Shown here: positions 1-64,000 of the stretch, piece after piece
How the letters are laid out: every line of letters begins with the position of its first letter
Position numbering within the stretch: position 1 is the first letter of the stretch
From: an uncultured bacterium
Lineage (GTDB): Bacteria > Joyebacterota > Joyebacteria > Joyebacterales > Joyebacteraceae
Direction of reading: 5' to 3'
Assembly: GCA_964516845.1 (NCBI GenBank)
Contig: CAZEXP010000001.1
Coordinates: forward strand, 124,665 to 188,664
Length of the DNA: 64,000 nucleotides
Made by a program: the position numbers and the translations under genes
Notes under the pieces: model-generated
Told to the model about the DNA's origin: nothing
What the model saw: only the letters and a program-made list of their open reading frames with translations
Database searches by the model: none

Positions 1-1
1 G

Positions 2-553
2 GAGCTGTCGGAACACGATCTCGCGGCGCTTGGTGAGTTTCGCTTTCTGACCGCCCTCGACGCTCTCTACGTGGCCAACATCAGCGAGAGCCATGTGGGG
101 GAGCGGGAGAGCGAGTGGGTGGAACGCATCGCGCGCGTGACCGGCGAACCACCATGGAAGGTCGTGGCGCTCGCCGGCGGTCTCGAGAGCGAGCTCGCGG
201 CGCTCGATGAGGACGACCGGGGCGAGTTCCTCGCCGGCTGGGGGCTCTCGGAACCGGGACTCGCGAAGCTCGTCCGGGTCGGATACAGGCTGATGGACCT
301 CGTGACGTTCTTCACGATCAAGGGCGTCGAGGTGCGGGCCTGGACGGTCCCGGCGGGGACGGGAGCTGCTGCCGCCGCGGGACGGATCCACACGGACATG
401 GAGAAGGGATTCATCAAGGCTGAGGTTGTCACGTACGAGCATCTCGTGGAGACGGGCTCGATGCACGCGGCCCGGGACGCGGGGCACGTGCGCACGGAAG
501 GACGGGACTCGATCATTCTCGATGGTGACGTGGTTCTCGTGCACTTCCATTGA
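2..553 (+). CDS. ychF: Ribosome-binding ATPase YchF, C-terminal part (5' truncated by window edge)
   Basis: Frame continuous from position 2. Translation ...LYVANISES...FFTIKGVEVRAWTVPAGT...IHTDMEKGFIKAEVV...ILDGDVVLVHFH matches the YchF TGS C-terminal domain. Confidence 0.85.
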   Translation, partial: ELSEHDLAALGEFRFLTALDALYVANISESHVGERESEWVERIARVTGEPPWKVVALAGGLESELAALDEDDRGEFLAGWGLSEPGLAKLVRVGYRLMDLVTFFTIKGVEVRAWTVPAGTGAAAAAGRIHTDMEKGFIKAEVVTYEHLVETGSMHAARDAGHVRTEGRDSIILDGDVVLVHFH

Positions 554-729
554 AGGAGTGATGCGGAGCAATGCTCCGACGTCACGAGTCTGGCAATCGG
601 TCAGACCGAGCCGCCCGACGGCGGCCGCAGTACGAGTGTTTGTGGAGGAAGGTCCCCGGTCGGTGTGCCGGGACTCCTCACCCCGTCCGCATGACGGGGT
701 CGAAGTTCGACCGAGAGGAGGTTGAAGCA

Positions 730-1020
730 ATGGCAAGGTCGTACGAGACCGCCTTCATCTTCAGTCCGACGCTCGACGATTCGACCATCGAACAGCAGAT
801 GGCCAAGATCGAGGAGCTCGTGAAGAGAGAGGGCGGAACCGTGGAGAAGTGGGATCGTTGGACGAAGCGCAGGCTTTCGTTCCCGATCAAGAAGCAGACG
901 GATGGCCACTACGCATTTCTGGCCTTCCAGGGCGAGCCGGCGTCGATCAAGACGCTCGGCGCGGCCTATCGGCTCGACGAGGCGATCCTGAGGCACATGA
1001 CCATCAACCTGGAGGAGTAG
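730..1020 (+). CDS. rpsF: 30S ribosomal protein S6
   Basis: [17 protein letters not shown]...[14 protein letters not shown] is S6. ATG at 730 lies inside the longer track ORF 571..1020. Confidence 0.9.
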
Positions 1021-1072
1021 GCGGCCGCCCCCGCAAAGGGGCGTCGCTCTCTCGCGCAGTACGGAGGAAAGA

Positions 1073-1309
1073 ATGCCGAGACGAGAGGGGCACTCGAAGG
1101 TCTGCCGCTTCTGCCAGGACAAGGTGGTGCGGATAGACTACAAGGACGAGAAGCGGCTGTCGCGTTACATCAGCGAGCACGGGAAGATCATCCCGCGTCG
1201 CGTGACTGGAACGTGCGGTCGTCACCAGCGGCAGCTTGCGGAGGCCATCAAGCGCGCGCGACACATCGCGCTGCTTCCGTACATCGGCCGCCATCACAAG
1301 CACAGCTAG
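1073..1309 (+). CDS. rpsR: 30S ribosomal protein S18
   Basis: [53 protein letters not shown] is canonical S18. Confidence 0.9.
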
Positions 1310-1346
1310 AGTCCCTGGACGACTCAGTCTCAAGGAGAACTGACGC

Positions 1347-1790
1347 ATGAAGGTCATTCTGATGGAGGATGTCCAGAGACTCGGATCCCAGGGTGACGTA
1401 GTCACCGTGAAGGACGGCTACGGGCGGAACTATCTGATTCCCCAGGGAAAGGCCCTTCCGGCCAACGCGGGGAATCTGGAGAGGCTCAAGGCCACGGTTC
1501 GTGTCAAGGACATGCAGGTCAAGAAGGACACCCGGCAGGCGGAGATCATGGCGGAGAAGCTCTCCGGCGTCTCCTGCACGGTTCGGGTTCAGGCTGACGA
1601 GAACGACAAGTTGTACGGTTCGGTCGGGCCGCGCGAGATCGCGACGGCTCTCGAGGAGCAGGGCGTGGAGCTCGATGCATCGAGTCTCGTCATGGAAGAG
1701 CACATCAAGATGCTCGGTGTGTTCCCGATACCCGTCAGACTGTTCAAGGGTGTCGAGGCCGAGATCAAGGTTTGGGTGATCAGGGAGTAG
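1347..1790 (+). CDS. rplI: 50S ribosomal protein L9
   Basis: MKVILMEDVQRLGSQGDVVTVKDGYGRNYLIPQGKAL is the L9 N-domain. Sits in a conserved rpsF-rpsR-rplI arrangement. Confidence 0.9.
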   Translation: MKVILMEDVQRLGSQGDVVTVKDGYGRNYLIPQGKALPANAGNLERLKATVRVKDMQVKKDTRQAEIMAEKLSGVSCTVRVQADENDKLYGSVGPREIATALEEQGVELDASSLVMEEHIKMLGVFPIPVRLFKGVEAEIKVWVIRE

Positions 1791-1800
1791 GAAAACCATT

Positions 1801-1828
1801 CCGCCGGGGGACCTCGGTTCCCCGGCGG
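1801..1828 (+). other. Perfect 9-bp GC stem-loop (CCGCCGGGG/CCCCGGCGG) between rplI and the downstream PPIase gene
   Basis: Inverted repeat read directly at 1801-1809 and 1820-1828. No U-tract follows. Confidence 0.3.
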
Positions 1829-1846
1829 AGACGCACAGGAGTCCGT

Positions 1847-3016
1847 ATGCTGAGGAAGACCACAGAAGTGTGCGCGGTCGTCATCCTCGCCCTGACGCTG
1901 CTGGCGACTGGATGCGGCGACAGCGGGCGTGGACAGACCGTCGCGCGCGTAGGCGGGACGAACATCACTGAAGCCGAACTCTCGAGAAAGCTCTCCGAGC
2001 TTCCGCCGTTCACGAGGCAGCAGTTCGCGGGGCCCGAGGGAATGCGCGAGTTCCTCGATCGCGTCATCGAGGAAGAGGTGCTGTTCCAGGCGGCGCAGCG
2101 CGCCGGATACGAGAACAGCGCCGAGGTGCGTGACATGGTCGCGGCAGTGACGCGACGGGCCATGATCCAGGCGTACTACCGGGACGAGATCGAGGGCGCA
2201 ACCCTCGTGCCGGAAGCCGATATCGTGGCGTACTACAACGAACATCCCGAGCAGTTCCAGCAGCGCGCGCGGATCAAGTTCCGGCACATCATGACCGCAG
2301 CGCGTCCGGGCGCTGATGCTGCAAGACAACGTCTGCTCGCCGGCGAAGACTTCGCCAGCGTAGCGCGTGATGTCTCGGAGGATACGGGAACGAGCCAGGC
2401 CGGAGGCCTCGTGAGAACGCTCTACAAGGGAGACGCGCTGATGACATCCGGGATGTCGGCGGTCTTCGTTGAGAGCCTGTTCGACGGCGAGGTCGGAGAA
2501 ATCTCGCAGCCGCTCAGGTCTGACCGCGGATGGCACATCATCCGGATAGAGGAGCTGTCGCCTGAGGGCGTCAAGCCACTCGAACAGGTCCGTGAGATAA
2601 TCGAGCAGAGCCTCAAGCCCGCTGCGACACGCAAGTACTACGAGGGGCAGCTCGAGGTGCTCAAGAGTGATCTGAATACGACCATCAATGAAGAGGTCCT
2701 GACTCCGCGCACGCGTTCGGAGGAGGAGCTGTTCTCGCTCGCGCAGGACACCGACGACCCGCTCCAGCGCATGGGCTACTACACGGAGCTCGTGTACAGC
2801 TATCCGAAGGGCGAGCACGCCGACGAGGCCCAGTTCATGATCGGCTTCATTCAGGCGGAGGAGCTCAACAACTACGAGGCTGCGAGGAACGCGCTGAATC
2901 GGATGCTGGATCACTATCCGGACTCCGAGCTTGCAGAGTCGGCGCGGTGGATGCTCGAGAACATGGGCAGCGCAGCTCCGCCCTTCGAGGAGAGCGACAT
3001 TCTGTCGGGTGAATAG
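1847..3016 (+). CDS. Parvulin-type peptidyl-prolyl cis-trans isomerase lipoprotein (PpiC/SurA/PrsA-like)
   Basis: ATG at 1847 with RBS caggag. Signal peptide with lipobox LLATGC. PpiC-type rotamase region (IKFRHIM...GGLVRTLYKGDALM...GWHIIRIEEL). Confidence 0.7.
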   Translation: MLRKTTEVCAVVILALTLLATGCGDSGRGQTVARVGGTNITEAELSRKLSELPPFTRQQFAGPEGMREFLDRVIEEEVLFQAAQRAGYENSAEVRDMVAAVTRRAMIQAYYRDEIEGATLVPEADIVAYYNEHPEQFQQRARIKFRHIMTAARPGADAARQRLLAGEDFASVARDVSEDTGTSQAGGLVRTLYKGDALMTSGMSAVFVESLFDGEVGEISQPLRSDRGWHIIRIEELSPEGVKPLEQVREIIEQSLKPAATRKYYEGQLEVLKSDLNTTINEEVLTPRTRSEEELFSLAQDTDDPLQRMGYYTELVYSYPKGEHADEAQFMIGFIQAEELNNYEAARNALNRMLDHYPDSELAESARWMLENMGSAAPPFEESDILSGE

Positions 3017-3047
3017 CGGCCCGGGCGGCGTCTAAGGGAAACCGATC

Positions 3048-4361
3048 ATGTACGCGGTCACCGCAGTGGCGGCTATCTTCGTTGTCACGTACTACTTCAT
3101 CGTCACGGAACGCGTCAACCGTACGACCATAGCCCTGGCAGGAGCCCTCGCCGTGCTGCTCCTGCCGGGGCTTCATATCACCCAGCCACAAGCGGTCGCG
3201 TTCATCGACTTCAATACGCTCGGGCTGCTGGTCGGCATGATGCTCGTTGTCGCTATCCTCAAGCGCACGGGTCTGTTCCGCTACCTGGCGCTTCGCGTCG
3301 CCCATCAGGGGCGCGGGCGTATCTTCCTCATCTTCGCGGGATTCGGTGCCATCACAGCCGTTGCCTCGGCGTTCGTCGACAATGTCACCACGGTCCTGAT
3401 GATCGTCCCCGTCATCTATCTCATAGCTGATCTCCTCGGGAAGAGCGCCATCCCGTTCCTCGTGATGGAGATCATGATGGCCAATATCGGCGGGATGGCG
3501 ACGATGATCGGTGATCCGCCGAACATCCTCATCGGGAGCCGCGCGATACTGCCGGCGACCGGCGGACACATCTCGTTCCTCGACTTCATGATCCACCTTG
3601 GCCCGCTCGCGCTGATCTGTCTTGTGGCGGCTTTGGTCTATCTGCGGTTCTGGAACGGCAGGGAGTTCTTCGCGCCGCCCGATGATGCGCAGATGAAGAT
3701 CCTCAACGCAGTTGATGCCTCGCAGGCGATCAAGGACCGTCCGCTGCTGGCCCGGTCGCTCGGCGTGCTCGGACTGGTTCTCGTTGGATTCCTGTTCCAC
3801 CATGAGCTCGGACTGCAGCCTGCCACGGTCGCCATGTCCGGGGCCGCGCTGCTGCTGATCGTCACACGCATCGACCCGGAGACGGTTCTCGTCGACGTGG
3901 AATGGGCTGTCCTGTTCTTCTTCATCGGGCTCTTCGTGCTCGTCGGTGCGCTCGAGAGCGTGGGCATCGTGGACTTCCTTGCGAAACACTTCCTCACGAT
4001 CTCGCCTGACCCGCGGGTTCTCATGGTGGTCCTGCTGTGGGCGACGGCGATCACCGGCGCGTTCCTGTCGGCAGTCCCGACGGTGACGGTGCTGATCCCC
4101 CTGGTTCAGGTGGTCGTCGATCACCACGCCGGCGCCGGGGCTCCGGAAGTGGCCATGGGGTTCTGGTGGGCGCTCGCCGCGGGAGCCTGTCTCGGTGGTA
4201 ACGCCACGGTGGTCGGCGCGGCGGCGAACATCGCCGTGCTTGGGATGTCGCAGAAGGAACGGGAGCCACTGAGGTTCGCGGAGTTCGCGAAGGTGGGTGT
4301 TCCCGTCACGGCGATCTGCCTGGCGATCGCGAGCGGATACGTTCTGCTCAGGTACGCATAG
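3048..4361 (+). CDS. ArsB/NhaD-superfamily (CitMHS-like) anion permease
   Basis: Polytopic membrane protein. Motifs IGGMATMIGDPPNILIGS and GGNATVVGAAANI are typical of this permease family. Confidence 0.75.
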   Translation: MYAVTAVAAIFVVTYYFIVTERVNRTTIALAGALAVLLLPGLHITQPQAVAFIDFNTLGLLVGMMLVVAILKRTGLFRYLALRVAHQGRGRIFLIFAGFGAITAVASAFVDNVTTVLMIVPVIYLIADLLGKSAIPFLVMEIMMANIGGMATMIGDPPNILIGSRAILPATGGHISFLDFMIHLGPLALICLVAALVYLRFWNGREFFAPPDDAQMKILNAVDASQAIKDRPLLARSLGVLGLVLVGFLFHHELGLQPATVAMSGAALLLIVTRIDPETVLVDVEWAVLFFFIGLFVLVGALESVGIVDFLAKHFLTISPDPRVLMVVLLWATAITGAFLSAVPTVTVLIPLVQVVVDHHAGAGAPEVAMGFWWALAAGACLGGNATVVGAAANIAVLGMSQKEREPLRFAEFAKVGVPVTAICLAIASGYVLLRYA

Positions 4362-4436
4362 GGGACAGGCGTGAGGGCGGCCGCTCGTACGCGGCTCTCG
4401 CCTGAGGCGCTCGGAGAACCGGGGATCAAGAGAGAG

Positions 4437-4458
4437 GGCAGCGGCTGGCGCCGCTGCC
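4437..4458. terminator. Putative bidirectional hairpin between convergent genes (GGCAGCGGC-tggc-GCCGCTGCC)
   Basis: Perfect 9-bp inverted repeat read in sequence between the permease (+) and the secreted protein (-). Confidence 0.35.
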
Positions 4459-4505
4459 CTCGTGTCTTCCGATGACCGGTCGTGAGGCCGGATGTTCCCG
4501 GAACG

Positions 4506-5732
4506 CTACCGGTACATGGCCTTGAGCTTGCCCCAGGTCGTGGCCTCGACCGGCGATCCGGTCCAGTCTTCGACCCAGGTGTCGTCGAGCATGATACCGG
4601 CTCCACCAGCGGTGCCGGGACCACAACCGTTCTCGGTCGTGAAGAAGGTGAGACGGAACTGGAAGATCGAGCCCGGCAGATACGGCGTCAGATCGAAGCC
4701 GCCGATTCCGGCCGTGCCCCATCCGTCACACTGTCCGAAGTCGCCCCAGTACGCGCCGGCGAGATACCAGTTCGAGCCGCCGTCCGTCGTGATCTCCTCG
4801 GTCCAGTAGTCGTTGTCGATGGTCGGGACCTCGGCATGGAGCAGGAAGCGGAGCGTGCAGACCGCGCTGCCGGCGATATTGATCTGCGGCGAGATCAGCG
4901 AGTTGTTGAGACCCGGTGGGATCAGCGACGTGTCTGCATCGTCACCACACCACCATGACGTCGGATCGCTGTACGCGGGACATGCACGGGTGATCTGGTG
5001 CCAGTAGTCACCGGCCGAAGCTGGGATCGCCGGCGTGCAGAGAGCCCCGCCCTCGGCATCATCGTAGAAGTACACGCTGCCGCCGTAGAAATCGAAGATC
5101 TTGATGTTGTCTACGTGGAAGGCGCCGCCGTCCGAATCGTAGAGACCGTCCGCGTCCGAGTAGGCGCCGTCGGCGATGAATCGGAAGCGTGCCTGGATCG
5201 GGTTGTCGTAGCTCGACATGATGAAGCCGTAGTCGCCGTAGTCCTGCCACCCGGCGCTCGAGCCGTTGTACCCGGAGTTCATGTTGACGTAGCTTCCGAG
5301 GCTCTCGGCCTGGACGTACGTGAAGTCGTAGCCGCCCTCCGAGTCGTAGCGGTAGGCGAACGTCAGAACGGGGTAGGTGGCGCCCGTCACGTCCGTCGCG
5401 GGGATGACGAGCATCTGGTCCCAGCCGTTGGCGTAGCCGTCGCCGCCGGCGAAGGCCGCATTCATCTCACCACACCAGTACGAGTAGCTGCCCTGGTATG
5501 CGTAGTAGGAGTCGAGATGGAATTTCGGCGTGGCCGAGGTCGTGTTGTCCGTCGAGGTCCAGCCGTTCGTCCCGCCCTCCATGTCGTCGAAGAACAGAAT
5601 GATCGGGCTGCGCGCCCCATGCTGGGGGACGTACGTCGAGTAATCGGCCTCCTGGAGCCTGGCGCCGGCGGTGGCGGCGAGGCCGAGGACGATCAGAGTC
5701 AGCGTGATCATAGCAATTGTACGCGTAAACAT
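4506..5732 (-). CDS. Secreted hypothetical protein, Gly/Tyr/Trp/Asp-rich
   Basis: ATG at 5732 with RBS aggagcgg. N-terminal signal peptide (MFTRTIAMITLTLIVLGLAATAGA). Non-repetitive composition, in contrast to the Ala/Arg/Val-rich + strand antisense ORFs over the same span. Confidence 0.65.
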   Translation of the reverse strand: MFTRTIAMITLTLIVLGLAATAGARLQEADYSTYVPQHGARSPIILFFDDMEGGTNGWTSTDNTTSATPKFHLDSYYAYQGSYSYWCGEMNAAFAGGDGYANGWDQMLVIPATDVTGATYPVLTFAYRYDSEGGYDFTYVQAESLGSYVNMNSGYNGSSAGWQDYGDYGFIMSSYDNPIQARFRFIADGAYSDADGLYDSDGGAFHVDNIKIFDFYGGSVYFYDDAEGGALCTPAIPASAGDYWHQITRACPAYSDPTSWWCGDDADTSLIPPGLNNSLISPQINIAGSAVCTLRFLLHAEVPTIDNDYWTEEITTDGGSNWYLAGAYWGDFGQCDGWGTAGIGGFDLTPYLPGSIFQFRLTFFTTENGCGPGTAGGAGIMLDDTWVEDWTGSPVEATTWGKLKAMYR

Positions 5733-6118
5733 TTTCCGCTCCTGGTTGAGTCGTTGAACACGAGATCCGGAGACCCGGGAGTCACTGTGGGCAGTCCTGC
5801 TGGTTTCCGGGGTGTACCACCTGTTCCGGTCGAAGCCGGAGCCCGGCGGAGAGCCGAGCGTCGCCGTTAGCTGTCTTCCCTGCACCTCCTTGTCGACAGG
5901 CCCGCACTGTGATTGCTACTTCGGATGCCGCTCAGTGCCCATCTCATGCAAACCACGTGCCAATGAAGGCCGTCTCAAGGTACTGATTCCGCTATTGTTG
6001 ATGTAGGGCAGGAGCGGATGCGGCGCTGAAAGCGTGGCGAGCGGGAACGGGGCGGGAGGGGCCGGGTGCATGAGCCTCGGATGCCCGCCGGAAGCCGGGC
6101 CGGACGGGCCGAAATCAC

Positions 6119-6148
6119 TTGACCCGTGGGGAGATACGGGGATAAGCT
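6119..6148 (+). promoter_or_regulatory. Possible sigma70-type promoter for selA (TTGACC-N18-TAAGCT)
   Basis: Hexamers read in sequence about 70 nt upstream of the selA ATG. Confidence 0.3.
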
Positions 6149-6217
6149 GACCCGTCTTCGGGCCGTAGCGCGGCCTCGGATTCATGTCAATCACGCCACA
6201 GCTGACCGGGATACACT

Positions 6218-7645
6218 ATGTCGTCAGAGAACACACGAGAGGACGCGTTCCGCTCGATTCCCTCCGTGGACCTCGCAATGCGCCACATCGAAGACCGGGG
6301 GCTGGCCGTTGTTGCGCCGAGACCCCTCGTGGTTCGGGCGGTTCGCCGGGCGCTGGAGCGCGCGCGGGACGGCATCGTGGCGGGTCGTCGCGAGGGCTCC
6401 GATTCGCGCGATGCGATCCTCGGACAGGTCGAGCGCGAGGTCGCTGGACTGAGGTTGGCCGGCCTGATCCCGGTGATCAACGCTACGGGCATTCTCATTC
6501 ACACGAACCTCGGCCGATCCCCTCTCGCACCGGAGGCCATCGAGGCATCGAGGCGGATCGGGAGCGCGAGTTCGAATCTGGAATTCGACCTCGTCACCGG
6601 CGAGCGAGGTCACCGCGACGCGCTCGTGCGGGACTCGCTGCGCGAACTGACGGGGGCAGAGGACGCGCTCGTCGTCAACAACAATGCGGCGGCGGTCCTG
6701 CTGGCGCTCAACACACTGGCCGTCGGGCGGGATGTCGTGGTGTCTCGGGGTGAGCTGATCGAGATCGGCGGATCGTTTCGTCTGCCGGAGGTCTTCGGTC
6801 GCGCCGGAGCCCGAATGATCGAGGTCGGAACGACCAACCGAACGACGATCGCGGACTTCGAACGTGCGTACAGTTCGCGGACAGGCGCGTTCATGAAGGC
6901 GCATTGGAGCAATTACTCGATCGAGGGATTCGTGGAGCGGGTGAGCGTTGCTGAACTCGCTGCGCTCGCGAACCGATACGGTGTTCCGGTCGTCAATGAC
7001 CTTGGCAGCGGAGCGCTGATCGATTCGGCGGAACTGGGCATCCCGCATGAGGAGACGGTAGCGGAGAGTGTGGCGGCCGGAGTGGCGGTCTCGACGTTCA
7101 GCGGCGACAAGCTCATTGGCGGTCCCCAGTGCGGGATCGCCGTGGGCGGAGTCCGAGAGATCGAGCGGATGCGAAACAACCCGCTGATGCGCGCGCTGCG
7201 TCCCGGCAAGCTCACGTTGGCGGCGCTCCAGGCGACGCTGGAGTTGTTCCTCGAGGGCGTCGCGCTGCGCCGGGTGCCCGTGCTCGCGATGGCGTCGTCG
7301 TCAGCTGATGAGATACGGACGCGTGCCGAGCGCCTCATCGAGCGCGGCGGGACGCAATTGCGGGAGTACGGAACTGCGGACGTTGTCGAGACCAGCGCGC
7401 TGATGGGTGGCGGGACGGCTCCGGAGGCGCGGATCCCGAGTTTCGCGGTCCGCTTCAGACCCGCGGCGATCTCGGCCGCACGACTGGCTGCACGGTTGAG
7501 GACAGGAGGGCGTCCCGTGGTTCCACGAACTGCGGATGACGCGGTCATCCTGGACATGCGAACGGTGCCCGCCGGGGATGAAGGGGCGCTACTCGAGGCG
7601 CTGCTCGCGGCGCTTGGGGAGAGGAACGACGATGACGGCGTCTGA
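6218..7645 (+). CDS. selA: L-seryl-tRNA(Sec) selenium transferase
   Basis: VINATGILIHTNLGRSPL, ALVVNNNAAAVLL, FMKAHWSNYSIEGF and the PLP-lysine motif STFSGDKLIGGPQCGI are all diagnostic SelA motifs. Confidence 0.85.
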   Translation: MSSENTREDAFRSIPSVDLAMRHIEDRGLAVVAPRPLVVRAVRRALERARDGIVAGRREGSDSRDAILGQVEREVAGLRLAGLIPVINATGILIHTNLGRSPLAPEAIEASRRIGSASSNLEFDLVTGERGHRDALVRDSLRELTGAEDALVVNNNAAAVLLALNTLAVGRDVVVSRGELIEIGGSFRLPEVFGRAGARMIEVGTTNRTTIADFERAYSSRTGAFMKAHWSNYSIEGFVERVSVAELAALANRYGVPVVNDLGSGALIDSAELGIPHEETVAESVAAGVAVSTFSGDKLIGGPQCGIAVGGVREIERMRNNPLMRALRPGKLTLAALQATLELFLEGVALRRVPVLAMASSSADEIRTRAERLIERGGTQLREYGTADVVETSALMGGGTAPEARIPSFAVRFRPAAISAARLAARLRTGGRPVVPRTADDAVILDMRTVPAGDEGALLEALLAALGERNDDDGV

Positions 7646-9290
7646 CGCTGCGCGAAGCGGAACGGGGTCTCACCCCGACGCGATCCAGGGACTTGCCGGG
7701 ATCGTGTCCCGAGGTCACGCGGCCGTGACCGTGCTGATGAGCGAACTCCGCGACGGGTTCAACAGCCCCATGGAGGTCCGTCCGGTCGCAGAGGCATCCG
7801 GGGATGAGTGGGCACTGCAGATCACGCACGCGTTGGGAGAGGTTCGGGGGCGGGTCCTGGCGGTGACGGCCGAACGACCGGCACTGGCAGCTCACATCGC
7901 TCTCGGGCTGGCGGGGCGGCTCGTTGAGATGGGCGCCCCGGTGACGGTCGTGGATGGTTCGATCGAAGAACCAATCTTCGCCAAGGGGCTTCCGGAGGAC
8001 GGTGACGAAGGGCTGGTCGACGCGGTGCTCTTCGGCGTCTCGAGTTCGACCGTGGCGAGACGCACGCTCATGCACGGTGTGCGTCTCGTGACGGCCGGCT
8101 CATACCCAATCTCCGTCCCGGCAGTTCTGGGCGCCGAGGCCTACCGCACCACGCTCCAGAAGCTCGCTCGCGAGGATGCGACGGTACTCGTGGTGCTGCC
8201 GGCATCATATGCGCCCGTCGCCGCTGCCGCGGCTTCACAGCTGATCATCGTCGAACGCGACCTTCCGCGTCTGGAACGCCTCACGCGGACCCTTCGCCAG
8301 GAAGATGATCTCAGGGAGGTCCGGTTCGTCGCCGTGCTGTCGGCCTCCGAGGAAGCCCCGATCGAGGATGCTCCCGTGCCCGAGGAAGCCCCGATCGAGG
8401 ATGCTCCCGTGCCCGAGGAAGCCCCGATCGAGGATGCTCCCGTCACCCGGGTCGTTCCTCCGGATGGTGTGCGTGTCGAGGAGCGGGAAGGGCGGAGGAA
8501 CGCTGAGACCGCGAGCGTGGCGGACGGAGTCGCGGACGAGGACGTGAGTCGCGAACCCGCGCTCGTCACAGCGAACAACGCTTTTGCAGCGGACGTCCGG
8601 TCCGCTGTCGACGACGAGACCCCACCCGACGGAGAGGGACCGAGCGGTCGGAGGTGGGGAGGATGGATCGCGGCGATCGTGGTACTGCTCATCGCGGGTG
8701 TGATCTGGCGCACGGGCATCCTGGAGACGGTGTTCGGAGATGAGGATGCGGGTCCGGTTGAGGTCGCGACATCTGAGGAGGCTCCGCTTCCCACTGTCGA
8801 GGCAGCGGCGCTCGAGGATTCCGCGATGGTGACCGCTGGCACCCCGGACGCCCCCGCGTCAGCCGTTCAGGAACCGGCGGCGTTGGTCACGGAGGACGGT
8901 CGCGACGAACAGCCGGTGGACACCGGCGCAGCGGCGGCGCGCGACTGGCGCGCGGCGGCGGTCTCAGCCGCGGTGCCGGGGCGTTACGTCGTCTTCACGA
9001 GTTCCCACAGATACGCGAGCGCGGCGGAACAGGATGCAGCGGCGCTCGAAAGGAGAGGGTTCCCGTCCGTCGTGGTGGATGTTGACATCTCGGAACGCGG
9101 GAAGTGGCATCGCGTGGCGGTCGATGCCGGATTCAGAACACTTGACGACACGCGAGAACTGCTTGACATCATGAAGGAAGTCGGTTACGAAGGGGCATGG
9201 ATAGAGCGTCTTCGTGAGCCGGCACCTCCGGTGGTCGCGCCCCCGGATACGTCCGATCAATGGATGGATGAGGGCGGCGCGGCACGGTAA
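7632..9290 (+). CDS. Membrane protein: degenerate MinD/ParA-like N-domain, acidic EEAPIEDAPVP repeats, one TM helix, C-terminal SPOR domain
   Basis: ATG at 7632 with RBS gggagagga, overlapping the selA stop by 14 nt. N-domain aligns to MinD/ParA but the Walker A GKGGxGKT is replaced by AERPAL. TM helix WGGWIAAIVVLLIAGVIW. C-terminus (RYVVFTSSHRYASAAEQDAAALERRGF...WHRVAVDAGF) is a SPOR fold. Confidence 0.7.
   Translation: MTASDAARSGTGSHPDAIQGLAGIVSRGHAAVTVLMSELRDGFNSPMEVRPVAEASGDEWALQITHALGEVRGRVLAVTAERPALAAHIALGLAGRLVEMGAPVTVVDGSIEEPIFAKGLPEDGDEGLVDAVLFGVSSSTVARRTLMHGVRLVTAGSYPISVPAVLGAEAYRTTLQKLAREDATVLVVLPASYAPVAAAAASQLIIVERDLPRLERLTRTLRQEDDLREVRFVAVLSASEEAPIEDAPVPEEAPIEDAPVPEEAPIEDAPVTRVVPPDGVRVEEREGRRNAETASVADGVADEDVSREPALVTANNAFAADVRSAVDDETPPDGEGPSGRRWGGWIAAIVVLLIAGVIWRTGILETVFGDEDAGPVEVATSEEAPLPTVEAAALEDSAMVTAGTPDAPASAVQEPAALVTEDGRDEQPVDTGAAAARDWRAAAVSAAVPGRYVVFTSSHRYASAAEQDAAALERRGFPSVVVDVDISERGKWHRVAVDAGFRTLDDTRELLDIMKEVGYEGAWIERLREPAPPVVAPPDTSDQWMDEGGAAR
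8349..8447 (+). repeat. 3 x 33-bp perfect in-frame tandem repeat (gaggaagccccgatcgaggatgctcccgtgccc) encoding EEAPIEDAPVP x3
   Basis: Read directly in sequence. Lies inside the CDS 7632..9290. Confidence 0.9.
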
Positions 9291-9323
9291 CGACGGTCCA
9301 ATCGAACAGAGCCAGGGGGAGCA

Positions 9324-12300
9324 GTGTACCTCGATAAGCTCGAGATCTACGGTTTCAAGTCGTTCGCACACAAGCTGACGCTCGAGTTCGGCCCCGGGAT
9401 CACCGGTGTCGTCGGACCAAACGGCTGCGGCAAGACGAATGTGGCGGACGCCATCCGGTGGGTCCTCGGTGAGCAGAGCGCGTCCGAGCTGAGAGGCTCC
9501 AGCATGGCCGATGTGGTCTTCAACGGCACGAAGAAGCGGCGTCGCCTGGGGCGTGCGGAGGTCAATCTGACCATCGACAACTCGGGCGGATATCTGCCGA
9601 CGGACTACTCGAGCGTGGTCATCGGTCGCAAGGTGTACCGCTCCGGGGAGAGCGAGTATCTCATCAACAAGACCCCGTGCCGCCTCCGCGACATCAACGA
9701 CCTCTTTCTCGACACCGGCATCGGGACGCGAACGTATTCACTGATCGAACGGAAGATGGTCGACTCGGTCCTCTCGGACTCCGCCGGGCACAGGCGGTTC
9801 ATGTTCGAGGAGGCGGCCGGCATCATGAAGTACAAGGTGCGGAAGCGGTCGACCCTCAACAAGCTCGCTGCGACCGAAGCGGACATGCAGCGGGTCGCTG
9901 ACATCATTAGCGAGGTCGAGAAGCAGGTACGCTCGCTCAAGCGTCAGCTCGCGCAGGCGCGACGGCACCGCCGATACACCGACGAACTGACGCATCTTGA
10001 GGTGGGACTGGCCAGACGCGACTACGGGGAATGGGACGAGCAGCGGGGTGTGGCGCTGGGACGCGCGGCGGAGCTGCGTTCGAGCATCGCCGCCTTCGGG
10101 GAACTGCTGCAGCGTGATGACAGCGCGACACGCGAGGCGCGCGCCGCGCTCACGTCGCACGAGGAGACGCTCGCCGCCCTCGACGAAGATGTTGCGAAGG
10201 TCGACGGGGAGGCGCGGAACTTCGCGGACGGACTGCTGGTCGCGCGTGAGCGGAAGCATGCCGCGGAGCGGCGAGTCGAAGCCCTGACCCCGGAGATCAC
10301 CGGACTGCGAGCGGAACTGGAGCAAGCGCGCCAGCAGATCCAGCTCATCGAGGAATCACTGGCTGCAGCCGCGACCGCGGCGACGGAGCGCGATGCGGGA
10401 CTGACCGAACGCCGCTCCGAGCTCAGGCGTATCGATAGCGAATACTGGGACGTCAAGAAGGCGCTCGCAGGGCAGAAGCAGACGAGACTTGAGGGTCTCG
10501 AAAGCTCGGCCGGTCTGAAAGGCGAACTCGAGAGTTACCGCGCGCGTCTTGACGATCTGATCCAGGAGCACACCGGGATCGAAACGGCCCTGGCCGAAGC
10601 GAGGGCTGACTTCTCCTCGCGCGATTCGGGCGTCGTCAACGCGCTCGACGAAGAGAAGCGCTTTATGACCGCCGCGCGTGACTCACGCGACGCGGAGAAA
10701 TCGACCGAGAACGATCTCGACATCGCGCGCGAGGCGCTGCTGGCGTCACGCGAGGGAAAGACGCGCGCCGGGGGCGAACTCCAAGCGGCGAAGCACAAGC
10801 TGGTCCTCCTCAAGGAGATGCGCGACGGGTACGGCGGGTTCGCGGCAGGCGTACGCGCGCTGTTGACCGATCCGTCGCACGAGCTTGAAGGACTGCGCGG
10901 TACGGTCGCCGACGTCATCGATGTCGACCCGATGGCCGCGACGGCCGTGGAGTCGGCTCTGGCCGGCGCCGCTCAGTACGTGGTCGTGAATACTCGATCC
11001 GACGCTCGCAAGGCGCTCGAGCATCTGGGGGCCGGCGATCGCGGTCGCGCGACCTTCGTCCCGCTTGACGAGGTCACGAAGGTGATCGTCCGGCGGACGC
11101 CGGAGTCCATCCTTGCGCTGCCGGACGTTCTCGGGACCGCGTCCTCGTTCATACGCTGCGAGGATGCGCTCAGACCGGTCGTCGAGCTTCTTCTCGAGGG
11201 AACCGTCGTGGTCCGCGATCTCGACACGGCCGTCGAGCTTGCGACGCGTCACCAGGACCGCGGCGTGACCTTCGTGACGAACGCGGGCGAGGCCGTGAGC
11301 GTCGAAGGCCTCATCACCGGTGGCGGTGGGGGCAACGCCGAAGCAGGCCTGCTGCGCAGGAAGGAACGCGTGGCGGAGGCGCAGCGGGAGGTTGCCAGAC
11401 TGGAGCAGCTTCTGGTCGACACCACCCGCCTCGAGGGGGAGGCGAAGGAAGCCCTGACCCGGCTTACGTCGCGCTCACGGGAGTGCGGCGAGCAGACCGA
11501 ACAGGCCGAGGCCGACCTCTGGGAGGCCAAGAGACGCCTGACGGAACTCGAGCTTGCGAAGACGAGCGCGGGCGAACGCATGGAGGAACTCAGCCTGCGG
11601 CGCGACGCGCTGGGTGAGCGAATGCGCGGCGCGCGCGGCGAGATCGAGTCACTCGCAGAGAGGCTGGCGCAGCTCTCGAAGGGCGAGGACGAGATCGGTG
11701 AGCGCGTCGAGGACCTGCAGCGGCGCTACACGGAGCTCGAGACCGCGCGGGAGACGGCGATCGAAGCGCAGCGGATCGCCGAACTCGAGGCGGCGTCGAC
11801 GGACGCGACATTCAAGCAGCAGCAGAAGGAGCACGCGCAGCTTGCCGAACGCGTTGCGGCGGCGGAAGCGGCCATCGAACGCAAGGCCCGCGAGAACACG
11901 GATCACGGCGATGCAATAGCGGACCTCGCCGCGAAGCTCGAGGAGGACGGCCGACGTCTCGAGGAGGTGACGGCGCGACAGAGCGAGCTCAAGACCCGAC
12001 ACAGTGCAGTGCGCGACGAGACCCGGCGTCTCCGTTCGCAGCTCGATGAGGTTGAGAACACCAGCCGCACGGCCCGCGAGGAGCGTGACGGCATTCAGCG
12101 CGAGCTGCACGAGATCGAGATCCGCGACACCGAGCTGCGGGGACGCGCCGAGGCCCTCCGGGACCGCATGCTGGAGGACTATTCGATCGATGTCGCGGTC
12201 AAGGTCGCAGCGCTCCCACGAGCCTCGACGCATGTTTCAGAGGACGGTTCGTCGTCCATCGAGGAGGACTCGACATGGCGCGACGATGAGCCCAGGGCCT

Positions 12301-13094
12301 ACGACGACATGGATGATGACGACGCGGGTGACGCCGACGACGGTGCCGCCCATCATCATCACATCGCGCTGATGATGGACGAGAGCGACGAACCGGTCGA
12401 CTGGAATCAGACACGGCAGGAGGTCGAACGCATCAAGGCGCGGCTTCGCTCGATGGGGCCTGTGAACCTGCTGGCGCTCGACGAATACGACGAGGAGAGC
12501 AAGCGTCTCGAATTCCTCCAGGCGCAGTTCGAGGATCTGGAGCGGTCGAAGGCAACCCTCATCGAGGCGATAGAGCACATCAACAAGGCAGCCCGCCAGA
12601 TGTTCGTCGACACCTTCGAACTGGTGCGTGAGAACTTCGTCAACATGTTCCAGCGCCTGTTCGAGGGAGGCGAGGCGGACCTGCGGCTGCTCGAGCCGGA
12701 AGACCCTCTCGAGTCACCGATCGAGATCGTGGCGAGCCCGCGCGAGAAGAAACTGGGCAGGCTCAGTCTGCTCTCCGGCGGCGAGCGGGCGCTGACGGCG
12801 ATCGCGTTGCTCTTCGCGATCTACCTGGTGAAGCCTTCGCCCTTCTGTATCCTTGACGAGGTCGACGCGCCGCTGGATGACGCGAATGTGCGCCGGTTTA
12901 TCAAGATGCTGAAGGAGTTCTCGGAGCGGACCCAGTTCATCATCATCACACACAACAAGGTTACGATGGCGGCCACGGACAGGCTCTACGGCGTTACGAT
13001 GGAAGAGTCCGGTGTCTCGAAGGTCGTCTCCGTCCGACTGGACGCGATGGGGAACGAGGTGGAGCGTGAGGAGATCGCTTACGAAGCTGTTTAG
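9324..13094 (+). CDS. smc: Chromosome partition protein SMC
   Basis: N-terminal Walker A FGPGITGVVGPNGCGKTN, long coiled coils, C-terminal LSGGERALTAIALLFAI...ILDEVDAPLD signature. 1256 aa. Confidence 0.9.
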   Translation: MYLDKLEIYGFKSFAHKLTLEFGPGITGVVGPNGCGKTNVADAIRWVLGEQSASELRGSSMADVVFNGTKKRRRLGRAEVNLTIDNSGGYLPTDYSSVVIGRKVYRSGESEYLINKTPCRLRDINDLFLDTGIGTRTYSLIERKMVDSVLSDSAGHRRFMFEEAAGIMKYKVRKRSTLNKLAATEADMQRVADIISEVEKQVRSLKRQLAQARRHRRYTDELTHLEVGLARRDYGEWDEQRGVALGRAAELRSSIAAFGELLQRDDSATREARAALTSHEETLAALDEDVAKVDGEARNFADGLLVARERKHAAERRVEALTPEITGLRAELEQARQQIQLIEESLAAAATAATERDAGLTERRSELRRIDSEYWDVKKALAGQKQTRLEGLESSAGLKGELESYRARLDDLIQEHTGIETALAEARADFSSRDSGVVNALDEEKRFMTAARDSRDAEKSTENDLDIAREALLASREGKTRAGGELQAAKHKLVLLKEMRDGYGGFAAGVRALLTDPSHELEGLRGTVADVIDVDPMAATAVESALAGAAQYVVVNTRSDARKALEHLGAGDRGRATFVPLDEVTKVIVRRTPESILALPDVLGTASSFIRCEDALRPVVELLLEGTVVVRDLDTAVELATRHQDRGVTFVTNAGEAVSVEGLITGGGGGNAEAGLLRRKERVAEAQREVARLEQLLVDTTRLEGEAKEALTRLTSRSRECGEQTEQAEADLWEAKRRLTELELAKTSAGERMEELSLRRDALGERMRGARGEIESLAERLAQLSKGEDEIGERVEDLQRRYTELETARETAIEAQRIAELEAASTDATFKQQQKEHAQLAERVAAAEAAIERKARENTDHGDAIADLAAKLEEDGRRLEEVTARQSELKTRHSAVRDETRRLRSQLDEVENTSRTAREERDGIQRELHEIEIRDTELRGRAEALRDRMLEDYSIDVAVKVAALPRASTHVSEDGSSSIEEDSTWRDDEPRAYDDMDDDDAGDADDGAAHHHHIALMMDESDEPVDWNQTRQEVERIKARLRSMGPVNLLALDEYDEESKRLEFLQAQFEDLERSKATLIEAIEHINKAARQMFVDTFELVRENFVNMFQRLFEGGEADLRLLEPEDPLESPIEIVASPREKKLGRLSLLSGGERALTAIALLFAIYLVKPSPFCILDEVDAPLDDANVRRFIKMLKEFSERTQFIIITHNKVTMAATDRLYGVTMEESGVSKVVSVRLDAMGNEVEREEIAYEAV

Positions 13095-14064
13095 CGGTCT
13101 GTCCAGAACACGGGAAGCGATCGTCGACGGGATCCAGCGCGCGCTCCATGGTGGGCGCGCGCTTGACGATGAGGCCCTGGCGGGCATCGAGGAGACGCTG
13201 ATCGCGGCAGACGTGGGGGTCGACACCTCGCTCTATCTGGTGGAACGGCTCCGGGACGCCGCCCCTCGAATGGAGTCCACGGACGCGGATGCGATCGTGC
13301 GGTTTCTCGCCGATGAGATCCGGAGTCTCTTCGCGGGAGGCGCCGATGCGGTGGCGGACCCGATGTCCGGACGGAACGGGCACCGGACGGATGGCGAACC
13401 ACCCGACGACAGCCGGCGACCGCGCGTGACCATGATCGTGGGCGTGAACGGCGCGGGGAAGACGACAACGATAGGGAAACTGGCGGGACTGCTTCAGCGA
13501 GAGGGAGAGACGGTTCTTCTCGCGGCGGCGGACACGTTTCGCGCGGCCGCGGGTGAACAGCTCCAGATCTGGGCGGAGCGAACGGGCGCCGGTTTCGTCT
13601 TTGGTCAGCGGGGTGGCGACCCGGCCTCAGTGGCGTTTGACGCGCTCGAGGCCGCTGTCTCGCGAGACGTCGATCATCTCCTGATCGACACGGCCGGGCG
13701 TCTGCACACGCAGAAGAACCTGATCGCGGAGCTCGCCAAGATACGGCGTGTCGTCGAGAGCCGTCTCCCTGGAGCCCCGGATGACGTTCTGCTTGTCGTT
13801 GACGCGAACACGGGGCAGAACGCGCTGTCCCAGGCGCGGCTCTTCGATGAGGCGGTCGGCCTGACGGGGATCGTGCTGACGAAGCTCGACGGGACCGCGC
13901 GGGGCGGCATCGTCGTGGCGATCGCGAGAGAGCTGGCCATACCGGTCCGCTTCGTGGGGGTCGGCGAGGCGCTCGATGATATCGCCCGCTTTGACGCCGA
14001 GGAGTTCGCGAGGGGCCTTCTGCCTGCCGGGGAGGTGTCCGCGATGGGAGATGTCGGGACCTGA
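13066..14064 (+). CDS. ftsY: Signal recognition particle receptor FtsY (short form; start GTG 13066, alternative GTG 13012)
   Basis: MIVGVNGAGKTTTIGKLA, AADTFRAAAGEQL, DTAGRLH, LTKLDGTARGG. RBS GGAACGAGG lies 6 nt before GTG 13066. Overlaps the smc 3' end. Confidence 0.8.
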   Translation: MRRSLTKLFSGLSRTREAIVDGIQRALHGGRALDDEALAGIEETLIAADVGVDTSLYLVERLRDAAPRMESTDADAIVRFLADEIRSLFAGGADAVADPMSGRNGHRTDGEPPDDSRRPRVTMIVGVNGAGKTTTIGKLAGLLQREGETVLLAAADTFRAAAGEQLQIWAERTGAGFVFGQRGGDPASVAFDALEAAVSRDVDHLLIDTAGRLHTQKNLIAELAKIRRVVESRLPGAPDDVLLVVDANTGQNALSQARLFDEAVGLTGIVLTKLDGTARGGIVVAIARELAIPVRFVGVGEALDDIARFDAEEFARGLLPAGEVSAMGDVGT

Positions 14065-14082
14065 GTCGTCATTCACCCCGGG

Positions 14083-14111
14083 TTGACAGTCCGGCCCGGG
14101 CGTGGTAGATT
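14083..14111 (+). promoter_or_regulatory. Sigma70-type promoter TTGACA-N17-TAGATT for the riboflavin operon
   Basis: Consensus -35 and good -10 read in sequence immediately upstream of the FMN riboswitch. Confidence 0.5.
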
Positions 14112-14120
14112 AGACTTGTT

Positions 14121-14245
14121 ACAGTCGTTCCTTCGGGGCGGGGTGCAACTCCCCACCGGCGGTCAAAGCCCGCGAGCGGGTCCTCCCGCAGAGCCTGTGG
14201 AATCCAGGCGCCGACAGTGAAAGTCTGGATGGGAGAAGGAACCGT
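14121..14245 (+). promoter_or_regulatory. FMN riboswitch (RFN element) aptamer
   Basis: cttcggggcggggtgcaactccccaccggcggtcaaagcccgcgagc ... ccgacagtgaaagtctggatgggagaagga matches the conserved RFN core nearly position for position. Confidence 0.85.
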
Positions 14246-14276
14246 GAGCGGGGCCACCGACGCCTCGTTCCCGTGC

Positions 14277-14304
14277 GCCCCGAGGTCTCGGGGCGTTTTC
14301 TTAT
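14277..14304 (+). terminator. Intrinsic terminator/attenuator of the FMN riboswitch expression platform (GCCCCGAG-gtct-CTCGGGGC + GTTTTCTT)
   Basis: 8-bp GC stem followed by a T-tract, placed between the aptamer and the ribD start. Confidence 0.6.
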
Positions 14305-14339
14305 GGCGGGCGGGAGTGCATCTGGTGGCGAGAGGTTCG

Positions 14340-15518
14340 ATGGAAGACGGCGCGACACGCGACGAGCGGTTCATGCGCGAGGCGATCTCGCTGGCTGAGC
14401 GCGGGCGCGGATACACGAGTCCGAACCCGCGGGTCGGCGCTCTGCTCGTCCGTGACGGCGAGATCGTCGGGCGCGGCTACCATGAGTCGTACGGAGGAGC
14501 GCATGCCGAGGTCAACGCCATCGCGGACGCCGGTGATGCGGCACGCGGCGCGGACCTCTACGTAACGCTCGAGCCCTGCTGTGTCTGGGGCAACACACCT
14601 CCCTGCACGGACGCCATCCGGCAAGCCGGGATCCGGCGCGTCGTCATGCCGATCGACGACCCGAACCCCGACGTGGCCGGGCGAGGCGCGACCATGCTGA
14701 GGGAGGCCGGGGTCATCGTCGATATCGGGTGTCTCGACGATGAAGCTCGAAGACTCAATGAGGCGTACATCCGGTTCCGCGCCACGGGGTTGCCGCTGGT
14801 CACGCTCAAGCTGGCGGTGACGCTCGACGGTCGGATCACATCATGGAGGGCGAAGGACCGGTGGATCAGCGGTGAGCAGTCCCGTCGTCGGGTGCATGCG
14901 ATGCGCGGGGCAAGCGACGCGGTCCTCGTCGGCATCGGGACGGTTCTGGCGGATGATCCGGACCTGACGGATCGGCGTGGAGACGGCACAGAGCGGCAGC
15001 CCGTGCGTATCGTTGCGGATTCTCATCTCAGGATCCCGGTCGACGCGCGGCTCGTGTCCACGGCGGGAGCCGTGCGCACCGTGGTCGCGTGTATCGACGA
15101 GGAGGGGCTTGCAGCGCGCGCCGCGACGCTCGAGAAGGAGAATGTGACGGTGTGGCGTCTCCCCGTCGCGAGCGATGGACGACTCGATGCTGTCGCGTTG
15201 ATGCGCCGGCTCGCCGCCGAGGGCATGACGGACGTCCTGTGCGAGGGGGGATCCACCCTGGGGACGGCGCTGCTCGACCGGAACCTGGCCACGCGCCTCG
15301 CCGTCTTCGTCGCGCCGAAGGTGGCCGGAGCGGGCGAACTGCCGGCGCTCCGTGAGCTGGGGAGGCATATCCGCCTGGAGAACGCCACGTGGGAACGCAT
15401 GGGCGACGACATGCTCCTCATCGCATCGGTGGACGCCGCGCGGGATGGATCCAACACAGTGGCCGGGAGCCGAGGGGTTCTCCAGACCGAGGGTGCGACG
15501 ACGTGTTCACAGGACTGA
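14340..15518 (+). CDS. ribD: Bifunctional diaminohydroxyphosphoribosylaminopyrimidine deaminase / 5-amino-6-(5-phosphoribosylamino)uracil reductase
   Basis: ATG 14340 with RBS gagagg. The track ORF start at 14217 would overlap the riboswitch. Deaminase motif HAEVNAI...TLEPCC, then the reductase domain. Confidence 0.9.
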   Translation: MEDGATRDERFMREAISLAERGRGYTSPNPRVGALLVRDGEIVGRGYHESYGGAHAEVNAIADAGDAARGADLYVTLEPCCVWGNTPPCTDAIRQAGIRRVVMPIDDPNPDVAGRGATMLREAGVIVDIGCLDDEARRLNEAYIRFRATGLPLVTLKLAVTLDGRITSWRAKDRWISGEQSRRRVHAMRGASDAVLVGIGTVLADDPDLTDRRGDGTERQPVRIVADSHLRIPVDARLVSTAGAVRTVVACIDEEGLAARAATLEKENVTVWRLPVASDGRLDAVALMRRLAAEGMTDVLCEGGSTLGTALLDRNLATRLAVFVAPKVAGAGELPALRELGRHIRLENATWERMGDDMLLIASVDAARDGSNTVAGSRGVLQTEGATTCSQD

Positions 15519-16186
15519 TCGAGACGACGGGACGCGTACGGGCGATGGTCCGCACCGGTGACGGCGCGAGGCTGTCGGTCGAGACCGGGATCGCGCGCGA
15601 GCTGGCGGCCGGTGAGAGCGTCAGCGTCAACGGCGTGTGTCTCACGGTCACCGTGACGAACGGAGACCGGTTCGAGGCGGACGCCGTCGCCGAGACCTTG
15701 CGGGCCTCAACGCTCGGCGCCCTCGCGCCGGGGGACCGGGTCAATCTGGAACGCGCGCTCAGGCTCGGCGACCGGGTCGGGGGACACATCGTCACGGGAC
15801 ACGTGGATGCGGTCGCGACGGTCCTGGAAAGGCGCGAGCGGGGTCGCGGAGTGGAGATGGCATTCGAGATCCCGGCGCAGCTTGTCGCGGAGGTGGTCTC
15901 GAAGGGGTCCGTGGCTCTTGATGGAACGAGCCTGACGGTGGCGTCCGTGGAGGGGCGCCGCGTCACCGTGGCGTTCATCCCGGAGACACTCACGGCGACC
16001 ATTGCCGGGACCTACCGGCGGGGGATGCGGGTCAACGTCGAGACCGACGTTCTGGCCAAACATCTGAGGAAGCTCCTCAGCGAACGGAGTTCCACGAGCC
16101 TGGGTTCGGAAGAGAACGGCGAGGCCGACGAGCGGGCCTCAACGAAGGGACTGACGATCGAGCGGCTGCGCGAACTGGGATTCTGA
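15503..16186 (+). CDS. ribE: Riboflavin synthase alpha subunit
   Basis: GTG 15503 with RBS gagggtg. (V)FTGLIETTGRV...SVNGVCLTV and a second lumazine-binding repeat GTSLTV. Confidence 0.85.
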   Translation: MFTGLIETTGRVRAMVRTGDGARLSVETGIARELAAGESVSVNGVCLTVTVTNGDRFEADAVAETLRASTLGALAPGDRVNLERALRLGDRVGGHIVTGHVDAVATVLERRERGRGVEMAFEIPAQLVAEVVSKGSVALDGTSLTVASVEGRRVTVAFIPETLTATIAGTYRRGMRVNVETDVLAKHLRKLLSERSSTSLGSEENGEADERASTKGLTIERLRELGF

Positions 16187-16246
16187 GCGACGCAGCGATT
16201 CCGACACGACGGAACGGACACGGGGTTCCAAACGGAGCGAGACATC

Positions 16247-17536
16247 ATGACGGGACAGAACGTCGAGCGGGCTATCCGGGAGATCCGCGAAGGACGGATG
16301 GTGATCGTCGTCGACGACGAGACGCGGGAGAACGAGGGCGACCTCATCATGGCCGCGGAGAAGATCACTCCTGAGGCCGTCAACTTCATCGCGAAGGAGG
16401 GGCGGGGGCTCATCTGTGTGCCCATGACCGGCGAGGATCTCGACGAGCTGGATCTCCATCCGATGGTGGCCGACAACACATCACGAATGAGCACGGCGTT
16501 CGCGGTCTCCGTCGACGCGATCGAGGGAACGACGACCGGAATCTCCGCCCACGACCGGTCGACGACGATACGAGCCCTGGTCGATCCCGCCACGAAGCCG
16601 CGCGATCTGGCGCGGCCCGGGCACATCTTCCCGCTGCGGGCCGCCGACGGTGGTGTGCTCAGGCGGGCCGGCCACACCGAGGCCGCGGTCGACCTGGCGC
16701 GTCTGGCCGGCCTCCAGCCGGCAGGCGTGCTCTGCGAGATCATGAGCGATGACGGGAGCATGGCGCGGCTGCCCGAACTCCGGGAACTGTCGGAGCGGCA
16801 CGGACTGGCGCTCGTGAGCATCAAGGACCTCATCGCGTACCGACAGCGCACGGAGCGACTGGTGCGACGCGTGGCCGAGACGAAACTCCCGACGCGCTGG
16901 GGGGAGTTTCGACTGTACCTCTACGAGAACGATGTCGACGATCAGGAGCACATCGCCCTCGTCAAGGGAGACCCGAAGCCGGACCAGGACGTGCTCGTCC
17001 GCGTGCACTCCGAGTGTCTGACGGGCGACGTATTCGGTTCACGCCGCTGTGACTGCGGCACCCAGCTGGCGCACGCGTTGGCGATGATCGACCGTGAAGG
17101 CACCGGCGTGTTCCTCTACATGCGACAGGAAGGCCGTGGCATCGGTCTCGGGAACAAGCTGAGGGCCTACGCGCTCCAGGACGATGGTCGCGACACGGTC
17201 GAGGCGAACGAGGACCTCGGGTTCCCCGCCGACCTCCGGGACTACGGCGTGGGGGCGCAGATGCTCGCCGACCTCGGCGTGCGCCGCATCCGCCTGCTGA
17301 CCAACAACCCGCGGAAGATCATCGGTCTCGAGGGACACGGTCTGGCGATCGTCGAACGCGTCCCGATCCAGATCGCTCCGAACGAGCGCAACAAGCAGTA
17401 TCTGGCGACGAAACGCGACAAACTGGGACACTATCTGGACCTGGAGCCGTGTGACGTGGGCGCCGACGAGAACGTGGAAGCGACCGGCGAGCCGTCCGAG
17501 GACGAGGTCATCAACACGCAGGGAGGCAAGCGATGA
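16247..17536 (+). CDS. ribBA: Bifunctional 3,4-dihydroxy-2-butanone-4-phosphate synthase / GTP cyclohydrolase II
   Basis: [16 protein letters not shown] (DHBP synthase) and CDCGTQL...GRGIGL (GTP cyclohydrolase II). Confidence 0.9.
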
Positions 17537-18000
17537 GCAAGGTGTACGAAGGACACATCACGGGAGAGGGACGGTCGTTCGGGATCGTGGTCTCGCGCTT
17601 CAACGAATTCATCTCACTCAAGCTGCTCGAAGGGGCGATGGACTGTCTCAGGCGCCACGGCGTTGACGACTCCGACATCACGATCGTCTGGGTCCCGGGC
17701 GCCTTTGATGTGCCGCTCCTGGCCAAGAGAATGGGTGACTCCGGTTCGCATGATGCGGTACTATGCCTCGGTGCGGTCATCCGTGGCGGGACGCCGCACT
17801 TCGACTATGTGGCGGCGGAAGTCGCGAAGGGTGTTGCACATGCGGGGATGGAGACCGGCGTTCCGACGGTCTTCGGTGTCCTCACGGCCGACAGTATCGA
17901 GCAGGCGATCGAACGCGCGGGCACCAAGGCCGGAAACCGGGGGTGGGATGCCGCCATGGCCGCCATGGAGCTCGCCGACCTCTACGCAAGGATGGAGTAG
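17533..18000 (+). CDS. ribH: 6,7-dimethyl-8-ribityllumazine synthase
   Basis: [12 protein letters not shown]...[10 protein letters not shown]...GTPHFDYV. Confidence 0.9.
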
Positions 18001-18001
18001 C

Positions 18002-18466
18002 TTGCCGCAAGACAGGAAGGGCGGGACCGGCACACGGCGGGAGGGCAGGGAGCTGGCGCTCAAGCTGCTCTATCGCGAGGAGGTGACCGGGGTGACGGAG
18101 GGTCCGATTCCGGAGATTGACGAAGCCCGCGAGGACGCCCTGGTGTTCGCCGAAGAGATCGTCGATGGCGTGCGCGAACATCACGACGAGATCGATCGTC
18201 TGATCGGAGCCGCCAGCGAGCACTGGGATATCCCGCGCATGGGCGCCGTCGACAGGACCGTGCTGCGTATCGGCGCATACGAGCTGCTGTGTGTCCCCGA
18301 CACCCCTGTTGGCGTTGTGATCAACGAAGCCGTCGAGATCGCGAGGAAGTACTCATCGAATGAGGGCGCGCGCTTTGTCAACGGCGTGCTCGACCACGTT
18401 GCGCGCGACGCGCGCGATGCCTCCGGGACGGACAGCCCGGAGGCCGAGGACGTGCAGGCCGGCTGA
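18002..18466 (+). CDS. nusB: Transcription antitermination factor NusB (TTG start)
   Basis: RELALKLLY...RIGAYELL...INEAVEIARKY...RFVNGVLD. TTG at 18002 is preceded by aaggatggag inside the ribH 3' end. Confidence 0.8.
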   Translation: MPQDRKGGTGTRREGRELALKLLYREEVTGVTEGPIPEIDEAREDALVFAEEIVDGVREHHDEIDRLIGAASEHWDIPRMGAVDRTVLRIGAYELLCVPDTPVGVVINEAVEIARKYSSNEGARFVNGVLDHVARDARDASGTDSPEAEDVQAG

Positions 18467-18490
18467 GCAACAGCATCGCCAGGAGGCATC

Positions 18491-19216
18491 GTGCGCTGTC
18501 TCATCGCGACGGATATCCACAGCAATATCGAAGCGCTTGAAGCAGTCCTCGAGGATGCCTCGGAACTCGGCTGTGACACGTATCTCTGCCTCGGCGACAT
18601 CGTCGGGTACGGAGCGAGCCCGGGCGAGACTCTCGCAGTCGTACGTGACCGGTTCGACACGGTCGTTCGGGGGAACCACGACGCCGCCGTCATCGATGTG
18701 GCGGAGAGCTTTCGCTTCAACGAGCATGCACGCGCCGCCATCGAGTGGACACGCACCGAGCTGACATCCGCCGATCAAGAGTACATCAAGGGGCTTCCCC
18801 TGACGGAGCACGTCGACGGTGTCCGGCTCGTTCACGCGAGTCCCGAGGACCCGGCGGCGTGGAATTACGTCAAGGACACGATGGGCGCGTCGTACCAGTT
18901 CGAGGCGTTCGAGGAGCAGTTCTGTCTGATAGGGCACACGCACATCCCGCTCGTGGTCTCGCTCGCGGGCGGCACGCTCCGCGCGGAGACAGGGTCACTC
19001 ATCCGGCTGCGCCCGAACATCCGCTACCTCGTCAACGTGGGCAGCGTCGGACAGCCGCGTGACGGCGACCCGCATGCGGCGTACGGGGTTCTCGATCTCG
19101 AGGCGGGGAGTCTCGAGCTGAGGCGGGTGAAGTACCGCGTGAAGCGCGCCCGGCGGAAGATCCTCAACGCCGGGCTGCCGGAGTTTCTCGGGGAGAGGCT
19201 CCTGGACGGGGTCTGA
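18491..19216 (+). CDS. Calcineurin-like metallophosphoesterase (YfcE/MJ0936 family)
   Basis: DIHSN...GDIVGYG...GNHD...GHTH motifs. Confidence 0.75.
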   Translation: MRCLIATDIHSNIEALEAVLEDASELGCDTYLCLGDIVGYGASPGETLAVVRDRFDTVVRGNHDAAVIDVAESFRFNEHARAAIEWTRTELTSADQEYIKGLPLTEHVDGVRLVHASPEDPAAWNYVKDTMGASYQFEAFEEQFCLIGHTHIPLVVSLAGGTLRAETGSLIRLRPNIRYLVNVGSVGQPRDGDPHAAYGVLDLEAGSLELRRVKYRVKRARRKILNAGLPEFLGERLLDGV

Positions 19217-19292
19217 TCAGCGCACGACCAGGCGATTGCTTGGGACGCTGCACCTCGGGTCGCGCCGCGTCCGGCGACCCCACGGAGGTTCG

Positions 19293-20225
19293 ATGATTCG
19301 AGTGAGCGCCGGAGTGATGGCGTACAACGAGGAGAAGAACATCGAGCGGCTGCTCGAGGCCCTCTCCGCACAGAACCTCAAGACGGTGGAGATCCGCGAG
19401 ATCATCGTGGTCTCGAGCGGTTCGACCGACGCGACCGACGGGATCGTGAGACGCTGGTCGTCCCGTGACGGGCGTGTGCGGCTGATCCGCCAGGAGGAGC
19501 GTCGCGGGAAATCATCCGCCATCAATCTTTTCCTTGCGGAGGCCCGCAAGGACACCGATGTCTACGTGCTCGAGAGCGGGGACACCGTGCCCCATCCGGA
19601 CTGCGTCGAGAACATGGTCGCGCCGTTCGCCGATGAGACGGTCGGGATGACCGGAGGACGGCCGACGCCGGTCGATGACGCCGACACGTTCATGGGATTC
19701 GTCGTTCACATGCTCTGGCGGCTGCACCACCGGTTGGCTCTGAAGACGCCGAAGCTCGGGGAGATGGTCGCGTTTCGCTCGTTCGTCACGAGGATCCCGC
19801 CCGAGAGCGCCGTCGATGAAGCATCTATCGAGGCCATCGTCGTCGAGCGCGGCAAGAGACTGCTCTACGCTCCCGAGGCCATCGTGTACAACAAGGGTGC
19901 CGCCACCGTGCGTGACTTCCTCAAGCAGCGCCGCAGGATCTATGCAGGACATCTCTGGCTCGAACGGGAACAGTCGTATGAGGTCTCGACCAAGAAGGTC
20001 GGCGGCATCCTCTCGGTACTCGTCGAGGACTTCCGGTTCTCGCCGAGGAATCTCGCATGGACGCTGAGCGGCGTCTGGCTCGAGTTCGTCGGCCGGCTTC
20101 TCGGGCTGTTCGATTTCCACGTCCTGGGCAGGAACCCTTTCACGTGGGACGTCTCCGAGACCACGAAGGACCTCAGCGACGTGCCGCCCGCCCACGCTCA
20201 CACCCGCACATCCGGAGACTCATGA
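19293..20225 (+). CDS. Glycosyltransferase family 2
   Basis: ATG 19293 with RBS ggagg. GT-A N-terminus (GVMAYNEEKNIERLLEAL) and acidic sugar-binding segment (SGSTDATD). Confidence 0.75.
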   Translation: MIRVSAGVMAYNEEKNIERLLEALSAQNLKTVEIREIIVVSSGSTDATDGIVRRWSSRDGRVRLIRQEERRGKSSAINLFLAEARKDTDVYVLESGDTVPHPDCVENMVAPFADETVGMTGGRPTPVDDADTFMGFVVHMLWRLHHRLALKTPKLGEMVAFRSFVTRIPPESAVDEASIEAIVVERGKRLLYAPEAIVYNKGAATVRDFLKQRRRIYAGHLWLEREQSYEVSTKKVGGILSVLVEDFRFSPRNLAWTLSGVWLEFVGRLLGLFDFHVLGRNPFTWDVSETTKDLSDVPPAHAHTRTSGDS

Positions 20226-21331
20226 TGCTGGGCGTCCTCGCTCGCATACCGCTCTACGGGGCGATGCGCACCTTCGGCCGGCCGCGGATGCTGCCGCTCA
20301 ACCTTACGGTGAGCGTGACCTACCGGTGCAACTCGCGTTGCCGCACCTGCAATGTCTACGAGCGGGAGGCGGTGGAGTTCACGTCAGAGGAGTTCGCGCG
20401 GGTGTTCCGCTCGCTGGGTCGCGCTCCGTACTGGTACACCATGAGCGGCGGAGAGCCGTTCCTCAGAAAGGATCTGCCCGAGATCTGCGCGAGCGCAGCC
20501 GAGGCCGGGGCGCCGGGCATCATCAACATCCCGACCAACGGCATCCTCAGCGATCGGATCCCGGACATGGTGCGGGAGATCGCGAGGGCGTGCCCGCGGA
20601 CTCAGATCATCATCAACCTGTCGATCGACGAGATCGGGGAACGGCACGACGAGATCCGGGGCGTCCCGGGCAACTTCGAGCGCGCGATGCGGACGTACGA
20701 GGGGCTCCGGGCGATCGACGCGTCCAACCTGACGGTCGGCGTGCACACGGTCATCTCGGTGCACAATGTCGCCCGCATCCCGGAGATCTACCGTCACGTC
20801 ATGCGTGACCTCGCGCCGGACTCCCTCATCACCGAAATCGCTGAGGAGCGCGTGGAACTCGGGACGCTGAACAGCGGCGTCACGCCGGCGCCGGGCGACT
20901 ACGCCGCCGCTGTCGACTTCCTCTCGGCCCGCCTGAAGGAGGAGGAGTTCCACGGGATCAGCCGCATCACGCAGTCGTTCCGCATCCGCTACTACGAGAT
21001 GGTCAAGCGCTACCTGCGGGAGCGGCGGCAGATCATCCCGTGCTACGCGGGAATCGCCTCGGCGCAGATCGCTCCCGACGGCGACGTCTGGTTCTGCTGC
21101 ATCGAGGCGACGTCCGTGGGCAACCTGCGAGACAGCGGATACGATTTCGGGGCCGTCTGGTTCGGCGAGGCGGCGGGCGAGCTCCGGCAGCGCGTGCGCG
21201 ACGGCCTCTGTTCTTGTCCGCTTGCCAACGCCGGATACACCAACATGCTGATGCACCCACCGACGCTGGCGTCCGTCGCCGCGCGGCTGGCGGTCCCGCA
21301 TCGCGCTCAGCGCGCGGGGGGCAAGCGATGA
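20222..21331 (+). CDS. Radical SAM enzyme with C-terminal SPASM/twitch-like Cys cluster
   Basis: CNSRCRTC (CxxxCxxC). C-terminal Cys-rich region CYAG...FCC...CSC. ATGA overlap with the upstream GT2. Confidence 0.8.
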   Translation: MMLGVLARIPLYGAMRTFGRPRMLPLNLTVSVTYRCNSRCRTCNVYEREAVEFTSEEFARVFRSLGRAPYWYTMSGGEPFLRKDLPEICASAAEAGAPGIINIPTNGILSDRIPDMVREIARACPRTQIIINLSIDEIGERHDEIRGVPGNFERAMRTYEGLRAIDASNLTVGVHTVISVHNVARIPEIYRHVMRDLAPDSLITEIAEERVELGTLNSGVTPAPGDYAAAVDFLSARLKEEEFHGISRITQSFRIRYYEMVKRYLRERRQIIPCYAGIASAQIAPDGDVWFCCIEATSVGNLRDSGYDFGAVWFGEAAGELRQRVRDGLCSCPLANAGYTNMLMHPPTLASVAARLAVPHRAQRAGGKR

Positions 21332-22467
21332 GGGTCGTGCTCGGCGAGGTCCGCTCGTACGACGTTGCCGCCATCCGGAGTATGGTGGAGCGCGCTCTGG
21401 CCGACCTCGACATGTCCTTCGCGGGGGCGCGGACGGCGATCGTCAAGCCGAACATCGTGACGGGACGCCGTCCGGACTCGGGTGTCGTGACACATCCGGC
21501 CGTCGTCGAGGCGATCGTGCAGATGCTCCGGGACGCCGGGGTGTCGCGTATCACTCTGGCGGACGGCCCCGGCGTCGGGCTCGACAGCGACTGGGTCTTC
21601 GAGAAATCCGGGTACCGGGCGCTGGCCGACAGGCTCGGCGTCGAGCTGGTGACGTTCAACGGGATTGCGCGGCGGAAGCGGGAGTGGAAGTACGGTGAGG
21701 TCGGGATCCCCGAGATACTCGAGGACGCCGATCTCTACATCAACGTGCCGAAGATGAAGACGCACGGCTACACGACCGTGACGCTCTCGATGAAGAATCA
21801 CAAGGGCATGCTCTCGCAGGCCGACAAGAAGCTCGATCATCACCTCGGGCTGCACGAGCCGCTGGCCGAACAGGCCCGTCTGCGTCCGCCCGACCTCATC
21901 GTGCTCGACGGGATCGTCGGGATCGAGGGAGACGGCCCTCTCAACGGCAAGCGCGTTCATGCGAACCTCCTGGCGGTCGGGACCAACATGCTCGCGGTCG
22001 ACGCGACCGTGGCAAGACACATGGGGATCGAACCGACCGAGATCAAGCATCTCGTGTTCGCGGCGGAGAAAGGCCTCGGGACGCTCGACCCGGACGTCAC
22101 AGGGACGGCTCCGACGCGCCGCTTCGCCAGGGCGAACGAGGAGTATGGACGGGTCGGCAACATCTACTCGTGGCGCGACTGCACGGCGTGCTCGATGTGC
22201 ATCGACTCGTTCGGCGGGGCGGTCTCACTGGCCCTCAAGGAGCCGCGGTACTGGTTCACGCTGGTTCCGAAGCTGGCATGGTGGGGGCTTATCGGAGGGC
22301 TGCACATCGTTCAGGGCCGCGAGGGTCGACTGCCGAACCGGCCGGGCAAGGTGATCTGCTTCGGGAAATGCACCGGCGAACTCGCCGCCCGAGAGGGTCT
22401 CACGCACCTGGCGGGATGTCCGCCGACGGCTCGTGAAGTGGCCGAGGCTCTCAGGAAAGGACTCTGA
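21328..22467 (+). CDS. DUF362-family protein with C-terminal Cys-rich (ferredoxin-like) region
   Basis: ATG 21328 in ATGA overlap. DUF362-like core (IVKPNIV...HPAVVEAIV...INVPKMKTH). C-terminal CTACSMC / CFGKC / GC motifs. Confidence 0.7.
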   Translation: MRVVLGEVRSYDVAAIRSMVERALADLDMSFAGARTAIVKPNIVTGRRPDSGVVTHPAVVEAIVQMLRDAGVSRITLADGPGVGLDSDWVFEKSGYRALADRLGVELVTFNGIARRKREWKYGEVGIPEILEDADLYINVPKMKTHGYTTVTLSMKNHKGMLSQADKKLDHHLGLHEPLAEQARLRPPDLIVLDGIVGIEGDGPLNGKRVHANLLAVGTNMLAVDATVARHMGIEPTEIKHLVFAAEKGLGTLDPDVTGTAPTRRFARANEEYGRVGNIYSWRDCTACSMCIDSFGGAVSLALKEPRYWFTLVPKLAWWGLIGGLHIVQGREGRLPNRPGKVICFGKCTGELAAREGLTHLAGCPPTAREVAEALRKGL

Positions 22468-22470
22468 CGG

Positions 22471-23310
22471 ATGGCCGTAGTCGACCGCGACACCGGTCTG
22501 GGGACCACGTACGAGCGCATCGCAGTGGCCTTGATGCTCGAGCGTTTCGCGGCGCGGCACGACGTGTCGCGCGTGCTCGAGGGGCCGGTGGACGGCATCA
22601 CGGGCATCGCCGGACTCAACAGCATTCCGCTCGCGCAGCGGGGAGCGCGGGTCGATCTTCTCCTTGGAGACAGCGGTCAGCGCGAACTCGCAGGGCGGAT
22701 CTGGCACGGTCTGGGGCTCGCGGACCGATCGAGCATCCGGGTGAGCGAGAACGGGATGCTGTCCGTCCCCGAGCGGTCATACGACCTGGTGTGGAACTTC
22801 AATGCGTTGCCGCAGTCGAAGGACCCCGCGCGCCTGGTCGCGGAGATGTGTGACGCCAGCAACCGCTACGTGATGATCTTCGTCTCGAACACGTGGAACT
22901 ACGGATTCCCGGTGCACCGTCTCCATCACCACGCGGCGCATGAGGACTGGACCCACGGCGACATCGCGTCGATGAACGTGCCCAAGATCGAACGGATGCT
23001 CCGGGACCGTGGATTCGCATCGCGAGAGCGCCTGGTCGTCGACACACCGTGGTGGCCCGACATCGACTCGCCGATCGAGGAGGTCATAGCGACCTTCCTT
23101 CCGTTCCTCAGGCGCCGGGTATCGGGTTCTAAGCGGCTCGAGCACTACACATGGACATGGGATGCCCTCCCGTATTTCGACATGGACAAGCGGAAGCGGC
23201 TGATGGACGAGATCGGAAAGCACTTCGTCATCGAACGTTCGGCTCCGGGCGCGCTGAAGATCCTGTTCGCACATCACCGCGGCGTGCTGGCCGAGAGGAC
23301 GAACGAGTGA
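22471..23310 (+). CDS. Putative class I SAM-dependent methyltransferase-like protein
   Basis: Glycine-rich loop VLEGPVDGITGIAG and acidic segment YDLVWNFNAL. Weak family assignment. Confidence 0.5.
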   Translation: MAVVDRDTGLGTTYERIAVALMLERFAARHDVSRVLEGPVDGITGIAGLNSIPLAQRGARVDLLLGDSGQRELAGRIWHGLGLADRSSIRVSENGMLSVPERSYDLVWNFNALPQSKDPARLVAEMCDASNRYVMIFVSNTWNYGFPVHRLHHHAAHEDWTHGDIASMNVPKIERMLRDRGFASRERLVVDTPWWPDIDSPIEEVIATFLPFLRRRVSGSKRLEHYTWTWDALPYFDMDKRKRLMDEIGKHFVIERSAPGALKILFAHHRGVLAERTNE

Positions 23311-24377
23311 GTCGTAGAAACCGCATACTGATCGCCCTCGTGGTCGGCTGCGTCCTGCTGGCCGTCGCCCTGAGGGGGCTTGATCTCAGGAGCATCGGCG
23401 CGCGCATCGGGAGCGCCGACCCGCGGTGGCTTGCGCTCGCAGCGTTGGTCTATCTCTCGGCCTACTTCGTGCGGAGCCTCAGGTGGCGTCTCATCCTGCG
23501 TCCGATCGAACGCGTCACCGTGCGTGAGAGCTTCGCGATGCTCATGGCCGGGTACTTTCTCAACTACCTCATCCCGATCCGTGCCGGCGAGGTTGCGAAG
23601 TCGTTCTTCCTGAAGCGCATGAAGGGCGTGCCGATCGCCACGAGCCTGCCGACCGTCTTCGTCGACAAGCTGCTCGAGCTCTTCTCGATACTGCTCGTCA
23701 TCGTGATGGTGCCGGTCCTGTCGGTTCGGCTCTCAGGATCACTCGCGTCTCTGATCGTTGCAGTCCTCGTTGTCTTCGTCATGGCTGTCGGGCTGCTGCT
23801 TCTCGCGATCCGGAAGCGCGAAGCTACGGTGCGGCTGATCTGCAGGCTCCTCTCGTGGCTTCCCCGCCGGGCGTACGATCGCATCTCTTCATGGCTGGGG
23901 TTGTTCATCAACGGACTGTCGATGTCGGCCTCGACGGTGCGTGGTCTGTGGGGACTGCTGGCGCTCACCGGCTGCGCGGTCCTGCTCGACGCCGTCTACT
24001 TCCGGCTGATGTTCCTGGCTTTCGACATTCCCGTGAGCTACCCGATCGTGCTCTTCGGCTATACACTGATATCCCTGTCGTATATTCTCCCGACACCGCC
24101 CGCGCAGATAGGCTACAACGAGATGATCATGGAGCTGATCTTCGCTGCCGGACTCGGAATGTCCCGTCCCGACGTGATGGTCGTCATGCTCCTCGCGCAC
24201 CCGCTGACGGGCATTCTCATCACATTGGTCGGGCTCTGGTCGTTCTCATCGATGAGCATTCGCCTGACGGAGAGCTTTCGGCAGATCGAGGAAGAAGGAG
24301 CACTCGCGGGAGCGTCCGCGGACGCGTGTCCGTCACCGGGACCACCGCGCATTGACCAGCAGGGGAGGAATCAGTGA
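23307..24377 (+). CDS. UPF0104 / lysylphosphatidylglycerol-synthase-TM-like (flippase-like) membrane protein
   Basis: GTG 23307 in GTGA overlap. N-terminus RILIALVVGCVLLAVALRGLDL...WLALAALVYLSAYFVRSLRW typical of the family. Eight predicted TM segments. Confidence 0.7.
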   Translation: MSRRNRILIALVVGCVLLAVALRGLDLRSIGARIGSADPRWLALAALVYLSAYFVRSLRWRLILRPIERVTVRESFAMLMAGYFLNYLIPIRAGEVAKSFFLKRMKGVPIATSLPTVFVDKLLELFSILLVIVMVPVLSVRLSGSLASLIVAVLVVFVMAVGLLLLAIRKREATVRLICRLLSWLPRRAYDRISSWLGLFINGLSMSASTVRGLWGLLALTGCAVLLDAVYFRLMFLAFDIPVSYPIVLFGYTLISLSYILPTPPAQIGYNEMIMELIFAAGLGMSRPDVMVVMLLAHPLTGILITLVGLWSFSSMSIRLTESFRQIEEEGALAGASADACPSPGPPRIDQQGRNQ

Positions 24378-25330
24378 AGCGCTATCTCGTGACCGGCGCG
24401 GCGGGCTTCATCGGCTCGCACCTGGCGGAACGTCTCATCGGTACCGGGGCCGAGGTCGTCGGGGTCGACTGCTTCACCGACTACTACAGGAGAGAGATCA
24501 AGGAGTCGAATCTCGAGAGTCTTCGGGGATCCGACCGCTTCCAAATCATTGAGGCGGACCTGGCGACCGCGGAACTCGAACCACTCCTCGACGGCGTCGA
24601 CGGGGTGCTTCACATGGCGGCCCAGGCGGGAGTACGCGCGAGCTGGGGCAGCAGCTTCCAGACCTACCTCGACTGCAACGTCCGCTCGACCCAGCGTCTC
24701 CTCGAGGCCGTCAAGGACCGGCCGCTGGACCGCTTCGTCTACGCCTCGTCCTCATCGGTCTACGGCCAGACGGACGATCTCCCCATGCGCGAACGCGGTC
24801 TGACCTGCCCGGTCTCGCCGTACGGGGTGACGAAGCTGGCCGGCGAACACCTGGCGGTTCTCTACCACCGGAACTACGGGGTCCCCACGGTCTCGCTGCG
24901 GTTCTTCACGGTCTACGGACCGCGGCAGCGCCCGGACATGGCGTTCCATCGCTTCCTCAGGGCGGGCATGCTTGGTCAGCCCGTCGAGATATACGGCGAC
25001 GGCCGCCAGACGCGCGATTTCACGTATGTCGATGATACCGTCAGCGGCATCGTGGCCGCTCTGGAGCAGGGGCCGCCCGGAGAGGTCTTCAATCTCGGAG
25101 GCGGGGGAAGCGTCACGCTCAACCATGCCGTCGACCTCATAGAGGGATTGGTCGGTCGAAGCCTCGACAGGAAATACGGCGACCAGCAGATGGGCGACGT
25201 CAGCGACACCCGCGCGGACAACTCGAAGGCGCGCGAGATTCTCGGATTCAAGCCAGCCTCGAGTCTCGAAGCGGGTCTTGCGAGAGAGTTCGAGTGGGTT
25301 GCCGGGCTTTATCGGAACGAATCGGTCTGA
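24374..25330 (+). CDS. NAD-dependent nucleotide-sugar epimerase/dehydratase
   Basis: VTGAAGFIGSHL Rossmann motif and SDR catalytic YxxxK segment (PYGVTK). Confidence 0.85.
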   Translation: MKRYLVTGAAGFIGSHLAERLIGTGAEVVGVDCFTDYYRREIKESNLESLRGSDRFQIIEADLATAELEPLLDGVDGVLHMAAQAGVRASWGSSFQTYLDCNVRSTQRLLEAVKDRPLDRFVYASSSSVYGQTDDLPMRERGLTCPVSPYGVTKLAGEHLAVLYHRNYGVPTVSLRFFTVYGPRQRPDMAFHRFLRAGMLGQPVEIYGDGRQTRDFTYVDDTVSGIVAALEQGPPGEVFNLGGGGSVTLNHAVDLIEGLVGRSLDRKYGDQQMGDVSDTRADNSKAREILGFKPASSLEAGLAREFEWVAGLYRNESV

Positions 25331-25346
25331 CGAAGGAGTGACACAC

Positions 25347-26291
25347 ATGACGGTGACGATACTGATCCCGCTCTACAACGAAGAGGGGAGTCTCCGGGAA
25401 CTCGTGGAGGCCATCTCGGCGGCGATGTCGCCAACGGGCTGGGCCTGGGAGATCCTCTTCATCAATGACGGGAGCACGGACGGGTCCCTCGATATACTTC
25501 GTGAGCTGTACGACTCGCGGGACAACATCGAGGTCATCTCTTTCGGACGGAACAGCGGGAAGGCGGCCGGCCTGGCCGTCGGGTTCGCCGAGGCGCGGGG
25601 CGACGTGGTCATCACGATGGACGCGGACCTTCAGGACGATCCCGCCGAGATCCCCGGAATGATCCGGATGCTCGATGAGGGATACGACCTCGTCTCCGGC
25701 TGGAAGAAGGAGCGGCACGACCCACTGTCGAAGCGCATCCCGTCGAAGCTCTTCAACGGCGTCACACGGATGGTCAGCGGGCTGACGCTTCATGACATGA
25801 ACTGCGGCCTGAAGGCCTACCGGCGAGACGTCGTCAAGACCATCAGGGTCTACGGCGAGCTCCACCGGTACACGCCGGTCCTCGCACACTTTGCGGGTTT
25901 CCGTGTGACCGAGACCGTGGTCCGTCACCACGCAAGGAAGTTCGGTCAGTCGAAGTACGGCATCGAGCGGTTCGCGCGAGGCGGCTTCGATCTTCTCACG
26001 GTGCTCTTCCTGCGGCGCTATCTCACACGACCTCTCCACCTGTTCGGGATGCTCGGTTCCATCCTTTTCGCGGGCGGGTTCGGTATCGGCGTCTATCTCA
26101 CGGTCGTGAAGATCATGGGCGGAGCGATCGGCAGACGCCCGCTCCTGACCCTCGGCATCCTGCTGATGGTCGTCGGTGTCCAGTTCGTGTCGCTCGGGCT
26201 CCTCGGCGAGATGATCGCCAATCTCAGGAGCACCGGGATCACGTATCCTATCCTCGAGCACCTCAAGCCGCGCGGAGGGAGTCGTGGTTGA
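25347..26291 (+). CDS. Polyprenyl-phosphate sugar synthase, GT2 (GtrB/ArnC/DPM1-like) with C-terminal TM helices
   Basis: ILIPLYNEEGSL...INDGSTDGS...DADLQDDP...KYGIERF plus two C-terminal TM segments, the typical GtrB architecture. Confidence 0.8.
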   Translation: MTVTILIPLYNEEGSLRELVEAISAAMSPTGWAWEILFINDGSTDGSLDILRELYDSRDNIEVISFGRNSGKAAGLAVGFAEARGDVVITMDADLQDDPAEIPGMIRMLDEGYDLVSGWKKERHDPLSKRIPSKLFNGVTRMVSGLTLHDMNCGLKAYRRDVVKTIRVYGELHRYTPVLAHFAGFRVTETVVRHHARKFGQSKYGIERFARGGFDLLTVLFLRRYLTRPLHLFGMLGSILFAGGFGIGVYLTVVKIMGGAIGRRPLLTLGILLMVVGVQFVSLGLLGEMIANLRSTGITYPILEHLKPRGGSRG

Positions 26292-27474
26292 TGCGCCGAC
26301 CTCCGAGACCAGGGGTCTGACGGACGAGGCCGCTCGAATCGCGATCGTCGGGCCGGCCTATCCGCTGCGCGGCGGAAACGCGCTCTTCGTGGCGCATCTG
26401 CTCGATGCGCTACGGCAGGACCACGACGTGTACGTCGTCTCCTACAGCCGTCTCTACCCGGGGCTGCTCTTTCCCGGCAAGACGCAGATGAACGTCAGCC
26501 GTGACCCGGTGAAGACGACGCCATCGCGGCAGCTGGTTGACTCGATCAATCCCATCAGCTGGTTTCGGACAGCCCGATGGATCTGCGCGCCGAAACGTCG
26601 TCCCGACCTCGTCGTGTTCACGTGGTGGAACCCGTTCTTCGGACCGGCTCTCGGCGCGATCGCGCGACTTGTGAAGCGTGGATGCGGAGCCGGAGTGGTG
26701 TTCGTCGCTGAGAACGTGGTGTCACACGAGAACCGTTTCGTCGATCGCTTCCTGACTCGGTACGCTCTGGCGTCCGCCGACTACTTCCTCGTTCTCTCCG
26801 GGGTCGTGGCCCGGCGGATTCAGTCGCTCTTTCCGGGCGTCCCGGTGCGGCAGGCAGCGCTTCCCATCTATGACTGCTATCGCGCCGATGAGATCGACCG
26901 TGATGCGGTCCGGTCCAGACTCGGGCTGACGAAACCGACGATCCTCTTCTTCGGATACGTCCGAGCCTACAAGGGGCTTCAGTATCTGCTCGAAGCCATG
27001 CCGGCCGTTCTCGAGAAGCACGATGTCCAGCTTCTGGTCGTCGGCGAGTTCTACGATGAACAGCAGCGCTACGAACGGCTGATCGCCGCGCTTGATATCG
27101 GCGAGGCGGTCACCGTCGTCGCGGAGCACGTTCCCGATGAGGCTGTCGGCGAGTACTTCGTGGCGTCGGACGTCGTGGCACTCCCGTATCTCTCCGCGAC
27201 CCAGAGCGGGATCACCCAGATAGCGTACGCCTTCGGACTTCCCGTCATCAGCACGAACGTCGGCGGTCTTCCCGAGGTAGTCAAGGACGGGAGAACGGGC
27301 TATGTTGTAGAGTCGGGCAGCGCTGCGGCGCTCTCGGCCGCCATCGTCCGCTTCTTCGAGGGCGACGAGCAGGCGAAGCTGACACGCGGCGTCGCCGAAG
27401 AGGCGCGGGCCGACCAGGCGGGGGAACTCATGCGTCGCTCGATCGAGGACTTCCTCGAACTCAACAGGGGGTAG
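26284..27474 (+). CDS. Glycosyltransferase family 4 (GT-B)
   Basis: C-terminal GT4 block (YLSATQSGITQIAYAFGLPVISTNVGGLPEVV). Confidence 0.8.
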   Translation: MVDAPTSETRGLTDEAARIAIVGPAYPLRGGNALFVAHLLDALRQDHDVYVVSYSRLYPGLLFPGKTQMNVSRDPVKTTPSRQLVDSINPISWFRTARWICAPKRRPDLVVFTWWNPFFGPALGAIARLVKRGCGAGVVFVAENVVSHENRFVDRFLTRYALASADYFLVLSGVVARRIQSLFPGVPVRQAALPIYDCYRADEIDRDAVRSRLGLTKPTILFFGYVRAYKGLQYLLEAMPAVLEKHDVQLLVVGEFYDEQQRYERLIAALDIGEAVTVVAEHVPDEAVGEYFVASDVVALPYLSATQSGITQIAYAFGLPVISTNVGGLPEVVKDGRTGYVVESGSAAALSAAIVRFFEGDEQAKLTRGVAEEARADQAGELMRRSIEDFLELNRG

Positions 27475-27475
27475 C

Positions 27476-28384
27476 ATGCCGGACCCGGCGGTCACTGCGG
27501 TTGTGATCAACTGGAACGGGATACCCGTGATCGAGGCATGTCTCGCGTCGCTTCTCGACTCGACGTATGAGCGGCTCTCGGTTCTGGTGGTCGACAACGC
27601 CTCCGAGGACGATTCGGTCTCCGTCATCCGAGAACGCTACCCGGCCGTCCGCATCGAAAGTACAGGGAGGAATCTCGGCTACGCCGGGGGCGCGAATCAC
27701 GGCCTCAGGGCCGCGCGCGCTTCCGGGGCGGCGTATGTTCTCCTGATGAATAACGACGTGGAGATCGCGCCGGATGCCGTTGGGGAGCTGGTTCGGGCCG
27801 CCGAGGAACACCCGGACGCCATGCTGCTCGGTCCGAAGATCTACTACTTCGACCGGCCGGACGTCATCTGGTCCGCCGGTGGGGTCGTGTCGTTCTGGAC
27901 CGGCAACATCCGGCACCTGGGGATCCGGGAGCAGGACCACGGGCAGTTCGACGAACTCCGCGAGGTCGACTATCTGACGGGGTGCGCCGTGCTGCTCCCG
28001 GCGCGGACGCTCGAGACGGTCGGCGAGCTCGATGAGACGTACTACATGTACAACGAGGACACCGACTGGTCGACCCGCGTCATACGGTCGGGCGGAAAGG
28101 TCCTCTACGTGCCGTCGGCCCGGCTCTGGCACAAGGTGTCGTCGAGTTCGGGAGGGGGCCTGACGAGCTACAAGATCTATCACCGGATACGCAGCACGCT
28201 GGCGTATTTCAGACGATATGCGGCGTGGTACCAGTGGTTCGGCATCCTGCCCGCGACAGCGGCGCGGACGATCACGTTCGCCTTTGCGCAGATAGCGCAC
28301 GGCGAGGGGGGGCGCGTCTCAGCGCTCATTCGCGGGATAGCCGACGGCGCCACGGGGAGGCGGAGGGGCTACACGAATGACTAG
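27476..28384 (+). CDS. Glycosyltransferase family 2 (rhamnosyltransferase-like)
   Basis: VVINWNGIPVIEACLASL...VVDNASEDDS...LLMNNDV...TGCAVLL. Confidence 0.8.
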   Translation: MPDPAVTAVVINWNGIPVIEACLASLLDSTYERLSVLVVDNASEDDSVSVIRERYPAVRIESTGRNLGYAGGANHGLRAARASGAAYVLLMNNDVEIAPDAVGELVRAAEEHPDAMLLGPKIYYFDRPDVIWSAGGVVSFWTGNIRHLGIREQDHGQFDELREVDYLTGCAVLLPARTLETVGELDETYYMYNEDTDWSTRVIRSGGKVLYVPSARLWHKVSSSSGGGLTSYKIYHRIRSTLAYFRRYAAWYQWFGILPATAARTITFAFAQIAHGEGGRVSALIRGIADGATGRRRGYTND

Positions 28385-29783
28385 GCAAACGAGGAAACGT
28401 ATCAGATGGGCACGACCGTGGACACGCGTGCTTTCGGCGCTGCTGCTCGTCGTCGCGATCGCGGGACCGGGACTGCTCTCCGGATGCGCGAGCGACGGTG
28501 GAGGAGACGGACGACCACGAGTCATCATCTTCGGGGTCGACTCCGCGAACTGGAACGTGATGACGCCGATGCTCGAGGCGGGAGAGCTCCCGAATATCGC
28601 GCGACTCGTGCGTCGGGGCTCGTACGGCGTGCTCAAGAGCGGAATACCGATCCAGTCACCCCAGATGTGGACCTCGATCGCCACGGGCGTCGTGCCCGAG
28701 CGGCACGGGATCACCGGGTTCACGGCGGAGATACCAGGGACTGACAACGAGCTTCCGGTGACCAACAACATGCGTCGGGTCAAGGCCTTCTGGAACATTC
28801 TCACCGACGAGGATGTCTCGGTGGGCATTGTGGGGTGGTGGCCCAGCTGGCCGGTCGATGAGGTGAACGGCTTCATGATCGCGCAGCGTGCGTGGCCGAT
28901 GAACTGGTCCGTGCACGGCGTGCCCTTCGGCGCGGCGCGGGACCGGGACGGACGGTTGATCGTCCAGGATTTCCCCGGCCGGACGTATCCCGAAGGCCTC
29001 TACAAGGACTTCGAGCAGTTCGTGATGACCGAGGAGGACGTGACCCTCGATGAACTCAACCGCTTCTTCGCCGACTCGCGTTTCACGGATCACAGGAAGC
29101 AGTTCCACGCGCGGTGGGTCTACGCCAAGGACAGGACCTTCGCGGATGCGGGTCTCCACTACTACACACAGGAGAGACCCGAGGTCTTCGCGGTCTATCT
29201 CCAGGGAACCGACGTGGTCTCACACTACTACTGGGGCTACCAGACGGCGGAGGGCTTCACCGTGTCGCCGGAGGACGAGCGCATGTACGGCGCCGTCGTA
29301 CGCAACTACTACGCGTTCATCGACGACGTCATCGGCGCGTTCCTCGACGTGGCGCCGGAAGAGACCGCCGTACTGGTGATCTCGGACCACGGGTTCGAGA
29401 CGAAGCGTGATCTGAAGGTGCTGTGGGAGCGCGGCGAGGCCATCAGGACCCTTGAGGGCAACAAGGATGTTCCGTGGGACCACGCGATCGACGGCGCCAT
29501 CATCTTCGCAGGACCGGGCATCAAGCGCGGCGTGCCGACGCCCGATATGTCGGTCGTCGACGTCATGCCGACGCTGATGGCCTACCTCGGTCTGCCTGTG
29601 GCGGAGGATCTCGACGGCCGTCCCGCTCTTGCGCTCTTCGAGGACGACTATCTCAGCGCTCACCCGATCCAGTGGGTCGCGTCATACGAGACGGGGGAGG
29701 CGCGCGGCGAGGACGGCCCGATAGCCTCGCCGATGGATGAAGGCATCAAGGAGAAGCTGCGGTCGCTGGGCTACATCGAGTGA
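28377..29783 (+). CDS. Alkaline-phosphatase-superfamily / type I phosphodiesterase-nucleotide pyrophosphatase-like lipoprotein
   Basis: Lipobox LLSGC. VIIFGVDSANWNVM...LPNIARL N-terminus and VISDHGFE metal-site motif. Confidence 0.7.
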   Translation: MTRQTRKRIRWARPWTRVLSALLLVVAIAGPGLLSGCASDGGGDGRPRVIIFGVDSANWNVMTPMLEAGELPNIARLVRRGSYGVLKSGIPIQSPQMWTSIATGVVPERHGITGFTAEIPGTDNELPVTNNMRRVKAFWNILTDEDVSVGIVGWWPSWPVDEVNGFMIAQRAWPMNWSVHGVPFGAARDRDGRLIVQDFPGRTYPEGLYKDFEQFVMTEEDVTLDELNRFFADSRFTDHRKQFHARWVYAKDRTFADAGLHYYTQERPEVFAVYLQGTDVVSHYYWGYQTAEGFTVSPEDERMYGAVVRNYYAFIDDVIGAFLDVAPEETAVLVISDHGFETKRDLKVLWERGEAIRTLEGNKDVPWDHAIDGAIIFAGPGIKRGVPTPDMSVVDVMPTLMAYLGLPVAEDLDGRPALALFEDDYLSAHPIQWVASYETGEARGEDGPIASPMDEGIKEKLRSLGYIE

Positions 29784-29806
29784 TCGTGTTCCAACCCGGG
29801 AGAGAC

Positions 29807-30916
29807 ATGGACACGAGCGTACGATTCGATTGCAGGCACTATGTCGGCGACCGCCCCTGCGTGTGGGGCGGACGCTGCGACGGATGCGCGCATTACAGCG
29901 GCATGGGGACACGGATCCTCGTCATCAAGCTCGCCGCGGCCGGTGACGTCCTGCGCGCAACAGCCGTGTTGCCACCGCTGAAGCGCAAGCATCCGGAGTC
30001 TCACATCACGTGGGTGACGGACTCCGTTGCGATGCCGTTCCTCGAGCACAACCCGTACGTGGACCGCGTCATGCCCTTCGGCTTCGCGTCCCACGTGGAA
30101 CTCGCGGCACAACGTTTCGATGAGGTCATTTGTCTCGACAAGGAACCCCGCGCCGCAGCGTTCGCCGGAGATGTCGCCGCCGACCGCCGCCTCGGCTACG
30201 GACTGACGGAGTGCGGTACTGTCACGCCGATAGACGAAGGGGCGCGGTACGACTTCGATCTGGGTCTCTCGAACGAACGCAAGTTCCGGGAGAACACGCG
30301 GAGCGCCCCGGACATCTACTGCGAGGTGGCGGGTGTCGAGTATGAGGGCGAGCCCTACCTGCTCGCGCTTCCGGACGCGTCGCTCTCCCATGCTCGTGAC
30401 TTTCTCGCCGGGCTAGCGGTCGCGGACCCGCTCGTCGGACTCAATGTCGGCGCCGGCGGTGTGTTCGCCAACAAGGCATGGACGGCCGAGGGATACGCCG
30501 AGCTTGCGCAACGAGTCGTCTCCGAACTCGGCGGCGTCTGTGTGGCGCTGGGCGGTCCCGATGATCGCGAGCGGATGACGCGCGTCGTGGAGTTGTCGGA
30601 CGGGGCGGCGCTCGACGGAGGCATCCACTCTCTTCTGGACTTCGCCGCGATCGTGGCGCACCTGGATGCGCTGGTCACGGGAGACACGATGGCCCTCCAC
30701 ATCGCGGTCGCCGTCGGCGTCCCGGTCGTCGCTCTGTTCGGCCCGACGGTCCCCCAGGAGATCGAGGTCTACGGCAGAGGACGCAAGGTGGTCTCGCCGG
30801 CCGATTGCGCGCCCTGCTACCTGCGCAGCTGTGACCGAAGTCCCAGCTGCATGGAACAGCTTCCCACTGACGCCGTAATGGATTCGCTGCGCGAGGTTCT
30901 GGCGGAGGACGTCTAG
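29807..30916 (+). CDS. ADP-heptose:LPS heptosyltransferase-like glycosyltransferase family 9
   Basis: ILVIKLAAAGDVLRATAVLPPLKRKHP...ITWV GT9 N-terminus and C-terminal GxTGDTMALHIAVAVGVP. Confidence 0.8.
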   Translation: MDTSVRFDCRHYVGDRPCVWGGRCDGCAHYSGMGTRILVIKLAAAGDVLRATAVLPPLKRKHPESHITWVTDSVAMPFLEHNPYVDRVMPFGFASHVELAAQRFDEVICLDKEPRAAAFAGDVAADRRLGYGLTECGTVTPIDEGARYDFDLGLSNERKFRENTRSAPDIYCEVAGVEYEGEPYLLALPDASLSHARDFLAGLAVADPLVGLNVGAGGVFANKAWTAEGYAELAQRVVSELGGVCVALGGPDDRERMTRVVELSDGAALDGGIHSLLDFAAIVAHLDALVTGDTMALHIAVAVGVPVVALFGPTVPQEIEVYGRGRKVVSPADCAPCYLRSCDRSPSCMEQLPTDAVMDSLREVLAEDV

Positions 30917-30941
30917 AGCCGCGCTGAGCAGAGAGAGGGCT

Positions 30942-32729
30942 ATGAACCCGACCGCACGATCAACACAGGCTCCCCGGAAGGCCGCCGCACTCGATGTGGC
31001 CGTGTTCGCCGCGGCGTACGCGCTTCTCGTGGCCGCCGTGCTGGGAGCGCTCGGACTCCGCACGAGCGGTTTCGCATTCACGCTCGCGCTTCCTCAACTG
31101 CTGCCTCTCGTGCTCTCGAGCTTCCTGGCATATCTTCTCGTCGGGTTCGTGGTTCTGGCCCCCTCGCTGCTGAGGCGCACCCGTGGGACGAGCAGGCGGA
31201 CCGGGTTCCGCCTCGCGTTCGCCATGACGACGGTGACGGTCTGGGTATCTCTCACCGTGAGCTTCCTTCCCGTGAAGGGGTCGGAGACATTCGTGCGCGC
31301 TGGAACCCTGACGACGTTCCAGCTCAACATGCTGGGGCTCGCCGCCGTGTTCGCCGCCGGACTCCTGGCAGGATGGATCACATCGTTTCTCCTGCTGAGA
31401 CTGCTGCGCGCCCTCAACGCTTCGCTGACGCCGAACGGCACGCGGATGATCGGATTCGGGCTTGCCGGATTGGCCCTGGTCGCGCTGCTGGTCGGCCCCT
31501 CGGTACGGGCCCGGAGCTTCTCGCATCTGGCGCTGCCCGACGGCGGAACATGGAACGAGCGTCCCAGAGTCGCGGTGGTCGGCGTGGACGGGTGTGATTG
31601 GGAGATGCTCGGTCCGCTTGTCGAGGCGGGGGAACTCCCGAACTTCGCGCGTCTGATGGAGCATGGCTCGTACGGCCCGCTGCTCTCGATGGACCCGATG
31701 ATCTCTCCGAGGATATGGACGACCATTGCGACCGGCGAGACGCCGGAGGAGCACGGCATCATCGGTTTCACCAACGCCGCGGGTGTCCCGGTCAACGCGC
31801 GGATGCGACGCTCCCCGGCGGTATGGGAGATCGTCTCTGCATACGGCGGTGTGTCCGCTGTGAACGGCTGGTACGTGACCTGGCCGACCGACGACGTGCG
31901 CGGCTACATGGTCTCGGACCGCGTTCACAGCCTTCTGCGAGGCGCCACACAGATCTGGCACTCCATCGAGGGCGAACCGACGAACGAACGTCTCGCCCGG
32001 TTCGGGCAATTCACATTCGACAGCGGGTACAAGCGGTTTCAGAGAACGGAGACCGCCTATCAGCAGAACCGCATCGTCGACGAACCGCTCCGCTGGGGAT
32101 ATCTCAGGGATACGATCTACGGTCGCCTTTCCCACGAGCTCCTGCCGCGCTACGAGCCGGATCTCTCGATGGTCTACTTCCGCGGCATCGATTTCGTCCA
32201 GCACTTCTTCTGGCAGTACACGGATCGGGCTGATTTTCCCGGGGTCACGGATGCTGAGGCGCGTGAGTACGGGGAGGTCATCGCGAACTACTACCGGTAT
32301 CAGGACGGGCTTCTCGGGCGTCTGTTGGACGATCTCGGGGATGACGTGAGCGTTCTCCTCGTATCGGACCACGGCTTCACCGCGCGCGTTCTCCTCGACC
32401 CGAACATGCCGGAGCTGACGGGCATGCACGATCGCCGCGGAGTCATCATCGCATCGGGTCCGGCCTTCGCCGACGCGGGCTACGTGGAGGGAGCGACGAT
32501 TCTCGATGTGGCTCCGACGACGCTGGCCGTGCTCGGCCTTCCGATAACCCGGACGATGGATGGTCGGGTCCTGACGGAGCTCCTCGCTCCGGAAGATCTT
32601 GAACGCTACCCCGTGCAGCTTGTCGAGAGCTACGGCACGGCTCTGGGCCGCTCGGTCGAGACCGGGACGGGTTCCAGCATGGATGAGTCCATCAAGGAAC
32701 AGCTCAGGTCGCTCGGCTACATCCAGTGA
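30942..32729 (+). CDS. Alkaline-phosphatase-superfamily / phosphodiesterase-like protein with N-terminal ~5-TM domain (paralog of 28377..29783)
   Basis: Hydrophobic N-terminal ~200 aa. Then VAVVGVDGCDWEML...LPNFARL, VSDHGF, and the same C-terminal tail (IKEQLRSLGYIQ vs IKEKLRSLGYIE). Confidence 0.7.
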   Translation: MNPTARSTQAPRKAAALDVAVFAAAYALLVAAVLGALGLRTSGFAFTLALPQLLPLVLSSFLAYLLVGFVVLAPSLLRRTRGTSRRTGFRLAFAMTTVTVWVSLTVSFLPVKGSETFVRAGTLTTFQLNMLGLAAVFAAGLLAGWITSFLLLRLLRALNASLTPNGTRMIGFGLAGLALVALLVGPSVRARSFSHLALPDGGTWNERPRVAVVGVDGCDWEMLGPLVEAGELPNFARLMEHGSYGPLLSMDPMISPRIWTTIATGETPEEHGIIGFTNAAGVPVNARMRRSPAVWEIVSAYGGVSAVNGWYVTWPTDDVRGYMVSDRVHSLLRGATQIWHSIEGEPTNERLARFGQFTFDSGYKRFQRTETAYQQNRIVDEPLRWGYLRDTIYGRLSHELLPRYEPDLSMVYFRGIDFVQHFFWQYTDRADFPGVTDAEAREYGEVIANYYRYQDGLLGRLLDDLGDDVSVLLVSDHGFTARVLLDPNMPELTGMHDRRGVIIASGPAFADAGYVEGATILDVAPTTLAVLGLPITRTMDGRVLTELLAPEDLERYPVQLVESYGTALGRSVETGTGSSMDESIKEQLRSLGYIQ

Positions 32730-32799
32730 CCGGCCTGATCGGAACCGTGATCCCCCTGGAGGGAAATTGACCTCACGCGTCGCACTGCATCGCGCCGGA

Positions 32800-34047
32800 A
32801 TGCATGTCCGGGTCGGCAACGTCTTTGCGGTCATCGTTGTCGGCGCGCTCCTCCAGGTGCTCACGCAAACGGTCCTCGCTCGCGGACTCACGAAAGAGGA
32901 TGTGGGTCTCATCTCCCTGATTCTGGGAGCCCTGCCGCTCTTCTCCACGCTGACGCTTCTTGGGCAGGACACGTCCATCGTGAGATACCTCTCTCGAGAT
33001 GGTCGAGCGGAGTACGATCTGACGGGGCACGCGAGGCGTGTTCTGATGATCGTCGTTCCGCTTGGGGCAGCGCTGGGACTGGTCGGCGGCCTCTTCTATG
33101 CTCTCCCACGGCTTCCCCTCGCCACCATCATCACCCTCGTCGCGACGCAGAACGTGGTGCTGGTGCTGACCGCATTTCTGCGAGCCAGACACCGCTATGA
33201 AGCTGCCATCATGCTGCGGCATCTTCCGGTCATCGGAAGCGCCGCTGCTCTCGCGGTGCTCTTCGCCACCGGAACCCTCAGCCTGACCACCGCGCTCGTG
33301 GCGCTTCTCGCCGCGTACGCAGTTTCGGCCGTCGTGACGGTCGCACTCCCGTGGAACCGCTCGCCGGAGAGCGCGCTGTCCACTCCCGCGGCCCGCGTTC
33401 CCACGCGGGTGATCAGAGAAGGCCTGCTGTTTCTGGGATTGGGCGTCTCGCTGTCCGTAATGGTGAGCATCGACAGACTCGTCATCAGCCGACTGATGAC
33501 CCTCTCAGACCTTGCGGTCTACTCAACGATCTTCGCGACCACGAAGGGATTCGACTTCCTGTTCTACGCTGTCGGCTATGTGCTCATGCCCGCGATCGGT
33601 CGCGGCGGCAACATGAGCCTGCGGAAACCCGCGCTGGTGGTCGGGGGAGTCACGGCGCTTGCGGTCGTCGGATACCTCCTGCTGGGCGACGAACTCGTGC
33701 ATCTGCTCTTCTCAGGGCGCTACGACGAGGGCACGTACCTGATCCCCGCTTTCGTGTTGTCCGGCGCGTTGAAGCTGTTCTACTCTATCCCGTCAAGCTA
33801 TATCAGCGGGGGCGCCCCGACACGGGCCGTCCGCCAGTTCATGGTGACCAATCTCCTGACCATGGCACTGAACGTCGTACTCGACATCGTGTTCGTGCTC
33901 AGGATGGGACTCATCGGGGCGGCTCTGGCGACTGCGATCGCCTGGGCGCTGCGCCTGATCGCGGGCCTGATCATCATGCAAATGCACAAGGGACGGGCAC
34001 GGCCCCGGCACGTGACGCCTATGCCCGACGAACTGACCGAGCCCTGA
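32800..34047 (+). CDS. Wzx/MOP-superfamily polysaccharide flippase-like membrane protein
   Basis: About 12 predicted TM helices with polysaccharide-biosynthesis-protein architecture. ATG 32800. Confidence 0.7.
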   Translation: MHVRVGNVFAVIVVGALLQVLTQTVLARGLTKEDVGLISLILGALPLFSTLTLLGQDTSIVRYLSRDGRAEYDLTGHARRVLMIVVPLGAALGLVGGLFYALPRLPLATIITLVATQNVVLVLTAFLRARHRYEAAIMLRHLPVIGSAAALAVLFATGTLSLTTALVALLAAYAVSAVVTVALPWNRSPESALSTPAARVPTRVIREGLLFLGLGVSLSVMVSIDRLVISRLMTLSDLAVYSTIFATTKGFDFLFYAVGYVLMPAIGRGGNMSLRKPALVVGGVTALAVVGYLLLGDELVHLLFSGRYDEGTYLIPAFVLSGALKLFYSIPSSYISGGAPTRAVRQFMVTNLLTMALNVVLDIVFVLRMGLIGAALATAIAWALRLIAGLIIMQMHKGRARPRHVTPMPDELTEP

Positions 34048-34084
34048 CGGGGCTCGCGCAAACCCAACGACGAGAGAGGAACCC

Positions 34085-36499
34085 ATGGTGACGCCCCGAG
34101 TCCGCGCGTCGAAGAGGTCCGCGACCGGACCGCGAACAAACGAGTCCCAGCGCCTTGAGCAGGAGCCGATCCTGGGACGTCATGGAACGGCTTTCTGCGT
34201 GACCGTGATCGTTGTTGTGGCGCTCATCTTCTTCTACCGGGTTCTCTTTCTCGGCGAGATCCTGGCCGGGGGAGACGTTCTCGCCGCCGCGGCGATCTTC
34301 GATGACTACGCCCGGGAACGGATCGCTGGTGGATCGCTCCCCTTGTGGAACCCGTACATCTTCTCGGGAATGCCGTTCTTCGAGAGCATGACGTGGAACG
34401 GCGTGGTCTACCCGAGCTACTGGATCAGACACTTCATCGAGGCCATCCCCGGAGTCGAGCTTCCGCGCCTCACGTTCATCGTCCTGCACTACATGCTCGC
34501 CGGGATCGGCACGTTCGCCTATCTCAGGTCGAGGCGTGTGGGACACATCGGCGCGCTCGCGGGGGGACTGGCGTTCATGCTGTCGCCGCACCTCATCGGA
34601 CTGGCGGGCATCGGTCACGGCGGGAAGGTGCTCACCGGCGCCTACATCCCGCTGGTCCTCATGGCGGCCCATCGGGTCCTGGACACGGGGCAGCGACGCT
34701 GGCTGGGCCTGCTCGGACTCTTCGGAGGGCTGCAGTTCCTGGCGCGCCACGTTCAGGTGAGCTACTACACCTGGCTCGCTGTGGGCATCCTCATCGTCTG
34801 CTTCGCGGTGTCGGCGGCGAGAGAGAAGCGCGGCTGGGGCTTCATCGGAGGCAGAGCCGCCATGGTCATCGGCGGCGGCGTCCTCGCGGCCGCGGTCGCC
34901 GGGATCCTGCTCATTCCGCTCCAGAGCTACTCGCTGCTCTCGACGAGAGTCGCTGAATCGGGTGGCATGGGCTTCGAACAGGCCACGATGTGGTCGTTCC
35001 ATCCGAAGGAGCTTCTGACGTTCCTCGTCCCGTCGGCGTTCGGGATGGCCAACGAGACATACTGGGGACCGATGCCCTTCAACCAGGTCTCGCACTACGC
35101 GGGGTTCGTGGCTCTCGCTCTGGCGGTGGTCGCTCTCGGGACCAGACGGACGCGAACCGTTCGCTATCTCGGGATTCTCGCCGCGGTCTGTCTGGTGCTG
35201 AGCTTCGGGAAGTACGTCACGCCGCTCTACCGCGTCCTCTACACGGTGCTCCCCGGATTCAGTCGCTTCCGCGTGCCGGCGCTGTTCCTCCTGTTCGCCC
35301 AGTTCGCCATCGCCGCGCTTGCCGGACACGGCGTCTCCGCCATTCTTGGCGAGACCCGCGCGAGGATCGGGAACTGGAAGATATGGGCGGCGGCGGTGGC
35401 GGGCGTCGGGATACTGGTCGGCATCATCGTTGCAGCTTCCCGGGCCGGCGTCGAACAGAGCGCGACCGCGGCTCTGCTGTCGAAGCACGCGGGCGTGGCC
35501 CCCTCGGTGCTGAGACCGATCGCCGCGCAGGCCGCCCGCATCGCCGTCCGTGACACGGGGATCCTCATTACCTTCGCCGCAGCCACGGGGGTGGCGATCT
35601 TCGTGGCGTCGACAAGAAGGCTCGCCGGCTGGATCGGAGCACTGCTCCTCGTCGGTGTTCTCGTCTGGGACATCTGGCTCGTGGACGCGCGCTTCATGAA
35701 TCCGGAGCGAATGAGGCCGCTCGACAGCTACTACCCGCAGACGACGGCGGTACGATACCTCAAGCAGCAGGAGGGGTACTTCCGCATCGCGCCCCTGGGA
35801 GCCGATTTCGGCTCGAATGCGTGGATGTACCACCGGATCCAATCGATGGGCGGATACCATCCCGCGAAGCTCGGCTCGTACAACATGCTTCTCGACATCA
35901 TCGGCATCGCCGATCTGCGCTTGCTGGCAATCGCGAACGTCCGGTACGTTGTAGGACCCGAGCAGGAGCTCGGCCACCCCGCGTTCCGTATGGTCGCGCC
36001 CGGTGTCCACGAGTTCCTCGGGGTTCTCCCGCGGACGTTCCTGATCGGTGAGGCCCGGGAGGTCATGCCCGACGGCCGCGTGCTCGGGGAGATGCGAACG
36101 GACGGGTTCAATCCGGGCGCATACGCCATTGTCCAGGGCGAACTCCCGGGGCCGGTCCAATCGGCCGAGGGAGGAACGGCGGAGATCGTCTCCTACGAAG
36201 CCGAGAGGATCGTGATCGAGGCGAACGCCCCGCGACCTTGTCTTCTCTATCTCTCGGAGGTATACTATCCGAACGGCTGGAAGGCCTACGTAGATGGTGA
36301 GGAGACCGCCATTTACCGCACCAACTTCGCGTTCCGGTCAGTCTATCTCGCGTCCGGCGAGCATACGGTGGAGTTCGTCTATGAGCCGCCCTCGGTACGC
36401 GCCGGGCTCATCGTCACGCTGATGGGTCTCGCCGCCGTCACTCTGTTGATCATCCTCCCGAGGCGCAAGGGGAGAGAGCCGCAAGGAGCCGCTGCATGA
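34085..36499 (+). CDS. YfhO-family membrane glycosyltransferase (GT-C like)
   Basis: PLWNPYIFSGMPFF and LHYMLAGIGTFAYL are hallmark YfhO motifs. Large polytopic protein with a C-terminal periplasmic domain. Confidence 0.8.
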   Translation: MVTPRVRASKRSATGPRTNESQRLEQEPILGRHGTAFCVTVIVVVALIFFYRVLFLGEILAGGDVLAAAAIFDDYARERIAGGSLPLWNPYIFSGMPFFESMTWNGVVYPSYWIRHFIEAIPGVELPRLTFIVLHYMLAGIGTFAYLRSRRVGHIGALAGGLAFMLSPHLIGLAGIGHGGKVLTGAYIPLVLMAAHRVLDTGQRRWLGLLGLFGGLQFLARHVQVSYYTWLAVGILIVCFAVSAAREKRGWGFIGGRAAMVIGGGVLAAAVAGILLIPLQSYSLLSTRVAESGGMGFEQATMWSFHPKELLTFLVPSAFGMANETYWGPMPFNQVSHYAGFVALALAVVALGTRRTRTVRYLGILAAVCLVLSFGKYVTPLYRVLYTVLPGFSRFRVPALFLLFAQFAIAALAGHGVSAILGETRARIGNWKIWAAAVAGVGILVGIIVAASRAGVEQSATAALLSKHAGVAPSVLRPIAAQAARIAVRDTGILITFAAATGVAIFVASTRRLAGWIGALLLVGVLVWDIWLVDARFMNPERMRPLDSYYPQTTAVRYLKQQEGYFRIAPLGADFGSNAWMYHRIQSMGGYHPAKLGSYNMLLDIIGIADLRLLAIANVRYVVGPEQELGHPAFRMVAPGVHEFLGVLPRTFLIGEAREVMPDGRVLGEMRTDGFNPGAYAIVQGELPGPVQSAEGGTAEIVSYEAERIVIEANAPRPCLLYLSEVYYPNGWKAYVDGEETAIYRTNFAFRSVYLASGEHTVEFVYEPPSVRAGLIVTLMGLAAVTLLIILPRRKGREPQGAAA

Positions 36500-37209
36500 A
36501 GGTGATGGTCGTCGTCCCGACCTACAACGAGCGTGAGAACATCTCGAATCTGGTTCCCAGACTCCTTGGTCACGGTGAGCACATCAACCTGCTCGTCGTC
36601 GACGACGGATCGCCCGATGGCACCGGCCGGTATGCCGACGAGCTCGCGGCCGCGAATCCGCGCGTCCGGGTTCTTCACAGGCCGTCGAAGATGGGGCTTG
36701 GGTCCGCCTACGTCGCGGGCTTCAAGCTCGCGCTGACCACGGACGTGGACCGCATCGTCCAGATGGACGCCGATTTCTCGCATGACCCCGAGGTCATCCC
36801 GGACCTGCTCCACGAATCGGAGAGATACGATGTCGTTCTCGGGTCCCGCTACATCACCGGCGCGAACGTCGTCAACTGGCCGCTGCAGCGACTCTTCCTG
36901 AGCTATTTCGCCAACGTATACACACATCTGATCACGGGCCTGCCGCTCAGGGACTCCACGGGCGGGTTCAAATGCTTCCGGCGCGAGGTGCTCGAGGCGA
37001 TCGACCTCGATACGATCCGCTCCGACGGCTACTCGTTCCAGATCGAGGTCAACTTCAGGTGCTGGAGGCGAGGCTTCTCGATCCACGAGATCCCGATCGT
37101 GTTCGTCGACCGCCACTCCGGCACATCCAAGATGTCCCGCCGAATCGTCTGGGAGGCGACGTGGCTGGTGTGGCGACTGAGGCTCGAGCGCATCCTGCGA
37201 AGAAGATAG
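36496..37209 (+). CDS. Polyprenol/dolichol-phosphate mannosyltransferase-like GT2 (DPM1/Ppm1-like, soluble type)
   Basis: VVVPTYNERENI...VVDDGSPDGT...DADFSHDP...GFKCFRREVL. ATGA overlap with yfhO. Confidence 0.85.
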   Translation: MKVMVVVPTYNERENISNLVPRLLGHGEHINLLVVDDGSPDGTGRYADELAAANPRVRVLHRPSKMGLGSAYVAGFKLALTTDVDRIVQMDADFSHDPEVIPDLLHESERYDVVLGSRYITGANVVNWPLQRLFLSYFANVYTHLITGLPLRDSTGGFKCFRREVLEAIDLDTIRSDGYSFQIEVNFRCWRRGFSIHEIPIVFVDRHSGTSKMSRRIVWEATWLVWRLRLERILRRR

Positions 37210-39365
37210 CGGGGGACGGAGCGGAGCTCGATCTCTCGATCATCATCGTCGGGTACAACAGCGCCGAGCCGCTGGCGGCGTGCCTGCGATCGCTCGCGGA
37301 GTGCCGGGACATCGTGTCTCGAGAAGTCCTCGTCGTCGACAACGCATCGGCCGACGACACAGGAGAGATGGTCCGGCGCGACTTTCCCTGGGCTGAGTAC
37401 CACGAGAATGCGGCGAACGTCGGCCTGTCGCGCGCGGTCAACCGCGGCATCAGGGCATCGCGCGGACGGCACATCCTCGTTCTGAACCCGGACATCGAGG
37501 CGCGGCCCGGCTCGCTCGACGCACTGGTGGGATTCATGGATGCCACGCCCGGGGCGGGACTCGCGGGTGCGAAACTGATCAACACGGACGGCTCGCTTCA
37601 ACTCTCGTGCAGGGCGTTCTACACGTTCTGGACGCTGCTGCTGCGGAGGACGTTCCTCGGGAAGCTGTTCCGGAGGAGCGGGGCGATCCGACGACATCTG
37701 ATGCTCGACTACGACCACGAGTCCCCGCGTGAGGTGGACTGGGTTCTCGGAGCCTGCATGCTCGTTCGGCGGGCGGCCATGGCCGACGTCGGGGCGATGG
37801 ACGAGCGGTTCTTCCTGTACTTCGAGGACGTGGACTGGTGCTACCGGATGTGGCGCGGAGGTTGGAAGGTCTGGTACGTGCCGGACGCCGTGATGGACCA
37901 TCGCCACGCGCGCGCCAGCGCTCGGCCGGGCTTGAACAAGCTGCTGATCGCGCACCTCATCTCGCTCCTGCACTTCTATGAGAAGTGGGGAGGGGTCATC
38001 TACCGGATGAAGAAACACCGACGCATCCTCTTGACGGCGTTAAGCCTTCTGGCCGACCTCGTGGCTGTCAACGCCGGGTTCATTCTCGCCTATGCGCTGC
38101 GTTCGAGTCTGCGCGGCCTGCTTACGAAACCGCTCTTCGGTCTCGGGGTCTACGACACCTTTCTTATCTTCGCGAACATCGTGTTCATCCTCGTGTTCGC
38201 ATTCTTCGGTCTCTACGGCGGTCGGCGCGACCGCGAGACGGGCGCGGATGTCGCCTTCCGCGTGACACGGGCCGCCGTCGTGGCGGGCGTCGTGCTGATG
38301 GCGAGTACGTTCCTGACCTCCACAACGGTCTACTCGCGGCTTCTCGTCGGGGCTTTCTGCGTGATCGTCGTCCTGCTCGACATGGCCCTTCGGGGGGTTA
38401 TCCGGTGGGTACAGAACCAGGCCCGCGCGGGCAGGTTTGACCTCACGCGCGTGGCTGTCGTCGGCACCGGCCCCACGGCAACGCTCCTCGCCGAGCGTAT
38501 CGCCGCCGCCCCCGAGCTCGGGTACGATCTGGCGGGTCTGGTCTCCGAGCGTCCACGGGACCCGGGAGCGGGTGACCGGCTGGCGATCCCTGTCATCGGA
38601 AGTCTCGATGAACTGCCGGACCTCATCGAGCGACAGAGGATCGAGGAAATCATCTTCGCGGAGCCGGAGCTGTCGAGCACCGAGATCGCCGATTTCCTCA
38701 TTCGCGCCCGCCGGAGCACGGTCGACGTGAAGATGGTCTCCGACCTCACGAATCTGCTGACGCAACGCGCGCGCGTCGAGGAGTTCCTCGATGTTCCGAT
38801 CGTCGCCTTCGAGCGCGAGGCGCTCCTCGGAGCGCAAGCGGGTGTCAAGCGGGTCGCCGACCTGGTCGGAGCAGCGGCCCTGCTCGTGGTGTCGAGTCCC
38901 GTGCTCGCCGTGGCGGCGCTTGTCGCCGGAGCGGGCTCGCGGCGGAGTCTGTTCTCACGCGGACAGCGTGTCGGACTTGCGGAGCGGTCATTCGCCAAGT
39001 GGGGACTTCGGGAACAGGAGCCTCCCGGCGCGCTCCGTCGCTACGTCGAGCGGCACGGCCTCTCCCGGATGCCCGAACTCCTCAACGTCATCACGGGTGA
39101 GATGAGTCTCGTCGGCCCTGCACCCCTGACGGCGTCGGAGGCAACCGGGTGTACTGCGCGCGAGCGCGTGCGCTTCGACGCACGCCCCGGCGTCACCGGA
39201 CTGGCTCAGGTCGCATCAGCGGCCCACGCGGTGGGTGACGGCGGGATGGCGCTTGACGCCTACTACGTACAGAACTGGTCGCTGGGCGGAGATGTGCGGA
39301 TCATCATGCGGTGGTGGCTTCTGTGTCTGGGTGGCCGCTGCGCTCGGCGACACGAGGATGTGTGA
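37161..39365 (+). CDS. Fusion protein: N-terminal GT2 glycosyltransferase + C-terminal polyprenyl glycosylphosphotransferase (WbaP/PglC-type bacterial sugar transferase)
   Basis: GTG 37161 after RBS gggagg. GT2 block (IIIVGYNSAEPL...VVDNASADDT...LNPDIE). Then 4-5 TM helices (MKKHRRILLTALSLLADL...). C-terminal Bac_transf motif (PELLNVITGEMSLVGPAPL). One uninterrupted reading frame. Confidence 0.75.
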   Translation: MAGVATEARAHPAKKIAGDGAELDLSIIIVGYNSAEPLAACLRSLAECRDIVSREVLVVDNASADDTGEMVRRDFPWAEYHENAANVGLSRAVNRGIRASRGRHILVLNPDIEARPGSLDALVGFMDATPGAGLAGAKLINTDGSLQLSCRAFYTFWTLLLRRTFLGKLFRRSGAIRRHLMLDYDHESPREVDWVLGACMLVRRAAMADVGAMDERFFLYFEDVDWCYRMWRGGWKVWYVPDAVMDHRHARASARPGLNKLLIAHLISLLHFYEKWGGVIYRMKKHRRILLTALSLLADLVAVNAGFILAYALRSSLRGLLTKPLFGLGVYDTFLIFANIVFILVFAFFGLYGGRRDRETGADVAFRVTRAAVVAGVVLMASTFLTSTTVYSRLLVGAFCVIVVLLDMALRGVIRWVQNQARAGRFDLTRVAVVGTGPTATLLAERIAAAPELGYDLAGLVSERPRDPGAGDRLAIPVIGSLDELPDLIERQRIEEIIFAEPELSSTEIADFLIRARRSTVDVKMVSDLTNLLTQRARVEEFLDVPIVAFEREALLGAQAGVKRVADLVGAAALLVVSSPVLAVAALVAGAGSRRSLFSRGQRVGLAERSFAKWGLREQEPPGALRRYVERHGLSRMPELLNVITGEMSLVGPAPLTASEATGCTARERVRFDARPGVTGLAQVASAAHAVGDGGMALDAYYVQNWSLGGDVRIIMRWWLLCLGGRCARRHEDV

Positions 39366-39385
39366 GCCTGACAGGAGGTACTGAT

Positions 39386-40729
39386 ATGCACCGAGGGACT
39401 ATCGCGCTCATCGCCATCATCTTGTGTCTCGCGGGCTCCGCGTCCTCCGCGGACTGGACGTCTGTGAGCTTCCCTAACAATGCCAAGATCTGGGATATGG
39501 GGATAGACGGGAGCGTTCTCTGGTTCTCCACGCAGGGACAGGGGCTGGTCGGGTACGATGACGGGAGCTGGGTGACGCACACGCACAGCGACGGAGGGAT
39601 ACGGAGCGACAGCTGGAACTACGGGCTGCTCGTGAGCTCTTCCGGCGACAAATGGGTAACCCGCGACGGGAGCGAGACGGTCGACCGTGTCAGTGACAAC
39701 GGAACCTTCTCGTACAAGGACGACGACGTCTGGACCTACTACAGCTACCCGGAGCAGCTGGCGAACAGGCGCGTCTTCTCGTCCGCCGAGGACTCCGAGG
39801 GACGAGCGTGGTTCGGCATGCGAGATGAGAATCTGAGCCGGACCGGTATCCTCGAGCTGTTCATCGACAATTCGGACACGACCTCGGCCGACGATGAGTG
39901 GTTCCACTACGACAACGTGTGGACGCCCGACTCGACGAGCTTCGGCGGCGACGACGTTCGCACGCTCATGGTCGACGATCAGGACCGGCTCTGGATCGGA
40001 TACTACGGTTCGGGGATCGACCTCTGGGAGTACGGGAACCCGCGCGTCTTCGCGGACGACAGCTGGACGCACTTCGCCGAGGAGGACGGTCTGCCCGAGG
40101 ACGACATCCACACGTTCTGGCAGGGAAGCGACGGAACGATCTGGGCCGGGACGCTTGGCGGACTGGCAGCATATGATGAGCAGAGCGGCACCTGGACGGT
40201 CGTGTCCGGCCTTCCGGGGAGCCAGGCGCGCGCCGTCTCGGAGGACGCCCAGGGCCACATCTGGGTCGGAACGAACGACGGCGTCGCGATGCTCTACGCG
40301 AACCGGGCGGTCGCCTTCACCTACACGACCGAGGACGGTCTCGCGGACGAGCAGGTTGACCACATCGCTATCGACGTGTCCTCGGGCAACGTCTGGGCCG
40401 TCACGAAGGACAACGTGGCGGATGAAACGACGTTGAACGTGTTCCACTCGGGGATCGTCGAGGGAACGGGAAAGCTGTTCGTCTATCCGAACCCCTGGCG
40501 TGAGGGAGTTTCCGAGAATCAGATACAGCTCTACGGCGCGCCCGAGGGATCGCTCGTCGAGGTCTTCGATGTGACCGGTCAGAAGATGGTCGAACTCCCG
40601 CCGTCGGAACCGTACATCTGGGATTCGCTGGACGAGTCACTCAACGAGGTTCCGAGTGGTGTCTATCTGATCCGCGTCGAAGTACCGGGAGGCGAGGCGC
40701 AGATCGTCAAGCTGGCCATCATCAGATAG
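39386..40729 (+). CDS. Secreted beta-propeller (Reg_prop-like repeats) protein with T9SS-type C-terminal sorting domain
   Basis: RBS aggagg. Signal peptide. Repeated G-x-LW/IW-x-GT-x-GL-x-YD units. C-terminus LFVYPNPW...GVYLIRVEV...IVKLAIIR resembles the Por secretion-tail domain. Confidence 0.7.
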   Translation: MHRGTIALIAIILCLAGSASSADWTSVSFPNNAKIWDMGIDGSVLWFSTQGQGLVGYDDGSWVTHTHSDGGIRSDSWNYGLLVSSSGDKWVTRDGSETVDRVSDNGTFSYKDDDVWTYYSYPEQLANRRVFSSAEDSEGRAWFGMRDENLSRTGILELFIDNSDTTSADDEWFHYDNVWTPDSTSFGGDDVRTLMVDDQDRLWIGYYGSGIDLWEYGNPRVFADDSWTHFAEEDGLPEDDIHTFWQGSDGTIWAGTLGGLAAYDEQSGTWTVVSGLPGSQARAVSEDAQGHIWVGTNDGVAMLYANRAVAFTYTTEDGLADEQVDHIAIDVSSGNVWAVTKDNVADETTLNVFHSGIVEGTGKLFVYPNPWREGVSENQIQLYGAPEGSLVEVFDVTGQKMVELPPSEPYIWDSLDESLNEVPSGVYLIRVEVPGGEAQIVKLAIIR

Positions 40730-40784
40730 GCGCGGTGGAACAAGCGATCGAGCGTTGATACCCTGGACAACACGAGGATGATCC

Positions 40785-42248
40785 ATGAGCAACGAGGCTG
40801 GGAAGACACGAACACTGATCGTTGGCGCGGGCTCGGCCGGTGGAATGGTCGCGGAGGAGATGCGCCTCAGGCCCGAGCAGGGCTACGCTGCGGTCGGGTT
40901 CCTGGATGACGATACCGCGAAGATCGGGACGCAGGTCGCAGGACTTCCCGTACTCGGCAAGACCTCCGACCTCGTCCGGATCGTCAGGGACTCCGGGATC
41001 GATCAGGTCGTCATAGCGATCCCGTCCGCATCGGGATCCTCCATTCGGAGCGTGGTGGAGCTGTGTGAGGAAGCCGGAACGCCGGCGAAGATCGTTCCGG
41101 GGGTCTGGGAGATCATCCTCGGCGACGTCACGATCAGCCAGCTTCGGCAGGTGGTTCCCGAGGACCTGCTCGGGCGCGAGACGGTGGTGCTCGACTGCGA
41201 GGAGATGACCGGGTACCTGAGCGGTCGCACCGTCCTTATCACGGGAGCGGGGGGATCGATCGGATCGGAACTCGCGCGGCAGGTCGCCTCGTTCGGTCCC
41301 GCCAAGCTGATCATGATGGGTCGTGGTGAGAACAGCATCTACGAGATCGACCAGGAGATCGGCCAGGACTACCCGGACGTCGATCGTCACCTCGTCATCA
41401 GCAGCATCTCCGACCCGATGGCGGTCGAGGTGCTCTTCCGGGACGAGCATCCGGAGATCGTTCTCCACGCCGCGGCGCACAAGCATGTCCATCTGATGGA
41501 GGCCTTCCCGGACGAGGCCGTGAAGAACAACGTGATGGGAACGCGGATCCTCATCGACGCCGCCGTCCGCTACGGCGCCGACCGCGTCGTCATGCTGTCC
41601 ACGGACAAGGCCGTGCGACCCAGAGGCGTCATGGGCGCTTCGAAGCGTGTCGCGGAGTCGATCATGATCGAACGGGCCTCGCGGGGGAGCGCGACCAAGC
41701 TCATCGCCGTCCGGTTCGGCAACGTCCTGGGCAGCCGCGGGAGCGTCGTCCCGCTCTTCCGTCAGCAGATCAGTCACGGAGGTCCGGTGACCGTGACTCA
41801 CCCGGACGTCACACGGTACTTCATGACGATCCGCGAGGCCGCGATGCTCGTTCTCGAGGCGGGTCTCACGGGCCGGGGTGGGGAAATCTTCGTGCTCGAT
41901 ATGGGCGAACCCATGCGCATCGCGGACCTCGCCACGCACCTGATACGGCTCTCCGGGCTCGAGCCCGGCAGGGATATTGCTATTGAGTTCACGGGCCTGC
42001 GGCCGGGGGAGAAGCTCCATGAGGAGCTGTGGTACTCGGACGAGACCCTCCTTGAGACAGGCAGAAAGAAGGTGATGGTCGTCCAGTCTCCGAAGGACGC
42101 CGTCGTCCCGGACCTCTGGGACCGCGTCAGGCGGCTCGAGGAGTTCGCAGAGCACTGCGACCGGGTCGGCGTCATCCGGGAGCTTGCCGACATCTTCCCC
42201 GACATGAAGGTAAGGACGGGCCATGACGACGAAGACGCCGGCCGCTGA
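40785..42248 (+). CDS. UDP-sugar 4,6-dehydratase (CapD/PglF/WbpM family)
   Basis: Two Rossmann regions. VLITGAGGSIGSELARQ and downstream SDR catalytic motifs. Confidence 0.85.
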   Translation: MSNEAGKTRTLIVGAGSAGGMVAEEMRLRPEQGYAAVGFLDDDTAKIGTQVAGLPVLGKTSDLVRIVRDSGIDQVVIAIPSASGSSIRSVVELCEEAGTPAKIVPGVWEIILGDVTISQLRQVVPEDLLGRETVVLDCEEMTGYLSGRTVLITGAGGSIGSELARQVASFGPAKLIMMGRGENSIYEIDQEIGQDYPDVDRHLVISSISDPMAVEVLFRDEHPEIVLHAAAHKHVHLMEAFPDEAVKNNVMGTRILIDAAVRYGADRVVMLSTDKAVRPRGVMGASKRVAESIMIERASRGSATKLIAVRFGNVLGSRGSVVPLFRQQISHGGPVTVTHPDVTRYFMTIREAAMLVLEAGLTGRGGEIFVLDMGEPMRIADLATHLIRLSGLEPGRDIAIEFTGLRPGEKLHEELWYSDETLLETGRKKVMVVQSPKDAVVPDLWDRVRRLEEFAEHCDRVGVIRELADIFPDMKVRTGHDDEDAGR

Positions 42249-43422
42249 GGGCGGCACGCCGGTCAGAGACAACTTCCTGGCGTTCGCGCGCCCTTGCATC
42301 GAGGCGGCGGACATTGAGCTCGTGGTCGAGACGCTGCGGTCCGGGTGGCTCACCGTAGGACCCAGGACACACGACTTCCAGCGCCGAGTAGCCGAGTACG
42401 TCGGCGTCGAGTCCGCGGCCGCGCTGAACTCCTGCACCGCAGGGCTGCATCTCGCCATGGTGGCGCTGGGCATCGGTCCCGGTGATGAGGTCATCCTGCC
42501 GACGATCGACTTCGTGTCCGGAGCGAACACGGTCTGCCATCTTGGGGCCACACCGGTACTCGTCGACGTTGACGCCGAGACGATCTGCGTCACTCCGAAC
42601 ATATTCGAAGCCGCCATCACGGACCGGACGCGTCTGCTGATGCCGGTCCACTTCGCCGGAAGACCGTGCGACATGGACGGCATCATGGAGCTCGCCCGGA
42701 CCCGCGGCATCAAAGTGCTCGGAGACGCCGCGCACGCCATCGGCGCCGACATCGGCGGACGACGCATCGGGAGCATGGCCGACGCGACGTCCTTCAGCTT
42801 CTACGTCACCAAGGGGATCACGACTGGTGAGGGCGGCGCCGTCACATCGACGGACCCGGACCTCACGGCGCGGATCGCGCTACTCGGGCTCCATGGCATG
42901 AGCAGCGACGCCTGGAAGCGCTACAGCGAGAGAGGGCCGTGGTACTACGAAGTGCTCGAAGCAGGGTATAAGTGCAACATGAGCGACATGCAGGCAGCGC
43001 TGGGCCTGTCGCAGATCGATCGCGTGGACACGTTCCGTGAGCGTCGTCGCGAGATCGCCGACGCCTACACCGCCGCGTTCGCGCAGGACCCGAGCATCAC
43101 GCCGCCCGCCGCGTACCTCGACGGACATCACGCGTGGCATCTCTATCCGATCCAGATCGACGTGGACGCTCTCTCGATCGACCGCGACCAGTTCATCAAA
43201 CAGCTGGTCGAGGAAGGTATCGGGGTCAGCGTTCACTTCATTCCGGTTCACTACCATCCGTACTACCGCAAGCTGCTCGGCCTGGAGCGTGGCAGCTTCC
43301 CTGTGGCGGAACACTACTTCGAACGCGCCGTCTCGCTCCCCATCTATCCCTCGATGACTTCGGGCGATGTGGACGACGTGATCGAGGCGGTGCGCAAGCT
43401 GACCTCGTATCACAGGAGGTAG
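42223..43422 (+). CDS. DegT/DnrJ/EryC1/StrS-family PLP-dependent sugar aminotransferase
   Basis: GDEVILPTIDFVS and the PLP-lysine region SFSFYVTKGITTGEGG. Confidence 0.85.
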   Translation: MTTKTPAAEGGTPVRDNFLAFARPCIEAADIELVVETLRSGWLTVGPRTHDFQRRVAEYVGVESAAALNSCTAGLHLAMVALGIGPGDEVILPTIDFVSGANTVCHLGATPVLVDVDAETICVTPNIFEAAITDRTRLLMPVHFAGRPCDMDGIMELARTRGIKVLGDAAHAIGADIGGRRIGSMADATSFSFYVTKGITTGEGGAVTSTDPDLTARIALLGLHGMSSDAWKRYSERGPWYYEVLEAGYKCNMSDMQAALGLSQIDRVDTFRERRREIADAYTAAFAQDPSITPPAAYLDGHHAWHLYPIQIDVDALSIDRDQFIKQLVEEGIGVSVHFIPVHYHPYYRKLLGLERGSFPVAEHYFERAVSLPIYPSMTSGDVDDVIEAVRKLTSYHRR

Positions 43423-43427
43423 CCGTC

Positions 43428-44408
43428 GTGGAGTACACGGTCACCTCACATGTGGATGCAAGGTCGTGGGACGACCTCGTCGCGGGGGACCGTTCAGCGA
43501 GCTTCTTCCAGAGCCGCGTCTGGTCCGAGGTGCTCTCGAGCACACTCCCGGACCACGAGCCGCTCTTCGTCGCGGCGCATCGTGGTGACGAACTCGTCGC
43601 CGGGATTCCCGTCATCCGGCGCAGCCGCGGTCCCGTGATGGTCGTCGAATCGATGCCGTTCGGAACCTACGGCGGCGTGCTCACCACCGACAGGGCGCCG
43701 TCGCAGGCCGCCGCGGAGCTCGTCCTTGCGTTGCTGGACGCCGTCGACGGGATCACGGTCGGGCAGATCCGCATCGTGGATTTCAACGGACGACTCGCGG
43801 ACGCTTGCGACGGATTCGAGCCCGTGACAAGCGAGGCGCAGGTGCTCGATCTCGACCGCCCGTACGATGATGTCTGGGCGGGATTCCGCTCGTCGGTGCG
43901 CAACAAGGTCCGCAAGGCCGAGAAGGCCGGCGTGACGATTCGCGAGGCGCGCGGGACGGATGACTTTCATGCGTATCATCGGCTCCTCGAGGAATGCTCC
44001 GAACGTTGGGGAACGACCAACTCGTTTGATGAGGACTTCTTCGCCGCCCTCGCCGAGAGCGGCAGCGACGCGGTCCAGATGTGGCTCGCGGAGTACGATG
44101 GAGAGATCATAGGCGGAGATCTGAACTTCGTCACTGCTACCTCGGTGTTCAACTGGGGCAATGTCTCGCACCGGGAGTCCGCCAGCCTCGGCACGGTCCC
44201 GCTCCTTCATGCGAACGCCATCGAGGACGGTTGTCGCCGCGGACTGACGACGTACAATCTCGGCGGAAGCGGCGGGATCGACGCCGTCGCCAGGTTCAAG
44301 TCGGCATTTGGAACGAGGTGTGTTCCGTACACCGAGTACGTGCTCGAGAAGGGATGGATGAAGCTCGGGAAGCGTCTCAGGGGACGCATCGAAGGAGACG
44401 CAGCGTGA
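43428..44408 (+). CDS. FemAB/BioF2-like GNAT-fold acyltransferase
   Basis: GTG 43428 with RBS aggagg 8 nt upstream. FemAB-family-like length and pattern (NKVRKAEKAGV...YHRLL...YNLGGSGG). Family call is tentative. Confidence 0.55.
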   Translation: MEYTVTSHVDARSWDDLVAGDRSASFFQSRVWSEVLSSTLPDHEPLFVAAHRGDELVAGIPVIRRSRGPVMVVESMPFGTYGGVLTTDRAPSQAAAELVLALLDAVDGITVGQIRIVDFNGRLADACDGFEPVTSEAQVLDLDRPYDDVWAGFRSSVRNKVRKAEKAGVTIREARGTDDFHAYHRLLEECSERWGTTNSFDEDFFAALAESGSDAVQMWLAEYDGEIIGGDLNFVTATSVFNWGNVSHRESASLGTVPLLHANAIEDGCRRGLTTYNLGGSGGIDAVARFKSAFGTRCVPYTEYVLEKGWMKLGKRLRGRIEGDAA

Positions 44409-45727
44409 ACAGCCGAGCCAGAACGCTCCTCATCATCGCGGTCGCCATCCACGCCGTCATGCTCGCGTCGCTCGTCCACCCTGGACACTTCCTCAACCCG
44501 CTCTTCCCGGAGGCCGTGCACACCATCGCGACGGTCTACGATGAAGGAGTGGCGGTCGGCACACTGGAGGGCGGCGGCCTCGGCGCCGATTTCTTCGCGT
44601 TCTACCAGGCCGGCAGGTATGTCCTCAATGGTGATGACATCTACCGACGCCCGATGGACGATCCCGAGCGCGTCGTGCCGTATGGCTATTTCTATCGCTA
44701 CCTCCCCTTCGTCGCGTACACGCTCGGGGTCGCGTCCAACGCGGTTCCCCCGTGGACGGCGTACTGGCTCTGGGTGCTCCTTGTCGAACTCGTGCTCCTC
44801 TGGTGCATCCTGCTGACGTATCGCGCCGTGCGGGACGGTTGGCTCTTCGCGATGCTGGCGACGATGTGGCTCGTCTTCACGCCGTTCTACATGGAGCAGT
44901 ACATGGGTCAGCTCTCGTTCGTAATGGGCGCGCTGATCTTCGCCATGGTACTGGCCCACGGCCGCGGTCGGGTGAAGCGGTTCGACTGGCTCTGGATCGC
45001 GAGCGTGGTCATCAAGCACATGACCGTCCTGTTCATCCCGATCATGGTCCGCCTGAGGAGATTCGGGACCGTCGCGCTTGCGGGGCTCCTTCTCGGACTG
45101 ACCGCCGTGCCGTATCTGCTGCTTCGCGACAGCGGTGTCGGCGACTTCACGCATGACAATTTCAATCTGACACTCTACCCGTACTCCGGGAATCTCGGCG
45201 CTCTCGCGCTGGTGATGGTGCTCAAGGCGCGCCTCTTGCCGATGGCGTCGGAGATCGGTTTCCAGCTGGGGCCGATCCGCATGACGATCACGCGGATGGC
45301 GATACTCGGGACGATGGCGGTTCCGACACTCGCGGCCCTCTGGGCGACGTTCCGAAGGCGTCCGTTCGATCTCGTGGAGTCGGTCAGCCTCTGGACGATG
45401 GTCTACTTCTTCGTGTTCCGGGAGATATGGGAGTACCACTATGTGCTCCTGATACCGATCTTCGTGCTGCTCTACATGAAGACACGCGCGCGCGTCCTCT
45501 GGTGGATGTACGCGCTGGCGGCGATGCCGACGCTGTTCATTCTCTACGACGTCCCGGCCGCCAAGAGTCCTGAGGTGTACTGGAGCGCGTGGGAACACAT
45601 CCTGAACCACGGCATGAAGGTTGCACCGCTGGTCTGGCTGTTCGTCTGGGTCGCGTGGGGCTTCTACCGGCGCCATGTCACACGGACGGAGCGAGGATCG
45701 ACCAACGATCTGGCGGTCGTTCTCTAG
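44405..45727 (+). CDS. DUF2029 / GT87-like polytopic membrane glycosyltransferase (polyprenyl-P-sugar dependent, GT-C fold)
   Basis: GTG 44405 in GTGA overlap. Periplasmic-loop motif DFFAFYQAGR and about 10 TM helices. Confidence 0.6.
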   Translation: MNSRARTLLIIAVAIHAVMLASLVHPGHFLNPLFPEAVHTIATVYDEGVAVGTLEGGGLGADFFAFYQAGRYVLNGDDIYRRPMDDPERVVPYGYFYRYLPFVAYTLGVASNAVPPWTAYWLWVLLVELVLLWCILLTYRAVRDGWLFAMLATMWLVFTPFYMEQYMGQLSFVMGALIFAMVLAHGRGRVKRFDWLWIASVVIKHMTVLFIPIMVRLRRFGTVALAGLLLGLTAVPYLLLRDSGVGDFTHDNFNLTLYPYSGNLGALALVMVLKARLLPMASEIGFQLGPIRMTITRMAILGTMAVPTLAALWATFRRRPFDLVESVSLWTMVYFFVFREIWEYHYVLLIPIFVLLYMKTRARVLWWMYALAAMPTLFILYDVPAAKSPEVYWSAWEHILNHGMKVAPLVWLFVWVAWGFYRRHVTRTERGSTNDLAVVL

Positions 45728-45758
45728 CACGTCGCCGTGAAACGACTGGAGTCGAGTG

Positions 45759-46871
45759 ATGCGGATCGCGTATCTCTCCATCGGGGGACACATTCACACC
45801 GAGAGGTGGCTGAGACACTTCGTCAACGCGGGACACGACGTCCACCTGATGACGGTCCAGCCCGCGCCGATCGACGGTGTCACCGTTCACGACATCCGGA
45901 CCGGTATTCCGATCAAACCGCTCCACTATGCCGTCGCGCTCGCCAGGGTCAAACGGATCCTGCGAACGATCAAGCCCGATCTGCTCCACACGCACTTCCT
46001 TACCGGATACGGGTACTGGGGAGCCTTCTCGGGCTTCCATCCGTTCATCATGACCGTCTGGGGCGACGATGTGTACGTCACACCGCACGAGACGAAGCTC
46101 AAGGGCTCGCTGGCGAGAGCCGTGCTCGGTCGCGCCGATCTCATCACGGGGGATTCCGAGGACATCCTGACTCACGTCGTGCGGATGGGCGCCGACCCGG
46201 ATATCTGCCGCGTGGTTCAGTGGGGCGTCGATCTCGACCGCTTCCGGCCCGACGCGGACGGCGGGGTCAGGAGGATGCTGGGCATCCCCGAGGACGCGCC
46301 CGTGGTGATCAGTATCAGGAGCTTCACGCAGGCCTACTACAACATCGACACCATCGTTCGCACTGCTCCCGGTGTTCTCGAGAAGCGCCCCGACACGCAC
46401 TACATCATCGCGGGGAACGAGGGAGACGACTCGGAGCTCCGCGCGCTCGCAGATTCTCTCGGCCTCGATGATCGCATCCACTTCGTAGGACGCATCCCGC
46501 ACGAGGAGCTTCCCGGATACCTGGCGACATCCGACGTGTTCCTGACGGTTCCATCGGTCGATGCCACACCGGTCTCTCTGCTCGAGGCCATGGCGTGCGG
46601 CGTGGCGGTGATCATCTCCAACCTCGAGTCCGCCATGGAGTGGGTGACCGACGGCGAGAACGGTCTCGTCGTCAGGCCCGCCGAACGGCGGGAGCTCGAA
46701 GACGCGATTCTGAAGCTCATCGGCGACCCCGCGGCCCGCGAGCGCTTCGCCGCCATCGGCGTCCGGAAGGTGCGCGAGGGCGCCGACCACGCCCGGCACA
46801 TGGACCGGATGGAGCGGCTCTGCGAGGAACTCATCGCCGGGGGAAAGCCGCGAGCCGGAGGAACATCGTGA
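45759..46871 (+). CDS. Glycosyltransferase family 4 (GT-B)
   Basis: C-terminal GT4 signature (VSLLEAMACGVAVIISNLESAMEWVTDGENGL). GTG 45756 or ATG 45759 are both possible starts. Confidence 0.8.
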   Translation: MRIAYLSIGGHIHTERWLRHFVNAGHDVHLMTVQPAPIDGVTVHDIRTGIPIKPLHYAVALARVKRILRTIKPDLLHTHFLTGYGYWGAFSGFHPFIMTVWGDDVYVTPHETKLKGSLARAVLGRADLITGDSEDILTHVVRMGADPDICRVVQWGVDLDRFRPDADGGVRRMLGIPEDAPVVISIRSFTQAYYNIDTIVRTAPGVLEKRPDTHYIIAGNEGDDSELRALADSLGLDDRIHFVGRIPHEELPGYLATSDVFLTVPSVDATPVSLLEAMACGVAVIISNLESAMEWVTDGENGLVVRPAERRELEDAILKLIGDPAARERFAAIGVRKVREGADHARHMDRMERLCEELIAGGKPRAGGTS

Positions 46872-47818
46872 CGACCGTCAGCGTGGTCATTCCCACGTTT
46901 GGCAAGCGTCCGGTCCTCGAACGCACGCTGGAGTCCCTGCGTGTCCAGACGTACCCGACCGAGCTGACAGAGATCGTCGTGGTTGACGACCACTCGGACG
47001 ACGATACGTCGGAGTACCTCCGGAGCCTCTCGCTTCCGCAGCGCCTTGTCGCGATCCGGCACGATGAGAATCTCGGGCGCGCGGCGGCGCGCAACACGGG
47101 CGTCCGCTCGGCCACGGGAGAGCTGATCGTGTTCGTGGATGACGACATGCTCTGCGAGCCCGATCTCATCGAACAGCACGTGGTCTTCCACCAGGATCAC
47201 CCACGGTCTGTCGCTATCGGCGACGCGGTGCAGGCCCCCGAACTCGGCCACTCGACGGCGCTTTCGTACCTCGATGAGATGGGCGTCCACAAACACGAGT
47301 CCGGCTCGCGGGTGCCGGCGCGGTACTTCGTCACGAACAACAGCTCCGTCGAACGCCAATCCATACTCGACGTCGGTCTCTTCGACGAGAGCTTCCGCAA
47401 CTACGGATTCGAGGATACGGAGCTGGCTTTCCGGCTCGAGGACAACGCGGGTCTCTCGACCTGGTACTGCGGGGAGGCGCGCGCCCTCCACGTGCATCCG
47501 CAGTCGTTCGACGACATCCTCGACAAGAGGATCGAGAACGCGCCGCCGCTGCGACACCTCCTCGCGAAGCACCCGGATCGGGCGGGGGAGATGATGGTGG
47601 ACGTCCTGCTGCCCGTTGCCGCCGGTGACTCGGCCGCGCTCAGGGTTCGGAAGCTCCTGGTGGCCGTCGCCACGAACCGGCTCTTCTACCGGACGGTCCG
47701 CGCCGTTGCCAGGACCATCTGGCTTCGTGGACTCTCGCTCAAGGTGATGACCTACCTGATCGCCTGCCAGTACCGCGCGGGGCTCGCGCGGCCCCCACAT
47801 ACTCAGGAACGCCCCTGA
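46868..47818 (+). CDS. Glycosyltransferase family 2
   Basis: GTG 46868 with RBS ggaggaa in GTGA overlap. VSVVIPTFGKRPVLERTLESL...VVDDHSDDDT...VFVDDDM. Confidence 0.75.
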   Translation: MTTVSVVIPTFGKRPVLERTLESLRVQTYPTELTEIVVVDDHSDDDTSEYLRSLSLPQRLVAIRHDENLGRAAARNTGVRSATGELIVFVDDDMLCEPDLIEQHVVFHQDHPRSVAIGDAVQAPELGHSTALSYLDEMGVHKHESGSRVPARYFVTNNSSVERQSILDVGLFDESFRNYGFEDTELAFRLEDNAGLSTWYCGEARALHVHPQSFDDILDKRIENAPPLRHLLAKHPDRAGEMMVDVLLPVAAGDSAALRVRKLLVAVATNRLFYRTVRAVARTIWLRGLSLKVMTYLIACQYRAGLARPPHTQERP

Positions 47819-48055
47819 AAGCGGCCCCTTCGCGGCGTTTCAACACGTGCGCGACGGTTGGGGCGCGCGATCGACGATTGTAACAACCCCGGTGGCACAC
47901 TTCCTGCTTCCTACAGGGAACTGCACAGCAGATGACACGCATACGTTCCCTGCAGTGCGCGTGAGCAGTCACCAGGTCGTGGGCTGATCCCCAATACCCA
48001 GGTCATGAGTCGTACGCCACCTGTTGCACGCCTCAGCGGGGAACGCTTTTTCTCA

Positions 48056-48091
48056 GCCGCCCCCGGCTCTCTACGAGAGCCGGGGGCGGCC
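48056..48091 (+). terminator. 16-bp perfect GC hairpin (GCCGCCCCCGGCTCTC-tacg-GAGAGCCGGGGGCGGC), putative terminator of the glycan operon
   Basis: Read in sequence. Followed by cTTTCC and then directly by the BMC promoter. Confidence 0.45.
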
Positions 48092-48098
48092 CTTTCCA

Positions 48099-48128
48099 TT
48101 GACAGTCGTCACAAGCCTCTGATAGACT
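48099..48128 (+). promoter_or_regulatory. Sigma70-type promoter TTGACA-N18-(TGa)TAGACT upstream of the BMC operon
   Basis: Consensus -35, extended -10 TG and a TAGACT -10. The same cTGATAGACTGC motif recurs at 59317. Confidence 0.45.
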
Positions 48129-48205
48129 GCCCGGGTTCGCGGCAGGTGCCCATGCCGGTGGTGTTTACGCATACCCCGGGGGGGCGATTCCGGCGCTGTG
48201 GAGGC

Positions 48206-48880
48206 ATGTTCGTGAGCGACGTCACACGGATCGCGGATGAGGTGTTGAGGCGGCTTCAGCGGGAGGCGGGCAACCCGCCTCGCGCGCAGGAGCGTCTCGG
48301 GGAAGCGGGAGTCTCGATCCCCGTCGCAGTCAGCGCCCGTCACGCCCACGTCTCGCGGACCGTACTCGATCGTCTCTACGGGGAGGGCTACGCGCTCTCG
48401 AAGAAGAGCGACCTCGGACAGCCCGGGCAGTTCTCAGCCGAGGAGACGGTCACGGTCGTCGGACGCTCCCTGCGCGCCATCGAGGGCGTCCGCATCCTGG
48501 GTCCCGTGAGAACGTACACGCAGGTCGAGATGTCGCGTGCGGACGCCGTCCGTCTGGGCATCGACCCGCCGATCCGCCGCTCCGGTGATCTCGCGGGGAG
48601 TGCGCCGTTGACGCTGGTCGGCCCGCACGGCGCCGTCACCCTCAAGGAGGGTGGTATCCGCGCGACGCGCCATCTCCACATGACCCCGCGCGACGCGGAG
48701 GTTCATCGCGTAGCCGGCGGCGAGCTGGTCCGCGTCCGGTTCAGCGGCCCCGCGGCGCTCGTCCTCGAGAACGTGATGGTCAACATTTCCGAGGACGGGG
48801 CTCTCGAGCTTCATCTTGACACGGACAATGCGGGCGCGGCGGACGTGCGCGGCCCGATGATGGTGAGCATTCTGAAGTAA
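48206..48880 (+). CDS. pduL: Phosphate propanoyl/acyltransferase PduL-type (PTAC) with N-terminal amphipathic extension
   Basis: Two PduL repeats with VSARHAHVS and [11 protein letters not shown] histidine motifs. Start ATG 48206 or GTG 48212; the upstream part of the track ORF contains the terminator and promoter. Confidence 0.8.
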
Positions 48881-48995
48881 CGAAAGGCGTCACCACCCGC
48901 GCGGGTGGAGCGTCCCAGAGACGAGTGGGTCAGGGACGCCGGCAGCGAGACGCAAACGAGAGGCCCGCAACCGGGCCGGACGAGGGGGTGCGCAA

Positions 48996-49265
48996 TTGCC
49001 GGGTACGGCACTTGGAATGGTCGAGACCCGAGGTGTGATCGGTCTCATTGAGGCAGCCGACGCGATGGTGAAGACCGCCAACGTGACCCTCACGCGCTAT
49101 GAGCGGACAGGTGGCGGGTACGTCGCCATCTTCGTTCGGGGTGACGTGGGCGCTGTGAAGGCGGCGGTCGCCGCCGGAGTCGCTGCCGCGACCAAGGTCG
49201 GGGAACTGGTGTCACAGCACATCATCCCGGCCCCGCACGAATCGCTCGAGGAGATTCTGCTGTAG
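48996..49265 (+). CDS. BMC-H shell protein (PduA/EutM/CcmK-type)
   Basis: [28 protein letters not shown]...[12 protein letters not shown] is the canonical Pfam BMC domain. TTG start with RBS gaggggg. Confidence 0.85.
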
Positions 49266-49360
49266 TCTGACGGGAAGAACACAACGGCACTGGAAACGTG
49301 TGTCGCCATGGGTCCGCAACGGAGCCCGGGGCGACCGAACGCGAGACGCGGGAGGAGAAC

Positions 49361-49651
49361 ATGGGCGAGGCCCTCGGAATGATCGAGACCAGAGGTTTCG
49401 TCGGGATGGTCGAAGCATCCGACGCCATGGTCAAGGCTGCCAAGGTCAAGCTGGTTGGATACGAGAAGGTCGGAGGCGGCTACGTGACCGCCATGGTGCG
49501 CGGTGATGTGGCCGCGGTGCGCGCTGCGGTCGACGCGGGAACCGCGGCGGCCAGCAAGGTCGGGGAACTCATCTCCACGCACGTCATCCCCAGTCCGCAC
49601 ACGAGCCTTGAAGACGTCCTGCCGATCGGCAAGACCGCGAAGTCGAAGTAG
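49361..49651 (+). CDS. BMC-H shell protein, second paralog
   Basis: ATG 49361 with RBS gggaggag. [31 protein letters not shown]...[12 protein letters not shown]. Confidence 0.85.
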
Positions 49652-49652
49652 C

Positions 49653-49943
49653 ATGAACATCGGCCGCGTGGTCGGGACGGTTGTCTCGACACAGAAGGAC
49701 GAGAAGCTGGTCGGTACGAAGCTTCAGATCGTCAAGCAGCTGGGGCTCGACTGCGGCGAGACCGGTTCGTTCGTTGTCGCGATCGACGCCGTGGGCGCAG
49801 GACAGGGCGAGGTGGTCCTGTACGCAAGCGGCAGCTCGGCGCGGCAGACGCCGATCACCAAGGACCGGCCGGCTGACGCCGTGATCATGGCCATCGTGGA
49901 CTCGATCGAGGTCGACGGCGCCACCACGTACGAGAAGAAGTAG
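49653..49943 (+). CDS. BMC-P vertex protein (EutN/PduN/CcmL family), copy 1
   Basis: MNIGRVVGTVVSTQKDEKLVGTKLQIV...AVGAGQGEVVL. 96 aa. Confidence 0.85.
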   Translation: MNIGRVVGTVVSTQKDEKLVGTKLQIVKQLGLDCGETGSFVVAIDAVGAGQGEVVLYASGSSARQTPITKDRPADAVIMAIVDSIEVDGATTYEKK

Positions 49944-49993
49944 CGCGCGACGCATCGGGAGCCACCGACGCCTCCTCGGGGAGTTCTTCGCTC

Positions 49994-51418
49994 ATGCCCA
50001 TCGACAGGATAGGGATCGAGTCAATCGTCGAACGCGTCCTCGGAGAGATTGAGGGGGAACGCGCCGCGAGCCCTCCGCCGAAGGCCTTCGACGGGCGTGG
50101 GATACTGCCCGACATCGATGCGGCGACGCTGGCGGCGCTGAGCGCGTTCCGCGAGTTCTCGGAGATACCGCTCGAGGAGCGGCGCGACTTCATCTCCGCA
50201 ATGAGGGCGACGATCCTCGAGCACATCGACGAGCTCTCACAGCTCGCCGTCCAGGAGACCGGGCTCGGGCGCGTGGAGGACAAGGTACGGAAGAACCGGC
50301 TTGCGGCCCGCGCGACCCCCGGGGTCGAGGATCTGAGGGCACACGCCTTCTCCGGCGATCACGGTCTGACGCTCGTCGAGCGGGCGCCCTACGGCGTCAT
50401 CGGCTCGATCACTCCGTCCACCAATCCGTCCGAGACCATTATCAACAACGCCATCAGCATGGTGGCGGCCGGCAACACGGTCGTCTTCAACCCGCACCCG
50501 AGCGCGCGGGTGGTCTCGCTGACCACGATCGACCTGCTCAATCGAGCCATCGCGCAGGCGGGCGGCCCCAGGGCTCTCCTTTTCGCGCCGGTCGATCCAT
50601 CGGTGACATCGGCGCAGGAGCTCATGGCGCATCCGAGTATCCGACTGCTCGTCGTGACGGGCGGACCGGGCGTGGTGAGGGCCGCCATGCAGTCGGGAAA
50701 GCGCGTCGTCGCCGCCGGGCCGGGCAACCCGCCCGTCGTCGTCGATTCGACAGCCGACATCGAGAAGGCCGGCCGCGACATCGTCGCGGGGGCGACTCTC
50801 GACAACAACATCGTCTGCATCGCCGAGAAGGAGATCATCGTCGAGCGCGACGTGGCGGCGCTTCTCAAGCAGTCGCTCGCCGGGGCGGGAGGCGTCGAGA
50901 TCAAGGGACAGTCGCTCGCCCGGCTCATGGACGTTCTCATCGCGGAGGAACACGGTCCGCGACAGCCCGCAACGATGAATCGTGCGTTCATCGGCAAAAA
51001 CATCGAGATCATCCTCGACGCCGCCGGACTCTCATGCCCGCAGGGCGCCCGGATGGCGTTCTTCGAGGCGGACGAGGATCATCCGCTGGTCTGGACGGAA
51101 CAGATGCTCCCGGTGCTTCCCCTCGTCACCGCGCCGAGCGCGAAGGCGGCCATCGAGATGGCAAGGCGCTATGAGCGCGATTGTCGCCACACGGCCGTCA
51201 TGCACTCGAAGAACATCGAGCACATGTCGCTCATGGCGCGGGTGATGGACTGCTCCATCTTCGTGAAGAACGGGCCCTCGTACGCCGGGCTGGGGTTTGG
51301 CGGCGAGGGATTCACGACGTTCACGATCGCGAGCCCGACGGGCGAGGGGCTGACGTCGGCACGCACCTTTACGCGCGAGCGCAGGTGCACACTTGTCGAC
51401 TACTTCAGAATCGTCTAG
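49994..51418 (+). CDS. CoA-acylating aldehyde dehydrogenase (PduP/EutE-like) with N-terminal extension
   Basis: ALDH fold with the catalytic Cys region LDNNIVCIAEKE. N-terminal 40 aa precede the ALDH core. Confidence 0.85.
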   Translation: MPIDRIGIESIVERVLGEIEGERAASPPPKAFDGRGILPDIDAATLAALSAFREFSEIPLEERRDFISAMRATILEHIDELSQLAVQETGLGRVEDKVRKNRLAARATPGVEDLRAHAFSGDHGLTLVERAPYGVIGSITPSTNPSETIINNAISMVAAGNTVVFNPHPSARVVSLTTIDLLNRAIAQAGGPRALLFAPVDPSVTSAQELMAHPSIRLLVVTGGPGVVRAAMQSGKRVVAAGPGNPPVVVDSTADIEKAGRDIVAGATLDNNIVCIAEKEIIVERDVAALLKQSLAGAGGVEIKGQSLARLMDVLIAEEHGPRQPATMNRAFIGKNIEIILDAAGLSCPQGARMAFFEADEDHPLVWTEQMLPVLPLVTAPSAKAAIEMARRYERDCRHTAVMHSKNIEHMSLMARVMDCSIFVKNGPSYAGLGFGGEGFTTFTIASPTGEGLTSARTFTRERRCTLVDYFRIV

Positions 51419-51431
51419 GGGACATGCGACC

Positions 51432-52760
51432 GTGAGCGCGAACCTCAGTGATGCGATACGGGCGGCAGGTGTCGTGGGAGCCGGAGGCGGCGGTTTCCCG
51501 ACCCACGTCAAGGCCGAGGGCAAGGCCGATACGCTCCTCGCCAACGGAGCCGAGTGCGAGCCGCTCCTGAAGGCCGACAGCGCGATGATGAGGGCGGAGC
51601 CCGCGCGCGTGCTCGCCGGTCTTACGCTCATGCGGGACGCCGTCGGCGCCGAGCGCGCCGTCCTCGCCGTGAAACGCAAGAACCTCGACGCTCTTTCCGG
51701 ACTCCGGGAGGCGGCCGAGGCGGCGGAGGGCGTCGAACTCCTCGTCCTGGACAATGTCTATCCCGCGGGCGACGAGTTTCTGCTGGTCTTCGAGGCGACG
51801 GGACGCGTTGTCCCCGAGGGCGGGCTCCCGCTCGATGTCGGTGTCGTCGTGAACAACGTCACCACGCTGGCGCAGGTCGCTGACGCTCGCGAGGGACGCC
51901 CCGTCACGCACCGGTTCGTCACGGTGCAGGGCGAGGTGAACAGTCCCGTGACCTTGTGGGCGCCCGTCGGAACGCAGCTCTCGGCACTGCTCGATGCTGC
52001 CGGGGGACCGAAACTCGACGAGTTCTCGGTCATCGCCGGCGGTCCGATGATGGGACGCCTGGCCGACCTGACCGAACCAACCGACAAGATGCTGGCCGGG
52101 ATCATCGTGCTCCGAAACTCGCATCATCTCATCACGGTGAGGAAGGAGACCGCCGGTCACGCCCTGAAGATCGCTCGGGCCGCGTGCTGCCAGTGCATGG
52201 CGTGCACGGAGCTGTGCCCGAGGGCGCTTCTCGGCCACGACCTCCAGCCGCATCGAACCGTGCGCGCGATCCAGTACTCGATGGAGGCCTCCGAGCACGC
52301 GCACGTCACATCGGCGTATCTCTGTTGCGAATGCGGCATGTGCGAGCTCTTCGCGTGCCCGCTCGAGATCAGGCCGAGGAGGATCCTCTCGGAGCTCAAG
52401 GCCGAGCTCAAGCGGCGGGGAGTCGAGAACCCGCATCGGAGACGGGAACTCGACGCCGACGCGGTCCGGCAGTACCGACAGATCCCTTCGGCGCGGCTGG
52501 TCCAGCGTCTCGGCCTGTCTCAGTATGACGGTCCCGCCGAGGCCATCGGCGACGCGCTCCAGGCGCGGCGAGTGCGCCTGCTGATGCGCCAGCACATCGG
52601 CGCGCCGGCGGTGCCCGTCGTCGAACAGGGAGCGAGCGTGCTCGCCGGCGATGTCGTGGGTGAGATTCCTGCAGGAGCCCTTGGCGCACGCGTACACGCC
52701 AGTATCAGCGGCGAGGTGACGCGAGTCAGCACAACGGAAGTGGTCGTCGAGCGTCGATAG
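51432..52760 (+). CDS. PduS/RnfC-family Fe-S flavoprotein (Complex1_51K-like NAD(H)/FMN module + two 4Fe-4S motifs + C-terminal barrel-sandwich domain)
   Basis: GAGGGGFPTHVK...ANGAECEPLLKAD, CCQCMACTELCP and CCECGMCELFACP. GTG 51432 is 9 nt after RBS aggggac. Confidence 0.75.
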   Translation: MSANLSDAIRAAGVVGAGGGGFPTHVKAEGKADTLLANGAECEPLLKADSAMMRAEPARVLAGLTLMRDAVGAERAVLAVKRKNLDALSGLREAAEAAEGVELLVLDNVYPAGDEFLLVFEATGRVVPEGGLPLDVGVVVNNVTTLAQVADAREGRPVTHRFVTVQGEVNSPVTLWAPVGTQLSALLDAAGGPKLDEFSVIAGGPMMGRLADLTEPTDKMLAGIIVLRNSHHLITVRKETAGHALKIARAACCQCMACTELCPRALLGHDLQPHRTVRAIQYSMEASEHAHVTSAYLCCECGMCELFACPLEIRPRRILSELKAELKRRGVENPHRRRELDADAVRQYRQIPSARLVQRLGLSQYDGPAEAIGDALQARRVRLLMRQHIGAPAVPVVEQGASVLAGDVVGEIPAGALGARVHASISGEVTRVSTTEVVVERR

Positions 52761-52832
52761 CGCGCACCGCACGCGTCGACCTCGTAGAGGACACGACGTC
52801 ATGGATGACGCGACGTCGGAGAGGATGAACGA

Positions 52833-53423
52833 TTGGCGAAGAAGCGTTCTCAAATGGACGCCCCGAAGCGCGGACGACTCGAGGCGATCGCGATCATAGA
52901 GACCATCAGCATCGCCGTCGGGATCCAGATCACCGACGCGATGGCCAAGATGGCCAGCGTCGAGATCCTCGAATCGACTCCGATCTGTCCCGGCAAGTAC
53001 ATGGTGCTGGTGGCAGGCGGCGTCTCCGATGTGGAGTCCTCGCTGAAGCGTGGCATCGAGATCGGCGGGGACGTCATCGCCGACACCCTGTCGATACCTC
53101 ACGTCCATCCGGACATCTTCCCGGCCATCCTCGGCGCCGTCGACGTGGGCGAGCTGGGGGCGCTCGGCGTTGTCGAGACGTTCACGGTCGCCTCCTCGAT
53201 CCTCGCGGCTGATGCCGCGGCGAAGGCCGCACGCGTTCGTATCCTCGAGATTCGTGTCGCGAAGGGACTCGGCGGCAAGGGCTTCTTCACGATGACGGGC
53301 GAGGTGCACGAGGTGGAGGCCGCTATGGAGGCGGCTCTTCAGGTCACGAAGGAATCCGGGACGCTCGTGCGCAGCGTCGTCATCCCACGACCGCACCCGA
53401 GTCTAGCGGCGACGGTCCTGTAG
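52833..53423 (+). CDS. Tandem-domain BMC shell protein (BMC-T)
   Basis: 196 aa with two successive BMC-fold halves (AIAIIETISIAVGI... and LGALGVVETFTVASSILAADAAAKAARV...). TTG start with RBS ggagagga. Confidence 0.75.
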   Translation: MAKKRSQMDAPKRGRLEAIAIIETISIAVGIQITDAMAKMASVEILESTPICPGKYMVLVAGGVSDVESSLKRGIEIGGDVIADTLSIPHVHPDIFPAILGAVDVGELGALGVVETFTVASSILAADAAAKAARVRILEIRVAKGLGGKGFFTMTGEVHEVEAAMEAALQVTKESGTLVRSVVIPRPHPSLAATVL

Positions 53424-53455
53424 CGCGTCGCCACGCCTGCGGCGAAGGAGGAGCG

Positions 53456-53749
53456 GTGCATTTCGGCAGGGTCATCGGCTCGGTCTGGGCGACTCAGAAG
53501 GTCCCGACGCTCAAGGGCGCGCGGATGCTGATCGTCCAGCCTCTGACGCATACGCTCGAGGAGAAAGGGCAACCGCTCGTAGCCGTCGACACCGTCGAGG
53601 CTGCGCCCGGACAGATCATCTACTTCGTGATGTCGCGCGAGGCGTGCAAGGCGATGGAGGAGCGCTTCAACCCGGTCGACGCGGCGATCGTCGGCATCGT
53701 CGATGAGATATCACTGGCCGATGCAGCGATCGACGGGGGGGACGTCTGA
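53456..53749 (+). CDS. BMC-P vertex protein (EutN/CcmL family), copy 2
   Basis: GTG start with RBS ggaggag. (M)HFGRVIGSVWATQKVPTLKGARMLIV. Confidence 0.8.
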   Translation: MHFGRVIGSVWATQKVPTLKGARMLIVQPLTHTLEEKGQPLVAVDTVEAAPGQIIYFVMSREACKAMEERFNPVDAAIVGIVDEISLADAAIDGGDV

Positions 53750-53750
53750 C

Positions 53751-54023
53751 ATGTTTCTCGCACGCGTGATAGGGGAACTCGTCTCGACGATCAAGCATGA
53801 GTCGCTCCACGCCCAAACGCTGCTGATCATCGACCGGATCGATCTCGAGGACCATCAGACCGGCGCCACCCTGATAGCAGTCGATTCGGTGTCCGCGGGC
53901 GTAGGGGACACCGTGCTCGTCGTGGACGAGGGCGGCTCCGCGGCCATCGTCACCGGGCTTGCCGACCCGCCGATCAGAACGGTCATCGTCGGCATCGTCG
54001 ATCACTTCGACGTGGAGGTGTGA
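53751..54023 (+). CDS. BMC-P vertex protein (EutN/CcmL family), copy 3
   Basis: MFLARVIGELVSTIKHESLHAQTLLII...AVDSVSAGVGDTVLV. Confidence 0.8.
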   Translation: MFLARVIGELVSTIKHESLHAQTLLIIDRIDLEDHQTGATLIAVDSVSAGVGDTVLVVDEGGSAAIVTGLADPPIRTVIVGIVDHFDVEV

Positions 54024-54027
54024 CGTC

Positions 54028-54828
54028 GTGCTGAGCGAGTTCGAAGCGCGCCGCGATATCGTCGAGATCGGCCGTCGGCTCTGGCAACGCGGATACGTTG
54101 CCTCGAACGACGGCAACATCAGCGCGCGCCTCGACGGCGAACGGATACTCGTGACGCCCTCGGGCCTTTCGAAAGGCTTTCTCTCCACGACCGATCTCGT
54201 CGTTGTCACGCCCGAAGGCAGGAAGCTCTCGGGAGAGCGCGAGCCCACCTCGGAACTCCCGCTTCACCTCTCGGTCTACTCCCGTCGCGCCGACGTCGCC
54301 GGTATCGTGCACGCCCATCCACCGGTCGCGACCGGGTACGCCGTTGCTCGTGTCCCACTTGCGCAGTGCATTCTTCCCGAGGTCGTGCTGACGCTCGGGT
54401 CGGTTCCGACCGCGGACTACGCGACGCCTTCTACCTCCGCGGTTGCCGAGAGCATCGCGCGCTACGTCGACGACTACAGCGCCATACTGCTGGCGAACCA
54501 CGGGGCGCTCGCGCTCGGCAAGACTCTCTACGAAGCGTATTTCCGGATGGAGACGATCGAACACTTCGCTCAGATCGCCCTCACCGCGCGTCAGCTGGGA
54601 GGAGCATCGCCGCTGACACCGGGTGAGATCGAGGACCTCGCGGTGATCCGGGAGAAACTCGGCGTGCGAGTGCCGGAGGACAGCTGTCTGAGCTGTGGCG
54701 CGTGCACCGGCTCCGACGGCGCCGATGCCGGAACAGCGCCGTCCCGGACCGCGTCCGGCCAGGCCAGCCTCGACGAATCGCTGGTTCAGGAGGTCATGGC
54801 GGAGATCGCCCGACGTCGTTCCGGCTGA
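54028..54828 (+). CDS. Class II aldolase/adducin-family enzyme (fuculose/rhamnulose-phosphate aldolase-like) with C-terminal extension
   Basis: GTG 54028 with RBS ggagg 9 nt upstream. GNISAR, VHAHPP and LLANHGAL are class II aldolase metal and active-site motifs. About 50 extra C-terminal residues. Confidence 0.8.
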   Translation: MLSEFEARRDIVEIGRRLWQRGYVASNDGNISARLDGERILVTPSGLSKGFLSTTDLVVVTPEGRKLSGEREPTSELPLHLSVYSRRADVAGIVHAHPPVATGYAVARVPLAQCILPEVVLTLGSVPTADYATPSTSAVAESIARYVDDYSAILLANHGALALGKTLYEAYFRMETIEHFAQIALTARQLGGASPLTPGEIEDLAVIREKLGVRVPEDSCLSCGACTGSDGADAGTAPSRTASGQASLDESLVQEVMAEIARRRSG

Positions 54829-54866
54829 AAAAGGACCCGCTCCGAGCGGGCCCGGGAGGATGACGA

Positions 54867-55763
54867 ATGACAAAGCGCGGATGTCTCTGGGGATGGTTGG
54901 CGGGAGCGGTGACGCTGCTCCTGATATTCCTCGTCACGATGATCATGATAGAAGCACTGCTCGGAGGAGACGGTGTGCGTCTGCCCTCGTACGGCGCGCA
55001 CGTCGGCCTCGTCCGGATCGAAGGCGTCATCAGCGACTCGAGGAGCGTCATCGACGACCTGCGATTCTTTGAGAAGGCCGGCGGGATCAAGGCTCTGGTG
55101 ATCCGAATCGACAGTCCGGGTGGTGGGGTGGCGGCAACGCAGGAGATCGTCGCCGAGATCGACCGCATCCGAGAGAATGGGATGCCGGTGGTGGCCTCGA
55201 TGGGATCTGTCGCGGCATCAGGCGGATACTACATCGCGTGCTCGGCCGACAGCATCTTCGCCAACGCAGGGACGCTGACTGGCAGCATCGGTGTCATCAT
55301 GAGCTTCACGAATCTTGAGAGCCTGTTCGCCAAACTGGGTATGTCTTTTGACGTTGTCAAGAGCGGTGAGTACAAGGACATCGGCTCCTGGAGCCGCGAG
55401 ATGACCCCGGCGGAACGGGCGCTCCTCCAGGCCACGGTTGACGATATCCACGCGCAGTTCGTCGAGGCGGTCTCCCAGGGACGCGACCTTTCCCTCGAGG
55501 AGGTTGCATCCTTCTCCGATGGCCGCATCTTCTCGGGCCGTGAAGCTCTGTCCCGGAAGCTCGTCGACGGGCTCGGAACGCTCGACGACGCTGTGACGGC
55601 AGCCGGCAGAATGGGGGGTATCGGGGGAGAACCGCGTATCCTGGAGCCGGTCAAGCGCGAACGGTTGACGTTTTTTGACCTGCTGACGGGGAGCCTGGAG
55701 CGCATCCTCCCTGAGACGGCGGTCCCGAGCGGCGCCCTCTACCTGTACAGACCCTCCAAGTGA
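54867..55763 (+). CDS. sppA: Signal peptide peptidase SppA (36K type)
   Basis: N-terminal TM helix. LVIRIDSPGGGV and catalytic GSVAASGGYYIAC / KSGEYKD motifs. Confidence 0.85.
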   Translation: MTKRGCLWGWLAGAVTLLLIFLVTMIMIEALLGGDGVRLPSYGAHVGLVRIEGVISDSRSVIDDLRFFEKAGGIKALVIRIDSPGGGVAATQEIVAEIDRIRENGMPVVASMGSVAASGGYYIACSADSIFANAGTLTGSIGVIMSFTNLESLFAKLGMSFDVVKSGEYKDIGSWSREMTPAERALLQATVDDIHAQFVEAVSQGRDLSLEEVASFSDGRIFSGREALSRKLVDGLGTLDDAVTAAGRMGGIGGEPRILEPVKRERLTFFDLLTGSLERILPETAVPSGALYLYRPSK

Positions 55764-55778
55764 CCTTCAGAAAAGCAT

Positions 55779-55807
55779 TTGACAGCCTCGGGCCGGCTTG
55801 CTAGGAT
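55779..55807 (+). promoter_or_regulatory. Sigma70-type promoter TTGACA-N17-TAGGAT
   Basis: Hexamers read in sequence. The next start codon is about 340 nt downstream. Confidence 0.45.
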
Positions 55808-55814
55808 GTGTCTT

Positions 55815-56150
55815 GAGGTTGTCGGCCTCGCGCCGGCAGTGCAGTCTCCGCAGCGACGCTCGAACAGCCGCCGTACCCGGTAAGGTGCGGGCGGCGACCG
55901 ACTTCGGCCGATGCATCTGCTGGTCGGCACCAGGAGAGGCGATCGCGCGGAAAGACGAGGCAAGATTCTGCAATCCGACAGCTCTCCAGGAGCGAAAGCC
56001 GGGGAAACCTGAGCGGCCTCCCGCATGCAGGCGAGGAGGCTCCGTACGGAGAGCAACCGATGACGCGAAGCACCGCGACGATGCACGACGGCGCAGCACA
56101 CAGCGTTGGAGCGCGATCGCGTGCGGGCTCCACGACGGAGGTTGTGGGTT
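55815..56150 (+). other. Long (~335 nt) GC-rich, structured 5' leader or unassigned ncRNA upstream of the HU-like gene
   Basis: No credible CDS. ORFs here on both strands are Arg/Ala-rich artefacts. Several local hairpins. Confidence 0.25.
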
Positions 56151-56507
56151 ATGACGAAAGCGGACCTTGTCGATCGCGTTGCCAGCACAACCGGACTGAC
56201 GAAGCGTGACGTCGCCGTTGTCGTTGAGGCGCTCCTTGACTCGATCAAAGACGCGCTCGCCGATCACCGGCACATCGAGATTCGGGAGTTCGGGACGTTC
56301 AAAGTGAAGCAACGCAAAGCCAGCATGAAGTACAACCCGAGAGACCGCTCGCAGAAGGTAGTCGTACCTGCGAAGATGGTCCCGGTGTTCAAGCCGAGCA
56401 AGTTCCTGAAGGAGAAGGTTAACTGGCCTGATGAGCGGGGGATCAATCCCCCCGAAGGGGGAGCAGCATCCCCGGAACCGGCCGTCGATAGCAATCCGGC
56501 GGCATGA
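56151..56507 (+). CDS. HU/IHF-family DNA-binding protein with ~25-aa C-terminal tail
   Basis: MTKADLVDRVASTTGLTKRDVAVVVEALLDSI...IREFGTFKVKQRKA...NPRD is the HU/IHF fold. ATG 56151. Confidence 0.85.
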   Translation: MTKADLVDRVASTTGLTKRDVAVVVEALLDSIKDALADHRHIEIREFGTFKVKQRKASMKYNPRDRSQKVVVPAKMVPVFKPSKFLKEKVNWPDERGINPPEGGAASPEPAVDSNPAA

Positions 56508-56515
56508 GGAGGAGT

Positions 56516-56611
56516 ATGCCGAGTCTGAAGAAGAAACGCCGCAAGAAGATGGCGAAGCACAAGCTCAAGAAGAGGCGCAGGAAGGACCGTCACAAGAAGC
56601 GTGTGCGCTAG
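56516..56611 (+). CDS. Unannotated 31-aa highly basic protein, candidate ribosomal protein bS22 (AURKAIP1/mS38-like family)
   Basis: atgccgagtctgaagaagaaacgccgc... encodes MPSLKKKRRKKMAKHKLKKRRRKDRHKKRVR. Preceded by aggagg. Not in the ORF track (below length cutoff). Resembles mycobacterial bS22 [33 protein letters not shown]. Confidence 0.55.
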   Translation: MPSLKKKRRKKMAKHKLKKRRRKDRHKKRVR

Positions 56612-56644
56612 TCCCGCCGGCGGGAATCACCGTCTGGAGGTTCC

Positions 56645-57046
56645 ATGACTGACAAGAAGCAAGGCAGCTGGGAGGGGCGGGAACGCAGGCAGTCGGCTCG
56701 CGTCAGTGCCCAGGTCGCGCTGCAGCTCGGCGGGCTTGACGATTCGATCCCGGGTGAGTCTCTGACGACCGAGAGCATCAATGTCGGCGCCGAAGGTGTG
56801 TACTGTCACGTCAGTCACTTCATCGCACCGCTGACGAAGCTCCAGCTGACGATGGTCCTCCCGATCAGGGACAAGAAGGGACAGTCGCGCAGCGAGGTCC
56901 TCAAGACGGATGCAGTGGTGGTCCGTTGCCAGCCTGCCGGGAGCGAGAGCAGTGGCTACCGGATCGCGTGTTTCTTCACGGGCCTCGAGCCCGCGGCACG
57001 CGAGGTTCTGCAGGACTACGTGCGGCAGCACGTGGCCCCCGCCTAG
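56645..57046 (+). CDS. PilZ-domain (c-di-GMP-binding) protein
   Basis: RBS ggagg. RxxxR motif (RERRQSAR) and D/NxSxxG-like motif (ESINVGAEG). Confidence 0.65.
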   Translation: MTDKKQGSWEGRERRQSARVSAQVALQLGGLDDSIPGESLTTESINVGAEGVYCHVSHFIAPLTKLQLTMVLPIRDKKGQSRSEVLKTDAVVVRCQPAGSESSGYRIACFFTGLEPAAREVLQDYVRQHVAPA

Positions 57047-57095
57047 GGGCACATACTTCGGCCGCGCGAGCGACCTCTCAAACGAAGAACAAAGA

Positions 57096-57125
57096 GAAGG
57101 CCCGACAGATTTCTGTCGGGCCTTC
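57096..57125. terminator. Bidirectional intrinsic terminator (GAAGGCCCGACAG-attt-CTGTCGGGCCTTC); T-rich tail on the minus strand
   Basis: 13-bp perfect stem between the convergent PilZ (+) and OMP (-) genes. Minus-strand reading gives the hairpin followed by tctctttgttcttcgtttg. Confidence 0.55.
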
Positions 57126-57192
57126 TTCCGTATGAGCGATGTCAGCGGCGGCACTGCCGATGTCGGCGGCGATCGACGCGACGGGGACCGCG

Positions 57193-58524
57193 TTAGAAGC
57201 GGTAGGCCGCCTCGATGATAAGGGCCGTCTCATCAACGGACTCGGTGAAATCGTAATCCTCTGCCGACCGTTCGTATGCCGCGGAAAGCCAGGCGACGTC
57301 TATCGCGAGCACGGTGTCGATCAGAATGCCCGCGCCGACCGTCCAGTACGCCCGGTCCTGATCGACCGTCAACCCGCGATACGAGATCGGCCGCGTCATG
57401 AATCCTCCGCGCACACGAATCGGCATTTCCGGTATCGTCACTTCGACGCCCGCGTTGAGATCGTGAGTCGCCTCGTACGCGTCGCGACGGTCAGCCTGGT
57501 CACCCAGGTAGACCCTTCCCTCGTACTCCATCTCGGACCAGTTGGTGTAGCGGTAGTCGCAGCCGACGATCACCAGGTCCACCGGCGACCAGCTCGCGCC
57601 CACACCGAACGTGAACGGAAGCGTCAGCTTGTCCTCGAAACTCACGACCTCGGTCTCGATGCCCCCCGAAGGACCGGTGAGTTCGTCGGTCCTGCGCTCC
57701 GTTCCGGAGAACGTCAGCGTCGTCGGGAGCGTCACCGTCGCACCGGCCGCGAGCTGATCGGTCAGATAGAAGAGCGCGCCAAGCTTGAACCCGAGACCCG
57801 CAACATCGGCTTCGCTGTCGATCGCGAGGTTGTACGTCTCGTAGTCGGCCGACACACCGTGGTCATCACGTGCCGTGTAGAGGAAGGTCCGTTCGTACGT
57901 CCCTCCAATGATCGAGACCGCCGCGCCGATCGAGACGTTCTCCGAGGCATCGAACGCCGCGGCAAGCGTCCCCGCATACATGTCGCCGTTGCTCAGCAGG
58001 TCCTCGGTCTGGCCCCAGGCTGACGTGTAGTAGAGGCTGTCGGACGGCTCGTACCAGGTCAGCGAGTCATCGTACGTCGCGAGGAAATCGGCATCCAGCC
58101 CGTACACCCTCTCGAACCCCAACCCGACCACGAGCGAACCGCGGAAAGTGGGGAACGGGTAGGCGAAGCGGAGCGCGGAAAGGCTCGTGCTCGTGATGTC
58201 GGTCTCGTATTCGCTCCCGAGCGCGTCGCCGGAACGGCCCCGCCCATCGAAGACGAAGCCGCCGGAGAGCTCCACTCGCCGCAACCGGGCGAGCGCCGCC
58301 GGGTTCGTGAGCATCGCCGAGCCGTCGTCCGCCGTTGCCAGCGCCACGCCACCCATCCCGAGCGACCTGGCCCCGGTCATCGTTGCGTTCGCGAACGGTA
58401 TCTCCGTGAGCGGCGCGACGTATCCGTCGTACGCGGACGCCGGCAGCGATCCGGTCGTGAGAGCGGCCGTGACGATGAGGGCTGCCAGGGCCGTGCGCAT
58501 CGTGCGGTCCATGAGAGTCATCAT
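57193..58524 (-). CDS. Outer-membrane beta-barrel protein (FadL/PorV-like), C-terminal aromatic residue
   Basis: Signal peptide. Alternating amphipathic beta-strand pattern. Ends ...IIEAAYRF, the typical OMP C-terminal Phe. Confidence 0.7.
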   Translation of the reverse strand: MMTLMDRTMRTALAALIVTAALTTGSLPASAYDGYVAPLTEIPFANATMTGARSLGMGGVALATADDGSAMLTNPAALARLRRVELSGGFVFDGRGRSGDALGSEYETDITSTSLSALRFAYPFPTFRGSLVVGLGFERVYGLDADFLATYDDSLTWYEPSDSLYYTSAWGQTEDLLSNGDMYAGTLAAAFDASENVSIGAAVSIIGGTYERTFLYTARDDHGVSADYETYNLAIDSEADVAGLGFKLGALFYLTDQLAAGATVTLPTTLTFSGTERRTDELTGPSGGIETEVVSFEDKLTLPFTFGVGASWSPVDLVIVGCDYRYTNWSEMEYEGRVYLGDQADRRDAYEATHDLNAGVEVTIPEMPIRVRGGFMTRPISYRGLTVDQDRAYWTVGAGILIDTVLAIDVAWLSAAYERSAEDYDFTESVDETALIIEAAYRF

Positions 58525-59090
58525 CAGAATCCCTTCTTCCGCTCTTTCCAGAGCCCGCTGTCATCGGTGCCGCTGTCGTCATCGTCATCCGTGTCCGGCT
58601 TCTTTGGTGTCTCATCCTTGCTGCCGGTCGAAGGCTGGCTCGGCTGCTGCGCGGGAGGCGGAGGTGTTCGTGTCCCGCTCTCCGGTGCGCCAGAGGAACC
58701 GAATCCCCATCCCTTCGTCGGCCAACCGCCGGCTCCCCACAGGTGTCGAACGCCGGTCTCGGGCTCGGGTCCCGGCTCGCCGGGGTCGTCGTAGTAGCCG
58801 TCGTCGTGCCACCACGAGTCGTTGTCATACCACCACGGAGAACCGTAGTAGTCGTTCCAGCGGTAGTGACTCGACCCGTAGCGATAATACGGATGGTAGT
58901 AGGCCGCATCCGAGTGACAGTCGGCGCAGCTCCTGTAGCCCTGGGAATGGTACCCGACGTCCCCGCGCGTATAGTCGGCGCCCGTCGTCAGGTCGTTCCC
59001 GGTCGGGTGCCTGAGAACCGTGTAACACCCGGCCAGAGATACCAGGAGCGCGGCTGCCACCGCGATGAGTAGCACTCTTGTTCGATTCAT
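58524..59090 (-). CDS. Small Tyr/Trp/His-rich lipoprotein with a single CxxCH motif
   Basis: ATG 59090 with RBS ggaggag. Lipobox LAGC. YRSCADCHSDAAYYHPYYRY. Acidic Pro-rich tail. Stop overlaps the OMP start by 1 nt (TGATG). Confidence 0.65.
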   Translation of the reverse strand: MNRTRVLLIAVAAALLVSLAGCYTVLRHPTGNDLTTGADYTRGDVGYHSQGYRSCADCHSDAAYYHPYYRYGSSHYRWNDYYGSPWWYDNDSWWHDDGYYDDPGEPGPEPETGVRHLWGAGGWPTKGWGFGSSGAPESGTRTPPPPAQQPSQPSTGSKDETPKKPDTDDDDDSGTDDSGLWKERKKGF

Positions 59091-59295
59091 GGTCGTTGCT
59101 CCTCCGGGACGCCGGCACCCCGACCCGGCGCGTTCGCCTGAGCGCGAGAGCGTCGTGGCCGCGGGCGATCGTTGTGAGCATCGAACGATTCGACGCCCTG
59201 TACGTCCTGTCATTCAAGGTAGCACAGGAAGAGCCCCCGGGCAATCAGGCTTCGCTCCACGCAAGCCTGCGCCGCGGTCGCCCGGCCGGGCCCGC

Positions 59296-59324
59296 TTGTG
59301 AACGCCCGAGGCCCGTGATAGACT
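59296..59324 (+). promoter_or_regulatory. Sigma70-type promoter TTGTGA-N17-(TGa)TAGACT upstream of the TPR gene
   Basis: Shares the cTGATAGACTGC motif with the BMC promoter at 48118. Confidence 0.4.
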
Positions 59325-59351
59325 GCTGAAGAACCTTTCCCTGGAGCCATA

Positions 59352-60725
59352 ATGATGCGCAGTTCCGAACGCAATACCGCACCACCGAGACCACGCCGGA
59401 TCCCGGCGGCACGGAGGGCTCACACTCTGACGGCCGTTCTGGCCGTAATCCTGATCGCGATCGCGGTCACCCCGTCTTTCGGTTTCGTCCCATCGACGGT
59501 CCGTGAGATCGACGCGGCGGCCGAGGGATACCTCCACTACAGCCTGGGTCGTCTGATGGAGGTGGAGGGACTTCTCGCCGAAGCGCTGGTCCAGTACCGG
59601 CGTGCCCACTCCCTCAACCCGGGCGACTGCGAGCTTCCGACGGCGACGGCCCGGGTGCTCCTCGAGATGGGCAGACTTGAGGAGGCTCTCGAGCGAGCGC
59701 GCGTGGCGCGCAACGGGTGCCCGGACGCGGAGGAACCGCTCGCGGTCGAGGCCGACGCGCTGCTTCTCCTCGAGCGTCCCGAAGAGGCCGAGGCAATCCT
59801 CACGCGCGCATTCGAGGAGGCCGGCGTTGCAATCGACCACGCCGCGGGTCTCTCCACACATCTCGTCGTCCTGCTCGGGCGCTCTCTCGAAGCGCAGGGC
59901 AGGATGGAGGAAGCTCGCACGCTCTATGCCGGCGTGGCCGTGGCGGACACGCTCGAACCGGAGATGGCTTTCCTCTACGCGCGCGCGTCCCTGCTGCTCG
60001 GCGATACGGATACGGCCCTGCGCGAGCTCTGGCGCTCCCACACGCTCCAGCCGTCCAACAGACAGGCGGCGGCGATGCTCGCTCGTCTGCTCGACTCCCT
60101 CGACCGGCACGAGGAGGCTCTGCCGGTCCTTGAGAGACTCGTTGAGCGTGGCGACGCAACGACGGCCGAGTACTTCGCTCTGGCCCGCGCCCACGCGCTC
60201 AGCGGCGACCTCGACCGCTCACAGGCGGTGCTCGATGACGCGACGCGGATATGGGGAGAGACGCCTCCGCTTCTCAGGGCTCGCGCGTCCATCTACTTCG
60301 CGGCGGGACAAAGCGACAGCGCCGTGGCGGTCCACCGAAGACTCATCGAACAGGACCCCGGCGCGGTGACATCGCTGAACTTCCTCGCGTATGAACTCGC
60401 CGACAAGGGAGAGAGCCTCGAAGAGGCGCTCGCTCTGGCCACCCGCGCTCGTGAGCTGTCACCCGAGAGCCCGCTCGTGCGCGACACTCTCGGATGGACC
60501 TATTTCAGACTTGCTCGATACGACGAGGCCGTTCAGGAACTTGAGCTGGCCGTCTCGTTGGGCGCTGACAGCGCGGTCGTGCTCGAACATCTTGGCGACG
60601 CGTACGATGCCCTCGGTCGAACGGACGACGCCAGAGATGCGTGGACGCGTGCCCTGGAGCTCGACCCGGAGCGGAACACGACCCTGCAGAGGCTCACCGG
60701 CGGAGCGCCACATGGCGAACGATAG
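59352..60725 (+). CDS. Secreted/anchored TPR-repeat protein
   Basis: N-terminal hydrophobic segment, then at least 8 TPR-like helical pairs. Confidence 0.75.
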   Translation: MMRSSERNTAPPRPRRIPAARRAHTLTAVLAVILIAIAVTPSFGFVPSTVREIDAAAEGYLHYSLGRLMEVEGLLAEALVQYRRAHSLNPGDCELPTATARVLLEMGRLEEALERARVARNGCPDAEEPLAVEADALLLLERPEEAEAILTRAFEEAGVAIDHAAGLSTHLVVLLGRSLEAQGRMEEARTLYAGVAVADTLEPEMAFLYARASLLLGDTDTALRELWRSHTLQPSNRQAAAMLARLLDSLDRHEEALPVLERLVERGDATTAEYFALARAHALSGDLDRSQAVLDDATRIWGETPPLLRARASIYFAAGQSDSAVAVHRRLIEQDPGAVTSLNFLAYELADKGESLEEALALATRARELSPESPLVRDTLGWTYFRLARYDEAVQELELAVSLGADSAVVLEHLGDAYDALGRTDDARDAWTRALELDPERNTTLQRLTGGAPHGER

Positions 60726-61524
60726 ACCGATGCGCATCTCGATCCGTCTTGCCGTCACGCTCGTCGCGCTCGCACTCGTGGCCGGGTGCGGGGGAATGCG
60801 CGTGCCGACGGAATCATTGACCGCGTCGGACCTCGACCGGATCGCGGCCGAGGTCGACGCGACGGCCCGGGATCTCACCGCGCTCCGCGGCACGGGCAGC
60901 GGCCTGCTCTCATCGGACGATCACAGGACTCCGTTCGCCTTCGCCGTCGTCTACGATCGCGCGGGCTGGCTTCGAGCCGACATTCGTCCCTCGTCGCCGG
61001 CCGCCCCGAGCGGCTTCACGGCCCAGATCCTCGTCGAACAGGAGTGTGCCGACATGCTCTTCCCTTCGAGTCTCGTCATCGTCACAGGGTGTCTCGACAC
61101 CGTTCCGTTCGCGGACCCCGCGCTCCTGCTGTTCGGCGCTGTCAGGGGTGAAGACATTCTCGGGCTCGAAGATCCCGTCGCCGCCGAAGATCACGAATCG
61201 ATGCGGCTCACGGGGCGGCGCGGCGAGACGCGGATCGACCTGACGCTCGACCGCGATACACACCGGCTCACGAGCATTGAGGTCCGCAGCGATGATGACG
61301 ACTGGCTCTCCATCGAGTACGATGGTCACGGGTGGAAGGATTCGCTGCCGCTTCCGCGGACCACGATCATCAGGTTTGGTCGGAAGGGGCGCACGCAGGC
61401 CAGACTCCGGTTTGAGTTCGACCGATTGCGGGCCATCGACCCCGTCGACCGAACCGCACTCGATCTTGTCGTTCCACCCGGCACAACGGTTTCCGGTTGG
61501 GAAGACCTCGCTCTCTGGAGGTAG
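60712..61524 (+). CDS. Lipoprotein, LolB/DUF4292-like
   Basis: ATG 60712 overlaps the TPR gene end. Lipobox LVAGC. Confidence 0.55.
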   Translation: MANDRPMRISIRLAVTLVALALVAGCGGMRVPTESLTASDLDRIAAEVDATARDLTALRGTGSGLLSSDDHRTPFAFAVVYDRAGWLRADIRPSSPAAPSGFTAQILVEQECADMLFPSSLVIVTGCLDTVPFADPALLLFGAVRGEDILGLEDPVAAEDHESMRLTGRRGETRIDLTLDRDTHRLTSIEVRSDDDDWLSIEYDGHGWKDSLPLPRTTIIRFGRKGRTQARLRFEFDRLRAIDPVDRTALDLVVPPGTTVSGWEDLALWR

Positions 61525-61527
61525 CTC

Positions 61528-62514
61528 ATGAGATCAGTAGTCTGCACACTTGTCGCCCTCGCAGCGCTCACGACGGGCTGCACCGGGCCGACGATGCCGG
61601 CCTTCGGCGAGACCGACGATCTGGTGATCATCATCGACGCGTCAGCGAGCGCTGCGCTCCGGGACGGGCTGTCCTCCGTCTTCGAGGCGGTGGACACGTG
61701 GCTCGTCCGCGAGCCCTGTTTCGACGTTGTGTTCGCAACACCCCGGCAGCTCGGCGACTACACCAGCTGGCGCAACATACTTCTCTGCGGCACGTGGAAC
61801 GGGGGAGAGACGGCGGACGTCGTGCGGAGCAGGGTTCCGGGCGTCCCGCTCACCGACGATGCGACCCTGACGACGTCGACCGATGTCTGGGCCGGCCGTC
61901 AGGTCGTTGCCGCGCTCATGGCGGGCTCTGAGGAGCAGCTCCTGTCCTTCCTCGCAACGGAGGGAGACGCTCTCAGGTCCGAGCTGACGAACGACATCAG
62001 GGAGCGCCTCGTCACCGCGCTCTGCCAGGACACCCGAACTTCGGGGCGCCGCGACGCGCTCGAAGAAAGGTTCGGCTGGACGATCTGCGTACCCGAGGAC
62101 TACGAGCTCGACACCGGCGCGGAGCGCGACGGATTCGTCAGGTTCGACCGACGGCAGCCCGACCGCTACGTGTTCATCTCGTGGCGTCCCGGAACGCCCG
62201 GCGACGTCACCCGCGAGTACGCGACATCGGAGCGCGACCGTCTCTGTTCGCTCTACCACAACGGCGACACCCTCCAGGACCGCAGACCGGTCCTCGCGGA
62301 CACGGTCCAGCTGGCCGACGAGCCGGCGCTGAGGTTGCGCGGCTGGTGGGGGAACAGAGAGCTCTCCGGAGGCGGCCCCTTCATCTCGTACTGCCTCTAC
62401 GCGCCGGACGACGGGCTCGTCTACTTCATCGACGCCAGTCTCTTTGCGCCGGGACAGGACAAGACACCACTGATGCGGCATCTCGACGGCGTCCTGATGA
62501 CGTTCCGTCCGTAG
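61528..62514 (+). CDS. Hypothetical lipoprotein
   Basis: Lipobox LTTGC. No recognisable domain. Confidence 0.6.
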   Translation: MRSVVCTLVALAALTTGCTGPTMPAFGETDDLVIIIDASASAALRDGLSSVFEAVDTWLVREPCFDVVFATPRQLGDYTSWRNILLCGTWNGGETADVVRSRVPGVPLTDDATLTTSTDVWAGRQVVAALMAGSEEQLLSFLATEGDALRSELTNDIRERLVTALCQDTRTSGRRDALEERFGWTICVPEDYELDTGAERDGFVRFDRRQPDRYVFISWRPGTPGDVTREYATSERDRLCSLYHNGDTLQDRRPVLADTVQLADEPALRLRGWWGNRELSGGGPFISYCLYAPDDGLVYFIDASLFAPGQDKTPLMRHLDGVLMTFRP

Positions 62515-62589
62515 CCGATCGCGCCCGACCTCGCGCGCCGCGTTCTCCTCCGCCGCGCACTGCGGCTCCATCAGCGGACTCGGGCGGGG

Positions 62590-62618
62590 TTGACAGAGGA
62601 GGCACGCTCTGATAGCGT
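62590..62618 (+). promoter_or_regulatory. Possible promoter TTGACA-N17-TAGCGT (motif ctcTGATAGcgt related to the 48118 and 59317 elements)
   Basis: The TTG that the ORF track uses as a start at 62590 is the -35 hexamer. Confidence 0.35.
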
Positions 62619-62688
62619 TCCCGCGTCGGATAGAGAATGTGATCAGGATCTAACATGGCGTTCTCAGGCGGCAGATGAGGCTTCCACG

Positions 62689-63438
62689 ATGAGAGAGCTG
62701 CGACCCCTCGAGGACGCGATATCCAGACTTGAACGCGTGTTCGCCACGCAGCGCAGCGTGCGCGTCGTTGCGCCGCTCGCCGAGGCGTACCGCATCGAGC
62801 GCCGGCTTGGTGAGGCCGAGGCGACGGCGCGGGACGGCATCCGCGACTACCCGGACAGCATATCGATTCGTGTCGTGCTGGCCCGGTCGCTCCGCGACCA
62901 GGGACGCGACACGGATGCCCGGGAGGCCTTCCGTGAGGTCGTGCGCCTGGACCCCGAGAACATGGAGGCGCTGGTGTTCGTGGGTTCCACGCCGGATCCC
63001 AGGTGGGAGAACCCGCTCGAACCCGTGGAACACGCCACCGGGCGGGAGGCGCCGCGGCCGCAGGAGGAGATCGATGCCGCGCCGAAGGCTGAGCTTTCGG
63101 CTGAGTCACCGCGTGGCGCGCCCGAAGACGACGGGCTTCCCCGCTCGGAGAAACCAGCCGCCGCGGTGGAACCGACATCAGAGCCCGTCTCCCTGACAAG
63201 CGAACTGGCGCATCTCTCGGACCTCTTCGGTCCGTCGCCCCCGAACCCTGCGGACCGCGATGGTGCGGGGGAGTTGAGCGGGATCGCGACGCTCACGCTC
63301 GCTGAGATCTACGCGAGGCAGGGCCTGCCCGACAAGGCCGTCGAGGTCTGCCAGCAGATCCTCGCGAAGGACCCGGAGAACGCGAACGCTCTTCGTCGTC
63401 TTGAGGAATACGAGCGCGCCCTGGCCGAGTCGCGCTGA
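62689..63438 (+). CDS. TPR-repeat protein
   Basis: ATG 62689 (MRELRPLEDAI...). Two TPR-like blocks flank a low-complexity acidic/Pro linker. Confidence 0.6.
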   Translation: MRELRPLEDAISRLERVFATQRSVRVVAPLAEAYRIERRLGEAEATARDGIRDYPDSISIRVVLARSLRDQGRDTDAREAFREVVRLDPENMEALVFVGSTPDPRWENPLEPVEHATGREAPRPQEEIDAAPKAELSAESPRGAPEDDGLPRSEKPAAAVEPTSEPVSLTSELAHLSDLFGPSPPNPADRDGAGELSGIATLTLAEIYARQGLPDKAVEVCQQILAKDPENANALRRLEEYERALAESR

Positions 63439-63626
63439 ACTGCGTCACACGTTTTCGGCCACGCAATACCCCGCATCCCGGCGACGAACTCGCCGGGACG
63501 CGCGCACCTGAAGCCCTCGGGCCGACTTCGTGCGGGACACGCGGGCCACGCCGACCGTCCGACGGACGTCCGATCAGACCCCGCAACCGGCGGGCAGGAG
63601 CGAAGTTGCGGCCGGGAACATACCGG

Positions 63627-63655
63627 TTGACGGGTGGTGGTGGCGGATGTATTCT
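63627..63655 (+). promoter_or_regulatory. Sigma70-type promoter TTGACG-N17-TATTCT upstream of efp
   Basis: Read in sequence about 70 nt upstream of the efp ATG. Confidence 0.4.
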
Positions 63656-63727
63656 GCATGGGTTCCATCGGGATCAATGCATAATAGCCGACAGGCAGAA
63701 CGATTCACTCTCTACACAGGTGATGCG

Positions 63728-64000
63728 ATGGCAACGACGAGCAATGATTTCCGCAACGGAATGGTCATCCGGAAGGACGGCAAGCTCTACTCGATCGTCG
63801 AGTTTCTGCACGTCAAGCCCGGCAAGGGCGGCGCCTTTGTCAGAAGCAAGCTCAAGGACGTCAAGTCGGGGAAGGTGCTCGATATCACGTGGCGCGCCGG
63901 GGAGAAGGTCGAGAGCGTTCGGCTGGAGCGTGTCACCGCACAGTTCCTTTACCGGGACGAGCATCTCAATTTCATGAAGATGGACAACTTCGAGCAGATA
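63728..64000 (+). CDS. efp: Elongation factor P, N-terminal 91 codons (3' truncated by window edge; absent from ORF track)
   Basis: [45 protein letters not shown] is the conserved EF-P KOW domain including the KPGKG loop. Confidence 0.85.

Follow-up and report, generated by a model that had tools for sequence, protein, structure and literature searches.

Predicted N-terminal encapsulation peptides on PduL and the aldehyde dehydrogenase of a metabolosome operon from an uncultured bacterium

Encapsulation peptides have been defined as terminal extensions of enzymes encoded in BMC loci that form an amphipathic helix of 15-20 aa (Kinney 2012; Aussignargues 2015, PMC4594438), are attached by a flexible linker of low conservation and are absent from non-BMC homologs (PMC4594438). 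For the phosphotransacylase (PTAC) PduL, such N-terminal peptides have been described in the Salmonella Pdu, Planctomyces PVM and R. palustris GRM3 systems (Erbilgin et al., 2016, PMC4784909; Aussignargues et al., 2015, PMC4594438), and papers citing Fan et al. (2010) attribute an N-terminal encapsulation peptide to the aldehyde dehydrogenases PduP and EutE. Published data indicate that the PduL peptide docks into the groove where PduA tiles adjoin (PMC11157265). Encapsulation peptides have further been reported to form trimeric bundles and condensates by hydrophobic packing and i,i+4 salt bridges, and removal of the PduL peptide changes the oligomeric state and the solubility of the enzyme. 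Metabolosome loci of the aldolase type have been catalogued as PVM, MUF2, MUF3, MIC4 and MIC7 (Sutter et al., 2021, PMC8217296, Supplementary Data 2). [quoted passage not shown]

Here, we analyzed a window of 64,000 nucleotides, the whole stretch of DNA under study, from an uncultured bacterium. An initial annotation had described an N-terminal helix resembling an encapsulation peptide, followed by a linker, on both PduL and an aldehyde dehydrogenase (ALDH). Both sequences are present as quoted, and our results support this reading. Judging from sequence comparisons and structural models, residues 3-20 of PduL and 5-23 of the ALDH are very probably encapsulation peptides of a metabolosome-type BMC.

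The metabolosome operon

The window contains a compact metabolosome operon of ten genes, encoding PduL, two BMC-H proteins, a BMC-P protein, the ALDH, a PduS protein, a PduT-like BMC-T protein, two further BMC-P proteins and a class II aldolase. All features located in this text lie on the + strand. Six of the genes encode shell proteins according to Pfam profiles (two BMC-H, one BMC-T and three BMC-P). The pduL and ALDH genes flank the two BMC-H genes (48996..49265 and 49358..49651; PF00936, 101 and 105 bits, respectively) and that of a BMC-P (EutN/CcmL) vertex protein (49665..49943; Pfam). Downstream of the ALDH gene follow those of a PduS-like flavoprotein/Fe-S protein (51432..52760; Pfam domains Complex1_51K-SLBB-Fer4-RnfC_N; start as in the gene call, with TTG 51393 as an alternative), a PduT-like tandem BMC-T (52833..53423; Pfam, and TIGR02526 below its cut-off) and the remaining two BMC-P proteins (53456..53749 and 53751..54023; Pfam). 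The PduT-like protein carries an ICPGK motif, which we presume, as in PduT, to hold the pore cysteine. The RnfC_N domain at the C-terminus of the PduS-like protein may look unusual, but a PDU locus of Ilyobacter encodes a PduS with the identical domain order. No encapsulation peptide was detected at the N- or C-terminus of the PduS-like protein. The ten-gene order is kept in more than 20 Eisenbacteria-like genomes/MAGs.

The last gene encodes the class II aldolase (54028..54828; PF00596, Pfam and NCBIfam), which is the probable signature enzyme of the locus and starts at GTG 54028, with a GGAGG at 54014-54018 upstream. A CxxCGxC motif and a linker that varies precede its C-terminal amphipathic segment, LDESLVQEVMAEIARRR (54769..54819), which is a candidate for a third encapsulation peptide on the basis of conservation and hydrophobic moment. 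The segment is conserved as [DE]xx[IL][IV]xxV[ILM]xx[ILV] in 17/17 syntenic loci that retain the aldolase, and its moment on a binary scale reaches p ~0.01-0.03. Neither an acetate kinase nor an alcohol dehydrogenase was found in or adjoining the locus, and the flanking genes (glycosyltransferases, SppA, HU, PilZ, FadL-like and TPR proteins) revealed no link to the organelle.

Upstream of pduL, a GC-rich, terminator-like hairpin with a stem of 16 bp (48056..48090) closes the preceding glycosyltransferase unit. It is followed by a predicted sigma-70-like promoter of the BMC operon (48099..48128; TTGACA-18-TAGACT, TG-extended), assigned by consensus match, with 10/12 consensus positions compared to 0.1 expected in shuffles. 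In the 5' region (47600-48400), no Rfam family scored above its gathering threshold. The initial annotation had PduL begin with MF, that is, at ATG 48206. While the sequence from 48206 to 48880 is as quoted, the start is most likely GTG 48212, which leaves out MF and gives a protein of 222 aa (48212..48880). We prefer the GTG because a GGAGG (48200-48204) lies 7 nt before it and only 1 nt before the ATG, and because L001-L003, which are close relatives, use L/V start codons at the equivalent position and share no conserved ATG. A mechanical open reading frame (48005-48880) begins still further upstream, at ATG 48005. This start was rejected, as the additional peptide is not conserved in L001-L003 and the added stretch holds the promoter as well as the terminator hairpin, whose location inside the frame argues against translation from there.

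N-terminal helices and linkers of PduL and the aldehyde dehydrogenase

PduL was assigned as a phosphotransacylase by Pfam (PF06130, 209 bits versus a cut-off of 25), NCBIfam (NF011652, 217 versus 209) and structure alignment. Residues R43/H44/H46 and R153/H154/H156 (RHxH motifs) and H201 are invariant in the homolog alignment, and we take them to be the metal-site residues. The core begins at aa 36 according to the NCBIfam model (GTG numbering) and at aa 39 according to the Pfam PTAC model (ATG numbering), and 5CUO, a crystal construct lacking the encapsulation peptide, aligns from aa 37. In the AF2 model, the 18 residues of aa 3-20 (48218..48271) form a helix of moderate confidence (pLDDT 62-73), after which pLDDT falls below 50 (aa 20-32) before the folded core is reached. 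The Pro/Gly linker that had been proposed to precede the core is found at aa 21-35 (48272..48316) and is predicted to be disordered. Among homologs, the helix motif is present in 109/114, with a conserved hydrophobic face, and the linker varies between 10 and 72 aa. Comparison of the helix codons with those of L001/L002/L003 gave 5/10/10 synonymous and 0/0/3 nonsynonymous differences; the totals of 25 versus 3 are sums over three non-independent comparisons. This codon pattern indicates that the helix is under purifying selection. In the linker, nonsynonymous changes are elevated.

The second enzyme is a CoA-acylating aldehyde dehydrogenase of the EutE/PduP family (49994..51418; 474 aa, beginning MPIDRIGIESIVERVLGEIEGERAASPPPKAFDGRGILPD), as assigned by Pfam, NCBIfam (NF011927, 632 bits versus a cut-off of 403) and PDB comparison (5JFL, E 9e-129). 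Cys275 is invariant in the homolog alignment and presumably represents the catalytic cysteine. PDB homologs align from aa 31-36 and AdhE-type enzymes from aa 40-49, at their own residues 8-19; the core begins within aa 31-40, at approximately aa 36. The extension that had been noted ahead of this core resolves into a helix at aa 5-23 (50006..50062; hydrophobic face I8, I11, V12, V15, L16 and I19), delimited by the AF2 model, hydrophobic moment and homologs, and a linker of low pLDDT at aa 24-35, AASPPPKAFDGR (50063..50098). In the AF2 model, aa 5-23 are helical according to DSSP and are not docked to the core. As the pLDDT of the N-terminus is below 50, i.e., of low confidence, the modeled helix amounts to a secondary-structure call alone. 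The NF011927 alignment starts at query residue 6, so this model, which we take to be EutE-type, includes the helix. An alignment-anchored count, which replaced a strict regular expression matching only 36/120, located the helix motif in 108/120 homologs. The hydrophobic columns are 74-95% conserved except for position 16 (hydrophobic V/L, 48% V), the intervening columns 20-50%, and helix and core are 19-68 aa apart. Not all ALDH homologs carry the helix, since the N-terminus is degenerate (MRGIVGAAVGG) in one sub-clade from related loci.

The amphipathicity of both segments was assessed by the hydrophobic moment on the Fauchere-Pliska scale, using a 14-aa window and comparison with shuffles. 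Each N-terminal window has the highest helical moment within its protein, with p ~0.003 for PduL and ~0.01 for the ALDH, whose window IESIVERVLGEIEG ranks 1/461. Both rank first on the Fauchere-Pliska and binary scales alike (p 0.003-0.016), and their hydrophobic residues cover an arc of ~140 degrees. On the Eisenberg scale, the PduL helix is significant, whereas the ALDH and aldolase helices do not exceed shuffles at 100 degrees, their periodicity being nearer 80-90 degrees; for these two, the signal emerges on the Fauchere-Pliska and binary scales and in shorter windows. The secondary-structure check proposed with the initial annotation came out in its favor: both segments are predicted to be helical, PduL with moderate and the ALDH with low confidence, and the amphipathic windows rank first.

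The helix occurs in 80/80 related genomic loci and in three PDU/EUT-type plasmid loci (83 loci overall). Shell genes lie near 78 of the 80 genomic loci, and the two exceptions are truncated by the contig. Because a scan of genome contigs retrieved only close, shell-associated relatives, non-BMC PduL controls were taken from a plasmid collection instead. Among the four PduL controls, a small sample, the helix is absent both from the stand-alone PduL of Acetoanaerobium, which reads MK and then LPIALSNRH, and from three Ack-PduL fusions, one of which is frameshifted. The ALDH segment is likewise absent from non-BMC dehydrogenases of the AdhE/SucD type, whose chains begin 30-34 residues later than that of the ALDH. 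None of the non-BMC homologs, namely the four PduL controls and the AdhE/SucD-type enzymes, has the segment, which agrees with the expectation that the extensions are extra to such homologs. PduL and the ALDH thus display every bioinformatic hallmark in the definition of encapsulation peptides, namely position, helix, amphipathicity, linker and lack of the extension in homologs outside BMCs, the helix being less firmly predicted for the ALDH (pLDDT <50) than for PduL.

Proposed role of the helices and alternative explanations

Each peptide would act as an amphipathic α-helix that is tethered to the catalytic domain via a linker that is disordered and evolves fast. If the characterised Pdu and Eut peptides are a guide, the hydrophobic face (PhiPhi-xx-PhiPhi-xx-Phi) would bundle the cargo enzymes, aldolase included, and attach them to the lumenal side of BMC-H tiles. 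Co-packaging of aldolase, ALDH and PduL would keep the aldehyde intermediate and the CoA pool inside the shell. Shell binding, self-association and packaging of the three enzymes are what we infer from this analogy. The helices might, alternatively, serve mainly as self-association or oligomerization modules, which determine the quaternary state of PduL and the ALDH or their condensation without contacting the shell directly, so that packaging would be indirect. We regard this as possible, albeit rather unlikely. It would fit the published effects of PduL peptide removal and the trimeric bundles and condensates known for encapsulation peptides, as well as the i,i+4 acid/base pairs in the helices described here (D9-R13 and E10-R14 in PduL, R14-E18 in the ALDH). 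Self-association is, however, compatible with shell docking, and the present sequences accord with either role; published data indicating that the PduL peptide binds tessellated PduA argue against self-association as the only function.

It is very improbable that the segments are ordinary N-terminal fold elements or enzyme-specific regulatory helices unrelated to the microcompartment. Although amphipathic helices are common in proteins, and helices of the ALDH core have Eisenberg moments comparable to that of the N-terminal helix, neither segment is part of its enzyme's core as delimited by Pfam, NCBIfam and PDB, both are connected to that core through a disordered linker whose length varies, and the non-BMC PduL and AdhE/SucD-type enzymes lack them. 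Moreover, the same type of motif recurs at the opposite terminus of a third, unrelated enzyme of the operon, the aldolase. We attach hardly any credence to an annotation artefact, in which translation would start downstream and the helices would represent untranslated leader. The PduL start is indeed ambiguous (ATG 48206, GTG 48212 and the mechanical start at 48005), but synonymous differences far outnumber nonsynonymous ones in the helix codons, the amino-acid motif persists at identities as low as ~55%, GTG 48212 is preceded by a Shine-Dalgarno sequence and has promoter and terminator upstream of it, and no in-frame start between helix and core would leave the core intact. Membrane-targeting helices like those of MinD and FtsA, which would tether the enzymes to the inner membrane, are also short, terminal and amphipathic. 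The helices considered here are, however, highly charged (mean hydrophobicity of -0.44 for PduL) and strictly co-occur with shell genes, and that of the ALDH is covered by the presumably EutE-type model NF011927, which makes membrane tethering extremely unlikely.

If the helices are encapsulation peptides, as we favor, the metabolosome of this uncultured lineage uses the standard targeting system. A helix and linker on PduL and the ALDH is a correct but ordinary observation of a textbook-type targeting feature and carries little weight alone. Fixing the start codons of pduL and the aldolase gene and naming three putative cargo enzymes helps to annotate the functions encoded in the locus. All three peptides are short and might be useful as engineering tags, while the operon, with its ten genes in conserved order, is compact enough to be a candidate for heterologous expression of shell plus cargo.

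Comparison with described systems

PduL resembles its known counterparts in the succession of N-terminal amphipathic helix, linker and two-barrel core, and in the restriction of the helix to shell-associated homologs. It shares no sequence identity with the Salmonella PduL peptide beyond the hydrophobic pattern. Whereas linkers in the 2015 survey average 7 aa and range from 1 to 35 aa (PMC4594438), that of PduL measures 15 aa here and 10-72 aa in relatives. The ALDH is similar to PduP/EutE in its IxxIVxxVLxxI helix (residues 8-19), Pro/Ala-rich linker and acylating core. Salmonella EutE begins MNQQDIEQVVKAVLLKM, a pattern as in the ALDH helix. Unlike in PduP, the last two hydrophobic residues are spaced i+3 (L16 to I19) rather than i+4 (L14 to L18 in PduP), and the acid/base pair is reversed (R14-E18 versus E7-R11 in PduP).

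At the level of the locus, the enzymes AldDh, PTAC and pfam00596 aldolase, the BMC-P triplet and the PduS/PduT pair are shared with the catalogued aldolase-type loci, from which the present locus differs in that it and its borders lack an acetate kinase and an alcohol dehydrogenase. MIC7 of Eisenbacteria/Latescibacteria (Sutter 2021) may be a counterpart in part: its description agrees with the present locus in shell complement and PduS/PduT pair, and the PTAC and the class II aldolase are encoded here in addition. This complete-core version is not obviously covered by a named type. Tentatively, the operon could represent an uncatalogued complete-core subtype (class II aldolase, ALDH, PduL and PduS/PduT, without kinase or alcohol dehydrogenase) that is widespread in Eisenbacteria-like lineages and whose three cargo enzymes share the consensus PhiPhi-x-[ED/R]-V-[LM]-x-x-[LI]. 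If so, the shared consensus would point to a single common docking or bundling site, and the expansion of the PduL linker to 72 aa in relatives, beyond the published range of 1-35 aa, possibly tunes the packing geometry.

Operon context and start of PduL

The genes for the phosphotransacylase PduL (PTAC, PF06130; 48212-48880) and the CoA-acylating aldehyde dehydrogenase (ALDH; 49994-51418) belong to the first half of a compact ten-gene operon on the plus strand. Between them lie two genes for BMC-H shell proteins (48996-49265 and 49358-49651) and one for a BMC-P shell protein (49665-49943). They are followed by genes for a PduS-like flavo/Fe-S protein (51432-52760), a PduT-like tandem BMC-T protein (52833-53423), two further BMC-P proteins (53456-53749 and 53751-54023), and a class II aldolase (54028-54828). 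The operon is flanked by glycosyltransferase genes upstream and by SppA, HU, PilZ and other unrelated genes downstream; neither an acetate kinase nor an alcohol dehydrogenase gene was found near the locus (48212-54828). Ahead of pduL, a strong, GC terminator-like hairpin with a 16-bp stem (48056-48090) immediately precedes a TG-extended sigma-70-like promoter (48099-48128). Both lie within the ORF that results if PduL is mechanically extended upstream to an ATG at 48005. A search of the leader against the Rfam families gave no matches.

The initial annotation let PduL begin with MF, i.e., at the ATG at 48206. A GGAGG sequence (48200-48204) is spaced 7 nt from a GTG at 48212 but only 1 nt from this ATG. 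In the closest relatives (loci L001-L003, 88-97% identical), a Leu/Val start codon immediately precedes the helix sequence, a conserved ATG is absent, and the sequence further upstream is unrelated. Because of this spacing and these start codons, we numbered PduL from GTG 48212 (222 aa). The annotated N-terminal sequences of both PduL and the ALDH were recovered in translation. The closest genome locus, L001 (binchicken_co334_58), encodes a PduL with 97% identity, and the exact 474-aa ALDH sequence also occurs on the short contigs L088-L090 of the public runs SRR8943083, SRR8943089, and ERR5010701.

Predicted N-terminal helices of PduL and the ALDH

The catalytic cores of both enzymes start well downstream of their N-termini. 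In PduL, the Pfam PTAC domain begins at aa 39 (ATG numbering), NCBIfam NF011652 at aa 36, and the alignment with 5CUO, a crystal construct lacking its encapsulation peptide (EP), at aa 37. The ALDH aligns with PduP structures from aa 31-36 and is offset by 30-34 residues against AdhE, SucD, and related non-compartment enzymes.

AlphaFold2, run with a 53-sequence alignment, predicted a helix for PduL aa 3-20 (pLDDT 62-73), disorder for aa 20-32 (pLDDT <50), and a folded core from aa 36. On all scales tried, no other window of PduL reaches the helical hydrophobic moment of the N-terminal one (p ~0.001-0.003 against shuffles). For the ALDH, a helix detached from the core was predicted at aa 5-23, by secondary-structure assignment alone, with pLDDT <50 over aa 1-28. 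The window IESIVERVLGEIEG ranked first of 461 on the Fauchere-Pliska and binary scales (p ~0.005-0.01), but its Eisenberg-scale moment was not significant. On helical wheels, both helices confine their hydrophobic residues to an arc of ~140 degrees.

Homolog sets comprised the best 120 per protein, many named Candidatus Eisenbacteria. Of the 114 PduL sequences with the core motif, 109 retain the helix motif M-D-[DE]-V-E-R-[IL]-A-x-E-V-x-R-R-L, and 108 of the 120 ALDH homologs retain the helix motif I-x-x-I-V-x-x-V-[VL]-x-E-L. Conservation among the aligned ALDHs reaches 74-95% in the hydrophobic columns I8, I11, V12, V15, and I19, compared with 20-50% in the columns between; at position 16, the residue is a hydrophobic V or L (48% V). 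The linker length of PduL varies from 10 to 72 aa, and the helix-to-core distance of the ALDH from 19 to 68 aa. Against three relatives, the PduL helix codons showed 5, 10, and 10 synonymous and 0, 0, and 3 nonsynonymous changes, whereas both classes were about equal in the linker. Therefore, this region is translated and constrained.

Many PduL linkers of relatives (P0060-P0112, L013-L017) measure 40-72 aa, above the range of 1-35 aa reported for PTAC linkers in 2015. They are rich in Gly, Ser, Glu, Thr, and Pro, and some contain short repeats, such as AGKAEAGKAEAGKA in P0080. In a sub-clade of close ALDH homologs (P0135, P0147, P0157, P0162, P0168, and P0172; ~67-69% identity), a degenerate N-terminus, MRGIVGAAVGG, replaces the IxxIVxxVVxEL helix; this might reflect decay of the targeting signal or its replacement by another.

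Association of the helix with shell genes

In a scan of a genome collection, all 80 loci encoded the N-terminal helix. Shell genes lay within 10 kb in all but two, which are on truncated contigs, and more than 20 loci had the gene order of our operon. The scan supplied no negative controls; non-BMC controls were drawn from a plasmid collection. No shell gene lies within 15 kb of the Acetoanaerobium pduL, whose product begins MK|LPIALSNRH, straight at the core, and in three Ack-PduL fusions from non-BMC contexts (Sinorhizobium, Polaromonas, and Paracoccus) no such helix intervenes between the kinase and the core. The PduLs of Brevibacillus, Ilyobacter, and Cetobacterium, encoded in PDU/EUT-type loci, possess it. 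Published surveys agree with this pattern (PMC4594438, PMC4784909). Together with the AdhE/SucD offset, these few controls indicate that the extensions are extra relative to non-BMC homologs.

PduL homologs were also found in small 'BMC-H + PduL' loci of Poribacteria (L024-L080). Between their helix and core, a four-cysteine motif, C[SG]GCAL[RK]xCxxGxRAC, is conserved; it is a possible binding site for a metal or an Fe-S cluster and is unmentioned in the FRAG2 description (Sutter 2021, supplement).

Proposed cargo set and comparison with known loci

The class II aldolase, which scored below every NCBIfam equivalog cut-off, carries a C-terminal EP-like helix, LDESLVQEVMAEIARRR (54769-54819), conserved in 17 syntenic loci and preceded by a CxxCGxC motif and then a variable linker rich in Ser, Thr, Ala, and Gly. 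The operon therefore contains three tagged cargo enzymes rather than two. Their peptides can be aligned as PhiPhi-xx-PhiPhi-xx-Phi (Phi, hydrophobic residue), and all three helices contain i,i+4 acid/base pairs of a kind proposed to stabilise EP bundles (PMC12339742). No EP-type peptide was found at either end of the PduS-like protein. Its domain order, Complex1_51K-SLBB-Fer4-RnfC_N, is that of PduS in an Ilyobacter PDU locus, and the gene immediately downstream encodes the tandem BMC-T, whose ICPGK motif we take, by comparison with PduT, to represent the pore cysteine. The PduS-like protein presumably associates via this adjoining shell protein, and the pair may point to a route for electron transfer through the shell.

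Judged from its sequence, each N-terminal segment of PduL and the ALDH is best read as an EP. The anatomy and the comparative pattern support the initially proposed cargo targeting, a function we infer. By analogy with published systems, cargo proteins would come together through the hydrophobic face in trimeric EP bundles and condensates (PMC12339742), and the same face would dock onto the shell, in the hydrophobic groove that runs between tessellated BMC-H tiles (PMC11157265).

Such EPs, with their inferred function, are of an already well-known kind. [quoted passage not shown] BMC genes were noted, in less detail, in the neighbouring phylum Effluviviacota (PMC11323493). Compared with the MIC7 description (Sutter 2021), our Eisenbacteria-type locus holds, besides a PduS/PduT pair, both a PTAC and a class II aldolase; it looks like a complete-core relative, perhaps an unnamed one.

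Follow-up and report, generated by a model that had tools for sequence, protein, structure and literature searches.

The gene at positions 51432-52760 (forward strand) of the window, by which we mean the whole 64-kb stretch of DNA analysed, is genuine and unbroken, and its product belongs to the PduS/MNdh family, a group of Fe-S flavoproteins. We consider it, with a probability of about 0.78, to be a metabolosome NADH dehydrogenase (MNdh; first described as PduS) that serves the export of electrons across a BMC shell. It is located in an operon of 10 genes (48206-54828), between an aldehyde dehydrogenase (ALDH) and a tandem BMC-T shell protein, and a class II aldolase is the last gene. What is new here is a further lineage, uncultivated and Eisenbacteria-like, for PduS/MNdh; the role of the family in aldolase-type compartments is already published. 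The features discussed below are:

48056..48128, + strand: operon boundary, a hairpin followed by a promoter-like sequence (consensus matches only)
48206..48880, + strand: PduL-type phosphotransacylase (PTAC) with an N-terminal encapsulation-peptide-like (EP-like) helix; PF06130, E=1e-61; start inferred
48996..49265, + strand: BMC-H shell protein 1; PF00936, E=4e-29
49361..49651, + strand: BMC-H shell protein 2; PF00936, E=3e-30; ATG start at MGEALGMIE
49653..49943, + strand: BMC-P pentamer protein 1 of 3; PF03319, E=6e-28
49994..51418, + strand: CoA-acylating aldehyde dehydrogenase (EutE/PduP type); PRK15398, PF00171
51432..52760, + strand: MNdh/PduS-family Fe-S flavoprotein, in the order Complex1_51K, SLBB, two [4Fe-4S], C-terminal RnfC_N barrel
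51468..51500, + strand: Gly-rich FMN/NADH-site motif G13-V-V-G-A-G-G-G-G-F-P23
52185..52361, + strand: two ferredoxin-type Cys motifs, C252-x2-C255-x2-C258-x3-C262-P and C298-x2-C301-x2-C304-x4-C309-P
52833..53423, + strand: PduT-type tandem BMC-T (BMC-T^SE); PF00936 twice; predicted Fe-S pore protein
53456..53749, + strand: BMC-P pentamer protein 2 of 3; PF03319, E=2e-27
53751..54023, + strand: BMC-P pentamer protein 3 of 3; PF03319, E=2e-23
54025..54828, + strand: class II aldolase, candidate signature enzyme; PF00596, E=5e-48

The open reading frame starts with GTG, 13 nt past the stop codon of the ALDH gene, and its frame is intact over 442 residues. Its GC3 is 0.80, which is usual among the genes of this window of 65% GC, and an NCBI-derived collection contains the identical 442-residue protein. 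All four Pfam domains exceed their gathering cut-offs. In the numbering of the longer, 455-residue ORF that starts with TTG at 51393 (subtract 13 for the 442-residue numbering) these are Complex1_51K (PF01512, residues 22-163, E=7e-43), SLBB (PF10531, 176-222, E=2e-9), the 4Fe-4S dicluster domain Fer4_17 (PF13534, 264-326, E=1e-11) and the RnfC_N barrel (PF13375, 384-451, E=4e-14), the last corresponding to about 371-442 of 442.

The FMN/NADH motif quoted in the initial annotation, GAGGGGFPTHVK, is found in the protein. In an alignment of 34 homologs G13, G16, A17, G18, G19, F22 and P23 of the Gly-rich motif are invariant, and the motif aligns with the equivalent one of the RnfC chains 7zc6_C and 9eri_C. 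The eight cluster cysteines (C252, C255, C258, C262, C298, C301, C304 and C309) are likewise invariant in all 34, and the same eight are also kept in Salmonella PduS, a Listeria PduS-like protein and a Bacteroides RsxC. An AlphaFold2 model of the protein has a pLDDT of 92.2 and a pTM of 0.90; its top PDB folds are the RnfC chains 8rbq_C, 9eri_C and 7zc6_C (E about 1e-25 to 1e-21), with NuoF-type flavoproteins ranking after them. Pfam and the motifs bear out the earlier description of a Complex1_51K-like module, two Cys clusters and a C-terminal RnfC-type barrel.

The order of these parts is what sets the protein apart from RnfC. In a phmmer search against the PDB, query residues 6-324 match residues 124-430 of RnfC, while query residues 380-434 match residues 32-85 (7zc6_C and 9eri_C). 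Compared with RnfC, the protein is circularly permuted, with its barrel at the C-terminus. PduS is recognised by this permutation with respect to RnfC/NuoF; the family now goes by the name MNdh, for metabolosome NADH dehydrogenase (Sutter et al. 2024, PMC11626177). We compared the positions of motif and barrel across 85 homologs. Those from BMC-type loci that have both features in the ORF, Salmonella PduS included, carry the Gly motif near the N-terminus and the barrel at the C-terminus; in one homolog (L009) the position of the motif is offset through an over-extended call of the ORF start. Rnf-type homologs with both features located show the reverse order, with the barrel at about 30-150 and the Gly motif at about 135-205.

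The initial annotation had proposed a phylogeny against PduS and RnfC. We built a neighbour-joining tree from the core that the sequences have in common. The window protein falls inside the clade of Salmonella PduS, while 27 RnfC/RsxC sequences lie outside it; it thus groups with PduS and not with the RnfC of membrane complexes. The bootstrap support for the split between MNdh and RnfC is moderate (69/100), while the Eisenbacteria-like subclade is recovered in 100/100 replicates. Identity to RsxC is about 30% and covers only residues 22-326.

Further, the gene has a conserved place among its relatives. Related loci come mostly from Candidatus Eisenbacteria MAGs, which also hold the closest named relatives of the window protein (61-65% identity). 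The order PTAC, BMC-H, BMC-H, BMC-P, ALDH, MNdh, BMC-T, BMC-P, BMC-P, aldolase is the same in the 12 complete related loci, and the remaining parts of 6 truncated ones keep it too. Whether orthologous aldolase-type loci contain the gene had also been put forward as a check; each of the related loci recovered has an MNdh homolog. The BMC-T genes adjoining MNdh homologs all encode CPGK (54/54). The set also has BMC-linked homologs from Clostridia, which are 34-46% identical to the window protein.

The neighbours of the gene are those the initial annotation described: a PRK15398-type ALDH upstream, a tandem BMC-T downstream and the class II aldolase at 54025-54828. At the upstream end of the operon there is a GC-rich, terminator-like hairpin of 16 bp at 48056-48090 and, 3' of it, a sigma-70-like promoter, TTGACA-18-TAGACT, at 48099-48128, both of them consensus matches only. 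Since both elements fall within the mechanical ORF 48005-48880, position 48206 is the probable start of the PTAC gene. PTAC scores 216 bits with NCBIfam PRK15070 (cut-off 209). The ALDH reaches 632 bits with PRK15398 (cut-off 403), carries an EP-like helix at its N-terminus (IESIVERVLGEIE) and is the NADH producer of the operon. The BMC-T gene starts 72 nt 3' of the MNdh gene. Its pore motif CPGK (in ICPGKY, with Cys52) is encoded at 52986-52997, and the closest PDB matches of the protein are 3nwg, 3pac and 3n79 (PduT), with CPGK aligned.

The aldolase has a conserved C-terminal tail with a CxxCGxC motif, then a linker and then an EP-like helix (LDESLVQEVMAEIARRR). The CxxCGxC motif could be an additional, previously undescribed lumenal metal or redox site. 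No NCBIfam equivalog matches the aldolase at its cut-off; the best scores, all below cut-off, are 136 against 250 for 3-oxo-tetronate-4-P decarboxylase and 112 against 264 for FucA. An Rfam search of 47500-56200 (E<=1) for a riboswitch or regulatory RNA that might reveal the substrate gave zero matches.

We scanned every sizeable ORF of the 64-kb window with Pfam. In these ORFs there is no alcohol dehydrogenase, no cobalamin-dependent enzyme (diol dehydratase or ethanolamine ammonia-lyase), no PduO/EutT adenosyltransferase, no cobalamin biosynthesis gene, no rnfA/B/D/E/G subunit, no PF00871 acetate kinase and neither pfam01791 DERA nor pfam02502 RpiB. This confirms, for the scanned window, the earlier remark that the locus has no cobalamin enzyme. 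An alcohol dehydrogenase, or another EP-bearing recycler of NAD+, could be encoded beyond the window.

Taken together, the features that are diagnostic of MNdh are found here: the permuted order, an adjoining BMC-T with CPGK, an aldehyde dehydrogenase and no alcohol dehydrogenase. MNdh and BMC-T^SE, the latter a BMC-T^S whose pore motif is CP(G/S)K, were defined by Sutter 2024, who found them adjacent in 97% of loci (PMC11626177). For the family a recycling of NADH with passage of electrons across the shell has been proposed and is biochemically supported, in that the cluster of BMC-T^SE is reduced in an NADH-dependent manner, as observed by EPR (Sutter 2024, PMC11626177). The sole characterised MNdh/BMC-T^SE complex is that of the GRM1 locus of C. 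botulinum, for which O2 is the only acceptor shown in vitro (PMC11626177). The suggestion in the initial annotation that the protein recycles NAD(H) or moves electrons across the shell matches this published model, and is the function we predict here.

In the window operon the pathway would then run as follows. The class II aldolase would split a ketose phosphate to yield an aldehyde; among the candidate substrates are deoxy-sugar phosphates, for example those of fuculose and rhamnulose (1-phosphates). The CoA-acylating ALDH would convert the aldehyde to acyl-CoA, reducing NAD+ to NADH, and PduL would make the acyl-phosphate, freeing CoA. MNdh would be bound to the BMC-T^SE trimer on the side that faces the lumen, and would oxidise NADH at its FMN. 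Its two [4Fe-4S] clusters would relay the electrons to a further [4Fe-4S] cluster in the pore of BMC-T^SE, where the three CPGK cysteines would hold it, and a cytosolic acceptor, for which ferredoxin, flavodoxin and O2 are candidates, would take them up. That NADH is oxidised, which way the electrons flow, that the protein lies in the lumen and what the acceptor is are all predicted by homology to the C. botulinum complex. As the operon has no alcohol dehydrogenase, MNdh would be the sole recycler of NAD+ that it encodes.

Several other explanations of the gene should be considered. It might encode an RnfC subunit of the membrane-bound Rnf complex (ferredoxin:NAD+ oxidoreductase), with its position in a BMC locus a coincidence. 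This would agree with the nearest solved structures, which are RnfC chains, with the label "RnfC subunit" that many homologs carry in the JGI annotation, and with the NCBIfam subfamily model TIGR01945 (rnfC), which is passed narrowly, at 250 against a cut-off of 245.95. However, the equivalog models fail (RsxC 228 against 345, rnfC_Methano 96 against 650), the barrel is C-terminal and not N-terminal, the gene and its homologs invariably adjoin a BMC-T with CPGK, and the scanned ORFs of the window include no rnf genes of the kind that flank the Bacteroides rsxC (rnfB-like, rnfD, rnfG and rnfE). Together with the tree, the domain order, the neighbours and the failed equivalogs rule out a genuine RnfC, and we give this explanation practically no credence. 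The protein could also be a PduS in the classical sense, reducing cob(III)/cob(II)alamin for an adenosyltransferase that reactivates an encapsulated B12 enzyme. The reduction of corrins was indeed the first activity ascribed to PduS (work cited in PMC4207490), and the window protein has the same domain order as enterobacterial PduS, that of Salmonella included, and 42-44% identity to it over 92% of its length. But neither the operon nor the other sizeable ORFs of the window gave a Pfam match to a B12 enzyme, an adenosyltransferase or a cobalamin gene, and the operon has a metal-dependent aldolase of class II as its candidate signature enzyme. In addition, Sutter 2024 argues that the role of B12 is indirect at best, with little room for a corrin in the fold (PMC11626177). 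A B12-linked role is very unlikely and was dropped.

An alternative closer to the preferred one keeps the same chain of cofactors but gives it another job, either the import of electrons to NAD+ or another acceptor in the lumen or, as once speculated for SPU and GRM5 loci, the direct reduction of an aldehyde or other substrate. RnfC-type modules are reversible, and Axen 2014 suggested that PduS might make alcohol where an alcohol dehydrogenase is missing (PMC4207490). The conserved Cys motif in the tail of the aldolase also hints at more redox or metal chemistry in the lumen. Nevertheless, the only nicotinamide-dependent enzyme of the operon yields NADH, so that a sink is required and not a source. 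Further, potentials and EPR of the C. botulinum complex favour a flow from NADH to FMN, Fe-S and BMC-T^SE (PMC11626177), and the protein has no substrate-binding domain beyond the RnfC-like fold. We regard such a different job as improbable, at odds of something like one in eight. Finally, Axen 2014 raised the possibility that PduS in loci without B12 enzymes is a relic (PMC4207490), which here would mean a functionless remnant of a PDU-like ancestor. There is very little chance of this, given an intact frame, a model of high confidence, cofactor ligands that are invariant in homologs down to 45% identity, and a position and partner gene kept in every related locus at 61-85% identity.

Electron export by MNdh remains the preferred reading, but its novelty should not be overestimated. 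The initial annotation implied that a PduS-like protein outside B12 and glycyl-radical BMCs was unusual; this was overstated, since such genes had already been recorded. They are also present in PVM and ACI satellite loci (Sutter 2024, PMC11626177), and the MNdh/PduS family has been counted in more than 2,000 BMC loci. The pairing with an aldolase/ALDH core was called not well characterised, which holds for experiments only: PduS next to a class II aldolase, an aldehyde dehydrogenase and PTAC was recorded in 2014 as an SPU-like locus (Axen 2014, PMC4207490), and the same set is found in the MIC4 and MUF3 types of 2021 (Sutter 2021, Supplementary Data 2).

In gene content, as read from the sequence, the operon resembles MIC4 minus acetate kinase, or MIC7 plus aldolase, PTAC and MNdh. 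In the 2021 catalog Eisenbacteria are found under MIC7 only, described as "AldDh only" (Sutter et al. 2021), and the one Eisenbacteria MIC7 BMC-T in its trees, from RBG_16_71_46, is of the Ts_drab type, without a pore Cys or a PduS partner. Related loci run from a GT2 gene directly to SppA, without an extra gene (no acetate kinase is inserted). It is conceivable, although we rather doubt it, that the 10-gene operon is a BMC subtype outside the 2021 catalog with MNdh/BMC-T^SE as its sole obligatory recycler of NAD+; on this reading it is inherited vertically and keeps one position in the chromosome, flanked by a polysaccharide cluster and sppA. If this is true, it would be a compact natural test case for the export of electrons across a protein shell.

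Irrespective of its classification the operon is a clean example of a minimal metabolosome (aldolase, aldehyde dehydrogenase, PTAC and shell). It has no alcohol dehydrogenase, and the published idea that MNdh/BMC-T^SE regenerates NAD+ unaided, by sending electrons out through the shell, is therefore testable here without a redundant pathway. The comparison also exposes a recurrent annotation error, in which permuted MNdh proteins that narrowly pass the TIGR01945 rnfC model are named "RnfC".

[quoted passage not shown] Both types include a pfam00871 acetate kinase, which is not found in the 64-kb window, and their reported hosts belong to other phyla (Actinobacteria, Bacteroidetes, Calditrichaeota, KSB1, Firmicutes and Ignavibacteria; Clostridia). 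The SPU-like locus of Latescibacteria, also an uncultivated lineage, has the same aldehyde dehydrogenase, PduL, PduS and class II aldolase (Axen et al. 2014, PMC4207490). An acetate kinase and an RpiB-like isomerase are further genes of that locus, and no counterpart of either was found in the window; with no DERA or RpiB there, an assignment to the SPU type is ruled out.

In the MNdh/BMC-T^SE module of C. botulinum the four domains and their permuted order are as in the window protein, and so are the FMN/NADH motif and the eight Cys for two [4Fe-4S] clusters; the locus likewise has an adjoining PduT-type BMC-T with CPGK and an aldehyde dehydrogenase. The differences are in the host, here Eisenbacteria-like and of 65% GC, and in the enzyme, here a class II aldolase instead of a glycyl-radical choline lyase. 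In having no alcohol dehydrogenase, the window locus is like 361 loci catalogued in Sutter 2024 (PMC11626177). PduS of Salmonella enterica shares the architecture, the x4 spacing between the last two cysteines of the second motif and a pduT-like next gene (pduS-pduT), but its pdu locus also encodes PduO, the alcohol dehydrogenase PduQ and a diol dehydratase that depends on B12, all three of which the window locus lacks. RnfC (7zc6_C, 9eri_C and 8ahx_C) is the best structural match, with the same fold, FMN/NADH site and two [4Fe-4S] clusters. Compared with it, the window protein has a permuted barrel, one more residue in the second Cys motif and no encoded membrane partners; its partner is a shell protein and not RnfB/D/G.

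At 51432-52760 (+) the window has a 442-codon reading frame with a GTG start, which begins 13 nt after the stop of the upstream gene. Its GC3 (0.80) resembles that of other genes in the 65% GC window, and an identical 442-residue protein (P0001) is present in an NCBI-derived protein collection. Four Pfam domains score above their gathering thresholds; the coordinates refer to a 455-residue TTG-start ORF, so 13 should be subtracted to obtain the 442-residue numbering:

22-163, Complex1_51K (E=7e-43)
176-222, SLBB
264-326, Fer4_17
384-451, RnfC_N barrel (E=4e-14)

The initial annotation had described an Fe-S flavoprotein with an NAD(H)/FMN module, two Cys clusters and a C-terminal barrel. The gene is real and was correctly described: both the GAGGGGFPTHVK motif and the two Cys clusters are found in the sequence. 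All eight cysteines (C252, C255, C258, C262, C298, C301, C304 and C309) are invariant across 34 homologs and the PduS and RsxC references, and so is the Gly-rich FMN/NADH motif. The AlphaFold2 model is confident (pLDDT 92.2, pTM 0.90); the solved structures that match it best are RnfC chains, followed by NuoF-type flavoproteins.

What identifies the protein above all is that its RnfC_N barrel lies at the C-terminus. A sequence search of the PDB aligns the RnfC chains 7zc6_C and 9eri_C in two segments whose order is exchanged (query 6-324 to RnfC 124-430, query 380-434 to RnfC 32-85), a circular permutation. We compared 80 loci, taken from one-genome-per-species contigs, and five annotated references: Salmonella pduS, a Listeria pdu/eut homolog, E. 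coli rsxC, Bacteroides rsxC and Terrisporobacter prdC. In homologs from microcompartment (BMC) loci, Salmonella PduS among them, the glycine motif is close to the N-terminus and the barrel is C-terminal wherever the ORF shows both; in homologs that lack BMC neighbours the barrel comes first (about residues 30-150), followed by the glycine motif at about 135-205.

In a neighbour-joining tree built from the shared core, the protein falls within the clade that contains PduS and apart from 27 RnfC/RsxC sequences. The bootstrap support is moderate for the PduS-RnfC split (69/100) and complete for the subclade of related loci, mostly from Candidatus Eisenbacteria MAGs and here called Eisenbacteria-like (100/100). 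Identity to enterobacterial PduS is 42-44% over 92% of the length, and to RsxC about 30% over residues 22-326 only. The permuted, BMC-linked protein narrowly passes the NCBIfam rnfC subfamily model TIGR01945 (250 vs 245.95 bits), and many of the homologs P0008-P0119 bear the JGI name [quoted passage not shown]. This naming of PduS-type proteins is a systematic mis-annotation. The family has been renamed metabolosome NADH dehydrogenase, MNdh (Sutter et al. 2024, PMC11626177). One MNdh homolog (P0088, 47% identity) carries the label Candidatus Odinarchaeota archaeon; Asgard (Hodarchaeales) BMC operons with pairs of MNdh and CPGK BMC-T, acquired from Myxococcota, have been reported (2025 preprint, PMC12747264).

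The gene lies in a compact operon of ten genes, all on the same strand:

48206-48880, PduL-type phosphotransacylase (PTAC)
48996-49265, BMC-H (first)
49361-49651, BMC-H (second)
49653-49943, BMC-P (first)
49994-51418, CoA-acylating aldehyde dehydrogenase (ALDH)
51432-52760 (+), MNdh
52833-53423, tandem BMC-T
53456-53749, BMC-P (second)
53751-54023, BMC-P (third)
54025-54828, class II aldolase

The start of the operon is likely marked at 48056-48128 by two elements:

48056-48090, 16-bp GC-rich hairpin
48099-48128, sigma-70-like promoter, TTGACA-18-TAGACT

Both lie inside the mechanical ORF 48005-48880, and therefore PTAC probably starts at the ATG at 48206, which would give it an N-terminal helix resembling an encapsulation peptide (EP). 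Downstream follow sppA, an HU-family gene and a PilZ gene. Upstream is a long polysaccharide-biosynthesis cluster of about 28 kb (about 19100-47800), containing several GT2, GT4 and GT9 glycosyltransferases, a DegT aminotransferase, a Polysacc_synt_2 dehydratase, a flippase, a radical SAM/SPASM gene, a DUF362 gene and two phosphodiesterase/sulfatase-like genes.

The gene 3' of MNdh encodes a PduT-type tandem BMC-T. Its closest PDB relatives are 3nwg, 3pac and 3n79 (PduT), whose pore motif aligns with ICPGKY, and CPGK is present in 54/54 loci in which an MNdh homolog is followed by a BMC-T. All 12 Eisenbacteria-like loci that span the operon have the same gene order, PTAC-H-H-P-ALDH-MNdh-T-P-P-aldolase, and truncated contigs keep the remaining part of it; orthologous aldolase-type loci thus contain the MNdh gene with no exceptions in the set. 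Further, the operon sits between a GT2 gene (46595-47818 in the window) and sppA (54867-55763) not only here but also in 12 related MAG loci (among L001-L016 and L047), and this shared chromosomal site suggests vertical inheritance in the lineage rather than recent transfer. Aldolase and MNdh also occur together in one Nitrospinota and nine Clostridial loci.

The aldolase tail (about 54690-54828) carries a CxxCGxC motif, CLSCGAC, followed by a variable Ala/Pro/Ser/Gly linker and an EP-like helix. One Nitrospinota locus shares the motif, as does every Eisenbacteria-like locus with a contig long enough to include the aldolase. In Clostridial BMC aldolases this place is taken by a different Cys/His-rich insert. 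The CxxCGxC motif may serve as a metal or redox site; we found no description of it in the BMC literature cited here.

MNdh is found in 2,172 of more than 7,000 BMC loci, always together with AldDh, and in 97% of these it adjoins a BMC-T bearing a CP(G/S)K motif (BMC-T^SE); 361 loci are without any alcohol dehydrogenase (PMC11626177). The C. botulinum MNdh/BMC-T^SE complex contains FMN and Fe-S clusters and oxidises NADH, EPR shows NADH-dependent reduction of its BMC-T^SE cluster, and the measured potentials fit an electron path that starts at FMN, runs via the Fe-S clusters and ends at the cluster in the shell (PMC11626177). For the protein studied here, family membership, permutation, ligands, partner motif, synteny and the gene absences are direct results; its activity, flow direction, location and acceptor we infer by homology. 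The aldolase would release an aldehyde, which ALDH would convert to acyl-CoA and NADH; PduL would recycle CoA, and MNdh/BMC-T^SE would re-oxidise NADH and export electrons to a cytosolic acceptor. [quoted passage not shown] MNdh has no such helix, which would fit a recruitment via the shell protein. The earlier functional proposal, NAD(H) recycling or electron transfer across the shell, is supported and matches the published MNdh model.

Among all sizeable ORFs of the 64-kb window, Pfam scans detected no alcohol dehydrogenase, acetate kinase, DERA, RpiB, adenosyltransferase or Rnf subunits, and no B12-dependent enzyme, as the initial annotation had stated. No Rfam families were found in or around the operon. 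A riboflavin operon (ribD, ribE, ribBA, ribH, then nusB; 14109-18466), a source of FMN precursor 33 kb away, looks like housekeeping. Selenoprotein synthesis is probable in this organism: a gene for the selenocysteine synthase SelA (6206-7645) precedes a 596-residue ORF (7500-9290) that has no Pfam match. Three sizeable ORFs with coding-like GC3, at 60391-61524 (+), 22468-23310 (+) and 4506-5915 (-), have no hit in Pfam under the thresholds applied.

The MNdh feature is explained by published work. Its pairing with an aldolase/ALDH core had been suggested to be new; it is already in the 2014 and 2021 literature. A 2014 paper pointed to PduS homologs in loci that lack B12 enzymes as a puzzle and included an "SPU-like" locus of Latescibacteria with AldDH, PduL, PduS and class II aldolase (PMC4207490), and PVM and ACI have the PduS/PduT-type pair in satellite loci (PMC11626177). 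That the locus is a distinct minimal metabolosome free of alcohol dehydrogenase, with obligatory electron export and an as yet undescribed Cys motif in the tail of its aldolase, we consider rather unlikely; it would be of modest interest if true. In the 2021 catalog (Sutter 2021, Supplementary Data 2) Eisenbacteria appear only under MIC7, described as "AldDh only" and with PduS in 2/6 loci, and the BMC-T of the single Eisenbacteria MIC7 entry found in its trees lacks the pore Cys. The locus is possibly a minor uncatalogued subtype. MIC4 (15 loci) and MUF3 (8 loci) share a core of AldDh, PTAC, pfam00596 aldolase and acetate kinase, and in both a PduS homolog adjoins a pore-Cys PduT-type BMC-T; MIC4 has the BMC-P triplet too (2021 catalog). 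The window locus matches MIC4 except that it has no acetate kinase and belongs to another host lineage.

Follow-up and report, generated by a model that had tools for sequence, protein, structure and literature searches.

A conserved cysteine motif at the base of the encapsulation peptide-like tail of a microcompartment class II aldolase from an uncultured bacterium

Class II aldolases of microcompartment (BMC) loci are known to carry C-terminal encapsulation peptides (EPs). Aussignargues et al. (2015, PMC4594438) found such a peptide on 21 out of 23 BMC-associated class II aldolases, consisting of a helix of ~17 residues that follows a linker of 23–81 residues, and Sutter et al. (2021, PMC8217296) reported that the aldolases of ACI loci likewise possess a C-terminal EP. 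The linker was said to lack conservation of composition or sequence, though the authors' own table gives 5.5% Cys for the aldolase linkers (PMC4594438). Known enzymes of the same fold, E. coli FucA (1FUA and mutants) and the YgbL/OtnC-type decarboxylases (6VOQ, 6VOP), end at approximately residue 207–222 and have no Cys knuckle, linker or terminal helix. A further described system that bears on the locus presented here is the PduS/PduT electron conduit known from PDU and GRM microcompartments (Ferlez et al. 2019, PMC6325248), with tandem pduS-like and pduT-like genes and a pore motif of the form C-[PSA]-G-[KRS]-[YF]. This review does not speak of a Cys motif in the signature aldolase, and a full-text search of open-access papers did not reveal any discussion of it in the relevant BMC literature.

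The window analyzed here comprises 64,000 nucleotides from a bacterium of an uncultured lineage, and all genes given below with coordinates are located on its plus strand. It contains a compact, operon-like BMC locus in the order PTAC, BMC-H, BMC-P, AldDh, PduS-like, PduT-like BMC-T, two BMC-P and aldolase, the aldolase gene being the last one. The PduL-type phosphotransacylase (PTAC; 48206–48880, Pfam PTAC E 1.3e-61) likely starts at Met68 of the long open reading frame 48005–48880 and carries an N-terminal EP-like helix (48218–48265) with a hydrophobic moment of 0.94, the highest in the protein. It is followed by a BMC-H shell protein (49298–49651, Pfam BMC E 3.2e-30; the start is likely internal), a first BMC-P pentamer protein (49503–49943, Pfam EutN_CcmL E 5.8e-28, with the domain beginning at residue 51 of the open reading frame) and an aldehyde dehydrogenase (AldDh; 49994–51418, Pfam Aldedh E 1.5e-36) with the N-terminal EP-like helix IGIESIVERVLGEIEG at 50009–50056. 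Two further BMC-P pentamer proteins are encoded directly upstream of the aldolase at 53456–53749 (EutN_CcmL E 1.5e-27; called as 97 aa in public contigs) and 53751–54023 (E 2.4e-23; called as 90 aa in public contigs, inside the open reading frame 53703–54023). Polysaccharide synthesis genes and genes for an S49 peptidase, a FadL-like protein and TPR proteins flank the locus.

Between AldDh and these pentamer genes, two tandem genes resemble the conduit described for PDU and GRM systems. The first (51393–52760) encodes a PduS/RnfC-like flavoprotein with a 4Fe-4S dicluster domain, which matched Pfam Complex1_51K, SLBB, Fer4_17 and RnfC_N and scored 250 bits with TIGR01945 (rnfC). The second (52833–53423) encodes a PduT-like BMC-T with two Pfam BMC domains; its best NCBIfam model was eut_PduT, with 103 bits below the cut-off of 250. 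The pore motif ICPGKY (Cys codon at 52986–52988) fits the published pattern (PMC6325248) and shares the C-P-G-K-Y sequence with the known conduit. In contrast to PDU and GRM loci, neither a B12 or glycyl-radical enzyme nor an alcohol dehydrogenase was found among the large open reading frames at 40.7–63.4 kb. The aldolase, AldDh, PTAC, three BMC-P, one BMC-H and one BMC-T that form the core of PVM and PVM-like loci (PMC4207490) are all encoded, and the combination of aldolase, AldDh, PTAC and a BMC-P triplet is the logic common to the published BMC aldolase loci (PVM, PVM-like, GRM5, ACI). The DeoR regulator, the acetate kinase and the lactaldehyde reductase/alcohol dehydrogenase for NAD+ recycling of PVM proper were absent from the large open reading frames of the same 40.7–63.4 kb. 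The signature cargo enzyme here is the aldolase.

The aldolase gene (54028–54828) starts with GTG, stops with TGA (54826–54828) and encodes 266 amino acids; the same product was obtained in independent gene calls on two public contigs. Its closest named relatives belong to Candidatus Eisenbacteria (~57–63% identity). Residues 10–185 matched Pfam Aldolase_II (PF00596) with E 3.9e-48 and 164.2 bits, exceeding the curated threshold of 22.2 bits, and Foldseek assigned a FucA-like fold with a probability of 1.00 and target-normalized TM-scores of 0.86–0.91 against FucA and YgbL structures. The core length of ~212 residues is the same as in the FucA and YgbL/OtnC types, which share this fold (TM ~0.9, target-normalized) and the site of three His and one Glu. 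As judged from the alignment, the aldolase has these class II aldolase/adducin metal ligands: H95, H97, H158 and E76 were invariant in 120 homologues and aligned with H92, H94, H155 and E73 of FucA (a FucA sequence of 215 residues, the length of 1fua). The protein stayed below every NCBIfam equivalog cut-off, so that no substrate is assigned. The best model was OtnC (136 bits versus 250), and the best FucA model, for the substrate-specific L-fuculose-phosphate aldolase, reached 112 bits versus 264. In the alignment Tyr113 and Tyr209 of the FucA substrate wall, both targets of FucA mutagenesis entries (1dzv, 1e48), are replaced by Leu116 and Leu211.

Beyond this FucA-like, zinc-dependent catalytic core, the last 47 residues (220–266) form a three-part tail. 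The nucleotides 54673–54828 at the 3′ end of the gene translate to PEDSCLSCGACTGSDGADAGTAPSRTASGQASLDESLVQEVMAEIARRRSG followed by the stop codon, exactly as quoted in an earlier note on this DNA, which had proposed a cysteine-containing linker plus an amphipathic helix acting as a C-terminal EP. The note had also expected free-standing FucA to be about 50 residues shorter, and this agrees with FucA-type chains of 200–222 residues and with E. coli FucA stopping opposite residue ~214; none of the solved homologues aligned beyond residue ~213. An artefact of gene calling or read-through was ruled out, as over 100 homologues conserve the tail right up to the stop. The segments of the protein differ strongly in conservation, with identities to this aldolase among close relatives of 0.91 for the core, 0.95 for the cysteine triad, 0.37 for the linker and 0.88 for the EP. 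The linker TGSDGADAGTAPSRTASGQASL (54706–54771, residues 227–248) is rich in G, A, S, T and D, consistent with the proposed low complexity, and AlphaFold2 gave pLDDT values below 50 for residues 226–247. Insertions and deletions of up to ~15 residues were found in the linker of close relatives, and 24–94 residues follow the Cys motif in the homologues.

The terminal segment DESLVQEVMAEIARRRSG (54772–54825, residues 249–266) is assigned as the EP helix from the AlphaFold2 model, its conserved hydrophobic columns and its co-occurrence with shell genes. A helix was predicted for residues 250–265 with a block-mean pLDDT of ~75, directly after the disordered residues, and L252, V253, V256, M257 and I260 form a hydrophobic stripe; the five positions were of the I/L/V type in ~90% or more of the homologues. 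The amphipathic character claimed earlier held only qualitatively: the helix and the stripe are there, but the hydrophobic moment did not exceed that of shuffled sequences with the same residues (693–1570 of 3000 shuffles reached it). Across the 120 homologues the z-score of the moment had a mean of 1.2 and was positive in 92%. Because the moment does not separate the helix from shuffles, the argument for an EP helix rests on column conservation and not on amphipathicity.

The distribution of the extension fits an EP as well. Among 80 related genome loci, all 70 loci with shell genes within 8 kb encoded an extension with an EP-like hydrophobic pattern, whereas it was absent in all three loci with full flanks and no shell genes. 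The first observation that the earlier note had named as speaking against its reading, a loss of the extension from orthologous BMC loci, was therefore not made. Three of the features by which EPs are recognized, namely an extension missing from non-BMC homologues, a flexible and poorly conserved linker and the company of shell genes, were found, and similar terminal helices are present on AldDh and PTAC of the same locus. Both the helix length (16–18 residues) and the distance of ~36 residues between core and helix correspond to the aldolase EPs of PMC4594438, which occur in the same enzyme family and at the same terminus. By sequence, conservation and gene context the tail thus shows the features of an EP, and by analogy to the published EP work it would target the aldolase to the compartment. 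The last 55 residues are in this respect a BMC-targeting tail of an already known kind, and the EP itself is nothing new: an uncultured lineage adds a further case of a tail catalogued since 2015.

What distinguishes this tail from the published description is its first part. The earlier note had correctly seen a cluster of cysteines, for which it offered no explanation, but gave its spacing as C-x2-C-x3-C; the actual sequence is C-x2-C-x2-C (CLSCGAC; C220, C223 and C226, encoded at 54685–54705), beginning 8 residues past the end of the FucA-like core and 9 residues past the equivalent of FucA Tyr209. The C-x2-C-G-x-C motif was present in 97 of 120 homologues and always started at residue 218–233. 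By position, C220 was conserved in 117, C223 in 105, G224 in 102 and C226 in 103 of them, while the linker columns adjoining the triad had no majority residue. Unconserved cysteines, the second observation that would have counted against the earlier reading, were consequently not found. One representative (P0217, on a 1.1-kb contig) carries two triads. Judging from these alignments, the three tail cysteines are not a product of chance, and residues 220–226 are not linker but a strongly conserved motif that had previously been counted as unconserved linker. Compared with the linkers of PMC4594438, the first seven "linker" residues correspond to the conserved CxxCGxC, and a core cysteine is conserved alongside. 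The motif is a new detail with respect to the published EP tails.

This core cysteine, Cys114 (codon 54367–54369), is located in a loop two residues before the equivalent of FucA Tyr113, where FucA has Ile, and is a candidate fourth ligand. It was Cys in 109 of 120 homologues and occurred together with CxxCGxC in 97 of the 120. Cys114 was commoner in proteins with the extension (38 of 86 extension-bearing representatives versus 6 of 56), and its co-occurrence with a tail CxxC gave an odds ratio of 3.9 (p 0.006; representatives at 50% identity with the extension, uncorrected for phylogeny). In the Vicinamibacterales clade Ala replaces Cys114 and the triad is missing too, with two distant cysteines (PAPIC...CQ) in its place. 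An obligatory partnership of Cys114 with the triad was rejected, since Neomoorella (L008, L015) has Pro and Acididesulfobacillus (L020) has Tyr at this position and all of them keep CxxCGxC. In the planctomycete-type aldolases C113, C222 and C225 were invariant (96 of 96), as were D223 and N227; planctomycete microcompartments keep only the CxxC and C113.

The tail motif probably binds a metal, as suggested by this pattern of conserved residues. One possibility, which we regard as open to considerable doubt, is that one structural ion, zinc (or iron), is held by the tail cysteines and Cys114 in a rubredoxin-type CxxCG knuckle that has no redox role; the ion would clamp the catalytically relevant C-terminal segment to the core, so that linker and EP would not pull it from the active site. 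The position of Cys114 and of the tail base, which flank the equivalents of FucA Tyr113 and Tyr209, would suit such a clamp, and the two deep families have the CxxCG element in common, as C220-x-x-C223-G in this protein and, in the planctomycete type, as C222-D-L-C225 with G-N as the majority residues after it. The spacing to the third cysteine is tolerant (2–8 residues), which also fits a structural ion. Furthermore, the planctomycete BMC has been described as aerobic (PMC4207490), yet its three cysteines are invariant; for that type a zinc or structural role fits better than an oxygen-labile cluster, because only the CxxC and C113 are kept and the compartment is described as aerobic. In a rubredoxin-type comparison, the one CxxCG knuckle, C226 and the remote C114 add up to four cysteines, but a second knuckle is missing. 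The lineages without Cys114 that still have all three tail cysteines also speak against a structural ion. Real zinc knuckles are often predicted confidently, whereas AlphaFold2 left this region unfolded: the Cys region had low confidence in the monomers (pLDDT ~50–70 here and ~45 in the planctomycete type), and a folded metal site found no structural support in the monomer models of either aldolase family. When three cysteines at x2-x2 spacing lie within seven residues, they are more often wrapped around a cubane cluster than around one ion.

The genomic context, too, leans towards a cluster. A three-Cys aldolase was found in every one of the 14 loci with PduS, and 11 of those also encode a BMC-T with the PduT motif, whereas PduS and PduT-motif BMC-T are both missing from all 41 loci whose aldolase has at most two cysteines. 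However, 37 of these 41 negative loci belong to one acidobacterial clade, so the PduS association is phylogenetically clustered, and our own lineage-level count gave only p ~0.06; four three-Cys loci lack PduS. The strict CxxCGxC was confined to loci that also encode PduS (9 of 9), which is a further point against a purely structural ion. With the ferredoxin [4Fe-4S] motif C-x2-C-x2-C-x3-C-P the aldolase shares C-x2-C-G-x-C, including the Gly after the second Cys. In contrast to ferredoxins, the fourth ligand (Cys-Pro, at +3) and the ferredoxin fold are absent, and the motif is located in a predicted flexible tail. No match to Pfam Fer4 was obtained for the aldolase. Membership in a ferredoxin family was rejected, as profile scans of the tail alone gave only a sub-threshold match to NCBIfam FdxA_fam (E 0.029; 14.5 bits, far under the cut-off of 65). 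This weak match covers exactly the motif residues and counts among the hints at a cluster. For this clade we lean towards an Fe-S cluster rather than a single zinc ion, which we infer from the ferredoxin-type C-x2-C-G-x-C spacing, the PduS/PduT-type conduit in the locus and the tracking of the motif with the conduit across loci.

The association with PduS and PduT also raises the question of whether the whole extension might primarily be an Fe-S electron-transfer module, with the terminal helix docking to PduS or PduT instead of serving as a targeting signal. Another point in favour of this reading is the open fourth iron ligand of the PduT cluster (PMC6325248). We consider the reading highly improbable, as the 41 shell-gene loci that have no PduS/PduT and at most two cysteines, the ACI clade included, all possess helix and linker, and so do the planctomycete types. 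In addition, the similar helices of AldDh and PTAC contain no cysteines, and the EP function of such helices has been established for other cargo (PMC4594438). The cysteines might, on the other hand, act without any cofactor as a redox-sensitive disulfide or thiol switch, within or between chains, that alters tail conformation, cargo aggregation or activity with the redox state of the lumen. CxxC is also a classic dithiol/disulfide motif, the Cys region is predicted to be flexible, and the two distant cysteines of the Vicinamibacterales could only form a disulfide or a bridge. This explanation is unlikely, however, since a switch needs two cysteines, while three plus Cys114 and G224 (102 of 120) are conserved, a pattern suggestive of a backbone that adopts a specific conformation about a ligand. 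Many carriers are moreover likely anaerobes with a reducing cytoplasm, e.g., Moorella, and a thioredoxin-like partner was not found in the locus.

The explanation that we prefer combines an EP helix, a disordered spacer and a metal-binding Cys knuckle on a metabolosome aldolase, and we assign it a probability of roughly 0.75. The aldolase would be the signature cargo of a compact aldolase-type (PVM-like) metabolosome. Residues 249–266 would act as the EP that brings the aldolase oligomer into the lumen of the compartment, through binding to shell proteins on their inner face or through co-aggregation with the similar helices of AldDh and PTAC. Residues 227–248 would serve as a disordered, freely evolving spacer, and residues 220–226 as the knuckle that, probably with the participation of Cys114, holds the putative metal centre at the exit of the tail from the core. 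A broader proposal, which we put forward tentatively and which may well prove wrong, is that BMC class II aldolases carry an unrecognized second metal centre, formed by the tail knuckle (CxxCGxC in this protein, CxxC in the planctomycete types) and Cys114, and that in PduS/PduT lineages this centre is a redox-active Fe-S cluster. Such a cluster would link the signature enzyme to the lumen-to-cytosol electron conduit as a relay, as a redox sensor gating activity or packaging, or by providing a ligand to the open iron in the pore cluster of PduT.

The segment that has been treated as an unconserved linker holds one of the best-conserved motifs of BMC aldolases, and the planctomycete type, which has been studied experimentally, shares this motif. 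Should the motif be a metal site, EP fusions and truncations would be better cut after residue 226 than after the catalytic core, and heterologous expression of BMC aldolases may need loading with metal or Fe-S. Aldolase BMCs lacking an alcohol dehydrogenase would in that case gain a candidate component for PduS/PduT-dependent NAD+ recycling across the shell.

The class II aldolase (54028-54828, forward strand; 266 aa, GTG start) is the final gene of a compact same-strand bacterial microcompartment (BMC) locus, preceded in order by a PduL-type phosphotransacylase (PTAC), BMC-H, BMC-P, an aldehyde dehydrogenase (AldDh), a PduS/RnfC-like Fe-S flavoprotein, a PduT-like tandem BMC-T and two BMC-P proteins. 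Two public contigs, where the neighbouring genes are the same, carry an independent call of the identical product. Both flanks are unrelated to the BMC locus. Directly 5′ lies a polysaccharide-biosynthesis cluster (40785-47818; Polysacc_synt_2 dehydratase, DegT aminotransferase, FemAB-like acetyltransferase, and GT87, GT4 and GT2 glycosyltransferases), and downstream are an S49 peptidase, a FadL-like protein, TPR proteins and a DUF4837 protein. A GC-rich 9-bp hairpin (GGACCCGCTCCGAGCGGGCCC, 54833-54853), 5 nt past the aldolase stop, may serve as a transcript end or for stabilisation; it has a T-run on the minus strand only and a plus-strand A-run before it, and 14 nt separate it from the start of the S49 peptidase gene.

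The Aldolase_II Pfam match spans residues 10-185 (E 3.9e-48). An AlphaFold2 model (mean pLDDT 85.5) gave target-normalised TM-scores of ~0.9 against the structures of FucA, the free-standing E. coli L-fuculose-1-phosphate aldolase, and YgbL. All 120 homologues retain H95, H97, H158 and E76, the counterparts of the FucA metal ligands in the alignment. None of the NCBIfam equivalog cut-offs was reached, the top model being 3-oxo-tetronate-4-phosphate decarboxylase (136 bits versus a cut-off of 250) with the FucA models below that, and leucines occupy the aligned positions of FucA Tyr113 and Tyr209; thus, the family is certain but the substrate is not. The closest NCBIfam and PDB sequence matches, all under equivalog cut-offs, are OtnC/YgbL 3-oxo-tetronate-4-phosphate decarboxylases and not FucA. 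Judged from these alignments, the substrate of this microcompartment may be other than fuculose or rhamnulose phosphate.

The tail (54673-54828), whose translation is exactly as quoted in the earlier note, forms the 3′ end of the gene. Solved homologues match only to about residue 213, FucA-type chains having 200-222 aa. AlphaFold2 predicted residues 226-247 to be disordered (pLDDT <50) and residues 250-265 to be helical. The amphipathic character proposed for this helix was retained in part: I/L/V-type residues occupy positions 252, 253, 256, 257 and 260 in ~90% or more of the 120 homologues, but the hydrophobic moment of the window helix did not exceed that of shuffles of its own residues (family-wide mean z-score 1.2). 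When the eight closest relatives (77-100% identity) were compared with the window aldolase, segment identity was 0.91 for the core, 0.95 for the cysteine segment, 0.37 with indels for the linker and 0.88 for the helix. A survey of 80 related genome loci found the extension, with a hydrophobic pattern like that of encapsulation peptides (EPs), in all 70 with shell genes within 8 kb, no shell-gene locus lacking it, and found none in the three full-flank loci without shell genes (L039, L070, L080). At L039 (Moorella mulderi, second copy; a PduS-like match nearby) the paralogous aldolase stops mid-motif (GCTGYGG-stop) without linker or EP and may have been truncated or be decaying.

Comparable helices occur on AldDh (IGIESIVERVLGEIEG, N-terminal) and on PTAC, directly past a probable internal start. 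The PTAC ORF (48005-48880) has 105 residues N-terminal of the Pfam domain, and a start at Met68 (48206) would place an EP-like helix, with the maximal hydrophobic moment of the protein (0.94), exactly at the N-terminus; the longer start is probably spurious. A C-terminal EP of ~17 residues behind linkers of 23-81 residues has been described for 21 of 23 BMC-associated class II aldolases (Aussignargues et al. 2015, PMC4594438) and likewise noted for ACI loci (Sutter et al. 2021, PMC8217296). Absence from solved homologues, co-occurrence with shell genes, conservation, the predicted helix and this literature together support the proposed EP. The window aldolase adds a member to the known class of BMC aldolases with an EP; its lineage is uncultured, and the nearest named relatives are Candidatus Eisenbacteria.

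The cysteines at the tail base had been given as Cys-x2-Cys-x3-Cys; being C220, C223 and C226, they form C-x2-C-x2-C (CLSCGAC, 54685-54705). Their conservation was confirmed: C220 is present in 117, C223 in 105, G224 in 102 and C226 in 103 of the 120 homologues, and CxxCGxC in 97, in each case beginning between residues 218 and 233. Every one of the 97 has a core cysteine, Cys114, as well. The third spacing differs in some lineages (C-x2-C-x3-8-C), and one tail from a 1.1-kb contig (P0217, L083) has two triads (CETCGTC ... CATCQACP), recalling a two-cluster ferredoxin. Among 50%-identity representatives, Cys114 is found in 38 of 86 extension-bearing versus 6 of 56 short proteins, and within the former it co-occurs with the tail CxxC (odds ratio 3.9, p 0.006, phylogeny-uncorrected). 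In FucA active-site studies, Tyr113 and Tyr209 are reportedly contributed by one and the same subunit. The aligned positions lie two residues after Cys114 and nine residues before the triad, respectively, and both tyrosines were mutated jointly in such studies (PDB 1dzv, 1e48).

The three to four conserved cysteines and the conserved Gly, all fixed in position, suggest that a metal site lies at the exit of the tail from the core, and the knuckle is probably a metal or Fe-S site. In the window clade an Fe-S cluster is favoured by the ferredoxin-type spacing C-x2-C-G-x-C, by a weak FdxA_fam match over the knuckle (E 0.029, 14.5 bits; well under the cut-off of 65, so that the protein is no FdxA_fam member) and by gene content that follows the motif. 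Of 59 loci that combine shell genes with 5 kb or more of upstream sequence, all 14 with a PduS-like gene, 11 of them also with a PduT-motif BMC-T, have a three-Cys aldolase; neither gene was found in the 41 loci whose aldolase has at most two Cys, and four three-Cys loci lack both. This association is phylogenetically clustered (p ~0.06 at the level of ~11 lineages). Some evidence favours a structural zinc clamp instead, as the CxxCG knuckle is common to all families and is retained in the planctomycete BMC, described as aerobic. The triad without Cys114 in Neomoorella (L008, L015) and Acididesulfobacillus (L020), together with low knuckle pLDDT (~45-70 in both window and planctomycete types), argues against any firm metal-site claim.

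In the planctomycete-type alignment, gathered by a search seeded with one such sequence, all 96 aligned sequences share C113, C222, D223, C225 and N227 (NCDLCGN); the first Cys is optional. Past the knuckle, the majority consensus of that alignment (P0275-P0392) continues as GNSxFxRGYxExxPxxxAF, a segment of low AlphaFold2 confidence that the window clade lacks. The ACI-type Vicinamibacterales clade (L019, L023, L027-L033 and ~30 further Vicinamibacterales/Acidobacteriota loci) has Ala114 and, replacing the triad, a conserved two-Cys pattern, PAPIC-x8-20-CQ(V/T). Its EP also differs (EIRLTYRELTALIEDAV), and no PduS, PduT-motif BMC-T or AldDh was found within 8 kb at these loci.

The window PduS-like/PduT-like tandem lies at 51393-53423 (forward strand). 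Its BMC-T carries ICPGKY (pore Cys codon 52986-52988), fitting the pore-cysteine motif C-[PSA]-G-[KRS]-[YF] published for PduT proteins, which are [4Fe-4S]-binding (PMC6325248). The large ORFs scanned at 40.7-63.4 kb included no alcohol dehydrogenase, kinase or regulator, and there is no B12 or glycyl-radical enzyme in the BMC locus. The tandem, without these enzymes or an alcohol dehydrogenase, suggests that NAD+ is recycled via electron export across the shell.

The 2015 survey (PMC4594438) termed the aldolase linker unconserved and never mentions cysteine in its text; in its table, cysteine makes up 5.5% of aldolase linkers versus 0-2.8% of the other linkers shown. A full-text search of the open-access literature found no discussion of the motif in relevant BMC papers. 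What the earlier note left as an unexplained small Cys cluster is a conserved and apparently undescribed knuckle of BMC aldolases.

What the first reader, a model, noticed from the sequence alone, without database searches (positions are those of the whole stretch)
56516..56611. Hidden 31-codon gene for a lysine/arginine-rich peptide resembling ribosomal protein bS22
MPSLKKKRRKKMAKHKLKKRRRKDRHKKRVR is encoded directly after the HU-like gene behind AGGAGG and is missing from the ORF track. The KKRRKxMxKxKxKKRR pattern matches bS22 (AURKAIP1/mS38 family), a ribosomal protein seen in mycobacterial and Bacteroidia ribosome structures.
Basis: partly seen in the sequence, partly recalled or inferred. 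Interest (0 to 1): 0.6.

Follow-up and report, generated by a model that had tools for sequence, protein, structure and literature searches.

The report
Small ribosomal protein bS22 gene
The 31-codon reading frame is a real, conserved gene for the tiny, very basic ribosomal protein bS22, here in an uncultured Eisenbacteria-like bacterium; it is a routine addition to a known family and not a new kind of thing.

Summary
The ORF at 56516-56611 (+) exists and encodes MPSLKKKRRKKMAKHKLKKRRRKDRHKKRVR. It lies 8 nt after an HU/IHF-like gene, behind AGGAGG.

- **Family match:** it scores 24.9 bits against Pfam PF08213 (COX24_C, the mS38/bS22 domain), above the curated cut-off of 23. Ten shuffles of the same residues do not match.
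- **Match to solved structures:** it aligns end to end, from Met1, with the bS22 chains built into the Flavobacterium, 9i5v (probably Porphyromonas) and Borrelia ribosome structures. A profile of 16 orthologues hits only those three of 177,635 PDB sequences (E 1e-11 to 5e-8).
- **Conservation:** the same sORF follows the HU-like gene in 34 of 80 related genome loci. These are mostly Candidatus Eisenbacteria and Gemmatimonadota MAGs. All have an ATG and a Shine-Dalgarno motif.
- **Selection:** variation is concentrated at third codon positions (9/4/19 variable columns), with 718 synonymous against 270 non-synonymous pairwise codon differences.

One nuance: the direct match is to the Bacteroidia/Borrelia type of bS22, and the mycobacterial founder is reached only by profile comparison. 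Ribosomal location is inferred from homologues, not shown. The family is known and its spread to more phyla was predicted, so interest is low to moderate. A conserved HU / bS22 / PilZ gene trio is the only mildly new point.

The parts
55779..55807 (+). Sigma-70-like promoter TTGACA-17 nt-TAGGAT (with upstream TG). It is the probable start of the HU / bS22 / PilZ transcript.
   Evidence: The consensus scan found 1 site against 0.2 expected. Both hexamers and the flanking AAAAGCATTTGACAG are conserved in all 10 aligned Eisenbacteria loci, directly after the SppA stop codon. Promoter function itself is inferred.
56151..56507 (+). HU/IHF-like DNA-binding protein gene (118 aa, with a Pro-rich C-terminal tail).
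   Evidence: PF00216 E 5.9e-27. It falls below the NCBIfam equivalog cut-offs for IHF-alpha, IHF-beta and HU.
56507..56512 (+). Shine-Dalgarno AGGAGG for the sORF. It overlaps the last base of the HU stop codon and lies 3 nt before the ATG.
   Evidence: Read from the sequence. A GGAGG, AAGGAG or GGAG motif sits a few nt (about 3-10) upstream of the ATG in the 36 distinct upstream sequences of the related loci and the window.
56516..56611 (+). Gene for a 31-aa bS22-type small-subunit ribosomal protein (PF08213), including the TAG stop.
56645..57046 (+). PilZ-domain protein gene (133 aa), third gene of the apparent operon. GGAGG lies 4 nt before its ATG.
   Evidence: PF07238 scores 23.8 bits against a cut-off of 22.5. 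A homologue lies downstream of the sORF in 28 of the 40 loci that carry the sORF.
57095..57126 (.). GC-rich 14-bp hairpin between the convergent PilZ gene and the outer-membrane protein gene. It is a probable bidirectional terminator.
   Evidence: Terminator scan. It was scored on the minus strand; the T-run on the plus strand is weak, so its role for the plus-strand operon is inferred.

Best explanation
The sORF encodes a bS22-type ribosomal protein of the PF08213 / AURKAIP1 / mS38 family, Bacteroidia/Borrelia subtype. It appears to be transcribed with the upstream HU/IHF-like gene and the downstream PilZ gene, and it is translated from its own Shine-Dalgarno site and the ATG at 56516. By homology, the 4-kDa polycationic helix would insert into the 16S rRNA pocket formed by h2, h27, h44 and h45, next to the decoding centre of the 30S subunit. 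Its C-terminus would touch 23S rRNA (H68/H70), adding an intersubunit bridge and stabilising h44. What is shown here: the coding status, the conservation and the family membership by sequence. What is inferred from homologues with solved structures: the ribosomal location and the rRNA contacts.
For: - **Family match:** PF08213 scores above its gathering score (24.9 vs 23 bits). None of 10 shuffles reaches it.
- **Match to solved bS22 chains:** ungapped BLOSUM62 scores against the bS22 chains of 7jil, 9i5v and 8fmw and against yeast mS38 are 6.4-9.0 sd above 5000 shuffles, and no shuffle reaches them. phmmer aligns residues 1-29 to residues 1-29 of 30-aa bS22 chains, sharing M1, P2, S3, A13, H15, K16 and R25-H26-K27-K28. 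A profile of 16 orthologues hits only three of 177,635 PDB sequences, all of them bS22 chains, at E 9.8e-12, 1.1e-10 and 4.5e-8.
- **Link to the mycobacterial founder:** hhalign to M. smegmatis bS22 gives probability 78.8% and E 1.7e-5 over residues 1-26. I recalled that sequence from memory; one search verified it as identical to the 5o5j/5o61 chain.
- **Conservation:** the sORF follows the HU-like gene in 34 of 80 genome loci and in all 6 metagenome loci. The ATG and a Shine-Dalgarno motif are always present.
- **Purifying selection:** in the close clade, 16 distinct DNA sequences encode only 7 peptides. Variable columns by codon position are 9/4/19. Pairwise codon differences are 718 synonymous and 270 non-synonymous, and include CGN<->AGR arginine switches.
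- **Composition:** GC3 is 0.88, and Lys codons are AAG 11 to AAA 1, as in the neighbouring genes.
- **Role of homologues:** taken from PMC7797042, PMC10618245, PMC12123416 and PMC10081302.
Against: - No experimental evidence exists for this organism, which is known only from uncultured MAGs.
- No NCBIfam model matches.
- phmmer against 1.84 billion representatives gave no hit at E <= 0.001. This is expected, because a 31-aa query cannot reach significance in a library of that size.
- AlphaFold predicts one straight helix (residues 4-30, pLDDT 95.8), not the bent helix seen on the ribosome, and Foldseek against the PDB returns nothing. Neither result can tell a bS22 fold from any other single helix this short.
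- The 3-nt spacer between AGGAGG and the ATG is short.
- 46 of the 80 loci found through the HU-like protein lack the sORF within 3 kb, so the linkage is not universal.
Confidence: 0.88

Rival explanations
1. The peptide is a conserved, translated polycation that works off the ribosome. One possibility is a protamine-like partner of the adjacent HU/IHF-like protein that condenses the nucleoid. In that case its similarity to bS22 would reflect shared nucleic-acid-binding composition or an exaptation.
For: The sORF is tightly linked to an HU-like gene: 8 nt downstream in the window, and adjacent in 34 of 80 related genome loci. It is 65% K+R.
Against: The similarity to bS22 depends on residue positions and runs end to end. 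It is not a matter of composition. The profile hits nothing in the PDB except ribosome-bound bS22 chains. Gene linkage is not evidence of physical partnership.
Confidence: 0.05
2. The real product is the 35-aa form MRRSMPSL..., started at the ATG at 56504 that overlaps the HU stop codon (ATGA) and translated by coupling to HU.
For: the ORF listing reports the ORF from 56504. ATGA overlaps are a common arrangement for translational coupling. The 35-aa form still matches PF08213, at 24.5 bits.
Against: The upstream ATG is not conserved. The same position reads TTG, CTG or TAA in the closest relatives. No Shine-Dalgarno motif precedes it, whereas AGGAGG precedes 56516. All homologues and all solved bS22 chains begin at the aligned M-P/G/S/A-S.
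Confidence: 0.03
3. The sORF is a regulatory leader or coupling ORF whose act of translation controls the downstream PilZ gene, and the peptide itself has no function.
For: It lies 33 nt upstream of the PilZ gene, and a PilZ homologue follows it in 28 of 40 loci.
Against: Strong purifying selection acts on the amino-acid sequence across two phylum-level groups, with 16 invariant columns out of 31. In 12 loci the sORF is not followed by PilZ. The PilZ gene has its own GGAGG.
Confidence: 0.02
4. It is a chance open frame or non-coding sequence.
For: It is very short. No NCBIfam model matches, and the 1.84-billion-protein search gave no significant hit.
Against: See above. Conservation, the codon-position pattern, the Shine-Dalgarno site and the specific homology all contradict chance.
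Confidence: 0.01

Closest known systems
bS22 of Bacteroidia (F. johnsoniae Fjoh_1533, PDB 7jil chain 5; P. gingivalis AAQ66340.1; PDB 9i5v chain 10 is probably the P. gingivalis chain)
   Same: Length is 30-31 aa, and both start with MPS. 18 of 29 aligned residues are identical, in an end-to-end ungapped alignment that includes M/V12-A13, H15-K16 and R25-H26-K27-K28. The orthologue profile gives E 9.8e-12 and 1.1e-10. Both are very basic: pI 12.0 here, 12.7 for Fjoh_1533 (PMC7797042).
   Different: The host lineage is Candidatus Eisenbacteria, not Bacteroidota. The window clade has L4 and K14...L17 (AKHKL) where Bacteroidia have G4 and ATHKR. This gene has a strong Shine-Dalgarno site, whereas Bacteroidia largely lack such sites (PMC7797042). 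No structure or proteomic evidence exists here.
bS22 of Borrelia burgdorferi (bb0822, PDB 8fmw chain V)
   Same: 16 of 28 residues are identical, in an end-to-end alignment. Profile E is 4.5e-8. It too went unannotated because of its size (PMC10618245).
   Different: The Borrelia gene uses a GUG start and encodes 28 aa. This one uses ATG and encodes 31 aa.
bS22 of Actinobacteria (M. smegmatis MSMEG_0945, PDB 5o5j/5o61), the founding member
   Same: It belongs to the same Pfam domain (DUF1713/PF08213, per PMC10081302), has a similar length (33 aa) and shares the M-x-S-x-x-K-K-R-R-K-x-M start. hhalign gives probability 78.8% and E 1.7e-5 over residues 1-26.
   Different: phmmer does not connect the two in either direction. 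The C-terminal halves differ: RKDRHKKR here, [12 protein letters not shown] in M. smegmatis. They are different subfamilies.
Mitochondrial mS38 (Cox24 / AURKAIP1) C-terminal domain
   Same: Residues 3-29 align with the C-terminal KRKKKMKKHKLRKRRK segment of yeast mS38: 14 identities, z 6.4 against shuffles. The Pfam family is named after this protein.
   Different: mS38 proteins are 111 to more than 500 aa long, with N-terminal extensions. This gene encodes the bare domain.
Eukaryotic cytosolic eL41
   Same: By the literature, it is a short basic helix in the equivalent rRNA pocket (PMC10618245).
   Different: It was not detected by any sequence search here. It is described as a single unbent helix of about 24-25 aa. 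The resemblance is an analogy or a distant relationship, and I did not test it.

Membership tests
bS22 / PF08213 (COX24_C, AURKAIP1/mS38 domain) | Scores at or above the curated Pfam gathering threshold | tested here: met
   24.9 bits against a cut-off of 23, E 1.9e-5, covering profile positions 1-29 of 33. None of 10 same-composition shuffles hits the family.
bS22 / PF08213 (COX24_C, AURKAIP1/mS38 domain) | Position-specific, end-to-end similarity to chains modelled as bS22 in ribosome cryo-EM maps | tested here: met
   phmmer gives 7jil_5 E 0.008, 9i5v_10 E 0.02 and 8fmw_V E 0.03, all aligned from residue 1. The orthologue profile gives E 9.8e-12, 1.1e-10 and 4.5e-8, with no other PDB hit. 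z is 7.7-9.0 against 5000 shuffles.
bS22 / PF08213 (COX24_C, AURKAIP1/mS38 domain) | Stand-alone protein of about 28-33 aa, about 60% or more K+R, pI about 12 or higher | tested here: met
   31 aa, 65% K+R, pI 12.0, 4038 Da.
bS22 / PF08213 (COX24_C, AURKAIP1/mS38 domain) | Conserved as a protein-coding gene in related genomes | tested here: met
   Present in 34 of 80 genome loci and in 6 metagenome loci. Variable columns by codon position are 9/4/19, and pairwise codon differences are 718 synonymous against 270 non-synonymous. The ATG and Shine-Dalgarno motif are conserved.
bS22 / PF08213 (COX24_C, AURKAIP1/mS38 domain) | Detectable homology to the founding mycobacterial bS22 | tested here: inconclusive
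   phmmer gives no hit in either direction. hhalign of the orthologue profile against the M. smegmatis sequence gives probability 78.8% and E 1.7e-5 over 26 columns.
bS22 / PF08213 (COX24_C, AURKAIP1/mS38 domain) | Bent alpha-helix fold | tested here: inconclusive
   AlphaFold2 on the single sequence predicts a helix over residues 4-30 with pLDDT 95.8 and no bend. Foldseek against the PDB gives 0 hits. The bend is seen only in the rRNA-bound state, so the prediction is consistent with the fold but cannot establish it.
bS22 / PF08213 (COX24_C, AURKAIP1/mS38 domain) | Physically bound in the 30S pocket between 16S h44 and h45, contacting 23S H68/H70 | not testable with these tools
   This needs cryo-EM or mass spectrometry of ribosomes from this uncultured lineage. 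The location is known only for homologues.

The most novel reading that the evidence does not exclude
Bacteroidia-type bS22 sits in a conserved three-gene unit (HU/IHF-like nucleoid protein, bS22, PilZ-domain protein) across Candidatus Eisenbacteria and Gemmatimonadota. It lies behind a conserved promoter and, in the window's close relatives, a leader of about 340 nt. This could mean that bS22 here is not a constitutive ribosomal protein. It might instead be a regulated accessory whose level is tied to nucleoid state or c-di-GMP signalling, tuning h44 and the decoding centre (for example in dormancy or aminoglycoside tolerance). More broadly, the family's presence in these phyla as well as in Bacteroidota, spirochaetes, Actinobacteria and mitochondria would argue that bS22 is ancient and was repeatedly lost.
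Probability: 0.1. Interest if true: 0.5.

Novelty: new member of a known kind. Interest (0 to 1): 0.27.

Why it matters
It adds a candidate phylum with no cultured members (Eisenbacteria), and apparently Gemmatimonadota, to the lineages that carry the supernumerary ribosomal protein bS22. It also shows that the gene is routinely left unnamed: it is called in public assemblies with no family recorded. The Borrelia ribosome study explicitly predicted this wider spread, so the finding confirms an expectation and does not overturn anything. Practical value: correct annotation of ribosomal protein content in MAGs; a 16-sequence profile that separates bS22 cleanly from other basic peptides; and a conserved HU / bS22 / PilZ linkage that may hint at how the gene is regulated.

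Tried and rejected
- **The search of protein representatives:** the 31-mer gave 0 hits at E <= 0.001. A 31-aa query cannot reach significance against 1.84 billion proteins, so this says nothing either way.
- **The listing of cluster members:** looked up six bS22 variants, and none is in the collection. I presume such short proteins are excluded.
- **NCBIfam:** no model matches either the 31-aa or the 35-aa form.
- **Foldseek of the AlphaFold model against the PDB:** 0 hits. A single 31-aa helix is below what fold comparison can resolve.
- **Rfam on the whole window:** only an unrelated FMN riboswitch. Nothing was found in the HU leader or around the sORF.
- **Structure in the HU leader:** folding 55815-56150 gives z = -1.28 against shuffles, which is not significant.
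- **35-aa start at 56504:** rejected because that ATG is not conserved.
- **Overlapping ORFs:** 56431-56652 (+, 73 aa) and 56264-56593 (-, 109 aa) are rejected as frame artefacts. Variation concentrates at the third codon position of the sORF frame.
- **Literature search for a survey of bS22 across phyla:** none was found in the held library.

Full report
**1. Observation**

The frame at 56516-56611 (+) translates to MPSLKKKRRKKMAKHKLKKRRRKDRHKKRVR followed by a stop.

- It begins 8 nt after the TGA (56505-56507) of a 118-aa HU/IHF-like gene (PF00216, E 5.9e-27).
- AGGAGG lies at 56507-56512, 3 nt before the ATG.
- The window is 65% GC. The sORF has GC3 of 0.88 but GC1 of 0.44 and GC2 of 0.34, and uses AAG over AAA 11 to 1, as its neighbours do.
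- It is the only 31-residue stretch in any of the six frames of the 64 kb with at least 16 K+R and at least 8 K.

"Hidden" reflects only a length cut-off. The ORF listing at 20 aa shows the frame, from an upstream ATG at 56504. Public gene callers have called exactly this 31-aa product in 40 blocks of metagenome assemblies, with no family attached.

**2. Family membership**

- **Pfam.** PF08213 (COX24_C, the AURKAIP1/mS38/bS22 domain) matches at 24.9 bits, above the curated cut-off of 23, with E 1.9e-5 over profile positions 1-29 of 33.
- **Composition controls.** A K/R-rich peptide could match through composition alone, so I ran two controls. Ten shuffles of the same residues gave no PF08213 hit. 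Ungapped BLOSUM62 scores against solved bS22 chains and yeast mS38 were 6.4-9.0 sd above 5000 shuffles, and no shuffle reached the observed score.
- **Solved structures.** phmmer against all PDB sequences puts three bS22 chains first: F. johnsoniae 7jil_5, 9i5v_10 and Borrelia 8fmw_V. All align from Met1 to the end. Yeast mS38 follows.
- **Orthologue profile.** A profile of 16 orthologous peptides (A1) hits exactly three of 177,635 distinct PDB sequences. They are the same three bS22 chains, at E 9.8e-12, 1.1e-10 and 4.5e-8.
- **Mycobacterial founder.** phmmer does not reach it in either direction. hhalign of the profile against the M. smegmatis sequence gives probability 78.8% and E 1.7e-5 over residues 1-26. 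I recalled that sequence from memory, and verified it as identical to the 5o5j/5o61 chain.

The peptide therefore belongs to the Bacteroidia/Borrelia subtype of the family.

**3. Conservation**

- **Metagenome loci.** The exact peptide occurs on many metagenome contigs with the same gene order: BMC shell, EutN, class II aldolase, SppA, HU, sORF, a 133-aa gene, then a convergent Toluene_X outer-membrane protein.
- **Genome loci.** Searching one genome per species with the HU-like protein gave 80 loci. Most are labelled Candidatus Eisenbacteria, Gemmatimonadota or Acidobacteriota MAGs, which places the window in an Eisenbacteria-like lineage. In 34 of these 80 loci, a sORF of 29-31 codons of the same family directly follows the HU-like gene. 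This includes all 14 closest loci (HU 73-90% identical).
- **Start site.** All use ATG, and all have GGAGG, AAGGAG or GGAG a few nt upstream. The alternative ATG at 56504 is TTG, CTG or TAA in the closest relatives, so the 31-aa form is the product.
- **Selection.** In the close clade, 16 distinct DNA sequences encode only 7 peptides. Variable columns by codon position are 9/4/19. Pairwise codon differences are 718 synonymous against 270 non-synonymous, including CGN<->AGR arginine switches. Sixteen of the 31 alignment columns are invariant across both clades.

This is purifying selection on the peptide, and it also rules out the overlapping alternative frames.

**4. Genomic context**

- **Promoter.** A sigma-70-like promoter (TTGACA-17-TAGGAT, 55779-55807) is conserved in all 10 aligned Eisenbacteria loci, immediately after the SppA stop.
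- **Leader.** A leader of about 340 nt follows. It is conserved only among close relatives, has no significant predicted structure (z -1.28) and matches no Rfam family.
- **Downstream gene.** The gene after the sORF is a PilZ-domain protein (PF07238, 23.8 bits against 22.5) with its own GGAGG. A homologue follows the sORF in 28 of the 40 loci that carry the sORF, including loci labelled Gemmatimonadota.
- **Terminator.** A GC-rich hairpin at 57095-57126 separates this unit from the convergent outer-membrane protein gene.

HU, bS22 and PilZ therefore look like one operon. This is inferred from spacing and conservation and has not been shown experimentally.

**5. Mechanism**

The mechanism is inferred from homologues. 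In the solved ribosomes, bS22 is a bent basic helix buried between 16S h44 and h45, and also h2 and h27 in Borrelia. It touches 23S H68/H70 at the subunit interface, near the decoding centre and the aminoglycoside site (PMC7797042; PMC10618245; PMC12123416).

In M. smegmatis, deleting the gene causes no growth defect but increases sensitivity to aminoglycosides (PMC10081302). In Borrelia the gene is among the candidate essential genes, because no transposon insertions were recovered in it.

I commit to the same role here: a supernumerary 30S protein that neutralises charge in the h44/h45 pocket and adds an intersubunit contact. AlphaFold predicts a confident single helix (residues 4-30, pLDDT 95.8). 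That is compatible with this role but not diagnostic, and Foldseek finds nothing for so small a model.

**6. Rival explanations**

- A non-ribosomal, HU-associated polycation (0.05): contradicted by the position-specific and exclusive match to ribosome-bound chains.
- A 35-aa isoform (0.03): contradicted by the non-conserved start codon.
- A leader ORF for PilZ (0.02): contradicted by selection on the peptide and by loci that lack PilZ.
- A chance ORF (0.01).

**7. Novelty and score**

The family is known, and its Pfam model detects this peptide above threshold. [quoted passage not shown] I found no paper in the held library that reports bS22 in Eisenbacteria or Gemmatimonadota, or that surveys its phyletic spread.

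This is a new member of a known kind. The HU / bS22 / PilZ linkage is a minor new observation. Interest is 0.27.

Noticed in passing
window 56151-57046 (+); loci L007-L022, L024, L026, L033, L034, L039, L070: The trio of HU/IHF-like gene, bS22 and PilZ-domain gene is conserved as a unit in 28 of the 40 loci that carry the sORF, including MAGs labelled Gemmatimonadota. In L011, L017 and L020 the PilZ homologue starts about 600 nt downstream, which suggests an inserted gene. Why a ribosomal protein gene is linked to a nucleoid protein and a putative c-di-GMP receptor is unexplained.
   Followed up: partly
window 55764-56150 (+): The promoter-like TTGACA-17-TAGGAT (55779-55807) is strongly conserved directly after the SppA stop codon. 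It is followed by a leader of about 340 nt before the HU-like gene. The leader is conserved only among close relatives and is much shorter in L015 and L020. It matches no Rfam family, and its folding z-score is -1.28.
   Followed up: partly
window 14125-14244 (+): FMN riboswitch (RF00050), 110.7 bits against a gathering score of 66.2, full length.
   Followed up: no
window about 51500-54830 (+), by correspondence with L001 1-3312: A bacterial microcompartment gene set lies upstream of SppA: an RnfC/Complex1_51K-like protein, a BMC shell protein, two EutN/CcmL vertex proteins and a class II aldolase. It has the same order in all six metagenome loci.
   Followed up: no
window 56151-56507 (+): The HU/IHF-like protein carries a C-terminal tail of about 27 aa rich in Pro, Glu and Gly (NWPDERGINPPEGGAASPEPAVDSNPAA). 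It scores below every NCBIfam equivalog cut-off for IHF-alpha, IHF-beta and HU, so it is a distinct HU-family paralogue.
   Followed up: no
PDB sequence searches: The Bacteroidia/Borrelia-type and actinobacterial-type bS22 sequences do not find each other by phmmer. Each finds mitochondrial mS38 instead. So the two bacterial subfamilies are linked in sequence space mainly through the mitochondrial protein and the Pfam profile.
   Followed up: partly
window 57193-58524 (-): A convergent 443-aa outer-membrane protein of the Toluene_X/FadL family (PF03349, from the gene tables) shares the hairpin at 57095-57126 as its terminator.
   Followed up: no
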